Shown piece after piece: positions 1 through 58,968 of a stretch of 58,968 nucleotides of DNA; within the stretch, counting starts at the first letter, position 1; each line of letters opens with the position of its first letter. The notes beneath the pieces are model-generated. The model was not told where the DNA came from. It was given only the letters and a program-made list of their open reading frames with translations, and searched no databases. The translations under genes and the position numbers were made by a program. The stretch is from an uncultured Bacilli bacterium (GTDB taxonomy: Bacteria > Bacillota_I > Bacilli_A > RF39 > UBA660), in assembly GCA_944331935.1 (NCBI GenBank), contig CALVIV010000003.1, forward strand, positions 1 through 58,968, given 5' to 3'.

Positions 1-675
1 GGAAAATATACAGCAACAGGTGAAACATTTGATGTCGGAAGGACTTGTTTATCAGCTATTAGAAAATATTCTACTGGGATAATTCCATTAAAGTGTGGTG
101 AAGATGGAGAATATTCCAATGGGAATGGATCTCTTATGAGAATTTTACCTGTAGCGTTATTTGCTCATGTTAAAGGTATCACAGAATATGAAATAATAAA
201 ATTAACAAATGAATTATCTTCATTAACTCATGCTAATGATATTAGTAAGTTAGGTTGCTATATTTATATCAAATATGTTTGCTTTCTTTTAGAAGAAAAT
301 ACTAAAGAAGAAGCATATAACAAGATAAAAGGACTTGATTATTCATTATATTCTGAACATGCAATTGAGCAATATAAAAGGATCTTAAAGGAAAATATCA
401 AGGAATTAAATGTTGCTGAAATAAAATCAACTGGTTATGTAGTTGATACTTTGGAATGTGCATTATGGATATTGTTGAATGCTAATAGTTTTAAAGAGAC
501 AATAATTGCTACTACAAATATTGGAAATGATACAGATACTATTGGTGCTATTGCTGGATCTATGGCTGGTATTATTTACGGTATTGACAGTATTCCTGAA
601 AATTGGTTAAATAAATTGCAAAGGAAAGATTATTTAATAGATTTGGCAATAAAGTTTGAAAACAAATTAAATTGA
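1..675 (+). CDS. ADP-ribosylglycohydrolase family protein (5' end outside window)
   Basis: Seen: frame 1 is open from base 1 (GKYTATGETFDVGRTC...NGNGSLMRILPVA) and runs into the 136..675 ORF. The C-terminal GNDTDTIGAIAGSMAG...IPENW segment is present. Known: these are typical metal-site segments of the ARH/DraG fold. Confidence 0.8.
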   Translation, partial: GKYTATGETFDVGRTCLSAIRKYSTGIIPLKCGEDGEYSNGNGSLMRILPVALFAHVKGITEYEIIKLTNELSSLTHANDISKLGCYIYIKYVCFLLEENTKEEAYNKIKGLDYSLYSEHAIEQYKRILKENIKELNVAEIKSTGYVVDTLECALWILLNANSFKETIIATTNIGNDTDTIGAIAGSMAGIIYGIDSIPENWLNKLQRKDYLIDLAIKFENKLN

Positions 676-712
676 TTATCATTGATAATCTTTTTTTTAT
701 TGGAGGTGAGAA

Positions 713-1615
713 ATGCAAAGTAAAACAAGAGAGCAATTGGTCAAAATGTATTTAGAAGCTTTAAAAGAAAATAAAATTCCTTGGCGTGAAAGATGGTATA
801 GTGATTTAAATAAGAATGGTGTTACTAATACTGAATATAAAGGTGTTAATCAATTAATTTTATCTTATGTAGCATATAAAGAAAAATATAAAGATAATCG
901 CTGGCTTACATATAAACAAATAAAAGAAAATAATTATAAAATAACCAATGCCAAAGGAAAGGGAGTTCCAATAGAATTTTGGAGTGTTTATGATATTAAA
1001 AACAAAATACGTTTAGATTTTCCAGCTTATGAAAAAATAATTGAAAAAACTCCAGAAAAACAAAAAGATTTCAAAGTCTTTTGTAATACAACGTATGTAT
1101 TTAATGCAAGTTTAATTGAGGGAATAAAACCGAATGAAAAAAATAACAAGAATACTATACCTACTAATATATATTTCAAAAGATTAATTTCCAAATTACA
1201 TATCGAATATATAGAAGAAGGTGATAAAGCATATTATATTCCATCAAAGGATACTATTGTATTACCACCTTCATCAAAATTTTTTGATAAATATTCCTAT
1301 TATGCTACACAACTTCATGAATTGAGCCATGCTACAGGACATTCTGATAGACTTAATAGAAATTTAAATATTCAAAATAAAAGAGATTATGCTAGAGAAG
1401 AACTTATTGCAGAAATTAGTTCTTCTTTTTTGATGCAAAAATTAAATGTCAAAGTTAAAGAAGATGATTATAACAATCATAAGAGTTATATCCAAAGTTG
1501 GATACAGTTATTAGAAGATAAACCTAATGAATTATTTAAAGCTGTTGGTGAAGCAAATAAAATTTGCGATTATCTTGATTCTAAAGTGAAAAATAAAGAA
1601 AAGGAAAGGATGTAA
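713..1615 (+). CDS. ardC: ArdC-like antirestriction protein (N-terminal ssDNA-binding DUF1738-type domain + zincin metallopeptidase)
   Basis: Seen: the N-terminus reads IPWRERW...YKGVNQLIL...NRWLTYKQIKE...KGKGVPIEFW and the C-terminus carries LHELSHATGHSDRLNR (HExxH). An RBS GGAGGTGAG lies upstream. Known: this two-domain layout defines ArdC of conjugative elements. Confidence 0.8.
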   Translation: MQSKTREQLVKMYLEALKENKIPWRERWYSDLNKNGVTNTEYKGVNQLILSYVAYKEKYKDNRWLTYKQIKENNYKITNAKGKGVPIEFWSVYDIKNKIRLDFPAYEKIIEKTPEKQKDFKVFCNTTYVFNASLIEGIKPNEKNNKNTIPTNIYFKRLISKLHIEYIEEGDKAYYIPSKDTIVLPPSSKFFDKYSYYATQLHELSHATGHSDRLNRNLNIQNKRDYAREELIAEISSSFLMQKLNVKVKEDDYNNHKSYIQSWIQLLEDKPNELFKAVGEANKICDYLDSKVKNKEKERM

Positions 1616-1616
1616 A

Positions 1617-2081
1617 ATGGATCTAGATAAAAAGATAAATGAAATAAAATTTTTCTTAAAAAATTCCGAGGAACATTATGGTAAAGAAATTGAATATATT
1701 CTTGTCAATCCCAAAAATAAAGATGTTTATATATTGTGTGCTGATGGTGATGAAGCTATAGAATTTACCCCATATACAAAATCTTTGCCAAATGGTTATT
1801 CTTACGTTCCTGAGTATGATTATAATTTTGATTATTATTTTCTGAATCACTTAGAAAATAATTTAAAAATCACATATATAAGTTGGAATACTCATAATGG
1901 AATGTGGAATTCAATTAATGAATTATATCCTAATGAAATAAACTGCAAAATAGGTTTAAAAAAGTATATTGATTACTGTAAGAAGAATAATATTACAAAA
2001 GAAAAAATAGATAAATTTACAGATTCTAATGTTCCTAATATTATGACATTATTTAATAAACAAAGAGAGGAGGAAAGATAA
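1617..2081 (+). CDS. hypothetical protein (ICE ORFan)
   Basis: Seen: the ORF starts 1 nt after the ardC stop, is co-directional and has an AGGAAAGGA RBS. I recognise no motif. Confidence 0.5.
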   Translation: MDLDKKINEIKFFLKNSEEHYGKEIEYILVNPKNKDVYILCADGDEAIEFTPYTKSLPNGYSYVPEYDYNFDYYFLNHLENNLKITYISWNTHNGMWNSINELYPNEINCKIGLKKYIDYCKKNNITKEKIDKFTDSNVPNIMTLFNKQREEER

Positions 2082-2584
2082 TGAGGAAACAATATGATGA
2101 TTTTACTCAATTGAAGTTGAAAGATATGAGTAAGAGTATTAGTGATATGACTTATAAATATATTAATCCAGAAACTGATAAACCAACTAAAGTGCCACCA
2201 GCTCATTATGAAAAAATATTAGATCAAGTAACAGAAAAGTATATGGCAGATATAACTTCAAGACAATTTCTTACTATTATGTATAATCAACTTAATGGTT
2301 TAAAAAAGGAAGATGAGAAATATTTTCAACAAGCATTAATTTGCATTGATTTAGGCTTGAATCCCAAAGATTTAAGAATTGATGAACAAATTGCTTTGGA
2401 ATATACGAACGAGTTCTTAAATGAAAGAAAACAAGTGTTGAAAAAGGATAATCATATTTTGGATCAAAGTATTATTGATTTTTATAATGATACAAAGGAA
2501 AATCCTGATATTCAAAGCCATGCTGTTAAAGAATCTAATAAATTAGAAGGACTTAATAAAAGTAATAAAGATATGGAAAGATAA
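2081..2584 (+). CDS. hypothetical protein (ICE ORFan)
   Basis: Seen: the start overlaps the previous stop (ATAATG) and follows an AGAGGAGGA RBS. I recognise no motif. Confidence 0.5.
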   Translation: MRKQYDDFTQLKLKDMSKSISDMTYKYINPETDKPTKVPPAHYEKILDQVTEKYMADITSRQFLTIMYNQLNGLKKEDEKYFQQALICIDLGLNPKDLRIDEQIALEYTNEFLNERKQVLKKDNHILDQSIIDFYNDTKENPDIQSHAVKESNKLEGLNKSNKDMER

Positions 2585-2642
2585 ATCGCACATTTTATTT
2601 TTATCATTTTTTGTATTATCCTATTATAGGAAGGAGTAAAAA

Positions 2643-3089
2643 ATGAAAATACGTAATGCTATTAATGAATCCAATCATGAATTATATGATATTATAGCTT
2701 ATTATTTAATTGGCAAGAATGGGTATTCTCCAAATGTTAAAACAGCTTTACAAAATTTGTATAAGATTGTTTTAGAAGAAATTAATAAGGAAGAAAAAAC
2801 TAGTCTTAGTAGAGACTTAGTAGATTTTAAAACTTATGAAATTGAATGTACCGAGGATGGTAAAACAAATACAGTAGAGATAGATTGGGATTGTTTCTTG
2901 TTAAATGATTTAATGGAATCTTATTTTGGCGATAAGCGTGGATGTTATCCGAAACCAATAGAAGAACTAATCAATAAATTAACACAAGAGACCTTACAAT
3001 GCGTTGTTAAAAAAGGAAAATATCTAAATGATGATGCTGAATTTGTTGAATTTGTAAGAGAATATGAATATGAAGAAGATAATGAGTAA
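2643..3089 (+). CDS. hypothetical acidic protein (ICE ORFan)
   Basis: Seen: an AGGAAGGAG RBS precedes a 148-aa acidic product. I recognise no motif. Confidence 0.5.
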   Translation: MKIRNAINESNHELYDIIAYYLIGKNGYSPNVKTALQNLYKIVLEEINKEEKTSLSRDLVDFKTYEIECTEDGKTNTVEIDWDCFLLNDLMESYFGDKRGCYPKPIEELINKLTQETLQCVVKKGKYLNDDAEFVEFVREYEYEEDNE

Positions 3090-3118
3090 TTATCTTTTTT
3101 TGTTGGAGGTGAAAGTTT

Positions 3119-3496
3119 ATGGAAGTTAAGATAAATAAGGAAATAAGAAATTATACTGAAAGTATTTATTTTGGACTTAATTTAAGACAATTTGTTTTTA
3201 GTATTTTAGGATGTGTTGTAGCTGTTGTTCTATATTTTCTATTAAAGCCATATTTAGGAATTGAAACTTTATCCTGGGTTTGTATGCTTGGAGTTGTGCC
3301 TTTTGCTGCTATTGGATTTTTAAAATATAATGGTATGCCAGCAGAACAGTTTGTATTAGCGTGGATCAAGTCAGAAATTTTAGTGCCTAGACATTTAGAA
3401 TTTAATGCAAAGAATTTTTATTATGAGTTAATTTATAATAAGCCAAAAGAAAAGAAGAAAGGAGTAAAAGATGAAAACGATAAGGAATCTATTTAA
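3119..3496 (+). CDS. PrgI/TcpE-family conjugal transfer membrane protein
   Basis: Seen: the product is small, with FGLNLRQF followed by two hydrophobic helices and ...KYNGMPAEQF. It sits immediately upstream of, and overlaps, the VirB4-like gene. Known: this matches Tn916 ORF17 / PrgI-type proteins. Confidence 0.7.
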   Translation: MEVKINKEIRNYTESIYFGLNLRQFVFSILGCVVAVVLYFLLKPYLGIETLSWVCMLGVVPFAAIGFLKYNGMPAEQFVLAWIKSEILVPRHLEFNAKNFYYELIYNKPKEKKKGVKDENDKESI

Positions 3497-5801
3497 AAGA
3501 GATAAAGAAGAATTTAATATACCTAAAAGTATTCAAGATACCATACCAGTAAATAGAATATGGAAAGATGGTATTTTTTTATTAGGTAAAGATAAATATA
3601 GTAAAACTTATAGATTTACTGATATTAATTATGCAGTTGCTTCTAGAAATGATAAAGAAGCAATGTTTTTAAATTATTCTGAATTATTAAATTCACTTGA
3701 TTCTAGTGCGACGTCAAAAATAACAATTCTAAATAGAAGATTAAATAAAGTAGATTTTGAGAAGAATATATTATTGCCAAAAGCGAATGATAATTTAGAC
3801 AAGTACCGTGATGAATATAATAGGATGTTAATTGAGCAGGCAACAAATTCTAATTCAATGGTTCAAGAGAAATTTCTTACTATATCTATAAATAAAAATA
3901 GTCTAGATGAGGCTAGACAATATTTTACTCGGATTTCTGCTGAATTAAATAATCGTTTTCGTGAACTCGGTTCAAAAGTCGAATCATTAAGTGCAAATGA
4001 AAGATTAAGAGTAATACACGATTTTTATAGAGTGGGAGAGGAATCTATTTTTAATTTTGATATGATAGACAATATGAGAAAAGGGCATTCCTTTAAAGAT
4101 TATATATGTTCAGATTCTTTATCTTTTGAAAAAGATTATTTCGAATATGGAAATAGATATGGACGTGTATTATACTTGAAAGAGTATGCTAATTATATAA
4201 AAGATGATATGGTTGCAGAATTGACAGATATGGATAGAAGTATGCTTCTATCTATTGATATAATACCAATCCCCATGGATGAAGCGATACGTGAGGTGGA
4301 AAACAGAAGATTAGGTGTAGAAACTAATATTACTAATTGGCAACGCAGACAAAATAACAATAACAATTTTAGTGCTGTTATTCCTTATGATTTGGAGCAA
4401 CAAAGAAAAGAATCGAAAGAATTTCTAGATGATCTTACTACGAGAGACCAAAGAATGTTTGTATGCGTTATTACTATGGTTCATACTGCTAAGACTTTAG
4501 AACAATTAAATCTAGATACAGAATCTTTATTATCTACTGCTAGAAAACATTTGTGTCAGTTAGCGGTATTAAAGTATCAACAAATGGATGGATTAAATAC
4601 GGTTTTACCTTATGGAGTAAGAAAAATAAATACATTAAGAACATTAACAACTGAATCATTAGCTGTTTTTACACCATTTAGAGTACAAGAAATTAATCAT
4701 GAAAATGGAATATATTATGGTTTAAATGTTATATCTAAAAATATGATAATTGCAGATAGAAGGCAACTACTAAATGGTAATTCTTTTATATTAGGTGTTA
4801 GTGGAAGTGGTAAGTCTTTTACTGCAAAAAATGAAATAGTTTCTATTGCATTACGTGATCCTACAGCAGATATCATTATTGTTGATCCAGAGCGAGAAGA
4901 AAGCAGGTTGGTAAAAGCATTAGGTGGAGAAGTAATTCATATATCTGCTACAAGTGAAAATCATATAAATGCAATGGATTTAAATAGTGAATATGGTGAT
5001 GGTGCGAATCCTGTAATATTAAAGTCTGAATTTATTTTATCTTTGTGTGAACATTTAATGGGTGAAAAGTCTTTAGGCCCAAAAGAAAAATCAATTATAG
5101 ATAGATGTACTGCCAAAGTTTATAGAGTGTATCAACAGGGAAATTATCAAGGTGTCCCACCAACTTTACAAGACTTTAGAGAAGAATTATTAAAACAACC
5201 AGAGGAAGAGGCAAAGCAAATTGCCCTTGCTATCGAATTGTTTACAGATGGATCTTTAAATACATTTGCTAAAAATACTAATGTTGATACAAATAATCGT
5301 ATTATATGTTATGATATCTTAGATTTAGGAAAACAATTACTTCCTATAGGTATGCTTGTTGTTTTAGATAGTATTTTAAATAGAATTACAGCTAATAGAA
5401 ATAAAGGAAGAAGTACATATATTTTCATAGATGAAATATATTTATTATTTCAACATGAATATTCTGCTAATTTCTTATTTACTTTATGGAAACGTGTTAG
5501 AAAATATGGAGCTTATGCTACAGGGATTACACAAAATGTGGAAGATTTATTACAGTCTCATACTGCAAAAACTATGCTTGCAAACTCTGAATTTATTGTT
5601 ATGTTAAATCAAGCCTCAACTGATCGTCTTGAATTAGCGAAATTATTAAATATTTCAGAGTTACAATTAAGTTATATAACTAATGTTGGAGCAGGTGAAG
5701 GACTTTTAAAAGTAGGACGTAATCTAGTACCATTTGAAAATCATTTCCCTCATGATTTAGAATTATATAAATTGATGACTACTAAACCAGGGGAAGAATA
5801 G
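3471..5801 (+). CDS. VirB4-like conjugal transfer ATPase (Tn916 ORF16 / CD1110-type)
   Basis: Seen: 776 aa with Walker A GVSGSGKSF, Walker B IFIDEIYLL and the C-terminal GITQNVEDL motif. Known: this architecture is typical of Firmicutes type IV secretion energising ATPases. Confidence 0.85.
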   Translation: MKTIRNLFKRDKEEFNIPKSIQDTIPVNRIWKDGIFLLGKDKYSKTYRFTDINYAVASRNDKEAMFLNYSELLNSLDSSATSKITILNRRLNKVDFEKNILLPKANDNLDKYRDEYNRMLIEQATNSNSMVQEKFLTISINKNSLDEARQYFTRISAELNNRFRELGSKVESLSANERLRVIHDFYRVGEESIFNFDMIDNMRKGHSFKDYICSDSLSFEKDYFEYGNRYGRVLYLKEYANYIKDDMVAELTDMDRSMLLSIDIIPIPMDEAIREVENRRLGVETNITNWQRRQNNNNNFSAVIPYDLEQQRKESKEFLDDLTTRDQRMFVCVITMVHTAKTLEQLNLDTESLLSTARKHLCQLAVLKYQQMDGLNTVLPYGVRKINTLRTLTTESLAVFTPFRVQEINHENGIYYGLNVISKNMIIADRRQLLNGNSFILGVSGSGKSFTAKNEIVSIALRDPTADIIIVDPEREESRLVKALGGEVIHISATSENHINAMDLNSEYGDGANPVILKSEFILSLCEHLMGEKSLGPKEKSIIDRCTAKVYRVYQQGNYQGVPPTLQDFREELLKQPEEEAKQIALAIELFTDGSLNTFAKNTNVDTNNRIICYDILDLGKQLLPIGMLVVLDSILNRITANRNKGRSTYIFIDEIYLLFQHEYSANFLFTLWKRVRKYGAYATGITQNVEDLLQSHTAKTMLANSEFIVMLNQASTDRLELAKLLNISELQLSYITNVGAGEGLLKVGRNLVPFENHFPHDLELYKLMTTKPGEE

Positions 5802-7402
5802 TGAAAGACATAAAAACAAAAGATAGTTCTCGTAAGGGAATTAAAACGCTTAATAAAGCTAGTGCGTGGACTGAGAGAATTAAAGATCCTATTGTTTATC
5901 TAAATGATAAATCAAACGAAATAAATTCAAACAATAATAATATAAATGAATATGGATCAGACAAAATAAAATATTATAGTAACAGAATTAAAGATGAGAC
6001 AATCCATGGAGCTGGTAAACTAGTAAACAAAGGAAAAACTAGTTTAATAAATAAAATTAAAAGACGAAATATAAAGAATACTGCTGGTACAAGTAAAATT
6101 AAAACAAAGGTAGCTAATGCTAAAAATATAATGAATAATACAAAAAAGGCAGCACAACGAAGTAAACAAATGGCTATTCAAGCTAAAAGACTAGCCATAA
6201 GTATGGCAAGAACTACACGAAGAGCAGTAATGGCTATATCCAAAGGTGTTATTTTAGGAGTTAAAGCATTAATAAGTGCTTTAAGCTCATTAATTGGCTT
6301 ATTGGCAAGCGGTGGAGCAATTGTGATGATAGTAATTATTGTTATATGTCTAATTGCCGCCTTATTAGGTTCAATTTTTGGTATCTTTTTTTCCAATGAT
6401 TCAAATAGTAGAACTATGACTAGTGTTATTAGTGAGATTAATCAAGAGGTTTATAGAAATGTAGAATCACAAAGGCTTTTATCACAAGCAGATGAAATAG
6501 TTTTTGAATCAACCTATTCTAATTGGAAAGAAGTAATTGCGGTTTATTCTGTAAAATATGCTAATGATAATTCGGAAGATGCTGAGATTGTAATGTATTT
6601 AGACGATAAAAACGTTAGAAGATTAAAGACTGTTTTTTATGATTTTAATACAATCATTACTGAAGTTAGAAATGAAGAAAATGCAAATGAAAGTAGTCCA
6701 CCAGAATTTAATAATAATCCAGTTAATGGGCAGGGAAAAACTATATTATATGTAAAAGTCACATCAAAATCTTTAGAAGAAATCATGAATAATTATAGTT
6801 TTAGTGATGACCAAAAAGAACAAGTTAAAGAATTAACTAGTTCAGAATATGATGATATGTGGAGTCATCTATTGTATGGCTCTGAAACAGGAGATTATAT
6901 TTACTGGAGGCAGAAAAATGCAAGTTGGTCAAATATACAAATTGGTAATTCAGGGAAAACAATTAGTGATATTGGTTGTCTAGTTACATCTGTGGCAATT
7001 TTAATACAAAAATCTAATGTTAATAATACAATACTCCCTTTTAATCCTGGTATTTTTGTTGAAAATTTAAATAACAATAATGGATTTGATAATAATGGTA
7101 ATTTACAATATGCTGCCATTACGAAAATAATTCCTAATTTTCAATATAAAGGTAGAGTAACTTTAGCTGGAAAAAGTAAAAATGAAAAATTAAAACTAAT
7201 AAAAACATATCAAGAACAGGGATATTATATAGCTATGGAAGTGTTAGGAGATACAGGTCAGCATTGGGTTGCAGTGATGAATGTTGTTGGTAATGAAATT
7301 AAAATGGTTGATCCTAGTACGGATAATATAGATGTTTGGAATACATATAATTGGAAAAATAGTTCGCAATTTGTGTATTTTCAAGCTAACTTGGCTAGTT
7401 AA
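5801..7402 (+). CDS. membrane-anchored conjugation-associated cell wall hydrolase (C-terminal C39-like/papain-like cysteine peptidase)
   Basis: Seen: the GTG start overlaps the virB4 stop. The N-terminus is Lys-rich, followed by a long hydrophobic segment (GVILGVKALISALSSLIGLLASGGAIVMIVIIVICLIAALLGSIFGIFF). The C-terminus carries the Cys motif SDIGCLVTSVAIL and the His motif GQHWVAV. Inferred: it plays the peptidoglycan-hydrolase role that Tn916 ORF14 and TcpG have. Confidence 0.55.
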   Translation: MKDIKTKDSSRKGIKTLNKASAWTERIKDPIVYLNDKSNEINSNNNNINEYGSDKIKYYSNRIKDETIHGAGKLVNKGKTSLINKIKRRNIKNTAGTSKIKTKVANAKNIMNNTKKAAQRSKQMAIQAKRLAISMARTTRRAVMAISKGVILGVKALISALSSLIGLLASGGAIVMIVIIVICLIAALLGSIFGIFFSNDSNSRTMTSVISEINQEVYRNVESQRLLSQADEIVFESTYSNWKEVIAVYSVKYANDNSEDAEIVMYLDDKNVRRLKTVFYDFNTIITEVRNEENANESSPPEFNNNPVNGQGKTILYVKVTSKSLEEIMNNYSFSDDQKEQVKELTSSEYDDMWSHLLYGSETGDYIYWRQKNASWSNIQIGNSGKTISDIGCLVTSVAILIQKSNVNNTILPFNPGIFVENLNNNNGFDNNGNLQYAAITKIIPNFQYKGRVTLAGKSKNEKLKLIKTYQEQGYYIAMEVLGDTGQHWVAVMNVVGNEIKMVDPSTDNIDVWNTYNWKNSSQFVYFQANLAS

Positions 7403-7425
7403 TTAAGTTGACTAGCCATTTTTTT
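7392..7425 (+). terminator. rho-independent terminator
   Basis: Seen: the perfect 8-bp stem TGGCTAGT/ACTAGCCA spans the stop codon and is followed by T7. Confidence 0.7.
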
Positions 7426-7447
7426 GTTTTAAAAAATATCTTTAAAT

Positions 7448-7469
7448 GAACAAATGTTCGTGATATAAT
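7448..7469 (+). promoter_or_regulatory. LexA (Cheo) box GAACAAATGTTC abutting an extended -10 TGATATAAT
   Basis: Seen: GAAC-N4-GTTC lies at 7448..7459 and TGATATAAT at 7461..7469, about 17 nt upstream of the polymerase start. Known: the Gram-positive LexA/DinR consensus is CGAACRNRYGTTCG. Confidence 0.65.
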
Positions 7470-7485
7470 TATTTTGGTGATACAG

Positions 7486-8988
7486 ATGGGAAGAATTTTT
7501 ATGTGTATTGATTTAAAAAGTTTTTATGCTTCTGTTGAGTGCGTTGAAAGGAAGTTAGATCCATTAAAAACAAATTTAGTTGTTGCTGATGAATCAAGAA
7601 CAGATAAAACTGTATGTTTAGCAATTAGTCCATCATTAAAACAATATGGTTTGGGAGGAAGAGCTAGACTTTTTGAAGTTAAACAAAAAGTAAAGGAGAT
7701 AAACCTTCAAAGGAGAAAATTAAATAACTATAGAAAGTTTAGTGGAAAATCATATTTGGATGAAGAATTAAAGAAAAATAAAAATTTGGAATTAGATTTT
7801 ATTGTAGCTCCACCTAGAATGGCTTATTATATGAAATACAGCACAAATATTTATAATATTTATTTGAAATATATTGCACCAGAGGATATTCTTGTTTATT
7901 CAATAGATGAGGTATTTATTGATATAACTGATTATATTTCACTTTACAAATGTACACCGAGACAATTAGTTACGAAAATGATTAAAGACGTATATGAAAC
8001 AACTGGTATCACTGCTACTGCGGGAATAGGGACGAATATGTTTTTAGCAAAGGTGGCAATGGATATTGTGGCTAAAAAATGTAAACCGAATGAATTTGGA
8101 GTTAGAATTGCTGGTCTAGATGAGATGACTTTTAGAAAGAAATTGTGGGACCATAAGCCAATAACTGATTTTTGGCGTGTTGGTAAAGGAATAGCTAATA
8201 AACTTGCTAAAAATAATATGAACACTATGGGGGATGTTGCAAGATGTTCTCATTATAATGAAGATTTATTATACAAATTATTTGGTGTTAATGCGGAATT
8301 ATTGATTGATCATGCTTGGGGATGGGAACCTTGTACAATTGAAATTGCTAAAAGTTATAAACCGACTGAAACATCACTTAGTTCTGGACAAGTTTTGCAT
8401 GAGCCATATGATAATAAAAAAGCAAAAATTATTGTACAAGAGATGGCGGATAATTTGGCTCTTAATCTAGTAAATAAGAAATTTCTAACAAAACAATTGG
8501 TTTTAACCATAAATTATGATATTGAAAATTTAACTAATCCCGATATTTTTAATAAATATTTTGGAGAAATAACTTTAGATTCGTATGGAAGAAAAATACC
8601 AAAGCATTCTCATGGAACAGTTAATTTAGAGCATTATACTTCTTCGTCTAGCATTATTATGGAAAGCTTTGTGAATTTGTTTGATAAAATTTCTAATCCT
8701 ATTCTGTTAATTAGAAAGCTAAATCTAACGGTAAGTAAATTGATTTGTGAAGATAAAGTTCAGACTAATAAAAAAGTGGAACAAATTAATTTGTTCACTG
8801 ATTATAAAAAAAAGGAGATAGAAGAAGCAAAACAAAAAGATGATGAGAATAAAGAAAAAGAAATACAAAAAGTCATTTTGCAAATAAAAAACAAATATGG
8901 AAAAAATGCTATCTTAAAGGGAATGAATTTGACAGAAGGTGCAACTGCGATTGAAAGGAATAAGCAGATAGGAGGACATCATGAATAA
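7486..8988 (+). CDS. Y-family (UmuC/DinB/UvrX-like) translesion DNA polymerase
   Basis: Seen: the N-terminus reads [26 protein letters not shown] and the SIDEVFID and [12 protein letters not shown] motifs are present. I prefer the ATG at 7486 over the TTG at 7474 given in the ORF track. Confidence 0.85.
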
Positions 8989-9427
8989 ATATGACGATAT
9001 TATTGATTTGCCACATCATGTTTCTAAAACAAGAAAGCCGATGAGTTTATATAATAGAGCAGCACAGTTTGCACCTTTTGCAGCATTAACAGGTTATGAT
9101 GATGCAATAGAGGAAACTGCAAGGTTAACCGAAACAAAGGTAGAACTGAGTGATGAATTAAAAAATGATTTAAATCAAAAAATAAATTTTATAAAGAATA
9201 ATATAAAAGTCCATCCAGAAATTACAATTAAATATTTTGTTCGAGATAATAAAAAGAGTGGTGGTATATATAAGTCGTTAACGAGTATAATTAAAAAGGT
9301 TGACGATTTTAATAAATGTCTTATTTTTGCTGACAATACAAACGTTTACTTTGATGATATTATTAGTATCACCTGGCAAAGTGATTTTAATAAAGTTTTA
9401 TTAGATAATGAGAAAAATAGTGAATGA
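8981..9427 (+). CDS. YolD-like protein (accessory to the Y-family polymerase)
   Basis: Seen: it overlaps the polymerase stop by 8 nt and contains [23 protein letters not shown]. Known: YolD-like proteins follow uvrX-type polymerases in SPbeta and in ICEs. Confidence 0.65.
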
Positions 9428-9467
9428 ATTTTATGATTGTTGTACTTAACATAAATTATAATTATAT

Positions 9468-9500
9468 AAAGCGAATCAGATTGTTTTAGATTCGCTTTTT
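9468..9500 (+). terminator. rho-independent terminator
   Basis: Seen: the 9-bp stem AAGCGAATC/GATTCGCTT is followed by T6. Confidence 0.75.
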
Positions 9501-9503
9501 TCA

Positions 9504-9512
9504 TGGTATAAT
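9504..9512 (+). promoter_or_regulatory. extended -10 element TGGTATAAT
   Basis: Seen: TGgTATAAT sits about 22 nt upstream of the SWIM gene start, immediately after a terminator. Confidence 0.5.
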
Positions 9513-9534
9513 TTGTATATATGGAGATGGAGCA

Positions 9535-10566
9535 ATGAATTCTATTAAAGATAATGAAAAAGTATCTCTAATAAAAAAATTCTACAAAAAAGATGAAGTG
9601 TTTTTAGAATTAGAGTTATTAAATTATTCAGGATATAATTTATATATAATTATAACCAGATCAAAAAAATATGGAACTTATAAACTTAGTTGGTTTGATT
9701 TAGATGATATAAAAGATAAAAGTATTGAAAAATATCTATCATGCCAATACATCGACAGTAAAGTTATACATCTTATTGAGAATACTTATTCAAATTATAA
9801 AGTTGATGCTCATTACATTGATGAGTTTTTGACTGATAAAGATGTTGTTATTTTTAATGCTAATATTAAAACAAATGATTCTGATAATATTAGTATATCT
9901 TTTAAAAAATATATGCCTAAATGTTTAGCTAATTTAACAGATTTATTTATATTTATTTTTAGAAACATGCCAAGAACATATGAAGTTTTTCTATATAAAA
10001 TTTTAGCAAAGCTAACTGGAAGTACAGAAATGTATGAATATAAAGAAGAGTTTGATTTTGATTTGTTTAATGATGATATTGATAAATTGTTTCGTTTTCA
10101 AATTGCTGAAAGAGGAAAAAAATATTACGAGGAAGATAGAGTTGAATTTTTAGAGAAAATAGATGACAGATATTTTGCCATTGTAAATGGTTCTGAAAAA
10201 TATGTTGTAATAATAAAGTACATTGAAAAAGATAAAAAAATGCAAGTGTATTGTACTTGTCCATGTGAGTTTTATTGTAAACACATTTACGCTGTTATTC
10301 TCGCTATTAGGAATAATAAAGGTAATAGATTTTATAAAATAATGTATAAAAATCCTAATAAGAATTTACTTGAGAGAATTATGGATCTTGAATATTTGTT
10401 ATGTTTAGGAATCATTGAACAGAATTTTGAAATAATCAATAATTATGGTGAAATCGAATTAATCCCTATATTAGATAAAAATGATAAATATAATTGGGAA
10501 ATATTAGAGGATTCTGAAGATGAGAAATTAACAAAACAGATAAAATATTTTTTGGATAATAAATAG
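9535..10566 (+). CDS. SWIM zinc-finger protein
   Basis: Seen: VYCTCPCEFYCKHIYAVILAI fits the CxCxnCxH signature. It is preceded by the usual RGKKYYEEDRV...AIVNGSEKYVV beta-strand region. The roughly 190-aa N-terminal domain is unrecognised. Confidence 0.7.
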   Translation: MNSIKDNEKVSLIKKFYKKDEVFLELELLNYSGYNLYIIITRSKKYGTYKLSWFDLDDIKDKSIEKYLSCQYIDSKVIHLIENTYSNYKVDAHYIDEFLTDKDVVIFNANIKTNDSDNISISFKKYMPKCLANLTDLFIFIFRNMPRTYEVFLYKILAKLTGSTEMYEYKEEFDFDLFNDDIDKLFRFQIAERGKKYYEEDRVEFLEKIDDRYFAIVNGSEKYVVIIKYIEKDKKMQVYCTCPCEFYCKHIYAVILAIRNNKGNRFYKIMYKNPNKNLLERIMDLEYLLCLGIIEQNFEIINNYGEIELIPILDKNDKYNWEILEDSEDEKLTKQIKYFLDNK

Positions 10567-10586
10567 TAAAATTGTAGGTGGTAATT

Positions 10587-11330
10587 ATGGGAAAGTTATA
10601 TCTTCTAAGTGGAGATTACATATTAAATTCTAAAGATAAAGATGCTATTGTTAATGCCACTAATAAATATATGATAAATGGTAGTGGAATTTGTGGAGTT
10701 ATTTATAGAAATGCAGGAAACAAATTGTTAGAATACTGTAAACAAATATATAAAACAGATATGAAACCAGGAGAGGTAAGAGTTACACCAGGTTTTAATT
10801 TAAATATGGATATTATCCATGTATTAGCTCCGAAATATTATGAAGCAAGGAATCCAATTGATGAATTGTTATTTACATACAAAAAAATGTTAGAAGTTAT
10901 AATAGAAAAAGGTTACAAAAATGTACTTGTTTGTAGTTTGGGTACGGGGGTTCATGGATATAAACATGAAGATATTGCCAAACCACTTATATCACTTTTA
11001 AATAATTTTTGTAAAATTAATGATGTAAACTTATATTTCAATAATTTGTATCCAATTTATAAAGATATATATTTAAAACCATTTTTAGAAATAAATGCTC
11101 TATATTTAAAAAAGGATTTAATGAACTTGGAACCAAAAGAAATACTTATATACTTAAATGAAAATAATCTAATTGAAAATGACATAAAAAAGAAATATGC
11201 CAATTTTGTAAAAAATAAAGAATTAGATGATTTGTGTTTATCAGAAAAACTTATTTGTTTACAATATACTTTAGAAAATTTTGAAGTAACAAAAGAACAA
11301 ATTAAAATATTAATTGAAAGGATGGATTAG
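10587..11330 (+). CDS. macrodomain (MacroD-type ADP-ribose binding/hydrolase) protein with an unassigned C-terminal extension of about 90 aa
   Basis: Seen: the DAIVNATNKYMINGSGICGVIYRNAG, IIHVLAP and CSLGTGVHGY motifs are present. I prefer the ATG at 10587 (AGGTGG RBS) over the GTG at 10578. Confidence 0.8.
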   Translation: MGKLYLLSGDYILNSKDKDAIVNATNKYMINGSGICGVIYRNAGNKLLEYCKQIYKTDMKPGEVRVTPGFNLNMDIIHVLAPKYYEARNPIDELLFTYKKMLEVIIEKGYKNVLVCSLGTGVHGYKHEDIAKPLISLLNNFCKINDVNLYFNNLYPIYKDIYLKPFLEINALYLKKDLMNLEPKEILIYLNENNLIENDIKKKYANFVKNKELDDLCLSEKLICLQYTLENFEVTKEQIKILIERMD

Positions 11331-11334
11331 TAAT

Positions 11335-13434
11335 ATGAACAACAATCAAACATTTAAACCAGAGAATCAAACTATAAGTGATTTATTTTCTTGCCAAGCA
11401 ATATATGTTATTCCAAATTATCAAAGACAGTATAGTTGGGTGAATGAACAATTAGAAGAATTGTGGAGCGATTTATACGAATCATACATTAATACTCCTG
11501 AGGAATGTTATTTTTTGGGATCGATAGTAGTAGTTGATGATGGTAAAGGACACCATGAATTAGTTGATGGTCAGCAGAGAATAACAACATTGATGATAAT
11601 GTTAAATGTATTATCTAAAACATTCCCTGATATTAATAAAAACTCTGATATTTTATTAAAAGGTAATTTGCAAAAAATTAAGCAATTAATTTATTTTGAT
11701 GAAGGAATTAATAGATTGCAATTGCAGATAGATCCTAATTACAATACCTCATTTAAAAAAGCAATAATAAATCAAGATAATTATGAAAATTTTAAATATC
11801 CTACTCAAGCTAATTTGAAAAAAGATGATCCTGAGTATAAGTTTGTAAATACTGCAAAATTTTTCTATGATAAATTTAATGAGTTGTTAAAATCCGAAGG
11901 TCAAACCGTTTTAGATGGTTTTGTCAATTTCATTTTATTTAAAACTAATATTATAAAAACGATATGTACAAATCAATCGTTTGCTATTAAATTATTTTTA
12001 GTTTTAAATGATAGAGGTTTAGAACTTTCTATTTCTGATATTATTAAATCATATATACTTGATAAATATGATTCAAATGATAGATATAATGAAAATGATA
12101 AAGCAACATTTAATTATAACTGGAAATCTATTGAAAAAATAAGTAATGATTATGAATTTACAATTGATGATTTCATGGTTTATTTTGAATATTATAAACT
12201 TAAAAGTAATCCTAAAAGACAAGTTACAGACGAATTGAAAAAGATTATTCAATCATCTGAAGTGGTATCTTTAGTTGATGAGATGAAGTCTTTTGCTGAT
12301 AATTTAGAAAAAGTATATAAATCTACATTGCCTGTAATATATAGTTTGAGATATATCCCATGGCAAGCATATGTTATGACTGCTTTAGCTAGTGCATATC
12401 AAGTTGATTATCCAGATAAAGAAGAATTGTTTCAATCTATGAGAAGATTTTTCTATATTTCATGGATTTCTGGCAAAACGTTAAATGGAATAAAACAAAC
12501 GTCTTTCAATTTAATCGATGCGATAGTCGATAAAAAAACTATTGATGAAATAAATGAGATGCTTGATAAGTTTATTTATGGAAAAAGATTAATAAGAGAT
12601 GTTTATCAAAATTTGAATGATGATGTTTATGGCCAAAATTTTTTGAAAGCTTTAATGTTGTCTATTGAGTATGAAATCAGAGAAAAAACCAATGTTGGAT
12701 TTTATAAGATTAATAATTCAATCCATATCGACCATATATTACCACAACAATTTGATAAAAGATTAGATGAATGGAAGAATATAGATGATGTTGCGTTAGC
12801 TAAAACATACATTCATAAATTAGGAAATTTGGCTTTACTTCTTGGAAGTAAAAATGAAGAGGCATTGAATCATGGTATGAATGTAAAGATGAATATTTAT
12901 CAAGGAAAAGATAAAAATGAGTCAGGTGTAACAGCTTTTGATACAACAAAAACAATAATTGATAATTATAATAAAGGTGATGTTAATTGGGATGTTTCTC
13001 ATATAGTTGATAGACAAAAATATTTAATTGGATTAATAGAAAATATGTTAGATATATCTGAAGATGATATAGATAAAATTATAGAAGAAGAACAAAAAGC
13101 TAATTCATTACATAAATGGCAATATAATAATGAATATTTAACAAACAAAGGTCTAGTTTTAAGTATTTTGAAGGATTATATAAATGCCAATAATATAAAA
13201 GATTATTATTCTATTCCAAAGGAAATAAGAGATTTTAAAATGTATTCACATGAATTAATTAAAAATGAAAATAATGAAGAATATACTTATACAAAATTAG
13301 ATTGTGATTATTTATCAGTGTATGTAAGGACAATTTGTTTAAAAAATGATACAAATAAATTTATAGATATGATGAAAAAATATTTTGATTTTGATTTAAT
13401 AAAATTAGAATCTGAAAAAGAAGTTTATAATTAA
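11335..13434 (+). CDS. GmrSD-family type IV restriction enzyme-like protein (N-terminal DUF262/ParB-like NTPase + C-terminal DUF1524 His-Me nuclease)
   Basis: Seen: IPNYQRQYSW and VDGQQRITTL occur in the N-terminal half. IHIDHILPQ...LGNLALLLGSKNEE occurs in the C-terminal half, followed by about 120 further unassigned residues. I prefer the ATG at 11335 over 11314. Confidence 0.8.
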   Translation: MNNNQTFKPENQTISDLFSCQAIYVIPNYQRQYSWVNEQLEELWSDLYESYINTPEECYFLGSIVVVDDGKGHHELVDGQQRITTLMIMLNVLSKTFPDINKNSDILLKGNLQKIKQLIYFDEGINRLQLQIDPNYNTSFKKAIINQDNYENFKYPTQANLKKDDPEYKFVNTAKFFYDKFNELLKSEGQTVLDGFVNFILFKTNIIKTICTNQSFAIKLFLVLNDRGLELSISDIIKSYILDKYDSNDRYNENDKATFNYNWKSIEKISNDYEFTIDDFMVYFEYYKLKSNPKRQVTDELKKIIQSSEVVSLVDEMKSFADNLEKVYKSTLPVIYSLRYIPWQAYVMTALASAYQVDYPDKEELFQSMRRFFYISWISGKTLNGIKQTSFNLIDAIVDKKTIDEINEMLDKFIYGKRLIRDVYQNLNDDVYGQNFLKALMLSIEYEIREKTNVGFYKINNSIHIDHILPQQFDKRLDEWKNIDDVALAKTYIHKLGNLALLLGSKNEEALNHGMNVKMNIYQGKDKNESGVTAFDTTKTIIDNYNKGDVNWDVSHIVDRQKYLIGLIENMLDISEDDIDKIIEEEQKANSLHKWQYNNEYLTNKGLVLSILKDYINANNIKDYYSIPKEIRDFKMYSHELIKNENNEEYTYTKLDCDYLSVYVRTICLKNDTNKFIDMMKKYFDFDLIKLESEKEVYN

Positions 13435-13443
13435 TTGCAATAT

Positions 13444-13467
13444 AAGAGGTTTAAAACTTCTTTTTTT
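13444..13467 (+). terminator. rho-independent terminator (one G-U pair)
   Basis: Seen: the AAGAGGTT/AACTTCTT stem is followed by a T-run. Confidence 0.55.
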
Positions 13468-13499
13468 GTTTATGTGCTATAGTGAAAAGCGTTTATTTA

Positions 13500-13508
13500 T
13501 GGTATAAT
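13500..13508 (+). promoter_or_regulatory. extended -10 element TGGTATAAT upstream of hsdR
   Basis: Seen: the same TGgTATAAT 9-mer as at 9504 lies about 36 nt upstream of the hsdR start. Confidence 0.5.
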
Positions 13509-13544
13509 TATTAAAAATGTGTTCTTAAAGAGTGGTGTTGTTTT

Positions 13545-15863
13545 ATGTTAAATAAAAAAGAATTAACAGAAGAAGATATAAAATTAAAATATATTACGCC
13601 GGCATTACAATCAGCAGATTGGGATATAAAAAACCAAATTCGATGCGAATATTATTATACTGCTGGAAAAATAAATGTAAGGGAAAATGTTGCTCAAAGA
13701 GGTAAAGGAAAAAAAGTAGATTATCTTTTATCTTATAAATCTAATTTGCCTATTGCAATAGTTGAAGCAAAAGATAATAAAGTACCAATAGCTCATGGAA
13801 TACAGCAAGGAATAGATTATGCTTACGATTTAGATATTCCATTTGCTTATTCATCAAATGGTGATGGATTTTTTGAACATGATATGATTACTGGTGAAGA
13901 AAGAGAACTTAAGTTGGAAGAATTTCCGACTCCTAAACAACTATGGGAAAGATATTTAAAAGAAAAAGAAATTAATCCGGAGCAGGAGTCATTAATCACA
14001 GAACCATATTATTTTATGGATATAAATAAAACCCCAAGATATTATCAAAGAATAGCAATTAACAAAACAATAGAAGCCATTTCTAAAGGGCAAAAGAGAA
14101 TATTGCTGGTTATGGCTACTGGAACAGGTAAGACATTTACCGCATTTCAAATAATACATAGACTACATAAATCTGGGAAGATGAAAAAAATTTTGTATTT
14201 AGCTGATAGAAATGTTTTGATAGATCAAACAATGCAGAATGATTTTAAACCGTTTCAAAAGGTTATGACTAAAATTGAACATAGAAATATGGATTCTTCT
14301 TACGAAATTTATATGTCATTGTATCATCAATTAAGAAGTAATGAAGAAGAAGTATATAAACAATTTAAACCCGACTTTTTTGATTTGATTATTGTTGATG
14401 AGTGTCATAGAAGCAGTGCTAAAGATGATTCTAATTGGCATGAGATATTAACATATTTTAGTGGCGCGACTCAAATTGGTATGACAGCTACACCAAAGGA
14501 AACAGTAGATGTTTCAAATATAACTTATTTTGGGGAACCTATTTATACATATTCTTTAAAACAAGGTATAGAGGATGGATTCCTTGCACCTTATAAAGTT
14601 GTTAGAGTTAGTTTGGATAGAGACTTGGAGGGTTATAGGCCTGAAAGAGGAAAGCTAGATGAGGATGGTTATGAAGTTGAAGATAAAGAATATACAATGC
14701 ACGACTTTGACAGAACAATCGTTATTGATGAAAGAACAAAAGTAGTTGCCAAAAGAATTGCTGAATATATGAAATCAACAGATAGAATGGCAAGAACTAT
14801 TGTTTTCTGTATCGACACAGAACATGCTTTAAGAATGAGAAACGCTTTAGCTGAAGAAAATAGAGACTTAATGCAATTAAATCCAAACTATGTCGTTAGA
14901 ATTACTAGTAATGACGTTGTTGGTAAAGCAAAACTTGATGACTTTATTGATTCAAATACAATATATCCTGTAATTGCAACGACTTCAAAATTATTATCTA
15001 CAGGTGTTGATACTAAGACAGTAAAATTGATAGTATTGGATGTAGAAATTCAAAGTATGACTGAATTTAAACAAATTATAGGTAGAGGGACAAGACTTCT
15101 TCCAAATAAAGGCAAAGAATATTTTACAATAATGGACTTTAGAAATAATTCAGAAAAGTTTGCTGATCCTAATTTTAATGGACCTGCCGAAGTGGTTTTA
15201 GATGTAGATGGAGGAAATGGTCAAGAACCAAAGACAGGAAAAGATTTTGGGATAACTGATACAACAATTAAGCCTCCTATAAGTGGAGATGTTGAAGATG
15301 GACAATCTAAAAAAGTTTATATAAATAATGTCCCTGTATCTATCATAAATGAAACTGTAAAATACTATGATGCTGATGGAAGATTAATAACTGAATCTAT
15401 AGTAGAATATTCTGGTAGAAATTTAAAAAGAGTTTATGAAAGATATGAGGATTTTGAACAAGAATGGTATAGAGCAGATTCTAAGAAAGATTTTTTAAAT
15501 CATTTGTTTAATGAAGGCGTAATGATTGATGCTTTATATGATAAAGCAAATGACAATATAGATATATTTGATATTTTGTCTAATATGGCTTATGGTGTAG
15601 AAGTTGTATCCAAAGAAGATAGAATTGAGAAAGTGAAAAACAGTAATCTTATAAATGAATACAATGATTCACAAAAGAGTGTAATTAATGAATTGTTAGA
15701 GACATATAAAAATCAGGATGTTTTAGAATTAGAAAATATAAGGACTTTAGAAGTGAAAAATTTTAATAAATTCGGAGGACTAGTTCCTATCGTTAATTTA
15801 TTTGGTGGAAAAGATAAATACCTTAATGTTATCTCTAACATTGAGAAAGCTTTGTATAGCTAG
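13545..15863 (+). CDS. hsdR: type I restriction enzyme R subunit
   Basis: Seen: the N-terminal nuclease region reads LTEEDIKLKYITPAL...VDYLL...IAIVEAKD. Helicase motifs MATGTGKT, DECHR and TATP are present, in a product of 772 aa. Confidence 0.9.
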   Translation: MLNKKELTEEDIKLKYITPALQSADWDIKNQIRCEYYYTAGKINVRENVAQRGKGKKVDYLLSYKSNLPIAIVEAKDNKVPIAHGIQQGIDYAYDLDIPFAYSSNGDGFFEHDMITGEERELKLEEFPTPKQLWERYLKEKEINPEQESLITEPYYFMDINKTPRYYQRIAINKTIEAISKGQKRILLVMATGTGKTFTAFQIIHRLHKSGKMKKILYLADRNVLIDQTMQNDFKPFQKVMTKIEHRNMDSSYEIYMSLYHQLRSNEEEVYKQFKPDFFDLIIVDECHRSSAKDDSNWHEILTYFSGATQIGMTATPKETVDVSNITYFGEPIYTYSLKQGIEDGFLAPYKVVRVSLDRDLEGYRPERGKLDEDGYEVEDKEYTMHDFDRTIVIDERTKVVAKRIAEYMKSTDRMARTIVFCIDTEHALRMRNALAEENRDLMQLNPNYVVRITSNDVVGKAKLDDFIDSNTIYPVIATTSKLLSTGVDTKTVKLIVLDVEIQSMTEFKQIIGRGTRLLPNKGKEYFTIMDFRNNSEKFADPNFNGPAEVVLDVDGGNGQEPKTGKDFGITDTTIKPPISGDVEDGQSKKVYINNVPVSIINETVKYYDADGRLITESIVEYSGRNLKRVYERYEDFEQEWYRADSKKDFLNHLFNEGVMIDALYDKANDNIDIFDILSNMAYGVEVVSKEDRIEKVKNSNLINEYNDSQKSVINELLETYKNQDVLELENIRTLEVKNFNKFGGLVPIVNLFGGKDKYLNVISNIEKALYS

Positions 15864-15872
15864 GAGGTTAAA

Positions 15873-17360
15873 ATGAATATAGGAACAATGATAAAAAGAC
15901 TTCAAGATATTATGCGACAAGACGCTGGCGTTAATGGCGATGCTCAAAGAATTGAACAGATTGTATGGATGTTATTTCTTAAATTATATGACGCTAAAGA
16001 AATGGAATGGGAAATTCTTGAAGATAATTATAAATCTATTATACCAGAGGAATATAGATGGAGAAATTGGGCACCAGATAGCAAAGATGGTAAAGCTATA
16101 ACTGGAGAAGAAATGTCTTCGTTTATAATTCAATTATTTGCTACCTTAAAAGAACTTGAGGTAGATGAAAATACTGATGTTAGAGGTAGATTAGTTAAAG
16201 AAGTGTTTACTGATTTGAATAACTACATGAAAGATGGAGTTTTAATTAGACAGGTTGTAAATGTATTAAATGAAATCGATTTGACAGACTTTAAAATAAG
16301 ACATGCGTTTAATGAGATATATGAAACTATTTTGAAAGATTTGCAATCAGCAGGAAAATCTGGAGAGTTTTATACACCTAGGGCTGTTACAGATTTTGTT
16401 GTTAAAATGGTTGATCCTAAAATAGGAGAAAGTGTTGCCGATTTTGCATGTGGTACTGGTGGTTTTTTAGTTTCTGCACTTAATCATATGAAAGAAACAG
16501 TTAATAATACTGCAAGCAATGAAATATTGCAACAGTCCTTTTATGGTGTTGAAAAAAAATCACTTCCTTATTTATTGTGCACAACAAATATGTTGTTGCA
16601 TGACATAAATGAGCCTCAAATCGTTAGAGGAAACTCCTTAGAAAAAAATGTTAGAGATTATGAAGAAAAAGACAAGTTTGATGTTATATTAATGAATCCT
16701 CCTTATGGTGGAACAGAAAAAAAGTCTATACAGCAAAATTTCCCCACTGAGTTGAGAGATTCGGAAACTGCTGATTTATTTATGGTTGAGATTCTTTATC
16801 GATTGAAGGACAGTGGGCGAGTAGGGATAGTTTTACCAGATGGATTTTTATTTGGAGTAGATAATACAAAAGTAGCAATTAAGAAGAAATTATTAGAGGA
16901 ATGTAATTTGCATACTATTATAAGATTGCCTGGTTCAATTTTTGCACCATATACTTCGATAGCAACTAATCTATTATTTTTTGACAAAACAGGACCTACT
17001 AAAGAAATATGGTTTTATAGAATGGATTTACCTGAAGGATATAAAGCCTTTAGTAAAACAAAACCTGTTGAATTAGAACATTTTAATAATGTAATTAATT
17101 GGTGGAATAATAGAATAGAAATAAAGGACAAAAAAGAAGATGAATCAATAACTGAAACATGGAAGGCTAAAAGATATTCAATTGAAGATATTATTGAATT
17201 AAACTATAATTTAGATCAATGTAGTTTCCCTCAAAAAGAAGAAATAATACTATCCCCACAAGAAACAATGAATAATTTTATCAATAAAAGAGAGAAACTA
17301 GAAAAACAGTTAGATGAAAAACTTAAGGAAATTATTAAACTAATAGGGGAATCAAAATGA
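15873..17360 (+). CDS. hsdM: type I R-M N6-adenine DNA methyltransferase subunit
   Basis: Seen: the FYTPR, DFACGTGGF and NPPYGG motifs are present, with the usual HsdM N-terminal domain. Confidence 0.9.
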   Translation: MNIGTMIKRLQDIMRQDAGVNGDAQRIEQIVWMLFLKLYDAKEMEWEILEDNYKSIIPEEYRWRNWAPDSKDGKAITGEEMSSFIIQLFATLKELEVDENTDVRGRLVKEVFTDLNNYMKDGVLIRQVVNVLNEIDLTDFKIRHAFNEIYETILKDLQSAGKSGEFYTPRAVTDFVVKMVDPKIGESVADFACGTGGFLVSALNHMKETVNNTASNEILQQSFYGVEKKSLPYLLCTTNMLLHDINEPQIVRGNSLEKNVRDYEEKDKFDVILMNPPYGGTEKKSIQQNFPTELRDSETADLFMVEILYRLKDSGRVGIVLPDGFLFGVDNTKVAIKKKLLEECNLHTIIRLPGSIFAPYTSIATNLLFFDKTGPTKEIWFYRMDLPEGYKAFSKTKPVELEHFNNVINWWNNRIEIKDKKEDESITETWKAKRYSIEDIIELNYNLDQCSFPQKEEIILSPQETMNNFINKREKLEKQLDEKLKEIIKLIGESK

Positions 17361-18688
17361 TTACGGAAGTTTTGAAAAATAGTATTTTAATAGAGGCTTT
17401 TAAGGGAAATCTAACGGAAAGAAATAAGGATGATTCAAGTGTTGATGAATTATTGAAAACTATTGAAGAAGAAAAACAGGCAATTATAATTGAAAAGAAG
17501 ATTGATAAAATTAGTCAAACAATATCCGATAAAGAAATACCTTTTTGTATACCACAAAATTGGAGATGGGTTAGATGGGGAAATTTGTCATACTCTATTC
17601 AATATGGAGTGAATGCTGGTGCAAAAAATCAAGGAAAAATTAAAATGGTTAGAATTAGCGATATACAAGATAACTCTATAATATGGGAAGATGTACCATA
17701 TTGCGATATAAGTGATAATCTTTTATCTAAGTATGTTCTAAATGAAAATGATATTTTATTTGCTAGAACTGGAGGAACAGTTGGAAAGTCTGTAATTGTT
17801 AAAGATATGCCACAGGATGTTCCTTATGTTTTTGCTGGGTATTTAATTCGTTCTAATTATAACAAAAGAATTAATTGTAAATTTTTAAAATTTTTTATGG
17901 AAAGTCCTTTATATTGGAACCAATTAAGAGAAAAAACTATTGGGAGTGCTCAACCTAATTGTAATGGGCAGAAATTATCAAATATGATTTTACCTTTACC
18001 TCCTATAGAAGAACAGCAACGTATTGTAGATAAAATTGAAGAATTATTTACAAAAATAGATGAAATAAAACCTATAGAGGAAGAAATATATAATTTAAAG
18101 AATAATTTTGTAATTCAAATTAAGAGAAATATATTATTAGATGAGATAATCTCAATTGATAAAAAAATCGCTTTAGAAAATTATATGGATACTAAGTTAA
18201 AAGAAGGCTGGAAGTGGGTTAAATTTTCAGAAATTGCAGATTGTAGAATGGGTAAAACAATTTTAGGTAAAGAATTAACGAATTGTGGTATACCAGTATA
18301 TAGTGCGACAAATACAAATGAAGTTTTTGGTTTTGTACCAGACGCTGAGCTTATTTTAAATAAAGGAGATATAGTGATACCGGCTCGCGGGAATTCAATT
18401 GGTTATGCAACTTTCATTAATGATGAAGTAGCTACATGTACGCAAACAACTATTGCGTGCAAGCCAAAAAAAAATATTTATAACAAATATTTATATTATT
18501 GTTGTTATGCATTTAAAAATGTATGGTTTAAATATACGGGTTCAGCGATTCCACAAATTACTATATCAAAAATAAATAATAATTATGTACCGTTACCGCC
18601 TTTTGAACAGCAAAAAAAAATAGTAGAAAGATTAGAAAAAATTTTACCTCTTTGTGATGAAATTGAAAAACTAATAAAAGGTAATTAA
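17357..18688 (+). CDS. hsdS: type I R-M specificity subunit
   Basis: Seen: there are two target-recognition halves, each ending in a conserved helix (LPLPPIEEQQRIVDKIEELF and VPLPPFEQQKKIVERLEKIL). The gene overlaps the hsdM stop by 4 nt. Confidence 0.9.
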   Translation: MITEVLKNSILIEAFKGNLTERNKDDSSVDELLKTIEEEKQAIIIEKKIDKISQTISDKEIPFCIPQNWRWVRWGNLSYSIQYGVNAGAKNQGKIKMVRISDIQDNSIIWEDVPYCDISDNLLSKYVLNENDILFARTGGTVGKSVIVKDMPQDVPYVFAGYLIRSNYNKRINCKFLKFFMESPLYWNQLREKTIGSAQPNCNGQKLSNMILPLPPIEEQQRIVDKIEELFTKIDEIKPIEEEIYNLKNNFVIQIKRNILLDEIISIDKKIALENYMDTKLKEGWKWVKFSEIADCRMGKTILGKELTNCGIPVYSATNTNEVFGFVPDAELILNKGDIVIPARGNSIGYATFINDEVATCTQTTIACKPKKNIYNKYLYYCCYAFKNVWFKYTGSAIPQITISKINNNYVPLPPFEQQKKIVERLEKILPLCDEIEKLIKGN

Positions 18689-18689
18689 A

Positions 18690-19280
18690 ATGTTTGAAAA
18701 AATAATTGATGTAATAAAAGAATTTATAGAAAAACATTTTTTTCCATCGCTTTTGTCTGTAACTATAACTGCATTGGTTTATTATATAACGCCATATAAT
18801 TTAGCTATTTTTGTAAAACTGGGTAAAAATTTTTACCTATTTACGCTATTTTGTTTGACTCTATTTATTGTTGAAATAATTATATATATTTTGAAAAAAT
18901 TAATGAATAAAGTAAATATAATAATAGAACAAAATAAGTATAATCATAAAATAGAAAAAAAGAATATTGAATACATATATAACGTTTTGGATACATTAAC
19001 TCCTGAAGAGTTTGATTTAATCGATTATTTTGTTACGAATGGAAATTGTCCAATTGTGACATACTCAGAATTACATGGAACGGTTTATATGGATAGTTTA
19101 TTTGATTCAAGACAATATAAAATAAATGAAAAAAGTTTAACTGATGTAGATCCATATAATCTTTCACATAAAATAACTTATAAAAAAGGGGAATATGTTA
19201 TACAATTTAAATTAAAAGAGGATATTTACCAATTACTATCTAAGATTAAGAAAAAAACTGGAAAAATTTCCAGATTTTAA
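18690..19280 (+). CDS. two-TM membrane protein, translationally coupled fourth gene of the hsd operon
   Basis: Seen: the start is 1 nt after the hsdS stop. There are two N-terminal hydrophobic helices and a soluble C-terminus of about 110 aa. Inferred: it is possibly similar to superinfection-exclusion (SieB-type) proteins, but I cannot verify this. Confidence 0.45.
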   Translation: MFEKIIDVIKEFIEKHFFPSLLSVTITALVYYITPYNLAIFVKLGKNFYLFTLFCLTLFIVEIIIYILKKLMNKVNIIIEQNKYNHKIEKKNIEYIYNVLDTLTPEEFDLIDYFVTNGNCPIVTYSELHGTVYMDSLFDSRQYKINEKSLTDVDPYNLSHKITYKKGEYVIQFKLKEDIYQLLSKIKKKTGKISRF

Positions 19281-19282
19281 TG

Positions 19283-19305
19283 AGCATTGAAGAATGCTTT
19301 TTTTA
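19283..19305. terminator. bidirectional terminator between convergent genes
   Basis: Seen: the hairpin AGCATT-gaag-AATGCT is followed by T7. Confidence 0.7.
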
Positions 19306-19728
19306 TTTTATTATTTTATATATGGATATGTTATGTTTATAGCAAATCGTATATAATGTAAGTGTTGTTATTAAATATTGTCCGGTTTCATAATTACTAT
19401 AAGTCGTTTGAGAAATCATACATTCATCAGAAAGTTGTTGTTGAGTCATTTTAAGATTAGTCCTTAGTATCCTTAAATTCTTACCAATGTTCTTTTTATC
19501 TATTTTATCTATTTTTTGAAAATTATTTTCATTAGATAAACCTAAGATATAATCAATGGAATATTTATATAAGTTTGAAAAATTAACTAATTTTGTCAGT
19601 GGCATTGAATCATAGTTGTTTTCCCAACCTGTAACTGTTTTTCTTGAAACACCTAATACTTTTCCTAATTCCTCTTGAGTAATTTCAAGTTCCTCTCTAC
19701 AACTTTTTAAATTATTATTTATTAACAT
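19303..19728 (-). CDS. XRE-family transcriptional regulator with two tandem HTH domains
   Basis: Seen: there are two HTH_3-like units (ITQEELGKVLGVSRKTVTGWEN and MTQQQLSDECMISQTTYSNYETG). I prefer the internal ATG at 19728 (GGTGAT RBS) over 19755. Confidence 0.7.
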   Translation of the reverse strand: MLINNNLKSCREELEITQEELGKVLGVSRKTVTGWENNYDSMPLTKLVNFSNLYKYSIDYILGLSNENNFQKIDKIDKKNIGKNLRILRTNLKMTQQQLSDECMISQTTYSNYETGQYLITTLTLYTICYKHNISIYKIIK

Positions 19729-19866
19729 TGTTATCACCAATATTAATTTTCCCATTTAATTGTGGCGTATTGCTAAAATGCTGGGTTATTTGGTAAAATG
19801 ATGATATAATAATAATATCAAGCTAAAATAGACAATATTTTACGATTAGAAAGAAGGTGAATATTT

Positions 19867-20163
19867 ATGTATATTACTTTTGAAAATGCTGCCATAAGTT
19901 TTCTTAAAGCTGCTTTTGTGACGACTTTAGCTGTGATACAATTTCTCTTAACTTTACAATTTTATAAACTTGGATGTTCATATTGTGATTTTATGAATAT
20001 ACCTTATGATTTTGCTTTAACTGTTATGAGTCCTGGTTTTGCTATAGAAGTTGCAATCGTTTTAAGCGTTATAGAAATTAGTGTTGTTATTTGGTTATTC
20101 AATAAATTAAAACGATTTAAGTTAATTAAGCTTATGTCAGATAGTTTTTCTTCCATTTTTTAA
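19867..20163 (+). CDS. small hydrophobic membrane protein
   Basis: Seen: an AAGGTGA RBS precedes a 98-aa product with 2-3 hydrophobic segments. I recognise no motif. Confidence 0.4.
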   Translation: MYITFENAAISFLKAAFVTTLAVIQFLLTLQFYKLGCSYCDFMNIPYDFALTVMSPGFAIEVAIVLSVIEISVVIWLFNKLKRFKLIKLMSDSFSSIF

Positions 20164-20227
20164 CAGTTGCAATACTAATCTAATGGCTATATAATATTTT
20201 TTAATTGATATATTTAAGGTGATATTA

Positions 20228-20605
20228 ATGAATAATTTGCTAAAGATTCTTAACGATAAGAAAATCGAAAAAAAATATTTATATAATAGTAACGAATCTA
20301 TGCCTTCAAATGATTTAAATGATTTACTAGACTTGTTTATTGATGAAAATGATATTTCTATGAAAATATTATATAAGAACAACAGAATAATAAATGAATT
20401 TACATTTTATGTTTATTGCTGTGTTTATGATAACAATTATGATGTTTTTATAAACTTAACGGATAATGAATATCTATATTCTAACATTCTTAGAAAACAT
20501 TTTAGTGATCATAATAAAGCATTGGAATATTATCATTTTCTAGAGAATAGTATTAAAGATAATGATTTGTCAAAAATTTCTGAAAAACTTATAAGATGTT
20601 TTTAA
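20228..20605 (+). CDS. hypothetical protein
   Basis: Seen: I prefer the ATG at 20228, after an AAGGTGAT RBS, over the GTG at 20219. I recognise no motif. Confidence 0.4.
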   Translation: MNNLLKILNDKKIEKKYLYNSNESMPSNDLNDLLDLFIDENDISMKILYKNNRIINEFTFYVYCCVYDNNYDVFINLTDNEYLYSNILRKHFSDHNKALEYYHFLENSIKDNDLSKISEKLIRCF

Positions 20606-20719
20606 TAGAAAAATGTACTTTTTTTAAATCGATATGTATGATATACTTTTATTGTAGTGTTGAAGATTACTGATAAGTATAATTATTTAATAATAGATGG
20701 TAGTATTAGTCTATTTGAG

Positions 20720-20749
20720 ATTGGTACTACTTTTTTTGTTAGTACCAAT
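20720..20749. repeat. perfect 10-bp inverted repeat ATTGGTACTA-N10-TAGTACCAAT (operator or hairpin)
   Basis: Seen: it sits just upstream of the AAGGAGG RBS of the small HTH gene. Confidence 0.6.
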
Positions 20750-20826
20750 GATTAGAAGGAGGTACTAGCACGAAAAGAATAATTAAAAATGAATATGGTA
20801 GTATAGGTATTAATCTTAAGAAGTTA

Positions 20827-21033
20827 ATGGATGATAAAATGATAACAATCAATGAGATGAGTAGATTTGCAAAGGTTAGATATGAAACTGTCAGAAAATA
20901 TTATAACAATGATTGTTACTGGTATGATGGAGTAACACTTGCTAAATTTTGTTATGTTTTAGAATGTGATATTAATCAGTTGTTAATCTATGAACCATCT
21001 CAAACACTACAAAACTCAAAAATTCATGGTTAA
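20827..21033 (+). CDS. small XRE/HTH transcriptional regulator (true start may lie upstream, see findings)
   Basis: Seen: MITINEMSRFAKVRYETVRKYYN forms the HTH core. The same frame is open back to 20752 and encodes ...GINLKKLMDD, which looks like part of the domain. Confidence 0.6.
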   Translation: MDDKMITINEMSRFAKVRYETVRKYYNNDCYWYDGVTLAKFCYVLECDINQLLIYEPSQTLQNSKIHG

Positions 21034-21047
21034 TTATACTTTTCAGT

Positions 21048-21094
21048 ATGCCGGTTTTTACTAAAATTTAGTAATAATCGGCATTATTTTTTTT
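21048..21094 (+). terminator. rho-independent terminator (nested hairpin)
   Basis: Seen: the outer stem ATGCCG...CGGCAT encloses the inner stem TACTAAA/TTTAGTA and is followed by a T-run. Confidence 0.65.
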
Positions 21095-21487
21095 GACTTA
21101 AAATGAAAAAAGCCTTTAAATACAAGAATGAATTGGAAAAAAAGAGAAAAAAATGGGAAAAAAAGCATAGATAATTTTGGGTATTGAAAATATATTGATA
21201 GGCGTTATAATGATTATAATAGCAGTAGCTATACAGAAAGGAGCAAGGAAAAGATATACAAGACTTATTACATAAATTTGTAATTGCATTTGTAAATACT
21301 AAATGCTATCATAGTCAGCAATATATTTATTTTTGGGATGTGATGGTATGTGGTATTTGACTAAGTGGTTGGATTTAAAAGTCTGTATTAAAAGTATATC
21401 CTTTTCTTCCCAAAATATTTGTCTTTTAAAAGAGTAAATTGCATTATGTGCTTTTTGCTCTTTTTTTGTATGGAAGGAGGAATTAAA

Positions 21488-21946
21488 TTGAAAAACAATG
21501 ATTATTTAAAACAGTATATTGTTGAACAATTTGATTATATAAGTTATAAAAAACTGGTAGAGATTTTTATTAACTTGATTGAGACATTACAAATAACTAT
21601 TGGTGATTATGAAACTGGAATTAGTATAACACCAAATTATGAACTTAATTATAGTAGTTATTCTGGTAAACTACCAAATTCCAAAATAGAGTCTTTTATA
21701 ATAAGAGACTATAATAATGAATGCAAAGCTAAAGCGTGTATAAAAAAATTTACAATTGCTTTTAATAAATTAAATGATATGGAAAAGAAAATATTTTATA
21801 ATACCTTTATTGACAAGAGTAAAGATGAGTTTATTATTTCAAAATTCAATTTATGTAGCAAAGAGCTAAATAAAATAAGAAAAAGTGCAGTGATTAAATT
21901 CTCATTATATTTAGGGTTCGATAAAATTATTAATCAAGTTTTTTAA
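21488..21946 (+). CDS. ArpU / sigma-70 region-4-like transcriptional regulator of the mobile element
   Basis: Seen: I prefer the TTG start at 21488, after a GGAAGGAGG RBS. The C-terminus LNDMEKKIFYNTFIDKSKDEFIISKFNLCSKELNKIRKSAVIKFSLYLG resembles a region-4 HTH. The family assignment is from memory only. Confidence 0.45.
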   Translation: MKNNDYLKQYIVEQFDYISYKKLVEIFINLIETLQITIGDYETGISITPNYELNYSSYSGKLPNSKIESFIIRDYNNECKAKACIKKFTIAFNKLNDMEKKIFYNTFIDKSKDEFIISKFNLCSKELNKIRKSAVIKFSLYLGFDKIINQVF

Positions 21947-21973
21947 TAGATTGAAAAATGGAGGAGGATAAAG

Positions 21974-22174
21974 ATGATATTAAAAAATTTAAAAAGATAT
22001 TTGATTACGTATGTAAGCGATAATCAAAAACAAGAAATTGTGCTATATGGACATAGTGAAAAAGAGGTAATTGCAAATGTAATTACTTTTTTTATTTCTG
22101 TAGGAAAGAATATTGAATGTGATTCGGTTAGTGCAAAGGAGATTAATGATGAAAATGAGGATGAAAGTAACTAG
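21974..22174 (+). CDS. hypothetical small protein
   Basis: Seen: a GGAGGAGGA RBS precedes a 66-aa product. Confidence 0.4.
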   Translation: MILKNLKRYLITYVSDNQKQEIVLYGHSEKEVIANVITFFISVGKNIECDSVSAKEINDENEDESN

Positions 22175-22225
22175 GGAAGAATTTATTAAAACAATGTTAA
22201 AACTTTTAGGAAAGGATAAAAAATA

Positions 22226-22495
22226 ATGAAGTATGATTATGTAAAATTAAAAAATAAAATTGATAAATGTAAAAATTATAAATTTGATTCACTTGATAAT
22301 TTTAATATTACAAATTTTGAAACCATAAAAATAAGTAAAAAGAAATCAAGTAGCGAAAGGATTCTTGATTTTTTAAATAAAGTTGAGAATCCTTATTTAT
22401 TTAAAGTAAAGAATAGAGTTGTATTAATATCATTTTCAGATTCTGGGATTAAAGCTGATGATTGTTTAATTAATGTTATAAAGAAAATGCAGTGA
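22226..22495 (+). CDS. small conserved protein preceding the serine recombinases
   Basis: Seen: 89 aa containing ...ILDFLNKVENPYLFKVKNRVVLISFSDSG... Inferred: it resembles small proteins I recall upstream of recombinases in clostridial ICEs, but this is not verified. Confidence 0.4.
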   Translation: MKYDYVKLKNKIDKCKNYKFDSLDNFNITNFETIKISKKKSSSERILDFLNKVENPYLFKVKNRVVLISFSDSGIKADDCLINVIKKMQ

Positions 22496-22587
22496 TATTT
22501 GTCAAGTTTGTGAATTATCTTTTTGTATCATGGAAACTTAATTTAAATAGAAATAAAATGTTGCATGAAGTGGTGGTGAAGTGGTTT

Positions 22588-24255
22588 ATGGCAGGCAGAA
22601 ATAGAAAAAAAGAAAGTTTATTAAGTTCAAATATAATTTGGAAAGCAGCTATATATACTAGACGTTCTTTTGATGATATGGATGAAACAGAATCTGATAC
22701 AATATCTAATCAAAAAGATTTGGTTGCATCATTTCTTTCGTTAGATAATAATATACAAATTGTAGATTTCTATACTGATGATGGTTATTCTGGAACATCG
22801 TTTAATAGACCTGGCTTTAAAAAGATGTTGAATGATATTATAAATGGGAATATTAATTTAATTGCAGTCAAGGATTTATCGAGGTTAGGCAGAAATTATA
22901 TAGAAGTTGGTAAATATATTGAAAATATTTTTCCACTGTATAATGTTAGAATTATTTCAATAAATGATAATATAGATTCTTACAAAGATCCATCATCTAT
23001 AAATAGTATTGTAGTTCCAATTAAGAATTTAATTAATGATGAATATGCAAAGGATATTTCTAAAAAAGTGAGAACAGCCTATCAAACTATGGCTAGAAGT
23101 GGAAAATTTGCTTCTGGGACAACTCCTTATGGTTATATGTTAGATCCTGATGATAAACATAAGTTAATCATTAATCCAGAAGAGGAAAAAAATGTACTTC
23201 TTATTTTTAATATGGCAAAAGAGGGTGCAGGAAGGATTAAAATATGTAAATATTTAAATAGTAATTTTATATTATGCCGTAAAGAGTTACAAAGAAGAAA
23301 AAAAAGAAATATTGATTGTGATGATAGAACTATTGAAAGAAAATATAAATGGACTACGACAACTATTGGAAGAATGTTAGAAAATGAGGTTTATATTGGA
23401 AATTTGGTACAAAATAAAACTTCTTCAATAAGTTATAAAAACCATAAATTAGTATCAAACCCAAAAGATAAATGGATAAAGGTAGAAAATACGCATCCAG
23501 CTATTATAACCAAAGAGTTTTTTGATGAAGTACAAAAAGGTATTGGTGAACGAAGGGGAAAAAAAGGTAAAACAAGAAAATATTCTATATATAGTGGGAT
23601 TTTAAAGTGTGGCGATTGTAAAAGAGCTATGACCAAACAATCAGATACTAGAGGGAATAGAAAAGCTGAAAATTTTTATTGTTCTTCATTTTTAAGAACA
23701 GATACCGATTGTTCTTCTCATAAAATAAGTTCATCTTCATTAAATAGCATTGTTTTAAAAACTATTAATTTACAAGTGGACTTAGTGTTGGAGTTGGATA
23801 AAAAAATGAAAAAAATTCAAACTTACGAATCAAAAAAGGAATTATCGTGTGAATATAGTTATTCTAAAAATAAATGTTTAAGAGATTTAGAAAAATTTAA
23901 ATCTCAAAAAAGAGATGCTTATATAGAATGGAAACTTGATAAGATTAATAAGGATAAATATACAATTTTAACAGAAAAGTATAATGCTCAAATTTTACGA
24001 ATAAATGATGAATTACAACGAATCAATCAAAACTACCAAATCAATTTAAAAAAGCTAGATCAACAGGATTATTGGGTTGAACATTTTAGCAAATACAAAA
24101 AAATTAAAAAGGTCACAAGAAATATATTAGTAGAGTTAATAGATAGTATTTATGTTTATGAAAATGGTAGTATACATATAAAGTTTAAATATGAAGATGA
24201 ATATGAAGAAGCTTTAAAATTTTTAGAAGAATGTAAGGAGGATGAAAATGACTAA
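22588..24255 (+). CDS. large serine recombinase (resolvase/invertase catalytic domain + recombinase domain + zinc ribbon)
   Basis: Seen: AAIYTRRSFDD...SNQKD carries the catalytic Ser. VKDLSRLGRN and the zinc ribbon CGDCKRAM...FYCSS are present, followed by a coiled-coil tail. I prefer the ATG at 22588 over 22492. Confidence 0.85.
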   Translation: MAGRNRKKESLLSSNIIWKAAIYTRRSFDDMDETESDTISNQKDLVASFLSLDNNIQIVDFYTDDGYSGTSFNRPGFKKMLNDIINGNINLIAVKDLSRLGRNYIEVGKYIENIFPLYNVRIISINDNIDSYKDPSSINSIVVPIKNLINDEYAKDISKKVRTAYQTMARSGKFASGTTPYGYMLDPDDKHKLIINPEEEKNVLLIFNMAKEGAGRIKICKYLNSNFILCRKELQRRKKRNIDCDDRTIERKYKWTTTTIGRMLENEVYIGNLVQNKTSSISYKNHKLVSNPKDKWIKVENTHPAIITKEFFDEVQKGIGERRGKKGKTRKYSIYSGILKCGDCKRAMTKQSDTRGNRKAENFYCSSFLRTDTDCSSHKISSSSLNSIVLKTINLQVDLVLELDKKMKKIQTYESKKELSCEYSYSKNKCLRDLEKFKSQKRDAYIEWKLDKINKDKYTILTEKYNAQILRINDELQRINQNYQINLKKLDQQDYWVEHFSKYKKIKKVTRNILVELIDSIYVYENGSIHIKFKYEDEYEEALKFLEECKEDEND

Positions 24256-25819
24256 ATGGATTGTTGGAGGATACTTACGATTATCTAATGATGACAACCT
24301 ACTAGAGGAATCTAATAGTATAGTTAATCAAAGGGATATACTTAACCAATTTTTAAAAAATCAGTCTGATATGAAATTATATAAATTTTACGTTGATGAC
24401 GGATATACTGGTACTGATTTTAATAGACCTGGATTTCAAGAATTAATGGCTGACATAAAAGATGCTAAAATAAATTCAGTTATTGTCAAAGATTTATCTA
24501 GAATAGGTAGAAATTATATAGAAGTAGGAAATTTTGTCGAAGAAATTGTTCCTCTTTATAAATTAAGGTTTATATCTATTAATGATAACGTTGATTCGGT
24601 TTTAAATCCACAATCTTTAACCTCTTTAGAAATACCATTTAAGAATTTAATTAACGAAGCTTACGCAAAGGATATTTCTAAAAAAGTTAGAAGTGCTTTG
24701 AGGATAAGAAAACAAAAAGGTGATTTTATAGGAGTTGTTGCTCCGTATGGATATATTAAAAATCCATATGATAAACATAAAATTATTGTCGATAAAGAAG
24801 CTAGTAATATTGTTAAAAAAATTTTTAATTTAGCTTTGAGTGGAAAAAGTAGACAAGAAATAGTTGCATATTTAAACGATTATCACATTTTAACACCAAG
24901 TTCATACATGAAAATACGAAATAATTTTAAGGGTGGTAATGTTAGTAAAATATGGTCGGTTAAAATGGTAGATAAAATTCTTAATAATAAAACGTATATT
25001 GGTTATTTGGTTCAAGGAAAAAATACTAGAATTAGTCATAAAATTCATAATTGTGTTTCCGTTAGTGAAAAGGATTGGATTATAATAAAAAATCACCATG
25101 AAGCAATTATAGAGGAAAAGATATTTAATCAAGTACAAAATGTATTATATGGTAGAAACAATATGGTAAACAGTCAAGGTAAATATAATATATTTACTGG
25201 TCATTTAAAATGTTATGATTGTGGCAGTAATCTTTATAGATCTACTAAAAGTAATGGTAAGCATGCTTTTTATTATTGTGGAACATATAAAAGAAAAAAA
25301 GGGTGTTCTAAACATTATATAACTGAAGATGATTTAATTGAATTGGTCTTATCAGTTTTAAATAAGTATATTAATATTTTGTGTGATATTGAATCAGATA
25401 TTAATAAAGTTGTATTTGATTCTAAATTATATTATAATCTCGAAGTACAGAAGATAAGAAATGCTGAAATATCAGAAGAAATTAAAAAGTATGAAATGCT
25501 AATGGATGAATTACTGAAAGATTTTAAAAATAAAGAGATTAATAAGGATGAGTTTGATGACTATAGTCAAGAATATTTATATGTTTTAAACTCTTATAGA
25601 ATCGCACTTGAAGAAAACCAAAAGAGCGCAGTTTCTATAAATCTTGATTGGATAAATCAATTTAAAAAAATTAAAAATATTGATATACTTAGTAAATCAA
25701 TTGTTGATGAATTTATAGAAAATATATTCATACGCGAGGATGGTAGTATTAATATTGTTTTTAAATATAATAACGAGTATGAGGATGCTTTAAAGTTTCT
25801 TAAATTAAATAATGTATGA
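24242..25819 (+). CDS. large serine recombinase, second tandem copy
   Basis: Seen: GGYLRLSNDD...VNQRD, VKDLSRIGRN and CYDCGSNLY...YYCGTYKRKKGC are present. The gene overlaps the upstream recombinase by 14 nt. Confidence 0.85.
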   Translation: MKMTKWIVGGYLRLSNDDNLLEESNSIVNQRDILNQFLKNQSDMKLYKFYVDDGYTGTDFNRPGFQELMADIKDAKINSVIVKDLSRIGRNYIEVGNFVEEIVPLYKLRFISINDNVDSVLNPQSLTSLEIPFKNLINEAYAKDISKKVRSALRIRKQKGDFIGVVAPYGYIKNPYDKHKIIVDKEASNIVKKIFNLALSGKSRQEIVAYLNDYHILTPSSYMKIRNNFKGGNVSKIWSVKMVDKILNNKTYIGYLVQGKNTRISHKIHNCVSVSEKDWIIIKNHHEAIIEEKIFNQVQNVLYGRNNMVNSQGKYNIFTGHLKCYDCGSNLYRSTKSNGKHAFYYCGTYKRKKGCSKHYITEDDLIELVLSVLNKYINILCDIESDINKVVFDSKLYYNLEVQKIRNAEISEEIKKYEMLMDELLKDFKNKEINKDEFDDYSQEYLYVLNSYRIALEENQKSAVSINLDWINQFKKIKNIDILSKSIVDEFIENIFIREDGSINIVFKYNNEYEDALKFLKLNNV

Positions 25820-25892
25820 TATAATATTGATGTTTATATATTAATTTTTTATACACTAAAAAAAGTATATATTGTGAAAGAAGGCAAAAAAA

Positions 25893-26768
25893 ATGAATAA
25901 AAAAAAGTTCGACAATTCCCCAATCAACTGGTATCCAGGCCATATGGCTAAAACTAAAAGAGAAATAAGAGAAAAGATTAATCTAATCGATATAATCTAT
26001 GAAGTAATAGATGCAAGAATGCCTATCTCATCTAAGATTAAAGATATTGATGATTTAATTAAAGATAAGCCTAGAATATTAATAATGACTAAGTATGATT
26101 TATGTGATAAAAAAGAAACTGATAAATTTATTAGTTATTATGAGAAATTAGGTTATAAAGTAGTACCAGTTGATCTTGCTAATAATAAGAATGTTAAAGA
26201 AGTCCTAAACTTGAGTGAAAGTGTTAGTAAAGAATTAAATGATAAAAGAAAATCTAAAGGTCTAAAACCTCGTAACTTAAGAGCCTTAATTATAGGTATA
26301 CCTAATGTTGGAAAGAGTACTTTAATTAATAGACTAGTAGGTAAAAAGGCTGCAGGAGTAGGGAATAAACCTGGTTTTACCAAGAGCCTATCTTGGATTA
26401 GAATTAATAAAGATATAGATTTATTAGACTCACCTGGTATTTTATGGCCTAAATTAGAAAATCAATACGAAGCGAGGATACTTGCTATATTTTCATCTAT
26501 TAAAGAAGAGATACTTAATAAAGAAGATCTAGCTTTGTTTGCTATAGATATCCTAACAAAACTATACAAAGATAAATTAGAAGACCGTTATAATATTAAA
26601 GTAGATAATATGACTAATATAGAGATTATGGAATCTATTGCTAAAAAAAGAGGCTGTGTTACTAAAGGTAATATTACTGATTATGAGAGAGTATCTAGTA
26701 TTATTTTAAATGATATTAAAAATAATGCTTTTAAAGAAATAACTTTAGATAGAATAGAAAAAGACTAG
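25893..26768 (+). CDS. rbgA: ribosome biogenesis GTPase A (YlqF)
   Basis: Seen: the motifs are circularly permuted (INWYPGHMAKTKREI, TKYDL, GIPNVGKSTLIN, DSPG). Confidence 0.9.
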   Translation: MNKKKFDNSPINWYPGHMAKTKREIREKINLIDIIYEVIDARMPISSKIKDIDDLIKDKPRILIMTKYDLCDKKETDKFISYYEKLGYKVVPVDLANNKNVKEVLNLSESVSKELNDKRKSKGLKPRNLRALIIGIPNVGKSTLINRLVGKKAAGVGNKPGFTKSLSWIRINKDIDLLDSPGILWPKLENQYEARILAIFSSIKEEILNKEDLALFAIDILTKLYKDKLEDRYNIKVDNMTNIEIMESIAKKRGCVTKGNITDYERVSSIILNDIKNNAFKEITLDRIEKD

Positions 26769-26793
26769 AGTATGGAACCCTCTAGTCTTTTTG
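26758..26793 (+). terminator. rho-independent terminator of rbgA
   Basis: Seen: the 10-bp stem AAGACTAGAG/CTCTAGTCTT is followed by a T-run. Confidence 0.75.
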
Positions 26794-27091
26794 TGTGAGA
26801 TAAACTTTGAAAGGATTTTTGTTTATTATGATATCTTTAATAAAGGAGTAATAATTATAATAAAAAACACAAGAAATTAGGTTATCAAAATAGAAATATA
26901 TATACATGTACTTCATAATAAACTTTTCTCCTTTCGCTATCACTATAACAAATAGATTTAATCTTTGCAAAAAGTGAATTTTCAAAATCTGGAGCAAAAA
27001 CAGGTTGAAAATTGGTCAAAAATGGCCAAATTCACGAAAATTCACTCCAAAATTAGCTCGAATTTTCAAAATTCATACTTTTTAAAAAAAT

Positions 27092-27130
27092 ACAAAAAAA
27101 GAAATGTGCGTGTACACTATCCACATTTCT
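27092..27130 (-). terminator. rho-independent terminator of rpsT
   Basis: Seen: the 9-bp stem AGAAATGTG/CACATTTCT is followed, on the minus strand, by a U-run (an A-run on the plus strand). Confidence 0.75.
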
Positions 27131-27134
27131 TTTA

Positions 27135-27398
27135 TTATTCCATAGCATTAACTGCTTTAGTAAGTCTTGATTTTAATCTAGCAGCTTTATTCTTATGAAC
27201 TAATCCACTAGTACAAGCTTTATCAACTCTTTGTAATGCAATATTTAATTTATTAGCAGCTTCTTCTTTGTTTCCTGTGTTTACTGCTTTTTCGCAATTC
27301 TTAACAGCAGTTCTCATACTAGATCTAACTAAAGTATTAACATCTGCTTTTCTAGCATTACTACGTACTCTTTTCTTAGCACTTCTAATATTTGGCAT
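27135..27398 (-). CDS. rpsT: 30S ribosomal protein S20
   Basis: Seen: MPNIRSAKKRVRSNARK... in an 87-aa basic product. Confidence 0.95.
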   Translation of the reverse strand: MPNIRSAKKRVRSNARKADVNTLVRSSMRTAVKNCEKAVNTGNKEEAANKLNIALQRVDKACTSGLVHKNKAARLKSRLTKAVNAME

Positions 27399-27510
27399 GT
27401 TTTCACCTCACTTTTTGTAAACAATCTAATTTTACCAAATAATAGTATATTTTGCAAATATTTTTGTACTTTTTGTTAATAATATAAATAGAAAGAGGGT
27501 TGTGATTTAT

Positions 27511-28527
27511 ATGCATGAAGTGGATTTAAGTAAATATAGACTTAGAACAGACTTAATAGTAGAGCATCTTAGTAACTTTAAAGGTTATAAAAAAGAAGAG
27601 GAACAATATAAAGATATTAAAATAGAAACTATTACCTTAGATAAAGATAATGCTAAGCTTATCTCTAAAAAAGAAGGTATATATAAGACTATATATTTTG
27701 AAGATGTAACAGATGAAAATAACTTTAATAATTTATTACATGCTACTACTCTTGCTTTAAAAGACTTATTAAAGAGTATAAATATTAAAGATAATTATAG
27801 TGCTTTAATAGTTGGTCTTGGTAATAGAAAAGCAACTCCTGATGCTTTGGGACCTCTAACTATTGACTCTATCAAAATAACAAGACAAATAGTAGAGTTA
27901 GGACTACCCTTAGATTCTAAATATAGAGTAATATCTTCACTTGTCCCAGGTGTTATGGGAACAACAGGAATTGAGACTAAAGAAATAATAGAAGGAGTAA
28001 TAGAAAAAACGAAACCAGACTTTTTAATCGTAATCGATGCCCTTGCCGCATCTAGTCTTGAACGTATTAATAAAACTATTCAAATAACAGATACGGGTAT
28101 ACATCCAGGAAGTGGGCTTTTAAATAATCGCTTTGAAATCAGTAAGGAAACACTTGGACTTCCAGTAATTGCCATAGGTATACCAACAGTAGTAGATGCG
28201 ACGACTATAGTTAGTAACACTATAAATTATATCTTCAGACATTTCTCTTATGAAAAAGAAAATATTAATAATAATAAATTAAAACTAGTCCCTCAGTTTA
28301 GTAGAGATTATAAAAATCATGATAAGACCTTAGAAAGGCGCGAAAGAGAAGAAGTAATGGGCTTAATTGGTAATTTAGAAGAAGATGAGATTAAAACTTT
28401 AATTACCGAAGTACTAACACCTCTAGGTTATAATCTATTAGTAACACCTAAAGAAATAGACTTTGTTATTGAAAAGTTAAGCCTTCTTTTATCTAAAGCC
28501 TTAAATAAAAGCTTAGAATTAAACTAA
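27511..28527 (+). CDS. gpr: spore germination protease (GPR endopeptidase)
   Basis: Seen: MHEVDLSKYRLRTDLIVE..., VGLGNRKATPDALGP and IVIDALAA are present. Synteny rpsT / gpr / spoIIP matches Bacillus. I prefer the ATG at 27511. Confidence 0.9.
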   Translation: MHEVDLSKYRLRTDLIVEHLSNFKGYKKEEEQYKDIKIETITLDKDNAKLISKKEGIYKTIYFEDVTDENNFNNLLHATTLALKDLLKSINIKDNYSALIVGLGNRKATPDALGPLTIDSIKITRQIVELGLPLDSKYRVISSLVPGVMGTTGIETKEIIEGVIEKTKPDFLIVIDALAASSLERINKTIQITDTGIHPGSGLLNNRFEISKETLGLPVIAIGIPTVVDATTIVSNTINYIFRHFSYEKENINNNKLKLVPQFSRDYKNHDKTLERREREEVMGLIGNLEEDEIKTLITEVLTPLGYNLLVTPKEIDFVIEKLSLLLSKALNKSLELN

Positions 28528-28581
28528 TTCGACATAATTTTAATAACTCTTTTATTACTATGTAATAAAGGAGATTTTTTT

Positions 28582-29556
28582 ATGAAGAAAAAGTTTATAT
28601 CAAAGAATAAAAAAACTAAAAAAATAAAACCTAAAATCATACTATTCTTTATTATGATTTTTTCTTCATTCCTTTTAACTATTAAAGCTTTATCTAAATA
28701 TAATCTTCCTCATCAAAATAGTGACTTAGTAAATTTTCTAATTGAAAATAATAATCCTTTTATTGTTAATAGTAAATCTAATTATAGTTATTTTCACCAA
28801 CTTATGACTAAATTAATAGATTTAGATTTAACAGATCCATTATCGATATTAGACACTAATTTTAAAGGGCTAACTAAAAAAACAGATTTAGATGATAAAA
28901 AGGTTAGAAAAGTAAGTAATGAAGATGTTGTAAATGAAGAACCAACAATATATCTATATAATTCTCATGATACTGAAGAATATAAACCCTCATCCTTTGC
29001 AGAATATAGTGTTATGCCAACAGTTAAACTATCTGATTATGTTTTAAAAGAAAAGTTGGAAGATAATGGCTTTAGTGTCTTAATAGAAGAACAATCTATT
29101 AGTAGTATTAGAAGTAGTTTAGGACTTAACTATGCTGGAAGTTATGATGCTAGCAGAGTTTTAATGGAACAAGCGAAAGTTAATTATCCTAGCCTAATCT
29201 ATTTTATAGATTTACATAGAGACTCCTTATCTCATGATAAAACAACTCTAACTTATAATGATAAGAACTATGCTAAAGTAATGTTTTTAGTAGGACTAGA
29301 AAATCCTAGTTATCAGGGAAATTTAGACTTTAGTACTAAGATAAGTGAAATGACAAATGCTAAAGTACCAGGACTTTCTAAAGGTATATATGAAAAAGAA
29401 GGAGAGGGTGTAAATGGTATTTATAATCAAGACTTTTCTAATAGAACAATTTTAATAGAAGTAGGGGGACCTGAAAATACAATTGATGAAGTTTATGAGA
29501 CTCTTCTTGTTTTAAGTGATGTCCTAACAGAGGTGATAAAAAGTGACCAAAACTAA
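28582..29556 (+). CDS. spoIIP: stage II sporulation protein P
   Basis: Seen: an N-terminal TM segment, YLYNSHDTEEY, IDLHRDS and ILIEVGG are present. The gene follows gpr. Confidence 0.85.
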   Translation: MKKKFISKNKKTKKIKPKIILFFIMIFSSFLLTIKALSKYNLPHQNSDLVNFLIENNNPFIVNSKSNYSYFHQLMTKLIDLDLTDPLSILDTNFKGLTKKTDLDDKKVRKVSNEDVVNEEPTIYLYNSHDTEEYKPSSFAEYSVMPTVKLSDYVLKEKLEDNGFSVLIEEQSISSIRSSLGLNYAGSYDASRVLMEQAKVNYPSLIYFIDLHRDSLSHDKTTLTYNDKNYAKVMFLVGLENPSYQGNLDFSTKISEMTNAKVPGLSKGIYEKEGEGVNGIYNQDFSNRTILIEVGGPENTIDEVYETLLVLSDVLTEVIKSDQN

Positions 29557-29866
29557 TCTTGCCAGACTAATTATTATTATTTTAGTATTTCTTTTCTTTG
29601 TTTTATATTTTATGCAAGCTTCAGGATATAATGAATATACTAGAAATAGAGAAAATATGTTAACCGAAGAACAAATAAAAGAGTATGAAGAAGATATTGC
29701 AGAAGGGAAAGATGTAACTATCAAAGACTATCTTAATAAAGATAAAATTAATTATGATAATAAAGTATCAGAACTAGGATTAGACTTATCAGAATTAATA
29801 GGAGATGTTTTTAATAAAGGAATGAATGCTTTCTTTGAGATGTTAAATGAAGCGGTATCTTCTTAA
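29543..29866 (+). CDS. small membrane protein, YqxA (DUF3679)-like by position
   Basis: Seen: 107 aa with one N-terminal TM segment, overlapping the spoIIP stop. Known: B. subtilis has yqxA directly after spoIIP. The assignment is positional only. Confidence 0.45.
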   Translation: MTKTNLARLIIIILVFLFFVLYFMQASGYNEYTRNRENMLTEEQIKEYEEDIAEGKDVTIKDYLNKDKINYDNKVSELGLDLSELIGDVFNKGMNAFFEMLNEAVSS

Positions 29867-30084
29867 AAAAAATAACAATAATTATTATTTACCAAAAAGG
29901 ACTATATTGGAGGTTCTTATAGGTTAAAAGCAGGATTAATACCATTTGATGAATTAGTTTTAGATGCAGAAAATCCTTATATCATAAGTTAGATATCATT
30001 ATACTTAAAGAGATATTTCTTAATGATGTCTCTTTTTCTTTATAATTATTTATGATAAAATATGTAACGAAAAGGACTGATGTT

Positions 30085-30918
30085 ATGAAACTTTTAGGAG
30101 TTATAAGAGATAAAAATTATTTAGAATACTTAGATAATGGTTTAGATGGGTTGATTTTACCATTAGAAAAGTTTTCTGTTGATTATTTTAAGTATTATAG
30201 TATTGATGATATAAAAGAACATAAGAAAAGTACTGATAAACTATGTTTTGTAGTTATAAATAAGATGATATTTAATAATGAGTTAGAAGATTTACTTAAT
30301 GTATTAAAAGAACTAGAAACATTAAAAGTAGATGGAGTTTTCTTCTATGATTTAGCAGTTCTCAATTTAGTCAAAGAAAATAAAATAAACATTGACTTAA
30401 TCTATAATGGAACTCATATGGTTACGAATAGTGATACTATTAATTTATATTATGATTTAGGAGTTAAAGGAGCCTATCTATCTAATGAAATAACTAAAGA
30501 TGAGGTACTTAATATAAGACATAATACTAAAAGTGATTTATTTATTTTATTACTTGGTAATCCTGTAGTTGCCATGTCTAGAAGAAGTTTACTTACTAGT
30601 TATTTTGCAAATAAAAATAAAAGTAAAAGCGATTTAATTACTATTAAAGAACCTAAGAGTGGACAGGAGTTCTTAGTTAAAGAAGATAGTAATGGGACAA
30701 CCTTCTTTTATAATAAACGTCTTAATTTAAGTAATGTTTATAAGGAGTTAGTTGATAATGACATAAATTATGGAATTATAGAACACGGAGAATTTAGTAG
30801 TGATGAGTATAAACAATTAATTAAAGCTTTTGTTCATTTTGACAAGAAAAAAATAGATGAGTTAGCAGGACATAATAGAGGGTTCTTATATAGAGAAACT
30901 ATTTATAAAGTAAAGTAG
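30085..30918 (+). CDS. peptidase U32 family protein (YrrN-like)
   Basis: Seen: this is a short U32-like TIM-barrel protein (DGVFFYD, GAYLSNEIT) near the larger U32 gene. I prefer the ATG at 30085. Confidence 0.6.
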   Translation: MKLLGVIRDKNYLEYLDNGLDGLILPLEKFSVDYFKYYSIDDIKEHKKSTDKLCFVVINKMIFNNELEDLLNVLKELETLKVDGVFFYDLAVLNLVKENKINIDLIYNGTHMVTNSDTINLYYDLGVKGAYLSNEITKDEVLNIRHNTKSDLFILLLGNPVVAMSRRSLLTSYFANKNKSKSDLITIKEPKSGQEFLVKEDSNGTTFFYNKRLNLSNVYKELVDNDINYGIIEHGEFSSDEYKQLIKAFVHFDKKKIDELAGHNRGFLYRETIYKVK

Positions 30919-30930
30919 AGGTGAGTATTT

Positions 30931-31533
30931 ATGAAACAAATTATTTTTGCAACTTCAAATGAATCTAAAGCAAAGAGATTTAGTAAAGGATTAAAAGAAC
31001 ATGGAATAGAAGTATTATCTTTAAAAGATATAGATATGAAATTAGATGTAGAAGAAGATGGAGATACTGCTATTGAAAATGCTTTAATAAAAGCAAGAGA
31101 GTGTTATAGACTTACAAAAAAGCTTTGTATGGGTATGGATGATACACTATATATGGAAGGTGTTCCTGAAGATAGACAACCTGGATTATTTGTTAGACGT
31201 GTTAATGGTAAGAGCCTAACTGATGAAGAGGCACTTGATTACTATACGAATTTAGTAAAAGAATATGGAAAAGACGGGAAAATTAATTGTAAATGGGTAT
31301 ATGGTTTAGCAGTTATTAATGAAAAGGGTGAGGAAGCTACATATAGTTGGTCTAAAGATGATTTTTATATGGTAGATAAGCCTAGTGATAAGATTAATCC
31401 AGGATACCCCTTAAATTCTATATCTAAATATAAAAAACTTGATAAATATTTTACGGATGTTACAGATGAAGATATGAAGTTACTAGAAGTAAATGAAGAT
31501 GATGTAGTAGACTTTATTGCAAGTCATATATAA
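30931..31533 (+). CDS. Ham1/ITPase-like non-canonical NTP pyrophosphatase family protein
   Basis: Seen: the N-terminal IIFATSNESKAKRF resembles the ATxNxxKxxE motif, in a product of 200 aa. Confidence 0.55.
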   Translation: MKQIIFATSNESKAKRFSKGLKEHGIEVLSLKDIDMKLDVEEDGDTAIENALIKARECYRLTKKLCMGMDDTLYMEGVPEDRQPGLFVRRVNGKSLTDEEALDYYTNLVKEYGKDGKINCKWVYGLAVINEKGEEATYSWSKDDFYMVDKPSDKINPGYPLNSISKYKKLDKYFTDVTDEDMKLLEVNEDDVVDFIASHI

Positions 31534-31552
31534 ATAAGAAAGTAGTGATGTT

Positions 31553-32737
31553 ATGAAAAAAATAGAGTTACTAGCACCAGCAGGTGATTTAGAAAGACTT
31601 AAAGTAGTCTTATTATACGGTGCTGATGCTGTTTATGTAGGAGGAGAAAAGTTAAGTTTAAGAGCGAATGCTACTAATTTTAGTTTAGATGAATTAAAAG
31701 AAGGATGTACTTTCGCTCATAATTTAGGTAAAAAAGTATATCTAACCGCTAATATTGTCTTTCATGATAAAGATAGATTAGGTATGGAAGAGTATATTAA
31801 AGAAGTTATAGAAGCAAGTATTGATGCTTTTATTGTTAGTGATTTATATCTTGCCAAATATATTATAGACAATTATAAAAATGTAGAGGTACATATATCA
31901 ACACAAGACTCTATTACTAATAAAGATGCTGCAATGTTTTATAGAGACTTGGGAGCAAGTAGAGTTGTTCTTGCAAGGGAGTTATCTAAAGATGAGATAA
32001 AAGAAATATCAAGTATACCTAATCTAGAAACAGAAGTCTTTATTCATGGAGCGATGTGTACTTGTTTTAGTGGTAGATGTGCTTTATCTAATTATGTTAC
32101 TAATAGAGATGCTAATAGAGGTGGATGTGCCCAAGTATGTCGTTTTGCCTTTGATTATAAAGATAATGATAAATTTACTCTTGCTACAAAAGACTTAAAT
32201 ATGGCAAGCTACATTAAAGACTTAATAGATATTGGTGTTAGTTCCCTAAAAGTAGAAGGTAGAATGCGTAGCCTTTATTACCTTGCTACCGTAATAGGTA
32301 GTTATAGATTTTTAATAGATAATATTTATGATGGAACTTTAACTGATGAGAAATTACTTGAGTATGAGAAACGTCTTGACTCTGTCGCTAATCGTGATAC
32401 AACAAGTCAATATTTTAACCATCTAGCAGATGTAACTGACCAATATTATACAGGTAGACAAGAAGTATCTAATCAAGAGTATTTAGGACTTATAATAGGT
32501 TATGATGAAGAAATGAAATCTATTGTCTTAAAAGAACGTAACTACTTTAAAGTAGGTGATGAAGTAGAAATATTTACACCAACAGGAGAGATTTATCCTT
32601 ATAAAATAGAGACTATCTATAATGAAGATAATGAAAAAATAGATGTTGCAAGACATCCTGAAGAAATATTAAAATTACCATTTGATACAAGACTTATTCC
32701 TTATTCTATGATAAGATTAATTAGAAAGGGTAAATAA
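31553..32737 (+). CDS. peptidase U32 family protein (YrrO/PrtC-like)
   Basis: Seen: ELLAPAG, DAVYVGG, FIHGAMCTCFSGRCALSNY and LKVEGRMRS are present. Confidence 0.85.
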   Translation: MKKIELLAPAGDLERLKVVLLYGADAVYVGGEKLSLRANATNFSLDELKEGCTFAHNLGKKVYLTANIVFHDKDRLGMEEYIKEVIEASIDAFIVSDLYLAKYIIDNYKNVEVHISTQDSITNKDAAMFYRDLGASRVVLARELSKDEIKEISSIPNLETEVFIHGAMCTCFSGRCALSNYVTNRDANRGGCAQVCRFAFDYKDNDKFTLATKDLNMASYIKDLIDIGVSSLKVEGRMRSLYYLATVIGSYRFLIDNIYDGTLTDEKLLEYEKRLDSVANRDTTSQYFNHLADVTDQYYTGRQEVSNQEYLGLIIGYDEEMKSIVLKERNYFKVGDEVEIFTPTGEIYPYKIETIYNEDNEKIDVARHPEEILKLPFDTRLIPYSMIRLIRKGK

Positions 32738-32770
32738 ACTTTCAATATAAATTAATAAGGAGAAGTAGTT

Positions 32771-33139
32771 ATGAGTAGTAAAGAATATTATTATGTTCCA
32801 GTTTATGTTATGCTTGCCGAAGATTTTGTTTGTGGAGATGTTGATTTTATGTTTTTAGATAAGATAATCGTATCTAAAACTAAAACAGGTTATGAAGAGT
32901 TAGATGGCTTTAATAACTTTGTTATCTTAAAATCAGAAAGAGATGAAAGTAAGAAATTAAATATTGTTAATTATGATGATTGTCTATATTTAAATGAAGA
33001 TGATATTACTGAAGAGAATAGAGTAATGATTAATCACATCTTTAACAGAGATAATTATGTTAAAGATAATTTTGATAATTTTGTTAAGATGAAAAGGGGA
33101 AATGTGAAAACTAAAAAGTATTATACAGGGAAGAAGTGA
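32771..33139 (+). CDS. hypothetical protein
   Basis: Seen: an AAGGAGAAG RBS precedes a 122-aa product. I recognise no motif. Confidence 0.4.
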   Translation: MSSKEYYYVPVYVMLAEDFVCGDVDFMFLDKIIVSKTKTGYEELDGFNNFVILKSERDESKKLNIVNYDDCLYLNEDDITEENRVMINHIFNRDNYVKDNFDNFVKMKRGNVKTKKYYTGKK

Positions 33140-33143
33140 TTTA

Positions 33144-34268
33144 ATGGGAAGTTTTGAGAAAGCGAAAGAGAACTTTTTAAGCAAAGAAAAAGATTTAAGT
33201 CCTTATGCTACTAAAAGTAATGATGCTATTAGGTTTAAAGAAGAAAAGGAAGATATTCGTCCTCCATTTTTTCATGATATAGATAGAATAATTCATTCTT
33301 TATCTTATACAAGATATTTAAATAAAACCCAAGTTTATACACTAAACTCTAATGACCATGTCAGTAGAAGAATTACTCATGTCCAGTTAGTTAGTAAGAT
33401 TGCAAGGACAATTGGTAGAGCCTTAAACTTAAATGAGGACTTAATAGAAGCGATTGCTTTAGGTCATGATATTGGTCATACTCCTTTAGGACATACGGGG
33501 GAAGCAATATTAAATAGATTATCTTTAAAAGAACTAGGAGAGTATTTCGCTCATAATATTCAAGGTGTTAGATACTATATGGATGTTGCAAAAGATGGAG
33601 AAGGACTTAATTTAACACTTCAAACTTTAGATGGTATTATGACTCATAATGGGGAGATGTTAAGTCCTATCTATGAACCTATGAAGAAGGATAAGAATGA
33701 GTTTTTAAGAGAATATAATGAAAGTTATAAAGACTTAGAGAAATCTAAAACTTATCGTCCTATGACTTTAGAAGGTTGTGTAGTTAGAATTAGTGATATT
33801 ATTGGCTATATTGGTAGAGACATAGAAGATGCTATTATGATAGATAGATTTAAAAGAATTGATATACCAGAAAGTATTAGAGATGTATTAGGTGATAATA
33901 ATAGAGATATTGTTAATACTATTGTCTTAGATATTATTAATGAAAGTATAGATAAACCTTATATTAAGATGAGTGATAAAGTCTATAATGCTCTATTCGC
34001 TTTAAAGAAATTTAATAATGAAAATATTTATAAGTATTCTATGACTAAAGAAGAATTAAATTATTATGAAGCTGGTATCAATAAACTATATAATATTTAC
34101 TTAGATGATATAAAGACAAGTAATAAAGAAAGTGATATCTATAAAATATTTTTAAATCATCAAGATAAAAGATATTTAGAATCTACTAATATTAAAAGAT
34201 GGGTGATAGATTATATCGCTGGTATGACTGATGACTTTTTGATAAGAGAGATTAAAAATCATGAGTAG
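33144..34268 (+). CDS. dGTPase-like HD-domain phosphohydrolase
   Basis: Seen: F.HDIDRIIHS, THVQLVS and LGHDIGHTPLGHTGE are present, with GMTDDF at the C-terminus. Confidence 0.8.
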   Translation: MGSFEKAKENFLSKEKDLSPYATKSNDAIRFKEEKEDIRPPFFHDIDRIIHSLSYTRYLNKTQVYTLNSNDHVSRRITHVQLVSKIARTIGRALNLNEDLIEAIALGHDIGHTPLGHTGEAILNRLSLKELGEYFAHNIQGVRYYMDVAKDGEGLNLTLQTLDGIMTHNGEMLSPIYEPMKKDKNEFLREYNESYKDLEKSKTYRPMTLEGCVVRISDIIGYIGRDIEDAIMIDRFKRIDIPESIRDVLGDNNRDIVNTIVLDIINESIDKPYIKMSDKVYNALFALKKFNNENIYKYSMTKEELNYYEAGINKLYNIYLDDIKTSNKESDIYKIFLNHQDKRYLESTNIKRWVIDYIAGMTDDFLIREIKNHE

Positions 34269-35040
34269 AGTGTTAGAGTGTAGTACTTTAGTTAATGTTA
34301 TACTTACTAAAGTAAAGAAAGGTCTTAAGAAAAGCACCCCTTTTCTTGCTATCATTAGCTTCAATAAATCTAAATATAGTGAGTTATTAATAGATAAATG
34401 TCTTGAACTTGATATCCATTTTAAACATTATAACTTAGATAATACTAATACAAAGGGTGTTACTTCTTTAATAGATGAATTGAATAAAGATGATGAAATA
34501 ACTGGTATTTTATTAGTAGAACCTCTTCCTATAAATATAGATAAATATGCTTGTTATGATGAGATAGATATAAATAAAGATATAGATGGTGTTAATCCCA
34601 TTAATCAGTATTATTTATCTATAAATAGACCTAATATAGTTAATTCTACTGTTCTTGCCGTTATAAAGATATTAGAGTCTTATAATATCTCTTTAAGTGA
34701 GAAAAATGTCACTATCATTGGTAGAAGTTATAATATCTCTAGGCCTCTTGCAAGTTACTTAATAAATAGTGATGCAACAGTTAGTATATGTCACTCTAAG
34801 ACTAGAGATTTAGTTAGTTTGTTAAAAAACAGTGATATTGTGATAAGTGTAACAGGTGTTAACAATCTTTTTAGAAGTAGTGATTTAAAAGATGACTGTA
34901 TTGTTATAGATGTAGGTTTAGGTGATGTCTTAATAGATAGTGATAATATTAGTTATACACCTAAAACTAAGGGAGTAGGTCCTTTATCTATTGCCTTTCT
35001 ATTAGAAAATTTAGTTACATCTTGTAAAAAGTTAAAATAG
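34261..35040 (+). CDS. FolD-like (methylene-THF dehydrogenase/cyclohydrolase fold) protein, divergent
   Basis: Seen: IIGRSYNISRPLASYLINSDATVSICHSKT, IVIDVG and GVGPLSIAFLLEN match the FolD C-terminal half. The N-terminal catalytic motifs look degenerate (see findings). Confidence 0.65.
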   Translation: MSRVLECSTLVNVILTKVKKGLKKSTPFLAIISFNKSKYSELLIDKCLELDIHFKHYNLDNTNTKGVTSLIDELNKDDEITGILLVEPLPINIDKYACYDEIDINKDIDGVNPINQYYLSINRPNIVNSTVLAVIKILESYNISLSEKNVTIIGRSYNISRPLASYLINSDATVSICHSKTRDLVSLLKNSDIVISVTGVNNLFRSSDLKDDCIVIDVGLGDVLIDSDNISYTPKTKGVGPLSIAFLLENLVTSCKKLK

Positions 35041-35074
35041 AAATTATAATAAATATGGAAAGAAGGTATGATTA

Positions 35075-35446
35075 ATGAAAATTTATGTATGTAAAAAATG
35101 TGGAAATGTTATATTAAAGTTAGAAGATAAAAGTGAGGCTTTAGTATGCTGTGGTGAAAAGATGACATTAGTTGAAGCGAACACAACTGAAGCGGCTACT
35201 GAAAAACATTTACCAGTATATGAGATTAAAGATGGAATGATTAATATCAAAGTAGGAGAAGTAGAACATCCAATGACAGATGAACATTATATTTCTTTTA
35301 TAATTCTTGCAAGTGATGATAATTATATGATTAAGAAGTTAAAAGCAGGAGATAAACCAGAAGCAAGTTTTCCTTATGATAAATCATATAATAAAATCTA
35401 TGCTTATTGTAATTTACATAGTCTTTGGCTTACTGAGATTAAATAA
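35075..35446 (+). CDS. dfx: desulfoferrodoxin (superoxide reductase)
   Basis: Seen: the N-terminal desulforedoxin centre is CKKCGN...CCGEKM. Centre II ligands are EKHLPV, HPM..EHYI and CNLH. Confidence 0.85.
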   Translation: MKIYVCKKCGNVILKLEDKSEALVCCGEKMTLVEANTTEAATEKHLPVYEIKDGMINIKVGEVEHPMTDEHYISFIILASDDNYMIKKLKAGDKPEASFPYDKSYNKIYAYCNLHSLWLTEIK

Positions 35447-35448
35447 TT

Positions 35449-36243
35449 ATGAATATTTATCATGAATTAAACAAAGTAATAGATTATATAGAAGATAATT
35501 TAGAAAATGATATAGACTATGAAAAAATCGCTAGAATTCTAGGAGTTAATGTCTATACTGCTAAAAAACTCTTTAGTCTTCTTTGTAATAATACCATAAC
35601 AGAATATGTTAGAAAAAGAAGACTAACTTTATCTTTTTATGATTTAACTGTAAAAAATGAGAAAGTAATAGATGTTGCATTTAAATATCACTATGATAAT
35701 CCAACATCTTTTTCTCGTGCTTTTTATAAGTTTTATGGTGTTAAACCTAGTAAGGCAAAAGACTTAAAGAAAGGTATTAAAACTTTTCCTAAAATTGTCT
35801 TTAAAGAAGAAATAACTGATAGTAGTGATTTAATATATAATATTATATCTTTAGATGAATTTACTTTATATGGAGTAGGAACTAAGACTACAAGTGATAC
35901 TATTAAGAGTGATGCCCCAAGATTTTTTGATGAATGTATCAATAAATTTAATAGGCATCCTAATTATGGTATGGTTACTTATGAAGATAGATATACTAGC
36001 GATAACTTTGAATATTGGTGTTTATATAAAGAAAAATTATCTGGATTATCTAAATATGTTATTCCTAAGAGTAAATGGATTGTCTTTATAATAGATTCCC
36101 AGGAAGCGAAAGATATTAGGAGAGTTAGTCAAAAGTTTTATAAGACAATGTTTTTAAATTTGCAATATAATATTAGACCCTTACCAGAACTTGAATATTA
36201 TCATGATGGAATAACAGAGTTTTTAATACCTATAGAAGATTAA
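35449..36243 (+). CDS. AraC-family transcriptional regulator with GyrI-like effector domain
   Basis: Seen: the N-terminal HTH_18 reads IARILGVNVYTAKKLF...FKYHYDNPTSFSRAF. The C-terminal half of about 150 aa resembles GyrI/SbmC. Confidence 0.8.
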   Translation: MNIYHELNKVIDYIEDNLENDIDYEKIARILGVNVYTAKKLFSLLCNNTITEYVRKRRLTLSFYDLTVKNEKVIDVAFKYHYDNPTSFSRAFYKFYGVKPSKAKDLKKGIKTFPKIVFKEEITDSSDLIYNIISLDEFTLYGVGTKTTSDTIKSDAPRFFDECINKFNRHPNYGMVTYEDRYTSDNFEYWCLYKEKLSGLSKYVIPKSKWIVFIIDSQEAKDIRRVSQKFYKTMFLNLQYNIRPLPELEYYHDGITEFLIPIED

Positions 36244-36260
36244 CAAGAAATAAATTTACG

Positions 36261-36290
36261 AAAACTCGTACTATGAAAGATACGAGTTTT
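36261..36290 (+). terminator. rho-independent terminator
   Basis: Seen: the perfect 10-bp stem AAAACTCGTA/TACGAGTTTT ends in T4. Confidence 0.75.
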
Positions 36291-36371
36291 ATGTTGTACT
36301 AAATACGAATACGTTTATTTGGAATTAGATGACTTTCTATAATCTAAAAATTGTAGAAAGGGGCAAGATAT

Positions 36372-36449
36372 ATGAACAAACATGAAAAATCATACTTTAT
36401 AATTATCATTATCTTGTTATTCATTATTATCACCTTAATCTTTAGATAA
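36372..36449 (+). CDS. 25-aa hydrophobic mini-protein MNKHEKSYFIIIIILLFIIITLIFR (not in the ORF track)
   Basis: Seen: the ATG lies 8 nt after AAAGGGG and the product is a single predicted TM helix. Coding status is uncertain. Confidence 0.3.
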   Translation: MNKHEKSYFIIIIILLFIIITLIFR

Positions 36450-36691
36450 TAATAACATCTAATTTCTCTTGGAATTAGATGTTATCTAAAAAAACACATT
36501 TTTTGAAAGCATCTATTCTAATAGATGTATTCATTTCTATTTTATGAAGAATTTCTTCATATATGTATTGTATCACACTTTTCTATAAATTAATAGACCA
36601 ATTTTTACCTAAAAACTGACAAAATATAGAATATAAATGTCAGTTTTTTCCTTTAGTTCTATGTTAAACTTCACTAAAGGGGAGTTTTAAC

Positions 36692-38530
36692 ATGGTAGTT
36701 CAATCTATTTATCTAAATACAGATAATGTTTCAAAAGATGCTTGGCAAGAATTAATAGATTATATATGTAAATATAATGGTTATTTTAGAAAATTTAAAA
36801 TAGTTATAGAAATATTTAATAATAAATTAAAATATTATTTAGTTACTAAATATAGAGTTCCACCAACAATTAATTCCATAGATGACTTTTTAATAAAAGA
36901 AGAAGATGTAAATATAGAAATAGATTATATAAAAAATAAACCTATTATTTTAGATGTAGATAAAAATGTTGTTGAACTTTTTGATATTAGTAAATTAAAA
37001 CATAATAGGGAACTTAAATATATTATTATTAATGTCATTCCTTTTTTTAATAAGAGACTATTTAAGACTTATTTATTCTTTAAAAATAGTAATAACTATA
37101 TTAGAAGAAGATTTATGCTAGCAAGACCTACTTATTTACTTAGTATTGATTTTAGTAATAATAAAAGATTTTCTTATGAGAAGAAAAACAAGTATTTAAA
37201 CTTAGAAAAAATATTACCTCTTTTAACTAGTAATAATACTGGTGTTTTTAGTGTTGATGCTTTTCCATATCTAAATAGTGATTTATATCTTGATTATAAA
37301 GATTATGACTTTTTTAAACATTCCCTAATAGTTGGTAGTAGTGGAAGTGGTAAATCTAAATTAATTAGTCTTTTAATTAAGAATATAATGTTAAATAGTG
37401 ATGATTATAAAGTAGTAGTAATAGACCCTCATGCTTCAATAGAAAAAGATATTGGAGGATTAGATAAGACTAAAGTAATAGATTTCTTTAATGAAAGTTG
37501 TGATTTATTCTTATCTAGTAGTAGTGATATCGTTATTAAAAATGAACTGTTATTATCAGTGTTTAAAAACTTAATGAAAGATGGGTATAATTTAAAATTA
37601 GAAAGAGTCTTAAGATATACAATTAATCTATTACTTGTAAAAGAAGATTTCTCATTTCTAAATATTAGAAAAGTCTTATTAGATTTAGAATATCGTAATA
37701 ATCTAGTAAAAGAGTTAACTCCTAAACTAAATGATACAGTTGTTTCTTTCTTTTTAACAGAGTTTAATGACTTAAAAACTAATTATTATAATGAGAGTAT
37801 TTCTCCTATAATTAGTTTTATTGATGAGATGTTAGTATTTTCTACTTTTGAGAAGAAAAAAATAGGCATAAGTGATGTTATAAAAGATAATGACTTAACA
37901 ATATTTTCTTTAGATAGAAGTATTTTAGGTGATAATATAGTTAAGACTATATCTTCTTTAGTAATGGAAGAAATACTTGAATCTGCTATTGAAAATAGAA
38001 TAAATAAAAAACTAATTTTAGTTGTCGATGAAGTATCATTACTTGAAAATCCTATTATGGAGAGAATTTTATCAGAAGCAAGGAAATTTGATATCGCTCT
38101 TATTCTAACAGAACAGTATTTTGGACAGATTAGTAAGAAGTTACAAGATGCTATATTTGCAAATGTCATTAATTATTATGTTTTTAGAACTTCAAGAAGT
38201 GATGCAGTTATATTAAAAGATGTTTTGAATATTAAATTTGCAAGAAGTGTAATTGATGATGATAAGATTAATTTATTAACTGGTTTAAATAATAGAGAAG
38301 TGGTAGTAAGAATAAGTAAGAATGGTAAAATTCTTCCTGTCGTTAAAGCGAAAACAACTGATTTTGTGGCAATTCCATTAATTAGAGATAAGAGAAACAA
38401 AGAAAATATTGTTAAGAATATATCTACTAGTATTAAGACGAGCTTTTCTAATTTTACAACAAGAAGACTAAAAGATATTTTAATTACTTTATCTAATAGC
38501 AGAAAAAAAGGAAGTAATAAGTATGAGTAG
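36692..38530 (+). CDS. HerA/FtsK-superfamily (DUF87-like) P-loop ATPase with an unassigned N-terminal domain of about 200 aa
   Basis: Seen: Walker A VGSSGSGKSKL is followed by VVVIDPHAS. Walker B is LILVVDEVSLL, and ARKFDIALILTEQY is present. A GGGGAG RBS lies upstream. Confidence 0.65.
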   Translation: MVVQSIYLNTDNVSKDAWQELIDYICKYNGYFRKFKIVIEIFNNKLKYYLVTKYRVPPTINSIDDFLIKEEDVNIEIDYIKNKPIILDVDKNVVELFDISKLKHNRELKYIIINVIPFFNKRLFKTYLFFKNSNNYIRRRFMLARPTYLLSIDFSNNKRFSYEKKNKYLNLEKILPLLTSNNTGVFSVDAFPYLNSDLYLDYKDYDFFKHSLIVGSSGSGKSKLISLLIKNIMLNSDDYKVVVIDPHASIEKDIGGLDKTKVIDFFNESCDLFLSSSSDIVIKNELLLSVFKNLMKDGYNLKLERVLRYTINLLLVKEDFSFLNIRKVLLDLEYRNNLVKELTPKLNDTVVSFFLTEFNDLKTNYYNESISPIISFIDEMLVFSTFEKKKIGISDVIKDNDLTIFSLDRSILGDNIVKTISSLVMEEILESAIENRINKKLILVVDEVSLLENPIMERILSEARKFDIALILTEQYFGQISKKLQDAIFANVINYYVFRTSRSDAVILKDVLNIKFARSVIDDDKINLLTGLNNREVVVRISKNGKILPVVKAKTTDFVAIPLIRDKRNKENIVKNISTSIKTSFSNFTTRRLKDILITLSNSRKKGSNKYE

Positions 38531-39221
38531 GGAAGATACCTTAGTGATTATAAATAAGATATTTAAAGCTGTTTTTTTAGTTGATAATAAAGGTTCATTA
38601 GATGATATTTATAAAAAATATGCTTTTGATATTAAACTGCCACGAAAAGTATATGATAGTATAACTCATGAAGAGACATATACTGATTTTGATAATGCTA
38701 CTAAATTTATTACTAAAGATAATATGGAAAATTTAGATAGTAGTAAGGGCTTTATGATGGAAAAAAGAGATTTTAATTCATTAGAAGAATTAATTAATAC
38801 CTGGGAAGAGATTAATACTATTACTACAGAGCGTTGTTATAATTCTACATATGTTAGTAAAAGTGATACTATATATGATTCTAGTTATGTCTATAATTCT
38901 ACTAACTGTTCTAACTGTAAAAATATAGTATTTTGTGATGGATGTGGGAGAAGTGAATTCTTATTAGCTTCTCAACGTAGTGGAAATTGTACCTTTTCTA
39001 TTAGAATAGATGACTCTAATAATTGTAGTAACTCCTATAGTGTTATTTGTTCTAATAAAATAAGTAACTCTTTATTTATTCAAGACTGCTTTAACCTTGA
39101 TGAGTGTATGTTCTGCTCTCATATTGCTAATAAAAAGTATTGTATTTGTAATATGCAGTATGAAAAAGAGACATATTTTTCTCTTAAGAAGACAATTGTT
39201 GAATGGATTGTTAATTCTTAG
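38523..39221 (+). CDS. Cys/Ser/Asn-rich repeat protein (13 Cys within about 105 aa), unknown function
   Basis: Seen: it overlaps the ATPase stop by 8 nt. The C-terminal half carries recurring NCSNC / NCTFS / NNCSNS / DECMFC units. I recognise no family. Confidence 0.5.
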   Translation: MSREDTLVIINKIFKAVFLVDNKGSLDDIYKKYAFDIKLPRKVYDSITHEETYTDFDNATKFITKDNMENLDSSKGFMMEKRDFNSLEELINTWEEINTITTERCYNSTYVSKSDTIYDSSYVYNSTNCSNCKNIVFCDGCGRSEFLLASQRSGNCTFSIRIDDSNNCSNSYSVICSNKISNSLFIQDCFNLDECMFCSHIANKKYCICNMQYEKETYFSLKKTIVEWIVNS

Positions 39222-39364
39222 TATCATTTTAAAGTGTAATGCATAATATACTAAAGAAATTTATGAAAATAATGCTTGATATTTTTGTAAATTTGTGCTA
39301 AAATTTTAGTCGTATTATGGTTAGGGAGACCTAGCCTATTATTATAAATTTTGAGGTGATTACA

Positions 39365-39838
39365 ATGGGAAACAAAAAAACAGTTTATTTAACAGAAGAA
39401 GGACTTAATGATTTAAAAAATGAATTAAGTGAATTAATAAATGAAAAAAGACCTGCTAATATACAGGCCATTAAGGAAGCACGTAGTTTAGGCGATTTAT
39501 CTGAAAATGCTGACTACGATGCTGCTAAAAATGAACAAGCACAAATTGAAGGTAGAATTAAAACTATAGAGAAGATGCTTGAAAATGTAGAAATAATTAA
39601 AGATATTCCTAAAGATGTAGTAGGACTTGGTAGTACAGTTTCTATTAAGTATGTAGATGATGAAGATGATACTGATGAATACCAAATAGTAGGTAGTCAA
39701 GAAGCTGATCCTTTCGAAGGAAGAATCTCTAATGAAAGTCCTATCGCTAAAGCTCTACTTAATCATAAAGTAGGAGATGTTATTACTGTAGAAAGTCCTA
39801 ATGGAAGTTATGAAGTTGAAATAACTGCAATAAAATAG
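39365..39838 (+). CDS. greA: transcription elongation factor GreA
   Basis: Seen: LTEEGLNDLKNEL...AREEGDLSENADYDAAK-type motifs (IKEARSLGDLSENADYDAAKNEQ) are present. I prefer the ATG at 39365, after a GAGGTGA RBS. Confidence 0.9.
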   Translation: MGNKKTVYLTEEGLNDLKNELSELINEKRPANIQAIKEARSLGDLSENADYDAAKNEQAQIEGRIKTIEKMLENVEIIKDIPKDVVGLGSTVSIKYVDDEDDTDEYQIVGSQEADPFEGRISNESPIAKALLNHKVGDVITVESPNGSYEVEITAIK

Positions 39839-39872
39839 TCCATAGGGCTTTTTTTAAGATAAGGCATTGACC

Positions 39873-40043
39873 TTATCTTCTATAAAATGGTGGATACATA
39901 GGATATACTGGATAGAATGGGTATATTGGATAATAAAAGTTAGGTCTATTATAACTACCTAGCCCATATCCTATAACACCCCCAACAATTAAAGGAATAA
40001 AACCATTTCTATTATTATTTTGGTAAATTGGTCTATTGTACAT
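39873..40043 (-). CDS. 56-aa Tyr/Pro/Asn-rich small protein (not in the ORF track)
   Basis: Seen: a strong AAGGAGG RBS lies 7 nt upstream of the ATG. My translation is MYNRPIYQNNNRNGFIPLIVGGVIGYGLGSYNRPNFYYPIYPFYPVYPMYPPFYRR. Confidence 0.45.
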   Translation of the reverse strand: MYNRPIYQNNNRNGFIPLIVGGVIGYGLGSYNRPNFYYPIYPFYPVYPMYPPFYRR

Positions 40044-40166
40044 AATTAATCCTCCTTTATTTGTAGTTTATGTCTAATAGTCAAATAGTAAAGTTTTTCT
40101 GCCTAAAAATTGTAAACTATTATTTGCAAAAGGTTAAGTTTGTGTTACAATTAATTTAAGTTAGAG

Positions 40167-40685
40167 GTGATGATAGTGAAAAGTAAAAAGAAACAAAAAC
40201 AAAATTATGTAATTTTAGTAGTTATATATATCGTAGTAATAATCCTAGTTTTATATTTAGCCAGTTTATATAATACATATAAGAATTATCAAAAGGAAAT
40301 ACCTGTCTTACAAAATGTTATTTCCGAAATTAATCCAAATGAGGTTGAACATTATTTAACAGAAAATCCTTCTCCAATATTATATTTGTGTGCTGCAAGT
40401 GATAGTGAATGTAGAGAATTTGAGGAAACAATAAAGTCACCTTTAGAGAAGAATAACTATGAGGATTTAGTATATGTTAATTTAGAAGATGTAGATGATA
40501 AGACTTCTTTTATACAAAATTTATTAGATAAATATGGCTCAGATTTTAGTATTGGAAGAGTACCATGTTTGATTAAGTTTACAGAAGGAAAGATTACAGC
40601 GGTTGAAGATGGGCTTAATGGAGCATTATTAACTAGAGATGAAGCTTTAAACTTTCTTGATATTAATGATAAAGCAGGACAATAA
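40167..40685 (+). CDS. membrane-anchored protein, possibly thioredoxin-fold-like
   Basis: Seen: an N-terminal TM segment is followed by a soluble domain of about 130 aa with no canonical CxxC. The fold call is weak. Confidence 0.35.
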   Translation: MMIVKSKKKQKQNYVILVVIYIVVIILVLYLASLYNTYKNYQKEIPVLQNVISEINPNEVEHYLTENPSPILYLCAASDSECREFEETIKSPLEKNNYEDLVYVNLEDVDDKTSFIQNLLDKYGSDFSIGRVPCLIKFTEGKITAVEDGLNGALLTRDEALNFLDINDKAGQ

Positions 40686-40712
40686 GTCTTGTTTTAGTTT
40701 GGAGGTGTTATT

Positions 40713-41234
40713 ATGAATCATATAGTTTTGTTTGAACCTGAAATACCACAAAATACTGGTAATATCATGAGAACTTGTGTAGGGACTAATACAAAATTAC
40801 ATTTAATTAAACCATTAGGATTTTCTTTAGATGATAAGCATCTTAAAAGAAGTGCAGTTAACTATATAGAAAAACTAGATTATGAAGTCTATGAGAATTG
40901 GGATGATTTTACATCTAAAAATAAAGGCATATATTATTATCTAACAAGATATGGAAGAAAGCCCCATACTAGTTTTGATTATAGTAATAAAGAAAATTTA
41001 GATTTATATTTTATCTTTGGTAAAGAATCTACTGGTATTCCTAAAGAAATATTAAAAGATGACTTATCACATTGTCTTAGGATACCAATGACATCTAATA
41101 TTAGAGCTTTAAATGTTTCTAATAGTGTGGCTATAGTTATATATGAAGCCTTAAGACAACAGAATTTTAATGATTTACTTAAGGAAGAGCCAGAAGGTGG
41201 TCCTTTTAAAGGGGCAGATTATTTAGAAAGATAA
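40713..41234 (+). CDS. trmL: tRNA (cytidine/uridine-34 2'-O)-methyltransferase, SpoU/TrmL family
   Basis: Seen: IVLFEPEIPQNTGNIMRTC, FGKESTGIP and LNVSNSVAIVIYEALRQ are present. Confidence 0.85.
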   Translation: MNHIVLFEPEIPQNTGNIMRTCVGTNTKLHLIKPLGFSLDDKHLKRSAVNYIEKLDYEVYENWDDFTSKNKGIYYYLTRYGRKPHTSFDYSNKENLDLYFIFGKESTGIPKEILKDDLSHCLRIPMTSNIRALNVSNSVAIVIYEALRQQNFNDLLKEEPEGGPFKGADYLER

Positions 41235-41322
41235 TATATATTAATTGCTCATACAAAAAAATGTTTGACAAACTGGGAAAAATATGATAATATATCAGCA
41301 CGCAGTAAGAAAGGAGCAATTA

Positions 41323-41592
41323 ATGAATAGATATCAAATAAGAGAAAAGTCATATACTGAAGCTTTAGCATCATCACGTGTTGGAGGCAATTTAGCTAAT
41401 AGTATAATTAGAACAATGCCTAATATGACATCTCAATTTGCAACTATTGTAAATGATACTGAAGTTACAAAATCAGGAAATAATAATTTTGATTTAGCAT
41501 ATTTTCAAATGCTTGCTAGTCAAAAAGCATCTAGAAATTTAGATTATATGAGAGAACAAGTTAATATGCATTATGGTAATAAAAAAAGATAA
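41323..41592 (+). CDS. hypothetical protein
   Basis: Seen: I prefer the ATG at 41323, after an AAAGGAG RBS. I recognise no motif. Confidence 0.4.
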   Translation: MNRYQIREKSYTEALASSRVGGNLANSIIRTMPNMTSQFATIVNDTEVTKSGNNNFDLAYFQMLASQKASRNLDYMREQVNMHYGNKKR

Positions 41593-41616
41593 TCGTTTGT
41601 GACGACTATCTTTTTT
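41585..41616. terminator. bidirectional terminator between convergent genes
   Basis: Seen: the stem AAAGATAATCG/CGACTATCTTT has one mismatch and is flanked by A and T runs. Confidence 0.55.
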
Positions 41617-41619
41617 ATA

Positions 41620-41802
41620 TTAAGCAGCTTGTTTATCTTGTTTTCTTAAACTTCTTATTTCTCTTGCACTCATTCTAATTTTAGTTCCATCTTCAAGTCT
41701 TATTACTTGTAAATTTGGTTTTTGTTGTCTTTTAGTAGCATTTAAAGCATGTGATCTACTATTTCCAGTTAAAGGCTTTTTGCTAGTAACTTTCTTTGCC
41801 AT
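41620..41802 (-). CDS. rpmB: 50S ribosomal protein L28
   Basis: Seen: MAKKVTSKKPLTGNSRSHALNATKRQQKPNLQ. Confidence 0.95.
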   Translation of the reverse strand: MAKKVTSKKPLTGNSRSHALNATKRQQKPNLQVIRLEDGTKIRMSAREIRSLRKQDKQAA

Positions 41803-41886
41803 AATAATTCCTCCTTTACTAAACGTTTCTGCTTTATAACTTTACCATATTTATGGTATAAAGTCAAATAAAATCGCATAAAAATA

Positions 41887-41916
41887 TTGACTCTACATAC
41901 ATCTGTATGATATAAA
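41887..41916 (+). promoter_or_regulatory. sigma-A-type promoter (TTGACT, 18-nt spacer, TGaTATAAA)
   Basis: Seen: the motifs are correctly spaced about 20 nt upstream of the dnaE RBS. Confidence 0.5.
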
Positions 41917-41938
41917 AGAAGAAAGGAGAGTGATTGTT

Positions 41939-44899
41939 ATGTTCAATATGCTTTATGTTAAGAGTAATTACTCTCTTTTATCTAGTCTTTTAACAATAGA
42001 TGATATTATAGATTACAACATTAAAAATAATAGAACTAGTGCTGTTATTTGTGATGATAATATGTATGGAACAATGGAGTTTATTAAGAAGTGTAATCTT
42101 AAGAAAATAAAACCTGTTGTTGGTTTAGAAGTTTCTATTAATAATTATAAAATCTTACTATATATAAAAAATTATCAAGGTTACCTTAATCTAATTAAAA
42201 TATGTACAAGAGTAAATGATAATAGTATAACTTTAGAAGATATTATTAACTATAAAGATAATCTTTTCTTTTTAGTTCCTTATTCTAGTTTAGACTTTTA
42301 CTTAGAATATAGAGATAAAATTAAGGATATTTATCTTGGCTTTAGTAATAAGAAAGAAGAAAGTGAGGCTTTAATTATTACTAAAGATATAGTTTATTTA
42401 AAGCCTTGTTTATATAAGAGTAGGGAATATAGTAATTATTTAAAATATTTATATTTAATTCGTGATGGTAAGACTATAAATGATAATATTAGTTATGATA
42501 TTTTAAATAAAGAGTTAGAAGTTACTGATGTTATTAATACTTATGATAATATAGGACTTCTTAATACTTTGAAGATAGTAGATGAATGTAATTTAGAGTT
42601 TCCTAAGCCTAGTTTATTACTACCTATATATGAATGCCCTAAGGGAGTAGATTCATCTATCTATTTAATTTCCCTTGCTAGGGCAGGACTTACTAAAAGA
42701 CTTAATAATAATGTTTCTAAGGAGTATCTTGATAGATTAAGTTATGAACTTAATATCATTAAAATACTTGGCTTTTCTAACTATTTTCTTGTTGTTTATG
42801 ACTTTATTAGATATGCTAAAAAGAAAGGAATATTAGTAGGGCCTGGTAGAGGTAGTGCAGCAGGAAGTTTAGTAGCATACTCTCTTGGTATTACAGAAAT
42901 AGACCCTTTAAAATATAATTTACTATTTGAAAGATTTTTAAATCCTGAACGTAAGACTATGCCTGATATAGATACAGATATACCTGATATATATAGAGAT
43001 GATATTATTAATTATGTTACTGAAAAATATGGTAAAAAAAGAGTATCTGGTATCGTTACTTTCGGTACTCTTGCTGCTAAACAAGTATTAAGAGATACTT
43101 CTCGTATTTTTAATGTGCCTTTATATAAAGTAGATAGACTAACATCTTTTATTCCTGTTATGTCGCATAGAAAATTAATTGATTTTTATAAAGAAAATGA
43201 AAAGTTTAGAGAATATATAAATAGTGATGAAGTATTATCTAAAGTTTATAAAGTATCATCTATTATTGAAGGTTTCCCAAGACAGATTGGGACTCATGCA
43301 GCGGGTATTGTTATGTGTAAGAAAGACTTAGATGAAGTTATTCCTTTAACTAAAAGTGATGATATGTACTTAACGGGATACTCTATGAATTATTTAGAAG
43401 AGTTAGGTCTATTAAAGATGGACTTTCTTGGAATTAGGAACTTAACTATTATTATGAACGTTATAGATATGGTTTTAAAAAATAGAGGAGTTGAGATTGA
43501 CTTTAATACTATTCCTTTAGATGATAGCGAAGTTTATAATCTTTTTGCAAGAAGTGATACAAGTGGTATCTTTCAGTTTGAATCTAATGGAATGAGGAGT
43601 TTCTTAAGAAAGCTTAAACCAAGTAGTTTTGATGATTTAATTGCGGCGATTGCCTTATTTAGACCTGGGCCTGCTGAGAATATTGATTTATATATTGCAA
43701 GACGTGAAGGAAGAGAGAAAGTTATTTATCAAGATAAAGTATTAGAGCCTATCTTAAAAGAGACTTATGGTATTATGATATATCAAGAGCAGATAATGCA
43801 GGTAGCTCATGCTTATGCAGGTTATTCTTTAGGAGAAGCCGATATTTTAAGAAGGGCGATTAGTAAGAAAAAGGTAGATGTTTTAAAGAACGAAGAGAGT
43901 AAGTTCATAAGTAAAGCGAAAGCCTTAGGACATGATGATGCTACTTCTAAGACAATATTTTCAAGTATCCTTAAGTTTGCAGGTTATGGTTTTAATAAAT
44001 CTCATGCTGTCGCTTATTCGCTTGTCGCTTATAAAATGGCTTATTTAAAAGTACATTATAAGTTAGAGTTCTATGCTAATTTGCTTAATAATGTCATTGG
44101 AGCGACAGGAAAGATGCAAGAATATATAAGAGAAGTTAGAAGTCATAATCTAAAAGTCTTAAAACCTGATATTAATAAAAGTACTAATAGATTTGTTATA
44201 GATAATAATAACATTATCTTTCCTTTTTCTACTATTAAAGGAGTAGGGACAAGTGTTTCTAGTTTAGTGTTAAAGGCAAGAGATAAAGAGTTTACTGATA
44301 TATATGATGCTTTCTCTAAGTTAGTTAGAGGGGGAGTTACCAAAAAACAATTAGAGTCTTTAATAAATGCAGATGCCTTTAGGAATTTAGGATATAATAA
44401 AAAGACACTTATTACTAATTTAGATAGTCTTGTTAATTATGGTAGTTTAACTATAGATTTAGATGAGAGTTTAGTCTTGAAACCAGAGATTATTATTACT
44501 AATGAATTCCCAAGTAGTGTTTTATTAGAACAAGAGATAGAGTGTTTTGGTTTTTATATCAGTAATCATCCAGTAACTGCTTATAAAAGTAAGTATCAAA
44601 ATATTATTAGTATTAATAATTTAAGTAATTACTTTAATAGAATAGTTAGTGCAATGGTAATGGTAGAGAAAGTTAAAGCGATTAAGACTAAGAAAAATGA
44701 AGATATGGCTTTCATAACTGCTAGTGATGAGACAGGTTCTATTGATTTTATCTTCTTCCCTAGAGTATATAAAAATAATATGGATATTAAAAAAGGAGAT
44801 ATTTGTATATTTACAGGAACAGTAGAGAAAAGGTATGATGAGTTACAGTTAGTCGTTAGTAAAGTAGAGTATGTAAGGAGAGAAAATGAAGAAGAGTAA
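41939..44899 (+). CDS. dnaE: DNA polymerase III alpha subunit (DnaE type)
   Basis: Seen: the PHP N-terminus (KSNYSLLSS), GPGRGSAAGSLVAYSLGIT, PDIDTD and FNKSHAVAY are present, with a C-terminal OB domain. I prefer the ATG at 41939. Confidence 0.9.
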   Translation: MFNMLYVKSNYSLLSSLLTIDDIIDYNIKNNRTSAVICDDNMYGTMEFIKKCNLKKIKPVVGLEVSINNYKILLYIKNYQGYLNLIKICTRVNDNSITLEDIINYKDNLFFLVPYSSLDFYLEYRDKIKDIYLGFSNKKEESEALIITKDIVYLKPCLYKSREYSNYLKYLYLIRDGKTINDNISYDILNKELEVTDVINTYDNIGLLNTLKIVDECNLEFPKPSLLLPIYECPKGVDSSIYLISLARAGLTKRLNNNVSKEYLDRLSYELNIIKILGFSNYFLVVYDFIRYAKKKGILVGPGRGSAAGSLVAYSLGITEIDPLKYNLLFERFLNPERKTMPDIDTDIPDIYRDDIINYVTEKYGKKRVSGIVTFGTLAAKQVLRDTSRIFNVPLYKVDRLTSFIPVMSHRKLIDFYKENEKFREYINSDEVLSKVYKVSSIIEGFPRQIGTHAAGIVMCKKDLDEVIPLTKSDDMYLTGYSMNYLEELGLLKMDFLGIRNLTIIMNVIDMVLKNRGVEIDFNTIPLDDSEVYNLFARSDTSGIFQFESNGMRSFLRKLKPSSFDDLIAAIALFRPGPAENIDLYIARREGREKVIYQDKVLEPILKETYGIMIYQEQIMQVAHAYAGYSLGEADILRRAISKKKVDVLKNEESKFISKAKALGHDDATSKTIFSSILKFAGYGFNKSHAVAYSLVAYKMAYLKVHYKLEFYANLLNNVIGATGKMQEYIREVRSHNLKVLKPDINKSTNRFVIDNNNIIFPFSTIKGVGTSVSSLVLKARDKEFTDIYDAFSKLVRGGVTKKQLESLINADAFRNLGYNKKTLITNLDSLVNYGSLTIDLDESLVLKPEIIITNEFPSSVLLEQEIECFGFYISNHPVTAYKSKYQNIISINNLSNYFNRIVSAMVMVEKVKAIKTKKNEDMAFITASDETGSIDFIFFPRVYKNNMDIKKGDICIFTGTVEKRYDELQLVVSKVEYVRRENEEE

Positions 44900-45365
44900 T
44901 ATTATTTTATCGAGTTTATTAGTTATAGTTTTATTAGGGATAGATTTAGGCTTAAAATATATAGTTAGTAGTTATTTAACAACTGTTAATATTATAGATA
45001 ACTTCTTTTCTCTAACTTATGTCTTAAATGATGGGGCAGCATTTTCTCTATTTGCAAGTAGAATTTATCTATTAATACTTATCGCTATAATTTGTTTGTT
45101 CTTTATAATATATGAATTAAAAAATAATCTAGATGATAGAGTCCTTTCTATTGGTTACTCTTTAGTCTTAGCAGGATTATTAGGTAATTTTATAGATAGA
45201 TTAATAGATGGTTATATAGTAGATTATTTATCATTTAAAATACTAGGATATAACTATCCTATCTTTAACTTTGCCGATATCCTAATAGTGGTTGGAATAA
45301 TTATCGTAATAATAAAAGAAATATTAAAAGAAAGAGGTAAAAAAGATGAAGTTAGAAGTAAGTAG
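44886..45365 (+). CDS. lspA: lipoprotein signal peptidase II
   Basis: Seen: there are four TM segments, with NDGAAFS and FNFADI motifs. Confidence 0.85.
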   Translation: MKKSNIILSSLLVIVLLGIDLGLKYIVSSYLTTVNIIDNFFSLTYVLNDGAAFSLFASRIYLLILIAIICLFFIIYELKNNLDDRVLSIGYSLVLAGLLGNFIDRLIDGYIVDYLSFKILGYNYPIFNFADILIVVGIIIVIIKEILKERGKKDEVRSK

Positions 45366-46251
45366 TGAAGGAAATAGACTTGATAGTTATATTGCAAGTA
45401 ACAGTGATTTATCTAGGAGTAGAGTATCTAAGTTAATTAGTGATAATAAAGTACTTGTTAATGGTAAAGAGAAAAATGCTAGTTATAAAGTAAAAATAGG
45501 AGATATTATTGAAGTTAGTGTTGATGAAGATATAAATCTAGACGACTTACAGCCTACTAATATTCCTCTTGATATTGTTTATGAAGATGAGTACTTACTA
45601 ATCATTAATAAACAAAGTGGACTTGTAGTTCATCCTGCTCCAGGGCATGTTACAGATACTTTAGTTAATGCTTTATTATATCACTCTAAAGTAAGTAAAG
45701 ATGGCACCTTTAGACCAGGTATTGTTCATAGACTTGATAAAGATACAAGTGGTTTAATGGTAGTGGCAAAAGATGCTAAAACAATGGAATTACTTAGTGA
45801 GATGATTAAAAATAAAAAAATAGAAAGACATTATCTTGCAATAGTAGATGGAGTTATCTTACATGAGACTGGTACTATAGATGCTCCTATTGGAAGAGAT
45901 GAGAATAATAGACAAAAGATGGCCGTGACTGCTCATAATAGTAAAGAGGCGATAACTAACTTTAGAGTGTTAAAAAGATTTAAAAATAATACCTTAATAG
46001 AATGTATCTTAGAGACAGGTAGAACTCATCAGATAAGAGTACATCTTAATTACATTAAACATCCAGTTAGTAATGACCCTTTATATGGTAATCATAAAAA
46101 TACTACAGAGTTTGGACAAATGTTACACTCTAAGAGTATTAGATTTATCCATCCTATTACAGGCAAAGAGTTATATTTTGAACAAGAGCCTCCTAAAGAA
46201 TTTTTAAATTATTTGAAGAGTTTGGATAATGAAGAAAAAACTTTTGACTAA
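45346..46251 (+). CDS. rluD: RluA-family 23S rRNA pseudouridine synthase (RluD-like)
   Basis: Seen: an S4 domain at the N-terminus, HRLDKDTSGLMV and GRTHQIRVH are present. The lspA-rluD synteny matches Bacillus. Confidence 0.8.
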   Translation: MKLEVSSEGNRLDSYIASNSDLSRSRVSKLISDNKVLVNGKEKNASYKVKIGDIIEVSVDEDINLDDLQPTNIPLDIVYEDEYLLIINKQSGLVVHPAPGHVTDTLVNALLYHSKVSKDGTFRPGIVHRLDKDTSGLMVVAKDAKTMELLSEMIKNKKIERHYLAIVDGVILHETGTIDAPIGRDENNRQKMAVTAHNSKEAITNFRVLKRFKNNTLIECILETGRTHQIRVHLNYIKHPVSNDPLYGNHKNTTEFGQMLHSKSIRFIHPITGKELYFEQEPPKEFLNYLKSLDNEEKTFD

Positions 46252-46330
46252 TATATAATATTTAGTGTAGTATATAAGTATTGAGCAGAAATGCTTTATA
46301 CTAATGTCAGGTGTCGTTAGACATTTTACA

Positions 46331-46359
46331 AGGTTAGTCAAAGAGTGCTAGCCTTTTTA
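46331..46359 (+). terminator. rho-independent terminator (third of three consecutive hairpins after rluD)
   Basis: Seen: the stem AGGTTAG/CTAGCCT has one G-U pair and is followed by T5. Confidence 0.5.
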
Positions 46360-46456
46360 TATTTAATAGATTAATATTAAATTATAATTAAAGTAATAAT
46401 ACTAAAGTTAAGAATAAAATATTGTAAATTATTAAAATATTTGGAGTGTGAAAAAA

Positions 46457-46876
46457 ATGAAAGATAAAAATATAGATATTAATATTGGTAAGGAAATGTT
46501 TAATAAAGCTTTAGATTTTTTGAATTATAGATATGGTGAAAATAAAGCAGGTGGTGTAGCAGTATTAAGGATAGAAACAGGCGATTATTTAATTTCTGTT
46601 TGGGATGAAGAGAAAAATGATAGTGCTTATCTATGTGCTGAAACTGGAGCAATATGTGAAGCTCATAAATTGAATAAGAAAGTTACACATTCTTTATGTG
46701 TTTGTAGGCAAAAAGATGATACACCTTATGAAATATTATCTCCATGCGGAATATGCCAAGAAAGATTATTTTACTTTGGCAAAGGTGTAAAGTGTGCTAT
46801 TTCTACAAAAGATAACAGTGTTGTATTTAAAACTTTAGAAGAATTACAACCTTATTATTGGTTAGACAAAAAGTAA
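46457..46876 (+). CDS. cytidine/blasticidin-S deaminase-like zinc deaminase
   Basis: Seen: the zinc-ligand motifs CAETGAICEA and SPCGICQE are present. I prefer the ATG at 46457. Confidence 0.7.
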   Translation: MKDKNIDINIGKEMFNKALDFLNYRYGENKAGGVAVLRIETGDYLISVWDEEKNDSAYLCAETGAICEAHKLNKKVTHSLCVCRQKDDTPYEILSPCGICQERLFYFGKGVKCAISTKDNSVVFKTLEELQPYYWLDKK

Positions 46877-46897
46877 GAAAAATGTGAGGAATAAAAT

Positions 46898-47371
46898 ATG
46901 AATGTAAATAACAAAGAATTTTTAGAGTTTTTAGTGAAAGCTAAGAAGAGTACTTATGCTAATAGTGATGCCCCTAAAGTCTTATCTAGCAGATTAAAGT
47001 CAAAAGATTATGAGTTTACAGATGGCAATTTTACTTATCATGATACTTATTTTGGTGGAGTTAAATTTATGGGCGAAGAAGTAGTTTATTATAATGATAA
47101 TATTCTTTGGGGTATGAATTATTATGGAGTTACAATAGATGATAGTTTAACTGAAGAAGTGATGGATAAAGTCTTAAGAGTCGCTCTTATGAAAGTAGGA
47201 GAAGATAAGGAAGTTATTCCTGTTAGAGGACCTAAAGAGTTTGTAAATGAAGATTATCTTTATACTTTTAACGTAGATGGAGATATGGAAAACTTTGTAG
47301 GTACTGAACAAATATATAAAGATAAAAAGCTAATATATGAATTAAAATGTCATGGAGGAATTATAAAGTGA
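46898..47371 (+). CDS. hypothetical protein
   Basis: Seen: a GAGGAA RBS precedes a 157-aa product. I am confident of no motif. Confidence 0.45.
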   Translation: MNVNNKEFLEFLVKAKKSTYANSDAPKVLSSRLKSKDYEFTDGNFTYHDTYFGGVKFMGEEVVYYNDNILWGMNYYGVTIDDSLTEEVMDKVLRVALMKVGEDKEVIPVRGPKEFVNEDYLYTFNVDGDMENFVGTEQIYKDKKLIYELKCHGGIIK

Positions 47372-47775
47372 AAGTATTAAGTTTAACTGAACCATATGCA
47401 ACTTTAATAAAATTAGGTAAAAAGAAAATAGAGACAAGAAGCTTTAAAACTAATTATAGGGGAGAGTTATATATTCATGCTAGTTCTACTAAGATACCTA
47501 AAGAGTGGAAGAATAATAAAGAGTTGATGAGCCTTGTTAATGTTAATGAGTTGAATTTTGGATTAATCATTTGTAAATGTAAATTAGTAGACTGTGTCTA
47601 TATGGATGAAGAGTTTTTAGATAAAATAAAGAAAGATAAGCTAGAGTTTATCTGTGGTGATTATAGACTTGGAAGATATGCTTGGATATTAGAAGATATT
47701 GAAGTATTAGATAAACCTATATTTGCTAAAGGAAAGTTAGGTATTTGGAATTATGAAGAAGATACTAATAAGTGA
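47368..47775 (+). CDS. ASCH domain protein
   Basis: Seen: LIKLGKKKIETRSF...GELYIHAS is present. I prefer the GTG at 47368, after a GGAGGA RBS. Confidence 0.65.
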   Translation: MKVLSLTEPYATLIKLGKKKIETRSFKTNYRGELYIHASSTKIPKEWKNNKELMSLVNVNELNFGLIICKCKLVDCVYMDEEFLDKIKKDKLEFICGDYRLGRYAWILEDIEVLDKPIFAKGKLGIWNYEEDTNK

Positions 47776-48460
47776 TTATGATGGAACATTTTATCAAAAT
47801 TATATAGATATTAAGAAAAATATAGATAAAGTAAATGAATTTAGAACTTTAGATAATCTTTTTGTACTTGCTACAGGGAGAAGTTATGTTGATTTAAAAC
47901 AAAAGATAGATAAATATGAGATACCTTATGATTATTTAATATTAAATCATGGAGCTTTACTATTATCTAAAGACTTAGAGATTATTAAAGTATTTACTTT
48001 GGATAAAGAGTTAGTTGATAGTATTTTAGAGTATGTAAGTGATAATAAAGATATATGCGATGTAATATTAATTAGTACATTTGATAAAAATGTAACAGAT
48101 ACTTCTAATATAGTTAAAATAATGTTAAAACTGTGTAGTTATGATAAAGCTTTAAAAGTTAAAAATTATATAGATGATAGATATACTAATATAAGAGGTT
48201 ATCTTGTAAGAGATGAAGAACATTATTTAGTAGAGATTGTTTCAAGTGAAGCTAGCAAGTCTTTGATGATAGATAAGATATTAGATAAAGAAAAAATAAT
48301 AAAGAAAAATGTCTATACTATTGGTGATGGTATTAATGATATAGATATGATTAGAGATTATAATGGCTATAGAGTTAGGAATTCTTGTAAAGAATTAGTT
48401 TCTGTTACTGATAGAGTTATTGATAATGTTAGTGATTTAATTAGTAGGATATCTAATTGA
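47753..48460 (+). CDS. HAD-IIB (Cof-type) phosphatase
   Basis: Seen: LISDYDGTF, ATGRS and GDGINDIDM are present. Confidence 0.75.
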   Translation: MKKILISDYDGTFYQNYIDIKKNIDKVNEFRTLDNLFVLATGRSYVDLKQKIDKYEIPYDYLILNHGALLLSKDLEIIKVFTLDKELVDSILEYVSDNKDICDVILISTFDKNVTDTSNIVKIMLKLCSYDKALKVKNYIDDRYTNIRGYLVRDEEHYLVEIVSSEASKSLMIDKILDKEKIIKKNVYTIGDGINDIDMIRDYNGYRVRNSCKELVSVTDRVIDNVSDLISRISN

Positions 48461-48515
48461 TTTAGAATGTGTTTATTTCTTATATAAAATATGTTAAAAT
48501 ATATAGCGAGGGGCG

Positions 48516-49670
48516 ATGTCTATGGAAGAACATGTTATAGATATGAATGAGAAAAATACTCTAGCGATGAAGCTTCTTCATTACTTTATTACAGAAAAAG
48601 GTTATACTCCTATAATATTACAAGGAGCTGAAGATGAGATTTGGCTTGAAAACCTAGATGAAGATTATAAAGTTGTTAGATTAGTAATGAGATATATTCA
48701 TAATGATGAACAATATAAATTTGATATATTTAAGACTAATAGAATCTTAAGAAAAATAAAGAAAAAGACTTTATCATTTAAATTAAATACTCTTAGTATT
48801 TTCTTAGATTTAGGAGGAGCGGTTAATTTAGATGATTTTAAGACTGATAATATAACAGCGGTGGAAGTACATGAAGATGCGGATGTTAAGAAGAATAAAT
48901 TATTAAAGTCTATTTTTCCTGATTTATCTCGTAAACTTAAATTTAGTGAAGAGGGAATAGATTTATTTATTAAAGTAACAAATGATATTAATAAACACAA
49001 TCAAAAGGACCAAGAAAGGGTTGCTGATGTTTTTGCACCTAAGAAACCTGTAGTAACTTATGCTTTAATTATAATTAATATATTAGTGTTCTTTATTCCT
49101 ATGCTTTTAGGTAATTCTGATATAGCAATGGCATATTTAGGTAGTTATGGACCATTTGTTAAGATGGGAGAGTATTATAGATTAATAACAGCAGCTTTCG
49201 TACATGCTAATATTGCCCATTTACTATTCAATATGTATGCTTTATGGATTATAGGAATGCAGCTAGAAAGCTTTATTGGTAAATGGAGATTCTTAGTAGT
49301 TTATCTATTTAGTGCTATCTGTGGTTCTTTGTTATCAGTAGTAGTAACACCTGATGCTTTAAGTGTAGGAGCTAGTGGAGCGATATTTGGTTTACTTGGA
49401 GCTTTACTTTACTTTGGATATCATTATCGCATCTATTTAGGTACAGTTATTAAGAGCCAAATTATCCCATTAATAGTTATTAACTTATTACTTGGCTTTA
49501 TGGTACCAGGTATTGATAATGCCGCTCATATAGGAGGATTACTTGGAGGATTTTCAATGATGATTGGTGTTGGTGTTAAATATAAGAGTAGTAACTTTGA
49601 AAAAGTTAATGGACTTATTGTTAGTTTAATATTCTTTGGTTTCTTAGTATATATGGCTTTATTTGCATAA
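48516..49670 (+). CDS. rhomboid-family intramembrane serine protease
   Basis: Seen: a cytoplasmic N-terminal domain is followed by the TM core, with HANIAHLLFNM, GASGAIFGLLGA and AHIGGLLGG. Confidence 0.85.
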   Translation: MSMEEHVIDMNEKNTLAMKLLHYFITEKGYTPIILQGAEDEIWLENLDEDYKVVRLVMRYIHNDEQYKFDIFKTNRILRKIKKKTLSFKLNTLSIFLDLGGAVNLDDFKTDNITAVEVHEDADVKKNKLLKSIFPDLSRKLKFSEEGIDLFIKVTNDINKHNQKDQERVADVFAPKKPVVTYALIIINILVFFIPMLLGNSDIAMAYLGSYGPFVKMGEYYRLITAAFVHANIAHLLFNMYALWIIGMQLESFIGKWRFLVVYLFSAICGSLLSVVVTPDALSVGASGAIFGLLGALLYFGYHYRIYLGTVIKSQIIPLIVINLLLGFMVPGIDNAAHIGGLLGGFSMMIGVGVKYKSSNFEKVNGLIVSLIFFGFLVYMALFA

Positions 49671-49727
49671 GCCTTTTTCTTTAATTGCTTTTACGAACAA
49701 AGTTTTAACAGGAGAGGAAGTGATAAC

Positions 49728-51884
49728 TTGGTAGTAGGTGTATTAGTAGAGATAACTAGTAAAAGTGTAGATAGAATCTTTGACTATAGTGTTCCTAAAA
49801 GTTTAGAACCTTTAATAGAAGTAGGTAAAAGAGTAAAGGTTCCTTTTGGTAATAGAACTTTAGTAGGATTTATTTTAGAAAAAGATAAAAAAAGTGATGT
49901 AGATAACTTAAAAGAAATAGAAGAAGTTTTAGATGAAGAAGTAATACTTACGGAAGAGTTATTAGAACTTGGTAAATATTTAAAAGAGACAACTTTAGCA
50001 TCTTTAATTAGTTGTTATCAAGTTATGCTTCCTAAAGGATTTAAAGCTAGTATTAAGGGAAAGGTTAATAAGAAATATCAAAAAGTTTATTATTTAAATG
50101 CTTATGATAAGAAGTTAACAGATAAACAACAAGAGGTTGTAGAGAAGTTTAATGGTAAAGAGAAGTTAAGTAGAGAAGAGTTAAAAGATGTCTCTATATC
50201 TATTCTTAATACCTTAGTTAAAAACAATATTTTAAGAGTAGAAGAGGAAGAAGTTTATAGATTAGATTATGAGAAAAGTGAAAGAAAAGTAAGAAAGTTA
50301 ACTACTTTGCAGGAAGAGGCAGTTAATAATATTTTAAATACTAAAAACACAGTATCTTTATTATATGGTGTTACTGGTAGTGGTAAGACAGAAGTATATA
50401 TGGAGTTAATTGATAAGTATTTAAAGCAAGGCTTAAAAAGTATTGTTTTAGTACCAGAAATATCCCTAACTCCTCAGTTAATTAAACGCTTTGAAGAAAG
50501 ATTTGGAAGTAATATAGCCCTTTTACATAGTGCCTTATCAGATGGTGAGAAGTATGATGAATATAGAAGAATTGTAAAAGGTGAAGTAGATATTGTAATA
50601 GGTGCTAGAAGTGCTGTCTTTGCTCCTTTAAAAAATCTTGGACTTATTATTATAGATGAGTGTCATAGTGATTCTTATAAACAAGATAATAATCCTAGAT
50701 ATAATGCTAAAGATGTGGCGATTAAAAGAGCGAAAGATTTAGGAGCTAAAGTAGTACTTGGTAGTGCCACACCTATGTTAGAAGAGTATGCTAGAGGACT
50801 AAAAAATGTCTTTAATCTAGTAACATTAGAAAAAAGAGTCAATGGTAAAGAGTTACCTAAAGTAGAGTTAATTGATATGAATAAAGAAGTAGGTAAAGCT
50901 AAGGGACATTTTTCTTTGCCTTTAATAGATGAAATTAATAAGACTATCGAAAAAGGGGAACAAGTAATACTTTTATTAAATCGAAGAGGCTATTCTTCAT
51001 TTGTTACTTGTTCTAATTGTGGCGAGTCTGTTAAATGTCCTAACTGTGATATAACTTTAACATATCATAAGAGTAGTAATATTTTAAGGTGCCACTACTG
51101 TGGTTATGCAACTAAGTATGAAGTTACTTGCCCTAAGTGTCATGAGAAGTCACTAAAAGATTTAGGTGTTGGAACAGAAAAGGTAGAAGAAGAGATAAAA
51201 AGTATTTTCCCTAAGGCAAGAGTCCTTAGAATGGATGTTGATACTACTAGTAGGAAAGGGGCTCATAAAAAAATAGTTGATGTTTTTGCAAGAGGGGAAG
51301 CAGATATCTTACTAGGTACTCAGATGGTTGCTAAAGGCCTTGATTTTCCTAATGTTACTTTAGTAGGGGTAATAAATGCGGATACCTCACTTATGCTTCC
51401 TGACTTTAGAAGTAGTGAGAAAACATTTGATTTACTTAGTCAAGTAGCAGGAAGAGCTGGTAGAAGTAATAAATCTGGTAAAGTTATATTCCAGACCTTC
51501 AATGAAGATAATTATGCTATTAAGTGTGCTAAGGAGAATGATTATAAGTCTTTTTATAAAGAAGAGATGAAAGTAAGAAAATTAATGAAATATCCCCCTT
51601 ACTATTATCTTGTATCTTTAAACATCTCTAGTAAAGATAGTAAACAAGCTTTAATAGAAGCGAAAAAGTGCGAGAAAGTTTGTCAAAAGTATTTAGATAA
51701 AACTATTATTTTAGGACCTAGTCCTGCCTCTATCTTTAAAAAGCAGAACATTTATTACTATCAATTAATATTAAAATATCAGTATCAAGATAATATTCAC
51801 GAAGTCTTAGAAAAACTAGTAGATTATTATGCTACGATAAATAAAGTTAACTTAGATGTTGACTTTAATCCAATACATTTGTAA
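49728..51884 (+). CDS. priA: primosomal protein N' (replication restart helicase)
   Basis: Seen: GVTGSGKTEVY, IIIDECH and the Cys-rich zinc insertion CSNCGESVKCPNCDITLTYH...CHYCG...CPKCH are present. The start is TTG. Confidence 0.9.
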   Translation: MVVGVLVEITSKSVDRIFDYSVPKSLEPLIEVGKRVKVPFGNRTLVGFILEKDKKSDVDNLKEIEEVLDEEVILTEELLELGKYLKETTLASLISCYQVMLPKGFKASIKGKVNKKYQKVYYLNAYDKKLTDKQQEVVEKFNGKEKLSREELKDVSISILNTLVKNNILRVEEEEVYRLDYEKSERKVRKLTTLQEEAVNNILNTKNTVSLLYGVTGSGKTEVYMELIDKYLKQGLKSIVLVPEISLTPQLIKRFEERFGSNIALLHSALSDGEKYDEYRRIVKGEVDIVIGARSAVFAPLKNLGLIIIDECHSDSYKQDNNPRYNAKDVAIKRAKDLGAKVVLGSATPMLEEYARGLKNVFNLVTLEKRVNGKELPKVELIDMNKEVGKAKGHFSLPLIDEINKTIEKGEQVILLLNRRGYSSFVTCSNCGESVKCPNCDITLTYHKSSNILRCHYCGYATKYEVTCPKCHEKSLKDLGVGTEKVEEEIKSIFPKARVLRMDVDTTSRKGAHKKIVDVFARGEADILLGTQMVAKGLDFPNVTLVGVINADTSLMLPDFRSSEKTFDLLSQVAGRAGRSNKSGKVIFQTFNEDNYAIKCAKENDYKSFYKEEMKVRKLMKYPPYYYLVSLNISSKDSKQALIEAKKCEKVCQKYLDKTIILGPSPASIFKKQNIYYYQLILKYQYQDNIHEVLEKLVDYYATINKVNLDVDFNPIHL

Positions 51885-51895
51885 AATAAAAAAAT

Positions 51896-53017
51896 ATGAA
51901 AGAAGGAATTGTCATGATAAAATTACCTAAAGAAATAAAAAGTATTAAGGTTAGTAGAGTACTTCCCCAAGAAGAAATAGTAAAGTATAGTTATGTTGTA
52001 AACGAAGGTAAAGATGATAAACTTTGTATACCTATTGTGTTACCATATTATTATGGTGTATATCTTAGACATCCAGCGTCTATTGATATTATTGATGATA
52101 GTAGAGACTTTGTTAATGGGTATAAAGTAGTTCAAACAGATAATGAAGAATATGCTTATGTAAGAGAAGAAGACAATAAACTATTACCATATAGATATGA
52201 TATTGCCACTGACTTTAATAAATATGGTTATGCTATGGTCGGTAAAAATGCTAGGGTTTCTTGGATAGATAAGAATTTTAGATATTTTAATGAAGAAGAA
52301 GAAAAGTTTACAGAAGAACAGGAAATAGGATATAACACATTTAATGGTTTCTTAGGTGTTAGTGATTTTAGTAAAGGAGAGAATCCTTTATCTAGAATGT
52401 ATCGCCGTGGATATAATAATACAGTTAGTTATCTTGGAACTAATGGTAAAATTAAAGAATTTTCTAAATATGATGGAGAAATAATTAGAGATGATGAATC
52501 TAATAAATACTTCTCTTATTATAGTGAAGATTTTAATGATAAGGGCTATGCTAAAGCTAATAACGATGAGATTATTCTATTATCTAGTGGCTACTCTTTA
52601 TCTACTAAAGATTTAACAAAAATTTGTGAAGAAAAAGGCTTTTTAGAAACTTTAAGTAGTAGAATAGCAAAACAAGAACAAGAATATTATAAATTCTTAA
52701 AAGATGTAAAAGAAAAAACTACAACTATTGCAGATGATTTATCTAAACGTAATAATTTAATTGCAGAATTTGGTATAGGTAGTATAGAACTTAAGAAAGA
52801 AAAATTAATTTCTAGTTATGGTAAAGATGTTTATTTAAGAGCATTAACTAATAATTCTTTAGTATGCTTAATTGTTAGAGAAGAAATGCCTGCAGAAATA
52901 GTAGATTTAGAATTATTTCAAAGTGCTCTTGCTAGAAGAGGGATATCTTCATATATAGATGATGAAGATAATGTTTTCTATTATAATACTCATAAACATG
53001 TAAAAGTTAAAAGGTAA
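51896..53017 (+). CDS. hypothetical protein (possible WG-repeat-like segments)
   Basis: Seen: 373 aa. YDIATDFNKYGYAMVGKNARVSWIDKNF loosely resembles WG/KWG repeats, but the call is weak. Confidence 0.35.
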   Translation: MKEGIVMIKLPKEIKSIKVSRVLPQEEIVKYSYVVNEGKDDKLCIPIVLPYYYGVYLRHPASIDIIDDSRDFVNGYKVVQTDNEEYAYVREEDNKLLPYRYDIATDFNKYGYAMVGKNARVSWIDKNFRYFNEEEEKFTEEQEIGYNTFNGFLGVSDFSKGENPLSRMYRRGYNNTVSYLGTNGKIKEFSKYDGEIIRDDESNKYFSYYSEDFNDKGYAKANNDEIILLSSGYSLSTKDLTKICEEKGFLETLSSRIAKQEQEYYKFLKDVKEKTTTIADDLSKRNNLIAEFGIGSIELKKEKLISSYGKDVYLRALTNNSLVCLIVREEMPAEIVDLELFQSALARRGISSYIDDEDNVFYYNTHKHVKVKR

Positions 53018-53172
53018 GGCATAAGTTAGATGCTTGCATAAGCATAACATTTATGATATCATGAATATGCAATTTAAATTTACATAAACTAGTACACTTT
53101 TCTCAAAATTAGATTAGAGGTGGCTATTTATATTTTAATTGCAAGTATTAATAAAGCAAGACTAATTAGAAT

Positions 53173-53204
53173 AAAATGGAGTTATCTTTTAACTCCATTT
53201 TTTC
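53173..53204 (+). terminator. orphan rho-independent terminator in the intergenic region upstream of sigK
   Basis: Seen: the perfect 12-bp stem AAAATGGAGTTA/TAACTCCATTTT is followed by further T residues. Confidence 0.7.
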
Positions 53205-53356
53205 TAAAGAAGTTCACTTGTATCAATATATAGTATCATACTATAGCCTATATAACAAACGAGTAAGAGACAATTTTAATTGATAATTTATGGTAATAAA
53301 GGACTTAGATATTCTAACTCCTTTTTTTTGACATATTATTTATTAGGTGATAATTT

Positions 53357-54067
53357 ATGTTGTTTAATTTATTTGATAGTCTAAGAGGTTTCTTTACTTT
53401 TACAGCAAGTTATTCTAATCAAGTATTTAAAGAACCACTATCAAAAGAAGAGGAAGAAGAATGTATTAAAAAAATGGGTGAAGGAGATAAGGAAGCTCGT
53501 AATAGTTTAATAGAACATAATCTTAGATTAGTCGCTCATATCGTTAAGAAGTTTGATTATAAAAATATTGACCAAGATGACCTTATTAGTGTTGGTACAA
53601 TTGGTCTTATTAAAGGGGTAGATACCTTTGTTCCTAATAAAGGTAATCGTTTAACTACATACTGTGCTAAATGTATTCAAAACGAAATACTAATGTACTT
53701 TCGTGCTAATAACAAAAATAATAAAAATATTTCCTTAAATGAACCCGTTGGTTTTGATAAAGAAGGTAATGAGATATCAATACTTGATGTTATAAAAGCC
53801 CCAAGACCTGACTTTATCGAAGAGATTAATTTAAAAGATAATGTTAAATTACTTAACTCTTATTTAAAAGTCTTAAGTAAAAGAGAACGAGAGATTATTG
53901 TTAAAAGATATGGACTAGAAGGAAATGATTTATGGACACAAAAACAAATTGCCGATAAATTAAATATCTCTAGAAGTTATGTATCTCGAATTGAAAAAAG
54001 AGCCTTAACTAAGATACTTAGAGAGTTTATTAAGAATAATAAGTATAATGATGTAGATTTCAGCTAA
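53357..54067 (+). CDS. sigK: sporulation sigma factor K, with N-terminal pro-sequence
   Basis: Seen: ...ASYSNQVFKEPLSKEEE... precedes LIEHNLRLVAHIVKKF and SVGTIGLIKGVDTF. Known: these match B. subtilis pro-sigma-K more closely than SigE, as I recall the sequences. Confidence 0.8.
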   Translation: MLFNLFDSLRGFFTFTASYSNQVFKEPLSKEEEEECIKKMGEGDKEARNSLIEHNLRLVAHIVKKFDYKNIDQDDLISVGTIGLIKGVDTFVPNKGNRLTTYCAKCIQNEILMYFRANNKNNKNISLNEPVGFDKEGNEISILDVIKAPRPDFIEEINLKDNVKLLNSYLKVLSKREREIIVKRYGLEGNDLWTQKQIADKLNISRSYVSRIEKRALTKILREFIKNNKYNDVDFS

Positions 54068-54111
54068 AAATATTAGTGTATTGTGTTATACTAATATCAG
54101 GAGCTGAGATT

Positions 54112-55521
54112 ATGAAAAGTAAGAAAATAAAGAAAAGAAGAGTATCAAAAAGTGAATATTTTATTAATATTAGTGTTACTTTAGTACTTGTTCTTTTTGG
54201 TGTTTTCTTTTTATTTGTTCCTAAAGTATCGTTGAATGCTCCTTTAAAAGAAATAGTTAATATTAATTCTCATTATACTGATAAAGGGATAACGATAAGC
54301 GATTTATTAGGAAATAAAACGATTGTAAAACCTCTTGATGATATTAATACTAATAAAGATAGAGAATATAATATAAATTATACTTATAAAGATAATATTT
54401 TTACTTATCATATACCTAAAGAAGTAGTTGTTAAAGATATAGAAAAACCTAAGATTAAATTAAATGGTAACAAAAGAGAATATTACTGTCCTAATGGGGA
54501 GTATAAAGAACTTGGATATACCGCTTATGATAATGTAGATAAAGATATTACTGATAAAGTTAAAGTAGAGAGATTAAAAGATAAAATCATTTATAGAGTA
54601 ATAGACAGTAGTGGTAATAAGAGTGAAGTTGTAAGAAAAATTATTGCCAAAGATGTAGAGAAACCTATTATTACCTTAAATGGAGATAGTAGTATCTTTT
54701 TGAACTTAAATGAGAATTATCAAGAAGAAGGAGCAGTTATTACTGATAATTGTGATGGCGATTTATCTAGTAAAGTAGAGATTACTAATAATATAGATAC
54801 TACTAAAGTAGGAGATTATAGAGTGATTTATAAAGTTAAAGATAATAGTAATAACAAGAGTAAACTTATAAGAGATGTTAGAGTAAGAGAGAGTTTATTG
54901 CCTAATACTATCTACCTTACTTTTGATGATGGACCAAGAGATGGTACTACTGATGTAATTTTAGATATCTTAAAAGAAAAAGGTGTTAAAGCGACATTCT
55001 TTGTTACTATGAATGGAAGTGATTCTTTAATTAAGAGAATTGTAGATGAAGGACATTCTATTGGTATACATACCGCTAGTCATAGATATGACCTTATCTA
55101 TGCATCAGTTGATAATTACTTTAATGATTTAGAGCAAGTTAGAGATAGAATCTATAATATAACAGGAGTTGATACTAAATTAATTAGATTCCCAGGTGGT
55201 TCTAGTAATACTATTTCTAAAAAATATAAAGAAGGAATAATGACTACTTTAGTTAATGATACCTTAAATAAAGGTTATCAATACTATGATTGGAATATAG
55301 ATAGTGGAGATGCTTCTTTTGCAAATAATCCTACTAAACTATATAATAGTGTTATTAATAGCTTATCTCATGATAAATATAATGTTATCTTAATGCATGA
55401 TACTAAGACTTATACAAGAGATGCTTTAAGTAAGATAATTGATTATTGTTTAAGTAATGGTTATAGCTTTGAATCAATAAACATTAATACTATGCCTGTA
55501 AGACAGAGACTAAATAACTAG
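54112..55521 (+). CDS. polysaccharide deacetylase (NodB family) with N-terminal TM and Ig-like (DUF5011-type) repeats
   Basis: Seen: two repeats of DVEKPxIxLNG...DNCDGDL type precede the NodB motifs LTFDDGP and GIHTASH. I prefer the ATG at 54112. Confidence 0.8.
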   Translation: MKSKKIKKRRVSKSEYFINISVTLVLVLFGVFFLFVPKVSLNAPLKEIVNINSHYTDKGITISDLLGNKTIVKPLDDINTNKDREYNINYTYKDNIFTYHIPKEVVVKDIEKPKIKLNGNKREYYCPNGEYKELGYTAYDNVDKDITDKVKVERLKDKIIYRVIDSSGNKSEVVRKIIAKDVEKPIITLNGDSSIFLNLNENYQEEGAVITDNCDGDLSSKVEITNNIDTTKVGDYRVIYKVKDNSNNKSKLIRDVRVRESLLPNTIYLTFDDGPRDGTTDVILDILKEKGVKATFFVTMNGSDSLIKRIVDEGHSIGIHTASHRYDLIYASVDNYFNDLEQVRDRIYNITGVDTKLIRFPGGSSNTISKKYKEGIMTTLVNDTLNKGYQYYDWNIDSGDASFANNPTKLYNSVINSLSHDKYNVILMHDTKTYTRDALSKIIDYCLSNGYSFESININTMPVRQRLNN

Positions 55522-55577
55522 CTTTACTAGCATTAAATGTAATTTTGGTATATACTAAATATATGAGGAGTATGACT

Positions 55578-56093
55578 ATGAAATATTTACCAGATATTTA
55601 TAAGAAAAATATCTTTGACATTAATTATGATAAGTTAAAGAAAAAAGATATTAAATGTTTAATCTTTGATTTAGATAATACACTAGCTTTCATCGACTCT
55701 ACTAAAGTAGAAGATAAAGTTAAAGAGTTAATTACTAAATTAAAGAAAGACTTTTTAGTAATTATAGTTTCTAATAGTCCTAAAAAAAGGGTATCTACCT
55801 TTGGTGAAGACTTAGGAGTAGATTACTATCCCTTTGCTTTAAAACCTACTGTTAGGACACTTAAGAAAATTAAATCTAAATATAATTTAGAGTCTAAATC
55901 TATCGCTATCATAGGGGATCAATTTATGACAGATATGGGTTATGGTTATAAAGGTCATATTACTAAGATATTTGTAGACCCTTTAGCAGTTAAAGATTTA
56001 AAGATTACTAATATTAATAGATATTTAGAAGAGAAGATTATGAATAAATATAGTAAGAATAATCTTTTCAAGAAAGGAAAGTATTATGAATAG
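55578..56093 (+). CDS. yqeG: YqeG-family HAD-IIIA phosphatase
   Basis: Seen: LIFDLDNTLA, VSNS and GDQFMTD are present. The gene sits directly upstream of yqeH, as in Bacillus. I prefer the ATG at 55578. Confidence 0.8.
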   Translation: MKYLPDIYKKNIFDINYDKLKKKDIKCLIFDLDNTLAFIDSTKVEDKVKELITKLKKDFLVIIVSNSPKKRVSTFGEDLGVDYYPFALKPTVRTLKKIKSKYNLESKSIAIIGDQFMTDMGYGYKGHITKIFVDPLAVKDLKITNINRYLEEKIMNKYSKNNLFKKGKYYE

Positions 56094-57087
56094 TGAGAAG
56101 TATTGTCTTGGATGTGGAGTTAAACTTCAAGATGAGAATATCTTAGGGGAAGGCTATACTACTAGTTTAGATAAAGATTATTGTCAAAGATGTTTTAGAA
56201 TTAAAAACTATGGAGAGTATCAAATAGTTACTAAGAGTAATGATGAGTATATAGAGATACTTAAAAGTGTTGGAGAGACTAAAGATTTAGTTTTATATAT
56301 TGCAGATTTACTTAATATAGAAGAAGATATCAATAAGATTAGAGAGATTATTCCTAATAAGATGATATTAGTCTTAAATAAAAGAGATGTGCTACCTAAA
56401 TCAGTTAATGATGATAAACTAATAGATTATTTTAAAGATAATGATATCTTTGATAAAGTAGTAGTTATAAGTAGTGAGAAAAACTATAATATAGATTATT
56501 TATTAAAGCAGATAAAACTATATCAGACTACTAATAATGTCTATGTAGTAGGACATACTAATGCCGGAAAGAGTACTTTGATAAATAAATTATTAAGAAA
56601 CTATTCTACTAGTGATAGAGAACTTACGATATCACCACTTCCTTCTACTACCTTAAATACAGTGGAAATAGAGATAAATGAGTATTTAACATTAATAGAT
56701 ACTCCTGGGCTTGTAGATAGTAGTAGTATAGTTAATTATATTAGTGATGAAGAGTTTAAGAAGATAAGTCCTAAAAAAGAGATTAAACCTAAGACTTTTC
56801 AGTTAAGAAAAGGACAGAGTGTAATAGTAGATAACTTCTTTAGAATTGATTATGTAGAAGGAGAAAGAAATAGTTTTACTTTCTATATGTCTAATGATTT
56901 AAAGATTAGAAGAATATCTAGTAAGCACGAAGATTTAAAAGACTTACAGAAAAGAACATATGAAATGGGTTATGATGAAGATATATGTGTTAATGGGTTA
57001 GGCTTTATTAAGATGGTTAATAAAGGAACTGTTGATATATATTTAGATTCTAAAGTAAGTACTTATAAAAGAAGTAATTTAATATAA
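56086..57087 (+). CDS. yqeH: ribosome biogenesis GTPase YqeH
   Basis: Seen: the N-terminal zinc finger is CLGCGVKLQ...CQRCF. The G-motifs are circularly permuted (NKRD, GHTNAGKSTLIN, DTPG). Confidence 0.85.
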   Translation: MNSEKYCLGCGVKLQDENILGEGYTTSLDKDYCQRCFRIKNYGEYQIVTKSNDEYIEILKSVGETKDLVLYIADLLNIEEDINKIREIIPNKMILVLNKRDVLPKSVNDDKLIDYFKDNDIFDKVVVISSEKNYNIDYLLKQIKLYQTTNNVYVVGHTNAGKSTLINKLLRNYSTSDRELTISPLPSTTLNTVEIEINEYLTLIDTPGLVDSSSIVNYISDEEFKKISPKKEIKPKTFQLRKGQSVIVDNFFRIDYVEGERNSFTFYMSNDLKIRRISSKHEDLKDLQKRTYEMGYDEDICVNGLGFIKMVNKGTVDIYLDSKVSTYKRSNLI

Positions 57088-57114
57088 AGTATGTGTCAAG
57101 TAAGTAAAAAAATG

Positions 57115-57143
57115 TTGATTGTCTTAGTATACTATGATAATAT
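57115..57143 (+). promoter_or_regulatory. sigma-A-type promoter (TTGATT, 17-nt spacer, TGaTAATAT)
   Basis: Seen: the spacing is canonical and the promoter drives the mini-ORF that carries the G9 tract. Confidence 0.55.
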
Positions 57144-57177
57144 TAAGTTAACAAAGATAAGAGAGGAAGGTATAGTT

Positions 57178-57231
57178 ATGGAGAAAATAGACTGTATAAA
57201 ATATGTTACCTGGGGGGGGGCAGTTTTATAG
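57178..57231 (+). other. 17-codon mini-ORF MEKIDCIKYVTWGGAVL containing a G9 homopolymer
   Basis: Seen: the ATG lies 7 nt after a GAGAGGAAGG RBS and the G9 tract falls inside codons 12-15. A weak hairpin plus T-run follows at about 57278..57300. Confidence 0.4.
57212..57220. repeat. G9 homopolymeric tract
   Basis: Seen: nine consecutive G residues stand in an otherwise very AT-rich intergenic region. Confidence 0.95.
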
Positions 57232-57312
57232 AGTAACTAACATTACTTTCTTTCATAATGACTTTAAAAGAATAGAGTAGGATTATTCTATCCTTTTATA
57301 GTGTCAAGATAT

Positions 57313-57341
57313 TTGATATTTTGGACTTTATGTGTTAATAT
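57313..57341 (+). promoter_or_regulatory. sigma-A-type promoter (TTGATA, 17-nt spacer, TAATAT)
   Basis: Seen: the spacing is canonical, about 60 nt upstream of the 57405 start. Confidence 0.55.
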
Positions 57342-57404
57342 ATGATTATAGTATGAAAGATAATAATTTGAGCAAGACTATTAGAAGTAAGAGAGGTTGA
57401 TTAG

Positions 57405-58862
57405 ATGAAAAAACGTGAAAATATCATAATAATTATAGTGTTAGTTGTGATAATATTAGCAATAATAGGAGTATCATACGCAGCCTTTAACTATAGTAGA
57501 GAAGGAACGACGTTAAACACTATAACAACAGGAGCAATAAAGATGACTTATACTGAAGATGATAATATCATCAGTATGAGTGGAGCATTACCTACAACAG
57601 ATGCAACTGGAAAGGTAAGATTAACAGAAGGAGAGTATTTTGATTTTACTATTAGTAGTGAGATTACAGGTAATGTAAATATCAATTATGAGATAAGTGC
57701 AAAAGATGTAACTTCATCAGATAGAAAGATAGATGGTTCTAATATAAAGTTATATCTAACAAGACTAACAGATGATGGTGAAGAAGAGTTAATGACACCA
57801 GAGACTTATAATGAAGAGACAAGTTCAAATAATTTTACAGGTCGTCCATCAGGAGAGATGAGTTTATATACAAGTAGTATGAATGGTAGTGAAAGCAATA
57901 GATATAGATTAAGAATGTATGTAGCAGAAGAATATAATCCACAAGGAGATGGAGGAGGATTGCAGTTTGCTGTACAAATTAATGTCTATGGTAAAGATGG
58001 AGAGAAGCCAGTTCTTTCAGCAGTAGATACATTACTTGCCAAAGTAAATCCAGAAGATTTAGATTATAACAGTGCCACAGATAATCAAAAGAAAGAGATG
58101 TGGACATTTAGTCATCCAGAGACAGAACAAACAGAGGCTTTAACAGATTATAGATATATAGGAAGTGACCCTAATAATTATGTAACATTTAATGATGAAA
58201 CTTGGAGAATAATAGGAGTATTTACAGTAGATGATGGTACAGGTAATGTTGAAGAAAGATTAAAACTAATAAGAGATGAATCTATTGGAAATATGGCATG
58301 GGACTCTAATAGCAGAAATGATTGGCCTAATGCAACGTTAAATACTAATTTAAATAATGGGGGTTATTGGACCAATAGTTTAACTAGTGATGCCAAAAGT
58401 ATGATAGGTGATACTGTATGGTATTTAGGTGGAAGTGGTTCAAATAATGATGTAACTGCATCAATGTTTTATGAAAGGGAAAGAGGAACAACAGTATATA
58501 GTGGCAGAAGTACAAGTTGGACTGGAAAAGTAGGATTAATGTATCCGAGTGATTATGGATATGCTACAAGTGGAGGGACTACAACTGATAGAAATGCCTG
58601 TTTAAATAAGGAATTATTTAACTGGGATAGTGTAAGTGATTGTTACAATAATGACTGGATATTTAACTCAGCATTTCAAATGACAATCACTCCCCGCGCC
58701 TCTGATTCTAACTATGTGTTTCGTCTGCGCGGCACAGGATATGTTCGCAGCGCTGATACGAGCTATGCTAATGGTGTCCGCCCAGTCGTCTTTCTAAAAT
58801 CTAGTATCAAGATTGTTGATGGTGATGGAAGTAGTAGTAATCCATATATATTGCAAAGTTAA
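57405..58862 (+). CDS. secreted / cell-surface protein with N-terminal signal anchor and a C-terminal lectin-like (DUF1566/Lcl-type pattern) domain
   Basis: Seen: the N-terminus is MKKRENIIIIIVLVVIILAIIGVSYAAF and the mature region is Thr/Ser/Asn-rich. The C-terminus reads ...WIFNSAFQMTITP-[variable-looking loop]-GVRPVVFL. The domain assignment is by remembered pattern only. Confidence 0.55.
   Translation: MKKRENIIIIIVLVVIILAIIGVSYAAFNYSREGTTLNTITTGAIKMTYTEDDNIISMSGALPTTDATGKVRLTEGEYFDFTISSEITGNVNINYEISAKDVTSSDRKIDGSNIKLYLTRLTDDGEEELMTPETYNEETSSNNFTGRPSGEMSLYTSSMNGSESNRYRLRMYVAEEYNPQGDGGGLQFAVQINVYGKDGEKPVLSAVDTLLAKVNPEDLDYNSATDNQKKEMWTFSHPETEQTEALTDYRYIGSDPNNYVTFNDETWRIIGVFTVDDGTGNVEERLKLIRDESIGNMAWDSNSRNDWPNATLNTNLNNGGYWTNSLTSDAKSMIGDTVWYLGGSGSNNDVTASMFYERERGTTVYSGRSTSWTGKVGLMYPSDYGYATSGGTTTDRNACLNKELFNWDSVSDCYNNDWIFNSAFQMTITPRASDSNYVFRLRGTGYVRSADTSYANGVRPVVFLKSSIKIVDGDGSSSNPYILQS
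58688..58793 (+). other. compositionally foreign ~106-bp patch inside the CDS (candidate DGR variable region)
   Basis: Seen: by hand count, about 56% GC and about 16% A over 58691..58790, against about 32% GC in the 60 nt on each side. All five Arg codons here are CGC or CGT, whereas the Arg codons I checked in the rest of the gene are AGA. Confidence 0.5.
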
Positions 58863-58968
58863 TAAAGAAGTAGTAAAACACGGCCCTAAAAGAGGCCTTG
58901 TCAAGACTAGTGTGTAAATTTCTATAATATTTTTTCAAATTGTCAAAGAACATATATTATGAACTAAT

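Follow-up and report, generated by a model that had tools for sequence, protein, structure and literature searches.

A macrodomain gene preceding a GmrSD-type restriction nuclease in a mobile-element cargo operon of a gut Bacilli bacterium: a putative ADP-ribose eraser accessory

In the window analysed here (the whole stretch of 58,968 nt, contig CALVIV010000003.1 of an uncultured Bacilli bacterium), genes for a SWIM zinc-finger protein, a macrodomain protein (macro) and a GmrSD-type nuclease follow one another immediately upstream of a type I restriction-modification (R-M) system. The original prediction, made from the sequence, was that this trio might form a defence system coupling the sensing or removal of ADP-ribose to a nuclease. 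This raises the questions of which of the three genes belong together, and what a macrodomain would do beside a restriction enzyme.

Organization of the locus

The features that bear on these questions are the following:

1..675, + strand: 3' part of an ADP-ribosylglycohydrolase (ARH) gene, truncated at the window start (Pfam ADP_ribosyl_GH 7.5e-34; the ORF runs off the window)
713..1615, + strand: ArdC-like anti-restriction protein, with an ArdC N-terminal domain and a zincin peptidase (Pfam ArdcN 8e-16, MPTase-PolyVal 7.5e-35)
3471..5801, + strand: VirB4-type conjugation ATPase (NCBIfam conju_CD1110, 1024.9 bits, cutoff 325)
7474..9427, + strand: Y-family DNA polymerase (Pfam IMS/IMS_C) and a weak YolD-like match, the cargo directly upstream
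9468..9500, + strand: intrinsic terminator hairpin ending the upstream unit (-12.3 kcal/mol, z -3.64, then a T-run)
9485..9512, + strand: promoter-like site, a -35-like TTTAGA, a 16-nt spacer and a TG-extended TATAAT (extended -10 TGGTATAAT at 9504..9512)
9535..10566, + strand: SWIM zinc-finger protein (343 aa; Pfam SWIM)
10587..11330, + strand: MacroD-type macrodomain protein (247 aa from the ATG; Pfam Macro)
11335..13434, + strand: single-chain GmrSD-type type IV restriction nuclease (699 aa; Pfam GmrSD_N and GmrSD_C)
13444..13467, + strand: weaker terminator hairpin (-8.6 kcal/mol, z -3.0, then a T-run)
13500..13508, + strand: second copy of the extended -10 TGGTATAAT, before hsdR
13545..18688, + strand: complete type I R-M system (hsdR 13545-15863, hsdM 15873-17360, hsdS 17357-18688)
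22492..25819, + strand: two large serine recombinases marking the end of the element (Pfam Resolvase, Recombinase, Zn_ribbon_recom)

The ORF check and the folding calculations agree with the predicted arrangement of three co-directional genes, separated by 20 nt (SWIM-macro) and 4 nt (macro-GmrSD), between two hairpin terminators, both of which had escaped a simple terminator scan owing to its loop and GC rules. Shine-Dalgarno-like sequences precede the ATG codons of both macro and GmrSD, and the two predicted extended -10 elements were located, one after the terminator and before SWIM, the other before hsdR. Since the 9-mer TGGTATAAT is not rarer than chance (three copies in the window versus 1.6 expected), its weight lies in its position only, directly after a terminator and before a gene. 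Judging from these signals, SWIM, macro and GmrSD are most naturally read as one transcription unit, in which macro appears to be co-transcribed with the nuclease, and macro and GmrSD are probably translationally coupled. The unit had also been described as distinct from the hsd operon, which holds for the transcription signals but not otherwise, since the clade to which this GmrSD belongs has type I R-M as its most constant neighbour (5 of 8 contexts), an association of GmrSD/RloF enzymes described earlier by Machnicka et al. 2015 (PMC4619093).

By its VirB4-type ATPase the region is recognizable as an integrative conjugative element (ICE), and chromosomal genes (an RbgA-like GTPase, then dnaE and priA) lie past the recombinases; the locus is a cargo operon of such an element in a low-GC gut Bacilli bacterium. 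The truncated ARH at the window start, adjoining ArdC, gives the element another ADP-ribose eraser besides macro. The YolD match upstream of the operon scores 18.3 bits, under its 27.5-bit cutoff, and the NCBIfam DNA polymerase IV models likewise stay under cutoff.

Domains and folds of the three proteins

The original domain calls (SWIM, macro, DUF262/DUF1524) proved right by Pfam matches, and every motif quoted for the three proteins is present. The nuclease (GmrSD_N 5.2e-33, GmrSD_C 4e-12) carries PNYQRQYSW, DGQQR (aa 78-82), HIDHILPQ (aa 464-471), NLALL and KNE; it consists of a DUF262/GmrS domain with DGQQR and a DUF1524/GmrD domain with the His-Me motif, and these motifs are invariant in its clade. 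The PADLOC model HEC-06 matches it at 2.8e-49 over nearly its full length. The effector of the operon is a GmrSD-type type IV restriction nuclease of the stand-alone kind, with a type I R-M system next to it, as is usual for the family.

The macrodomain (Pfam Macro 1.7e-24) occupies aa 1-155 of its protein and contains AIVNATN, NGSGICGVIY, IIHVLAP and SLGTGVHGY; aa 156-247 form an all-helical C-terminal domain that is private to the family. Its sequence matches in the PDB are OiMacroD, MacroD1/2 and YmdB, and the AF2 model (pLDDT 94) superimposes on YmdB in Foldseek with a TM-score of 0.86-0.88 and an rmsd of ~2 Å. The fold is that of a MacroD/YmdB-type hydrolase, not of the DarG/TARG1 type. 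Since Cys36, invariant across the macro family, stands at the position of the MacroD catalytic Asp, hydrolase activity is to be regarded as predicted. The family is restricted to islands and mobile elements; it has no members in GenBank phages and next to none in IMG/VR.

The SWIM protein (Pfam SWIM 9.1e-07) has an extended CxCx5CxH SWIM domain with the motif CTCPCEFYCKH at aa 240-250, in which C240, C242, C244 and H250 are invariant and C248 nearly invariant in the family alignment. The remainder consists of an N-terminal beta/alpha domain of unassigned function and a C-terminal beta-rich domain, neither of which has a PDB relative by sequence or fold; Foldseek with the AF2 model (pLDDT 91) returned merely local ZSWIM8 and weak Pur-alpha matches. 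The protein probably binds nucleic acid or protein.

Recurrence of the genes across genomes

Many unrelated genomes have the macrodomain-nuclease pair; owing to the shared ancestry of the contexts, their counts do not represent independent events. The macro family lies mostly upstream of restriction genes on the same strand, and GmrSD is found 3' of it in 6-8 of ~21 macro contexts. In the loci sampled from macro, every GmrSD is downstream on the same strand, either as the next gene, -4 to 17 nt away, or as the second or third, and order, strand and near-zero spacing are repeated in at least six flank-distinct contexts. These loci read type IIG R-M, macro, GmrSD (L059/60); coupling protein, macro, GmrSD (L070); macro, GmrSD, hsdR, hsdM (L071); ARH, macro, GmrSD (L079-83); SWIM, macro, GmrSD (L087); and, with two genes between the pair, L075/76. 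Sampling from GmrSD added L117-120, with macro, a 76-aa gene, GmrSD and hsdMSR. The identities of GmrSD and macro fall in parallel (97/89, 88/81, 83/73 and 65/59 %) while the flanking genes change. The macro of L087 is 73% identical to that of the window, yet its GmrSD belongs to another subfamily (27-29%).

In some loci macro is joined or replaced by ARH, which is not homologous to it, and by a NUDIX gene: ARH lies 3' of an 80%-identical GmrSD in L050-52, and L107 reads macro, ARH, a 167-aa gene with no assignment, NUDIX. Members of the macro family are found away from GmrSD too: next to an HI_0787_N-like protein and type I R-M, on the flank of a UvrA-like ATPase, or in a prophage lytic-gene region. 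Scans of the window genes and the recurrent neighbours with Pfam, PADLOC and NCBIfam detected no coupled ADP-ribosyltransferase.

Of the neighbour recurrence that was proposed as a check, the macro-GmrSD pair was found to recur widely, the full trio only once outside this element's lineage. The SWIM family occupies ~24 distinct contexts, most of them without macro or GmrSD, and the exact trio, seen just in this element's lineage and in L087, is absent from 22 of the 24; LigD, type I/IIG/III R-M, DUF4238 or housekeeping genes follow SWIM elsewhere, and one clade sits in a stable, housekeeping-type chromosomal NrtR-AAA_28-NT5C locus. SWIM is an optional promoter-proximal accessory common to many cargo and restriction contexts, not an obligate subunit, and the idea of a fixed three-part system gave way to one of genes that behave as modules.

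Competing explanations

Host systems with ADP-ribose erasers and no coupled transferase, often joined to nucleases, are predicted in section 3.8 of Iyer et al. 2022 (PMC9503650). A macrodomain reverses the inactivation of Cas8f by the AcrIF11 transferase (PMC12421852), and GmrSD enzymes are under heavy attack from phage inhibitors (PMC12373910). We tentatively favour reading the locus as a type IV (together with type I) restriction cassette in which an ADP-ribose eraser is an accessory. In such a cassette, macro would strip the ADP-ribose that phage or plasmid enzymes put on the restriction machinery or on DNA, and restriction would thereby be kept working ('anti-anti-restriction'); the ARH and NUDIX genes of sister loci might do the same or a follow-up job. 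The reading presupposes an active Cys-variant hydrolase, a matching substrate and a physical or functional interaction with GmrSD. It draws on the recurrence of the pair in sampling from both macro and GmrSD, its constant position, its co-divergence, the analogous ARH/NUDIX genes at the same place, the MacroD-type fold and a search that detected no transferase partner. Recurrence, position and co-divergence lend comparative support to the predicted functional coupling of an ADP-ribose hydrolase with a GmrSD nuclease, and macro appears to accompany such restriction nucleases repeatedly, as a co-inherited accessory and not as random cargo. Against the eraser-accessory reading stand the macro contexts that lack GmrSD, the ARH beside ArdC on the same element, which fits an offensive as well as a defensive role, the family-wide replacement of the catalytic Asp, the high background frequency of GmrSD in such islands and the shared ancestry of the contexts, and we know of no invader ADP-ribosyltransferase that targets restriction enzymes.

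It is rather unlikely, though worth weighing, that macro and the window-start ARH are counter-defence cargo, orphan antitoxin-like erasers that would shield incoming DNA or proteins from ADP-ribosylating host defences (DarT-type toxins), with macro beside GmrSD merely through a common cargo region. The location on a conjugative element, the adjacency of ARH and ArdC, the macro genes directly 3' of the coupling-protein gene in the ICE loci L069 and L070 (a few genes after it in L061), the macro and SWIM genes among prophage lytic-cycle genes beside a C5 methylase, and documented phage-encoded DarG/NADAR mimics (PMC11481870, PMC11825919, PMC13309987) would all suit that role. However, an independent gene would not be expected to show tight operonic coupling to GmrSD and to diverge together with it while the flanks change, the pair also lies in chromosomal islands with no conjugation genes (L059; L080-82, next to PPDK; L107), and neither the near-absence of the family from phage collections nor a fold other than the DarG/TARG1 type, which reverses thymidine ADP-ribosylation, fits it. 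The same repeated order, strand and spacing, the parallel divergence, the non-homologous ARH and NUDIX enzymes at the same loci and the confinement of a macro family with a private C-terminal domain to these islands and elements make it unlikely that there is no functional link at all. On that account, recombination in a cargo/defence hotspot would have placed three independent genes behind one promoter from which all are read through, namely a GmrSD acting alone, a general housekeeping enzyme for O-acetyl-ADP-ribose/ADP-ribose and an unrelated DNA-binding SWIM protein; in its favour, each gene often occurs without the other two, GmrSD homologues of 62-81% identity lack macro and SWIM in L048, L053, L056 and L058, SWIM is present in a housekeeping-type locus, and single-chain GmrSD enzymes act alone in known cases (PMC4437046). 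Quite improbable is an obligate three-component system in which macro, on sensing ADP-ribose (bound to DNA or protein, or as a signal derived from NAD), would activate GmrSD, and SWIM would be the nucleic-acid-binding subunit. The trio does form one predicted operon and recurs once, in L087, with another GmrSD subfamily, and in L050-52 a different SWIM-domain protein precedes the 80%-identical GmrSD and ARH; but the trio is also missing from most macro and GmrSD contexts, every two-gene subset exists, ARH, a hydrolase not known to act as a sensor, can replace or join macro, and the MacroD-type fold indicates hydrolysis rather than signal sensing.

Relation to known systems

As originally suspected, no named system covers the trio, PADLOC matching GmrSD alone over its model, and our literature search found no paper naming both 'macrodomain' and 'GmrSD'. 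Among the closest relatives are the GmrSD/BrxU/RloF single-chain type IV enzymes, which likewise combine DUF262 (DGQQR) and DUF1524 (His-Me) in one polypeptide, commonly lie within or next to type I R-M loci (hsdR/M/S) and share the mobile-element location. They differ in that here and in related loci a co-inherited macro, sometimes with SWIM too, precedes the nuclease, and in the C-terminal tail of ~130 aa, which has no domain assignment here and is DUF5655 in sister enzymes. The 2015 GmrSD neighbourhood analysis (PMC4619093) nowhere mentions macro, ADP-ribose or SWIM. The ARG-centred host systems of Iyer, Burroughs, Anantharaman and Aravind, predicted to act against ADP-ribosylation by viruses, likewise have erasers with no coupled transferase, variable Macro/ARG/Nudix combinations, tightly linked nuclease effectors and conflict-system-like turnover; like our locus, they are computational predictions. 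However, their core is ARG, accompanied by an NrtR/WYL regulator, phosphatases and chaperones, and they come from Actinobacteria, Planctomycetes and Proteobacteria, whereas the present locus is macro-led, lacks those regulators and chaperones, and is linked with GmrSD (HNH) and type I R-M on low-GC Bacillota elements.

DarTG and the orphan DarG/NADAR mimics of phages and mobile elements likewise involve a macrodomain in defence or counter-defence on mobile elements; here no DarT was detected, macro is of the MacroD/YmdB type and its PADLOC DarG match reaches merely 16.8 bits. The extended SWIM zinc-finger domain is shared with SNF2-helicase-associated SWIM proteins and the PADLOC candidate PDC-S62, but the local match to the latter spans just 76 of 566 model positions, and the N- and C-terminal domains of our SWIM protein are unrelated to anything in the PDB. 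In one related locus an SNF2-SWIM helicase is encoded close by.

Organization of the operon and its conjugative element

The three genes under study, referred to as SWIM, macro and GmrSD after the families of their products, are arranged in the window as follows:

9535-10566, + strand, SWIM gene (343 aa)
10587-11330, + strand, macro gene (247 aa)
11335-13434, + strand, GmrSD gene (699 aa)

This layout bears out the three open reading frames of the original prediction, each of whose quoted motifs was located in its protein, and a Pfam scan assigned the domains SWIM, Macro, GmrSD_N and GmrSD_C across the trio. The genes are separated by 20 nt (SWIM/macro) and 4 nt (macro/GmrSD), with ribosome-binding sites before both downstream starts, and hairpins are found at 9468-9500 (-12.3 kcal/mol) and 13444-13467 (-8.6 kcal/mol), both of which beat shuffled sequence and are followed by a T-run. 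The natural reading is that the trio would be transcribed as one unit. The 9-mer TGGTATAAT occurs at 9504 and 13500, and three times in the window versus 1.6 times expected by chance; its weight comes solely from its placement, the 9-mer itself being no rarer than chance, and we dropped the repeat as a candidate duplicated element. The G+C content of the window is 24-29%.

An integrative conjugative element carries the trio operon as cargo, along with the following features:

1-675, partial ADP-ribosylglycohydrolase (ARH) gene, cut by the window start
713-1615, ArdC-like anti-restriction gene
13545-18688, complete type I restriction-modification (R-M) system, directly after the trio
22492-25819, two large serine recombinases

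The ArdC-like gene is followed by conjugation genes (PrgI-like and VirB4, CD1110 family), and a Y-family polymerase and its weakly YolD-like partner lie between these and the trio. Regulators sit between the type I R-M system and the serine recombinases, beyond which the genes are chromosomal, namely an RbgA-like GTPase and then dnaE and priA. Near-identical copies of the element were found in MAGs labelled uncultured Bacilli (loci L001 and L026), and gut metagenomes contain over 100 near-identical variants of the GmrSD protein, so the element is common. A DNA-level search of plasmids returned no match.

The ARH gene, directly preceding the ArdC-like gene in the conjugation module, encodes a second ADP-ribose eraser. 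The stretch after hsdS (18690-19755) contains a 196-aa ORF with a weak SieB-like match under the Pfam cutoff, and a divergently oriented double-HTH repressor (19303-19755). Among the chromosomal genes outside the element, a 612-aa HerA/FtsK/TrwB-like ATPase (36692-38530) might be part of a second small mobile or defence module.

Neighbourhoods and co-inheritance of macro and GmrSD

We sampled neighbourhoods separately from SWIM, macro and GmrSD in metagenomes of related low-GC Firmicutes, using homologues at 62-84% identity for the GmrSD-anchored sample, and grouped the numbered loci into contexts with distinct flanking genes, which share ancestry and whose counts are thus not independent events. 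The contexts listed comprise at least 24 for SWIM, about 21 for macro and at least 6 that are GmrSD-anchored (at least 8 when the window and L002/L019 are counted with the clade). Among them, the complete trio occurs only in L001/L026, which carry the same element, and in L087, so the fixed SWIM-macro-GmrSD system of the original prediction did not hold up. The L087 trio consists of SWIM, a macro gene frameshifted in an A-run and an 828-aa GmrSD; the split (L087, 1240-1300) may reflect either a misassembly or a pseudogene.

At least 33 SWIM-anchored genome loci gave at least 24 distinct contexts, with the trio in the window's lineage only. SWIM is followed by GmrSD without macro in L002/L019 (GmrSD 78% identical) and in L031 (a different, 827-aa GmrSD), and by macro and then the contig end in L021; elsewhere it precedes LigD and an SNF2-SWIM helicase, HsdM-like methylases, DUF4238 with a type I R-M system, a type III R-M system, a QueC cluster or plain housekeeping genes. 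We considered whether SWIM marks the conserved edge of a cargo hotspot, and rejected this because its upstream neighbours are as variable as those downstream.

GmrSD lies at most three genes downstream of macro in 6 of the about 21 macro contexts listed (8 with the window and L087), always on the same strand and usually as the very next gene, with gaps of -4 to 17 nt. A type I R-M system is found 2-6 genes after macro in about 8 contexts, ARH adjoins macro in at least 4, and an HI_0787_N-like protein (~197 aa) follows it with overlapping codons in at least 8. Other settings of macro are a macro-UvrA-like-macro arrangement and the lytic-gene region of a prophage, with the order SWIM, PDDEXK_5, HI_0787_N-like, macro, 61-aa gene, HNH, C5 methylase, terminase. 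From the GmrSD side, the gene orders found include hsdS-hsdR-GmrSD; Fic-GmrSD-hsdM...hsdR; macro, a 76-aa gene, GmrSD, hsdM, hsdS, hsdR; and a different SWIM-domain protein (36% identical, in the SWIM region only), GmrSD, ARH, hsdR, hsdM. GmrSD also occurs inside another conjugative element, or alone.

In the subfamily of 827-829-aa GmrSD proteins, the two partners diverge in parallel, with GmrSD/macro identities of 97/89, 88/81, 83/73 and 65/59%, and over that span the flanks differ, containing a type IIG R-M system, ARH, a coupling-protein gene or two inserted genes. Parallel divergence amid changing flanks is hard to explain by chance placement. The macro proteins of the window and L087 share 73% identity, yet the GmrSD proteins paired with them share only 27-29%; the nuclease subfamily was exchanged and the arrangement kept.

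Predicted properties of the three proteins

The GmrSD protein combines an N-terminal DUF262/GmrS (ParB-like NTPase) domain (Pfam GmrSD_N, 5.2e-33) with a C-terminal DUF1524/GmrD His-Me (HNH-like) nuclease domain (Pfam GmrSD_C, 4e-12). Its DGQQR motif (aa 78-82) is invariant across the clade, as are H464, D466 and H467 of HIDHILPQ (aa 464-471), N498 and N507. It thus has both the domains and the motifs of a predicted GmrSD-type type IV restriction endonuclease. It also matches HEC-06, a candidate single-gene defence system of PADLOC, over nearly the full length of the model (PDLC04154, 2.8e-49, aa 1-564 to positions 1-556 of 569). Among solved proteins, its nearest relative is the DUF262 protein 9jfl.

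The macro protein is of the MacroD/YmdB type according to its best PDB matches, and its AF2 model (pLDDT 94) gave Foldseek TM values of 0.86-0.88 to YmdB, and of 0.79-0.88 (rmsd about 2 A) when YmdB and OiMacroD are considered together. The ADP-ribose-binding loops are conserved, with both the N-x6-G-x-G... and G-x-G-[VI]-x-G patterns present, and N23, N26, G32, G34, G37, S117, G119 and T120 are invariant in the family. At the position of the catalytic Asp of MacroD (GGG-V-D-G loop), the Asp is replaced by an invariant Cys36 (GSGICG). Alphavirus nsP3 macrodomains have a Cys at the same position and are still active hydrolases, and by this analogy it is plausible that the macro protein retains hydrolase activity. 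The family's distinct active-site variant (aa 31-40, window 10677-10706) has, besides the Cys for Asp in GxGICG, a Tyr for the MacroD His. Residues 156-247 form an all-helical domain convincingly present in the macro family alone: searched by itself against 1.8 billion representatives, it gave 13 matches without a convincing fusion among them, 12 being fragments or members no larger than about the macro-family size and the last a weak (9.4e-05) local repeat alignment in a 1096-aa protein.

The SWIM protein has the CxCxnCxH signature (Pfam SWIM, 28.7 bits versus a cutoff of 19.6), with C240, C242 and H250 invariant and C248 nearly so. Its AF2 model is confident (pLDDT 91); outside its finger the modelled protein resembles nothing solved: a profile search of PDB sequences found nothing meaningful, and Foldseek gave only a local match to the SWIM of ZSWIM8 and weak Pur-alpha-like ones (TM 0.22), on which we do not rely. 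The similarity to the PADLOC candidate system PDC-S62 is confined to the SWIM region (positions 21-96 of 566, 33 bits). NCBIfam contains no model for SWIM or GmrSD, and its matches to macro are below cutoffs.

Search for an ADP-ribosyltransferase partner

Scans with Pfam, PADLOC and NCBIfam, which very divergent transferases could escape, detected no DarT or other transferase in the window genes of 1-25819 or among the recurrent neighbours. The locus differs from DarTG in having no adjacent DarT and in its macrodomain, which is of the MacroD/YmdB rather than the DarG/TARG1 type (8.9e-4, 16.8 bits to PADLOC DarG).

The HI_0787_N-like protein is translationally coupled to macro, with overlaps of 4-20 nt, in at least 9 loci, at the next position downstream in L063-L068, L073, L078 and L109 and immediately upstream in L042-47. 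The idea that it is a hidden ADP-ribosyltransferase toxin with macro as its antitoxin gained no support, the protein matching nothing in Pfam, PADLOC, NCBIfam and PDB scans; a role as partner, effector or toxin of macro is conceivable.

Proposed role of the ADP-ribose eraser

Taken together by sequence comparison, the data fit a predicted cassette of type IV and type I restriction with an accessory ADP-ribose eraser at its head. In the most economical reading, which is comparative throughout, enzymes of invaders would place ADP-ribose on restriction proteins or DNA, and macro (ARH and NUDIX in sister loci) would strip it. Elements of such a scheme appear in the literature: host systems built around erasers, lacking a coupled transferase and in many cases linked to nucleases, were predicted by Iyer et al. 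2022 (PMC9503650); Cas8f is inactivated by the AcrIF11 transferase, an effect that a macrodomain can undo (PMC12421852); and phage inhibitors heavily target GmrSD enzymes (PMC12373910). That the macro, ARH and NUDIX cassettes heading GmrSD and type I R-M operons are dedicated to guarding restriction enzymes, erasing ADP-ribose which phage or plasmid transferases attach to the nucleases or, as a mask, to DNA, is a tentative proposal which we regard as rather doubtful. If true, ADP-ribosylation would be a weapon against restriction that is widespread in gut Firmicutes but has so far gone unrecognised, and an 'anti-anti-restriction' layer against it would be carried by hosts and elements alike.

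The main competing reading casts macro and ARH as counter-defence for the element itself, directed at DarT-like toxins of the host. Counter-defence erasers have precedents (PMC11481870, PMC11825919, PMC13309987), and ARH adjoins ArdC in the window. However, macro shares an operon with GmrSD and diverges in parallel with it, chromosomal islands contain the pair as well, and viral collections have almost no member of the family. At the protein level, GenBank phages and PLSDB plasmids gave only distant YmdB-like matches to macro (at most 35% identity) and nothing for SWIM, IMG/VR contained one short macro relative and none of SWIM, and PHROGs has no family for either. For these reasons we rank counter-defence lower than a restriction-linked eraser. 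Below counter-defence, we place both a pure coincidence of the trio genes and the obligate ADP-ribose sensor originally proposed.

The restriction-linked eraser would work like the ARG-centred systems of Iyer et al. (2022) without belonging to them. Shared are an eraser without a coupled transferase and a linked nuclease effector, whereas those systems have an ARG core with an NrtR/WYL regulator and phosphatase or chaperone genes; the window operon has macro instead, its ARH is 9 kb away beside ArdC, and no Nudix/WYL regulator, phosphatase or chaperone was found in the element. The location of GmrSD beside type I R-M systems is a known association (PMC4619093), a source that describes neither macro nor ARH as a recurrent GmrSD partner; a literature search found no paper with 'macrodomain' and 'GmrSD' together, and the NAR 2026 domain-centric screen mentions none of GmrSD, macro and SWIM. 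Absent from PMC4619093 and from the literature search, the macro/ARH-GmrSD partnership thus appears to be a new variation on a known theme. Type IV and type I restriction enzymes are currently viewed as self-sufficient, and a co-inherited eraser would indicate that the arms race has a further, unrecognised layer: invaders would use ADP-ribosylation to inactivate restriction or to mask DNA, and the defender would undo it. The only precedents so far are a computational prediction made for other systems and an incidental observation on one anti-CRISPR transferase. As a three-gene operon beside a type I R-M system, abundant in human-gut metagenomes, the locus is a compact and testable case, and it provides biochemistry with a defined family, MacroD-like proteins that have an invariant Cys and a C-terminal domain of their own.

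Additional settings of the three families

A 57%-identical SWIM is found in many samples in a conserved chromosomal NrtR-AAA_28-NT5C-SWIM-acetyltransferase locus (L110-L115, 2492-7205); NrtR being a Nudix regulator, an NAD/ADP-ribose theme recurs around SWIM outside defence islands. In L023 (11178-14944), the genes after SWIM encode QueC, a Vut_1/YhhQ-type transporter and a carbamoyltransferase, which may form a 7-deazaguanine-type modification cluster. In L050-L052 (5047-9082), the gene before a GmrSD of 80% identity encodes an unrelated 303-aa protein that has a SWIM domain at its N-terminus; ARH and a type I R-M system come after this GmrSD, and a weak HipA_C-like gene lies farther upstream.

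Two 246-aa macro paralogues (77% and about 70% identical to that of the window) flank an 818-aa UvrA-like ABC ATPase in L034-L041 (about 6000-9970), a chromosomal setting near rimM-trmD-rplS, which hints that the macro family may act on DNA adducts. In L107 (6001-8791), macro, ARH, a 167-aa gene and NUDIX adjoin hsdM/hsdS, a GmrS_N-HNH protein and an AAA_21-RloB pair, placing three ADP-ribose-processing families in a row within a type I R-M island.

Follow-up and report, generated by a model that had tools for sequence, protein, structure and literature searches.

The diversity-generating retroelements (DGRs, reverse-transcriptase (RT) systems whose mutations fall on adenines alone) closest to the system described here are those in which genes for Avd and for MSL, a small MutS-domain-I-like protein, accompany the RT gene, a gene set designated architecture D (Wu et al., 2018; PMC5758913) that includes the DGR of Legionella pneumophila. 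Likened by architecture, our system shares with these MSL DGRs the MSL, Avd and DGR RT genes on one strand, a chromosomal rather than phage-borne location, and a surface or secreted target with a C-terminal variable region (VR). It differs in gene order, here target, MSL, Avd, RT, template repeat (TR), with the TR after the RT gene; in its host, uncultured low-GC gut Bacilli (Onthousia-like, with ~1.5-Mb genomes); and in its DUF6273-like target domain. Remote targets are typical of non-phage DGRs, and the Treponema DGR, whose accessory gene is HRDC and whose CLec domain is of the FGE-sulfatase type, has seven of them (PMC5758913). As in the Treponema denticola DGR (TvpA and scattered remote targets), a single RT/TR in our system appears to supply both an adjacent target and one or more remote chromosomal targets. 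Its VR-type sites number no more than two per genome, and its accessories are MSL and Avd.

The Bordetella phage BPP-1 DGR (Mtd, Avd, bRT, IMH/IMH*) is similar in its adenine-specific TR-to-VR differences, AAY-rich TR and Avd partner, and in a GC-rich shared core that gives way to VR- or TR-specific 3′ sequence. Unlike BPP-1, the present system has no GC hairpin or cruciform directly after the IMH, has its TR downstream of the RT gene, is a cellular element and carries the extra MSL gene. In BPP-1 the TR presumably lies between avd and the RT gene. The VR-bearing domain of our target is predicted to share the fold of gut-phage DUF6273 DGR targets (tentaclins, Faecalibacterium prophages) and of the DUF6273 N-terminal domain of the Thomasclavelia ramosa IgA protease. 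Whereas the phage targets are tail proteins, the protein described here is probably anchored in the membrane of a cell, and its Pfam score is sub-threshold; its VR domain is C-terminal, that of tentaclins N-terminal.

The window, meaning the whole 58,968-nt (59-kb) stretch of DNA analysed, has an abrupt GC-rich patch near its end, at the 3′ end of an intact gene. We read this patch as the VR of a chromosomal DGR, in a target gene that is not adjacent to the retroelement (a 'remote' target), with a probability of about 0.9. The gene and its parts are as follows.

57405..58862, + strand: DGR target gene, intact ORF, 485 aa
58152..58859, + strand: putative C-terminal ligand-binding domain, aa 250-485, DUF6273-type, with a C-type-lectin-like fold in the model
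58689..58785, + strand: VR, 97 nt, aa 429-461 (TPRASDSNYVFRLRGTGYVRSADTSYANGVRP), from alignment to the TR T0

Composition and codon usage of the patch

The sequence-only reading had put the patch at about 56% GC and 16% A and proposed that it was a DGR VR. The compositional block is real: direct count gives 54.7% GC and 16.0% A at 58688-58793, against 32.4% GC and 39.8% A in the rest of the gene and 26.8% GC in the whole window. A scan of the 59-kb window places its GC peak at 58688-58793, the sole site where a 106-nt frame reaches at least 50% GC. The ORF (57405-58862) and the peptide quoted in that reading were correct; the quoted nucleotide string lies at 58686-58791, a trivial 2-nt shift. 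The patch has five CGC/CGT Arg codons (58695, 58722, 58728, 58746 and 58779). Arg elsewhere in the gene had been described as AGA, and this fits 15 codons; there are also one AGG and two CGT. Neither at the patch nor anywhere in the window is there a tRNA, rRNA or Rfam match, which rules out an RNA gene as the source of the high GC.

The template repeat in related genomes

Related assemblies from the same two cohorts as the window strain (BRZ, ONAT22-1) contain a 97-nt TR, here called T0, that is identical in six of them (L070, L073, L074, L092, L093 and L094). The comparison that follows uses this TR from related genomes, the window strain's own TR and RT not having been recovered. All 17 mismatches between the window VR and T0 fall on TR adenines, of which there are 34, and none on the 63 non-A positions; there are no gaps (hypergeometric p = 6e-10). 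Eleven of the changes are A>G, four A>C and two A>T. The window VR departs from the TR at ten of the latter's 12 AAY codons and at CAC and ACT, solely at codon positions 1 and 2. As a control, the RT-adjacent VRs on T0 contigs differ from T0 at 14 and 17 adenines, with no non-A mismatches or gaps. The odd composition of the patch results from a GC-rich TR scaffold (62% GC at non-A positions) and from adenines mutated mostly to G or C (15 of 17), and four of its five CGY Arg codons are A-mutated AAY or CAC codons of the TR.

Sharp boundaries and atypical codon usage might also be left by a foreign segment, acquired through recombination or gene conversion from a higher-GC homologue with no retroelement involved, and the 3′ part of the gene does show 90-91% DNA identity to paralogues in other species. 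The confinement of differences to TR adenines already contradicts this origin, which we regard as extremely improbable. Furthermore, the same scaffold with different A-position substitutions occurs in dozens of low-GC relatives, and the donor-like sequence is a non-coding repeat right after an RT gene. That the patch is a DGR VR, closing the gene of a lectin-like target protein, is strongly supported by the adenine-only mismatches, by hypervariability at AAY columns and by the DUF6273/CLec-like fold of the target, both described below. T0, beside the RT cassette of relatives, is a repeat of the kind that the sequence-only reading had predicted, matching the patch with adenine-limited mismatches.

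The DGR cassette in relatives

The gene order at cassette loci of relatives is Vut_1, pilin-like gene, target, MSL, Avd, RT, TR, UvrC. The TR is a non-coding repeat of 97-100 nt directly after the RT stop, and the RT gene adjoins it in all related cassette loci. The RT matches RVT_1 (E 3e-18) and has the motifs anticipated for a DGR-clade enzyme, YxDD as YMDD and [LIV]GxxxSQ as IGNMTSQ. By sequence, its best PDB match (E 3e-20) is the 328-aa 'Reverse transcriptase' 8ub7, which we take to be the bRT of BPP-1. Its nearest phage relatives include the RTs of crAss-like phages and of phage nd12, a DGR-carrying phage (PMC10743442). The best NCBIfam match of Avd is DivGenRetAVD (NF033474; E 3e-13), and it also matches Pfam bAvd (PF22296; E 4e-9), both scores being under the curated cut-offs (49.8 vs 80 bits and 37.3 vs 40 bits). 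MSL matches MutS_I (PF01624) with 26.6 bits, over the 20.6-bit cut-off. These accessory genes (bAvd, MSL) are present in the cassettes of relatives, with neither in the window.

There are at least two TR alleles, type A of 97 nt and type B of 100 nt. The TR is flanked by TGGTTAATACTCCCCAC and AGCCGATTAATTTTAGG. Searches with its 5′ and 3′ flanks gave one TR per genome, the closed genome OZ006970.1 included, and found no second TR that would account for type-B VRs. In three assemblies the RT gene is broken after about codon 108 by a repeated element. Among the 277 members of the RT cluster, the truncated P0243 was considered as a frameshifted RT and rejected; it ends at a contig end or insertion junction.

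Location of the cassette relative to the target

A tblastn search of the 59-kb window for RT, Avd and MSL found none of them, and blastn (word 7) agrees with the sequence-only reading that the window has no TR-like copy. That reading had placed the cassette just past the window end. Such an arrangement, with Avd, TR and RT immediately beyond the last nucleotide, has a precedent at four loci (L012, L013, L015 and L073), where a paralogous target with 61-63% identity is followed by MSL, Avd, RT and TR within ~220 nt. The end of the window contradicts it, however: the final 73 nt belong to an IS256-like element, of which they form the end, and not to an MSL upstream region. The genes upstream of the target (sigma factor, deacetylase, PGP phosphatase, YqeH) are as in L007, L008 and L091, where frr or an IS comes next and 10 kb are free of RT, and the cassette-adjacent target always comes after Vut_1 and the pilin-like gene. 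We consider an adjacent cassette very unlikely.

In syntenic relatives frr lies downstream of the gene with no RT within 10 kb, and at the syntenic loci L003/L007 and L091 no cassette adjoins the gene. In the closed genome OZ006970.1 there are two VR-type sites for a single TR, and the one in the non-adjacent target lies ~63 kb away from the TR and RT. Gene order thus indicates that the window gene is a non-adjacent target, its cassette probably lying in a different chromosomal neighborhood.

The target protein

In the protein, aa 1-30 form a signal helix or membrane anchor and about aa 38-200 a beta-sandwich, ahead of the C-terminal DUF6273-like domain with the VR; in the AF2 model the helix spans residues 2-30 and strands run over 38-199. 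More than 7,900 homologues are in the database. Sequence searches of the protein against Pfam, NCBIfam and PDB gave no match over threshold, and the fold of the C-terminal domain is assigned by structure prediction alone. That domain was modelled with pLDDT 89.4 and pTM 0.88. Its Foldseek match in the PDB is 9qa6, the T. ramosa IgA peptidase (E 1.5e-9, TMq 0.59), whose N-terminal domain is annotated DUF6273 (PMC12402451). Matches in BFVD are to viral DUF6273 proteins, with E down to 4e-10, and weak CLec and DUF1566 matches rank below DUF6273. Pfam DUF6273 (PF19789) itself falls below its gathering score on the target (E 0.087, 13.1 vs a 23.5-bit cut-off); this sub-threshold match spans profile positions 25-171 of 172. 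One homologue, P0071, has a precomputed PF19789 match. DUF6273 is a documented DGR target domain, described as CLec-like, in which the VR forms a surface hairpin (PMC10743442).

A lectin-like fold had been guessed for this region, and modelling bears it out as DUF6273/CLec-like. On the model, the target is probably secreted or anchored in the membrane, with the VR displayed on its C-terminal DUF6273 (C-type-lectin-like) domain. It presumably binds a variable ligand at the cell surface.

The 3′ junction and the insertion element at the window end

Four further features lie at and after the 3′ end of the VR.

58773..58806, + strand: 3′ VR boundary, IMH-like, with the GC-rich core GGTGTCCGCCCAG common to the TR
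58786..58892, + strand: coding sequence that follows the VR, with the first part of the 3′ UTR, near-invariant DNA among target loci of different species, third codon positions included
58874..58895, + strand: remnant of an intrinsic terminator (5′ arm and loop); relatives have the full CACGGCCCTAAAAG..CTTTTGGCCGTGCTTTTTTTT
58896..58968, - strand: terminal part of a probable IS256-family (Transposase_mut) element, 73 nt in the window, extending past the window end

After the core GGTGTCCGCCCAG the VR continues as TCGTCTTTCTAAAATC... (TCGTCTTTC) and the TR as CCGATTAATTTTAGG (CCGATTAAT). The VR-type junction is constant in all target loci compared, and no related genome has more than two copies of the pattern CCAGTCGTCTTTCTAAARTCTA. 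Such an asymmetric VR/TR 3′ junction is as expected for IMH (in the VR) and IMH* (in the TR), which give DGRs their directionality. The near-invariant stretch 58786..58892 may have a role in target recognition.

The window diverges from the terminator of relatives past CTAAAAG. A hairpin noted in the sequence-only reading at 58878-58901 does exist, with an 8-bp stem and one mismatch, but most of its right arm is the IS element end. It was considered as a DGR cruciform, and this reading fails: the sequence past the IMH does not form a significant structure (DNA fold of 58765-58910, z = -0.9 vs shuffles, the hairpin being weak), and it is a terminator arm fused to an IS end.

The IS lands 34 nt past the stop of the target gene, within the gene's terminator. 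Positions 58896-58956 match, with 96.7% identity across 61 nt (E 1.5e-23), the reverse-complemented right end of the L091 IS, which follows the orthologous gene and whose transposase matches PF00872 (E 2e-102). All three assemblies with readable ends (L001, L002 and L090) stop at the IS; these breaks are consistent with a repeat element. JGI metagenome scans with the window end sequence and with the exact VR found nothing. IS insertions hit both the RT gene and the neighborhood of the target gene.

Variability and present activity

Variability in an alignment of 118 homologues from many species peaks at the AAY columns, with an entropy of 3.0-3.5 bits, against 0-0.6 bits for the scaffold columns V, F, G and P. 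Close homologues have 45-67% identity in the VR vs 81-93% in the remainder of the C-terminal domain. Among near-identical strain contigs, which come from several samples, the VR is identical: the exact protein is found on six contigs, and P0001 and P0002, with one and seven amino acid differences outside the VR, have the same VR too. These sequences give no direct sign of ongoing diversification in the window lineage, and current DGR activity on the window VR is uncertain.

In the proposed mechanism the TR would be transcribed, an RT/Avd complex would make cDNA from it with misincorporation opposite adenines, and the cDNA would replace the VR of any gene with a matching IMH-type 3′ junction and 5′ homology, the window gene being reached in trans. 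The genome of the window strain presumably still holds a cassette, and homing probably acts in trans on the window gene copy. DGR systems have been reconstituted (PMC12875486).

A variant of this explanation, differing solely on present activity, is that the VR is a fossil or orphan, written by past retrohoming and no longer diversified in the window strain. The RT may have been lost or disrupted, the resident TR may be another allele, or homing may be very rare. The invariance of the VR in near-identical strains, while 1-7 substitutions arose elsewhere in the protein, favors this variant, as do the RT interruptions in three assemblies and the IS insertion after the target stop. In related genomes a VR also often fails to match the TR on its own contig, with A/non-A/gap counts of 13/8/3 (L012), 16/9/3 (L087/L089), 11/11/3 (L088) and 20/6/0 (L013/L075); such VRs have stayed as they were through the change of TR allele. 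The window SpoIIP region is 98% identical, over a comparable stretch of 1.3 kb, to that of Ca. Onthousia excrementipullorum, which carries a type-B TR. The window VR does not fit the type-B TR (seven non-A mismatches and a 3-nt gap), which may therefore have been written by a TR other than the resident one. On the other side, the target ORF, the full VR frame and the IMH-type junction are intact, and many related genomes have intact cassettes with perfect A-only cis pairs. Active DGRs with low homing rates also show strain-level invariance over short times. We consider a fossil VR plausible, at somewhat less than even odds.

In related gut Bacilli the MSL-Avd-RT-TR block has 95-97% DNA identity, its flanks 79-88%. 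The block may be exchanged as a unit among gut Bacilli, swapping TR alleles, so that many VRs, possibly that of the window, record lost templates. We put this forward tentatively, as a possible but rather unlikely history.

Implications

The system is of a known kind, and the finding leaves the understanding of DGR mechanism unchanged. With it, uncultured small-genome gut Bacilli (Onthousia-like) gain a chromosomal DGR of the MSL type whose target is a DUF6273-like surface protein from a very large family. An anomaly of composition is enough by itself to flag a DGR target, even one that lies tens of kb from the retroelement or on another contig; DGR finders that need a nearby RT and TR would miss such a remote target. 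The related loci form a natural data set on DGR ageing, with TR/VR mismatch, IS insertions, and flanks that are less conserved than the cassette between them. If cassettes are indeed exchanged, the window strain would carry a type-A VR but lack a TR to match it, and diversification in these bacteria would be episodic, driven by cassette turnover and not by continuous homing.

Template repeat and variable region

The 3′ end of the 485-aa gene at 57405-58862 (forward strand) holds a patch (58688-58793) of 54.7% GC and 16.0% A, against 32.4% GC and 39.8% A in the rest of the gene and 26.8% GC in the window. It is the GC maximum of all 58,968 nt, no other 106-nt frame reaching 50% GC. The sequence-only reading had described this sharply GC-rich, A-poor block accurately, along with the open reading frame, its peptide and five CGC/CGT Arg codons (58695, 58722, 58728, 58746 and 58779); the patch sequence it quoted is real but begins 2 nt before the start coordinate it gave, and Arg elsewhere in the gene, said to be AGA, is AGA 15 times but also AGG once and CGT twice. 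An RNA gene as source of the patch was ruled out, because a search of the whole window for tRNA, rRNA and Rfam families gave no matches. We put at roughly 0.9 the probability that the patch is a variable region (VR) of a diversity-generating retroelement (DGR).

A patch-like repeat was found directly past the reverse transcriptase (RT) stop codon in related cassette loci; the window, as previously claimed, has no such template repeat (TR) copy. The 97-nt type-A TR allele T0 (ACTCCCCACGCC...GGTGTCCGCCCAG) is identical in six assemblies (L070, L073, L074, L092, L093, L094), five belonging to BRZ and one to ONAT22-1, both of them cohorts in which the window's strain occurs.

58689-58785, + strand: VR, 97-nt gapless alignment to T0

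All 17 VR mismatches fall on the 34 adenines of T0 and none on its 63 other positions (hypergeometric p = 6e-10). Of the 17, eleven are A>G, four A>C and two A>T. In-cis controls, VRs sharing a contig with T0, score 14/0/0 and 17/0/0 (A / non-A / gap mismatches). Shared sequence ends at ...GTCCGCCCAG, followed by TCGTCTTTC in the VR and CCGATTAAT in the TR, which is the expected asymmetry of VR-specific (IMH) and TR-specific (IMH*) 3′ junctions. T0 encodes TPHASNSNNVFNLNNTGYVNSNNTNNTNGVRP, with 12 AAY codons; ten of these, plus a CAC and an ACT, are altered in the window VR, only at codon positions 1 and 2. The TR is 40% GC overall and 62% GC at non-A positions, and with 15 adenines mutated to G or C the VR reaches 56% GC and half the A content. 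Among the five CGY Arg codons, four arose by mutation (CAC>CGC, AAT>CGT and two AAC>CGC), and the fifth is a scaffold CGC already in the TR. TR GC content and A-to-G/C mutation therefore explain the whole composition and codon observation. The TR of the SI.A50 genome (L015 13366-13470 = L055 6875) diverges from the remaining TRs over its 3′ third, has no GTCCGCCCAG core (...GGCGTGTGGCATTTCC) and may be damaged.

Homologs and protein structure

The window protein has more than 7,900 database relatives. The 60 closest share nearly unchanged flanks, WTITP... and ...GVRPVVFLKSSIKIVDGDGSSSNPYILQS, around ~28 residues that vary freely, even at 80-90% overall identity. Identity to ten homologs (P0003-P0012) is 45-67% in the VR vs. 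81-93% in the remaining C-terminal domain, and column entropy over 118 homologs is 3.0-3.5 bits at AAY columns vs. 0-0.6 bits at V, F, G and P scaffold columns. Past the VR, 107 nt of DNA (58786-58892, covering the final 25 codons, the stop and the first part of the 3′ UTR) hardly vary between species' target loci, synonymous sites included, and may be part of a target-recognition signal or homogenized by gene conversion. The N-terminal 200-220 aa (membrane helix and beta-sandwich; window 57405-58060) are common to many paralogs per genome (L017-L044), with at least 10 such loci in BRZ_PQ bin74; most of these paralogs have no VR-type 3′ end. This appears to be a large surface-protein family, with only one or two members per genome serving as DGR targets.

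AF2 modeled the full protein as a helix (aa 2-30), a beta-sandwich (~aa 38-200, moderate confidence) and a well-modeled C-terminal domain; aa 250-485 alone gave pLDDT 89.4 and pTM 0.88. Foldseek matched the Thomasclavelia ramosa IgA peptidase 9qa6 (E 1.5e-9, TMq 0.59), whose N-terminal domain is annotated DUF6273 (PMC12402451), with weak C-type-lectin matches below. A viral structure library gave many DUF6273 matches (E down to 4e-10) and, ranked lower, DUF1566 proteins. In phage tentaclins DUF6273 is a reported DGR target, and the domain is considered CLec-like (PMC10743442). We name the domain DUF6273-like rather than a Pfam member because the profile match is sub-threshold (E 0.087).

Retroelement cassette in relatives

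A motif scan of loci fetched from related assemblies found a 360-aa RT ORF with IGNMTSQ and YMDD in L012 (Ca. Onthousia excrementipullorum), L013 (OZ006970.1, a closed 1.52-Mb Bacilli MAG) and L015, lying ~0.9 kb 3′ of a target paralog of 61-63% identity.

Genes of the cassette locus, in order
1: prepilin-type gene
2: target, 464 aa
3: MutS-domain-I-like protein (MSL), 127 aa; PF01624 26.6 bits, over its cut-off
4: bAvd, 115 aa; NF033474 E 3e-13 and PF22296 E 4e-9, both just below curated cut-offs
5: RT; RVT_1 E 3e-18

MSL and Avd accessories together make up architecture D of Wu et al. (2018; PMC5758913), which this cassette resembles. Among solved structures the top sequence match of the RT is 8ub7 (E 3e-20), and its nearest phage relatives include RTs of the DGR-carrying phage nd12 and of crAss-like phages. 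The cassette lies amid housekeeping genes (LepA, D-Ala-D-Ala carboxypeptidase, UvrC, MutL) and is therefore chromosomal. A prepilin-type gene stops 2-3 nt short of the adjacent target's start, and a second N_methyl gene follows UvrC; a link between this target and a type IV pilus or Com-like apparatus is possible. The target in the window lacks a prepilin-type neighbor.

Prepilin-type gene (N_methyl motif) before adjacent target: L013 9543-9935; L073 3294-3677; L084 4361-4753

A probable non-adjacent target beside an IS256-like element

No RT, Avd, MSL or second family member was found within the window. The genes upstream of the target (sigma factor, polysaccharide deacetylase, PGP phosphatase, YqeH) are syntenic with related loci L003/L007, L008 and L091; in L007 an intact intrinsic terminator and then frr follow the target gene, with no RT within 10 kb of it. 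In OZ006970.1 a single TR was found, with no second one, and two VR-type junctions, the second ~63 kb from the TR, so in this lineage one DGR target is adjacent and the other is not. Judged by neighborhood, the window's gene appears to be of the non-adjacent kind; remote targets are documented for non-phage DGRs (Wu et al., 2018; PMC5758913).

The window diverges from all relatives within the terminator loop.

58896-58968: end of an IS256-like element; from 58896 it matches the right end of the L091 element in reverse complement (96.7% over 61 nt, E 1.5e-23)

The sequence-only reading, right about the VR, had placed the cassette just beyond the window end; what lies there is instead, by sequence match, an IS256-like element. 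It had also noted a GC hairpin past the stop. The hairpin exists (58878-58901) but was rejected as a DGR element: IS sequence starts at 58896 inside the terminator loop, so the old terminator's 5′ arm pairs with GG plus the IS terminus CCTTGT. Past the IMH, no significant structure was found. In the closest non-identical relative (L091) an IS256-family element (transposase PF00872, E 2e-102) also follows the orthologous gene: a related element, oppositely oriented, occupies 6757-8934 immediately past the stop. Just downstream of target genes in L008 and L011 the left-end motif of the element, CTAGTGTGT(G)TAAAT, occurs as well, so IS elements seem to land repeatedly in the 3′ flank of these genes. 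All three assemblies with readable contig ends (L001, L002, L090) stop inside the element, as expected of a multi-copy repeat in short-read assemblies.

Possible template turnover

Six contigs encode the exact window protein, and P0001 and P0002 depart from it at 1 and 7 aa, respectively; the VR is identical in all. The seven P0002 differences cluster within 38 residues of the N-terminal domain (aa 139-176, window 57819-57932; protein 99% identical), a pattern more suggestive of a short recombination tract than of scattered mutation. Current activity of the window's target is uncertain.

On contigs with the 100-nt type-B TR (T2), adjacent VRs fit type A, for example scoring 13/8/3 and 16/9/3 against their own TR vs. 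14/1/0 and 16/1/0 against T0. The frr locus of BRZ_EC bin54, a type-A genome, carries a type-B VR. In OZ006970.1 (type A, variant T1) the adjacent VR fits neither its own TR (20/6/0) nor any allele recovered (five non-A mismatches against T0; 16/3/3 against T2). VRs in related genomes can thus outlive their template.

TR/VR discordance, type-B TR contigs: L012 11162/13341; L087 6911; L088 5829; L089 1192
TR/VR discordance, further sites: L013 and L075 (VR 11159 / TR 13342); L008 11294

The MSL-Avd-RT-TR block (L013 11555-13560 vs. L012, L073, L087 and L015) is 94.8-97.4% DNA-identical between genomes vs. 79-88% in its flanks, which suggests cassette exchange between related species, or unusual DNA-level constraint. 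There are 277 members in the 90% protein cluster of the RT. The RT gene is broken after ~codon 108 in three independent assemblies by one repeated foreign sequence (GGTTCTTCCGAAAGTTTGCGGATTAACC...). This sequence is probably another mobile element, whose insertion inactivates the RT; it also occurs at a contig end in another genome (L020 11-76). The adjacent VR is identical in the three interrupted loci.

RT-interrupting sequence: L084 7395-7449; L085 3134-3209; L086 1887-1960

Window 28552-29870 (a SpoIIP-like gene and a 107-aa ORF) matches Ca. Onthousia excrementipullorum DVHC01000030 (L012 1-1318) with 98.3% identity at the DNA level and 99.7% at the protein level. That contig carries a type-B TR, with this stretch ~10 kb upstream of its DGR cassette; the window strain's resident TR may therefore not be the T0-type template behind the VR. 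Synteny breaks exactly at 29870, where the window's genome is rearranged relative to Onthousia and OZ006970.1.

The mechanism is established mutagenic retrohoming, nothing new in kind: a T0-type TR would have written the VR, with changes confined to TR adenines. The target gene that carries the VR would not be adjacent to the cassette, and the DGR would be the MSL-type chromosomal one of an Onthousia-like lineage of gut Bacilli.
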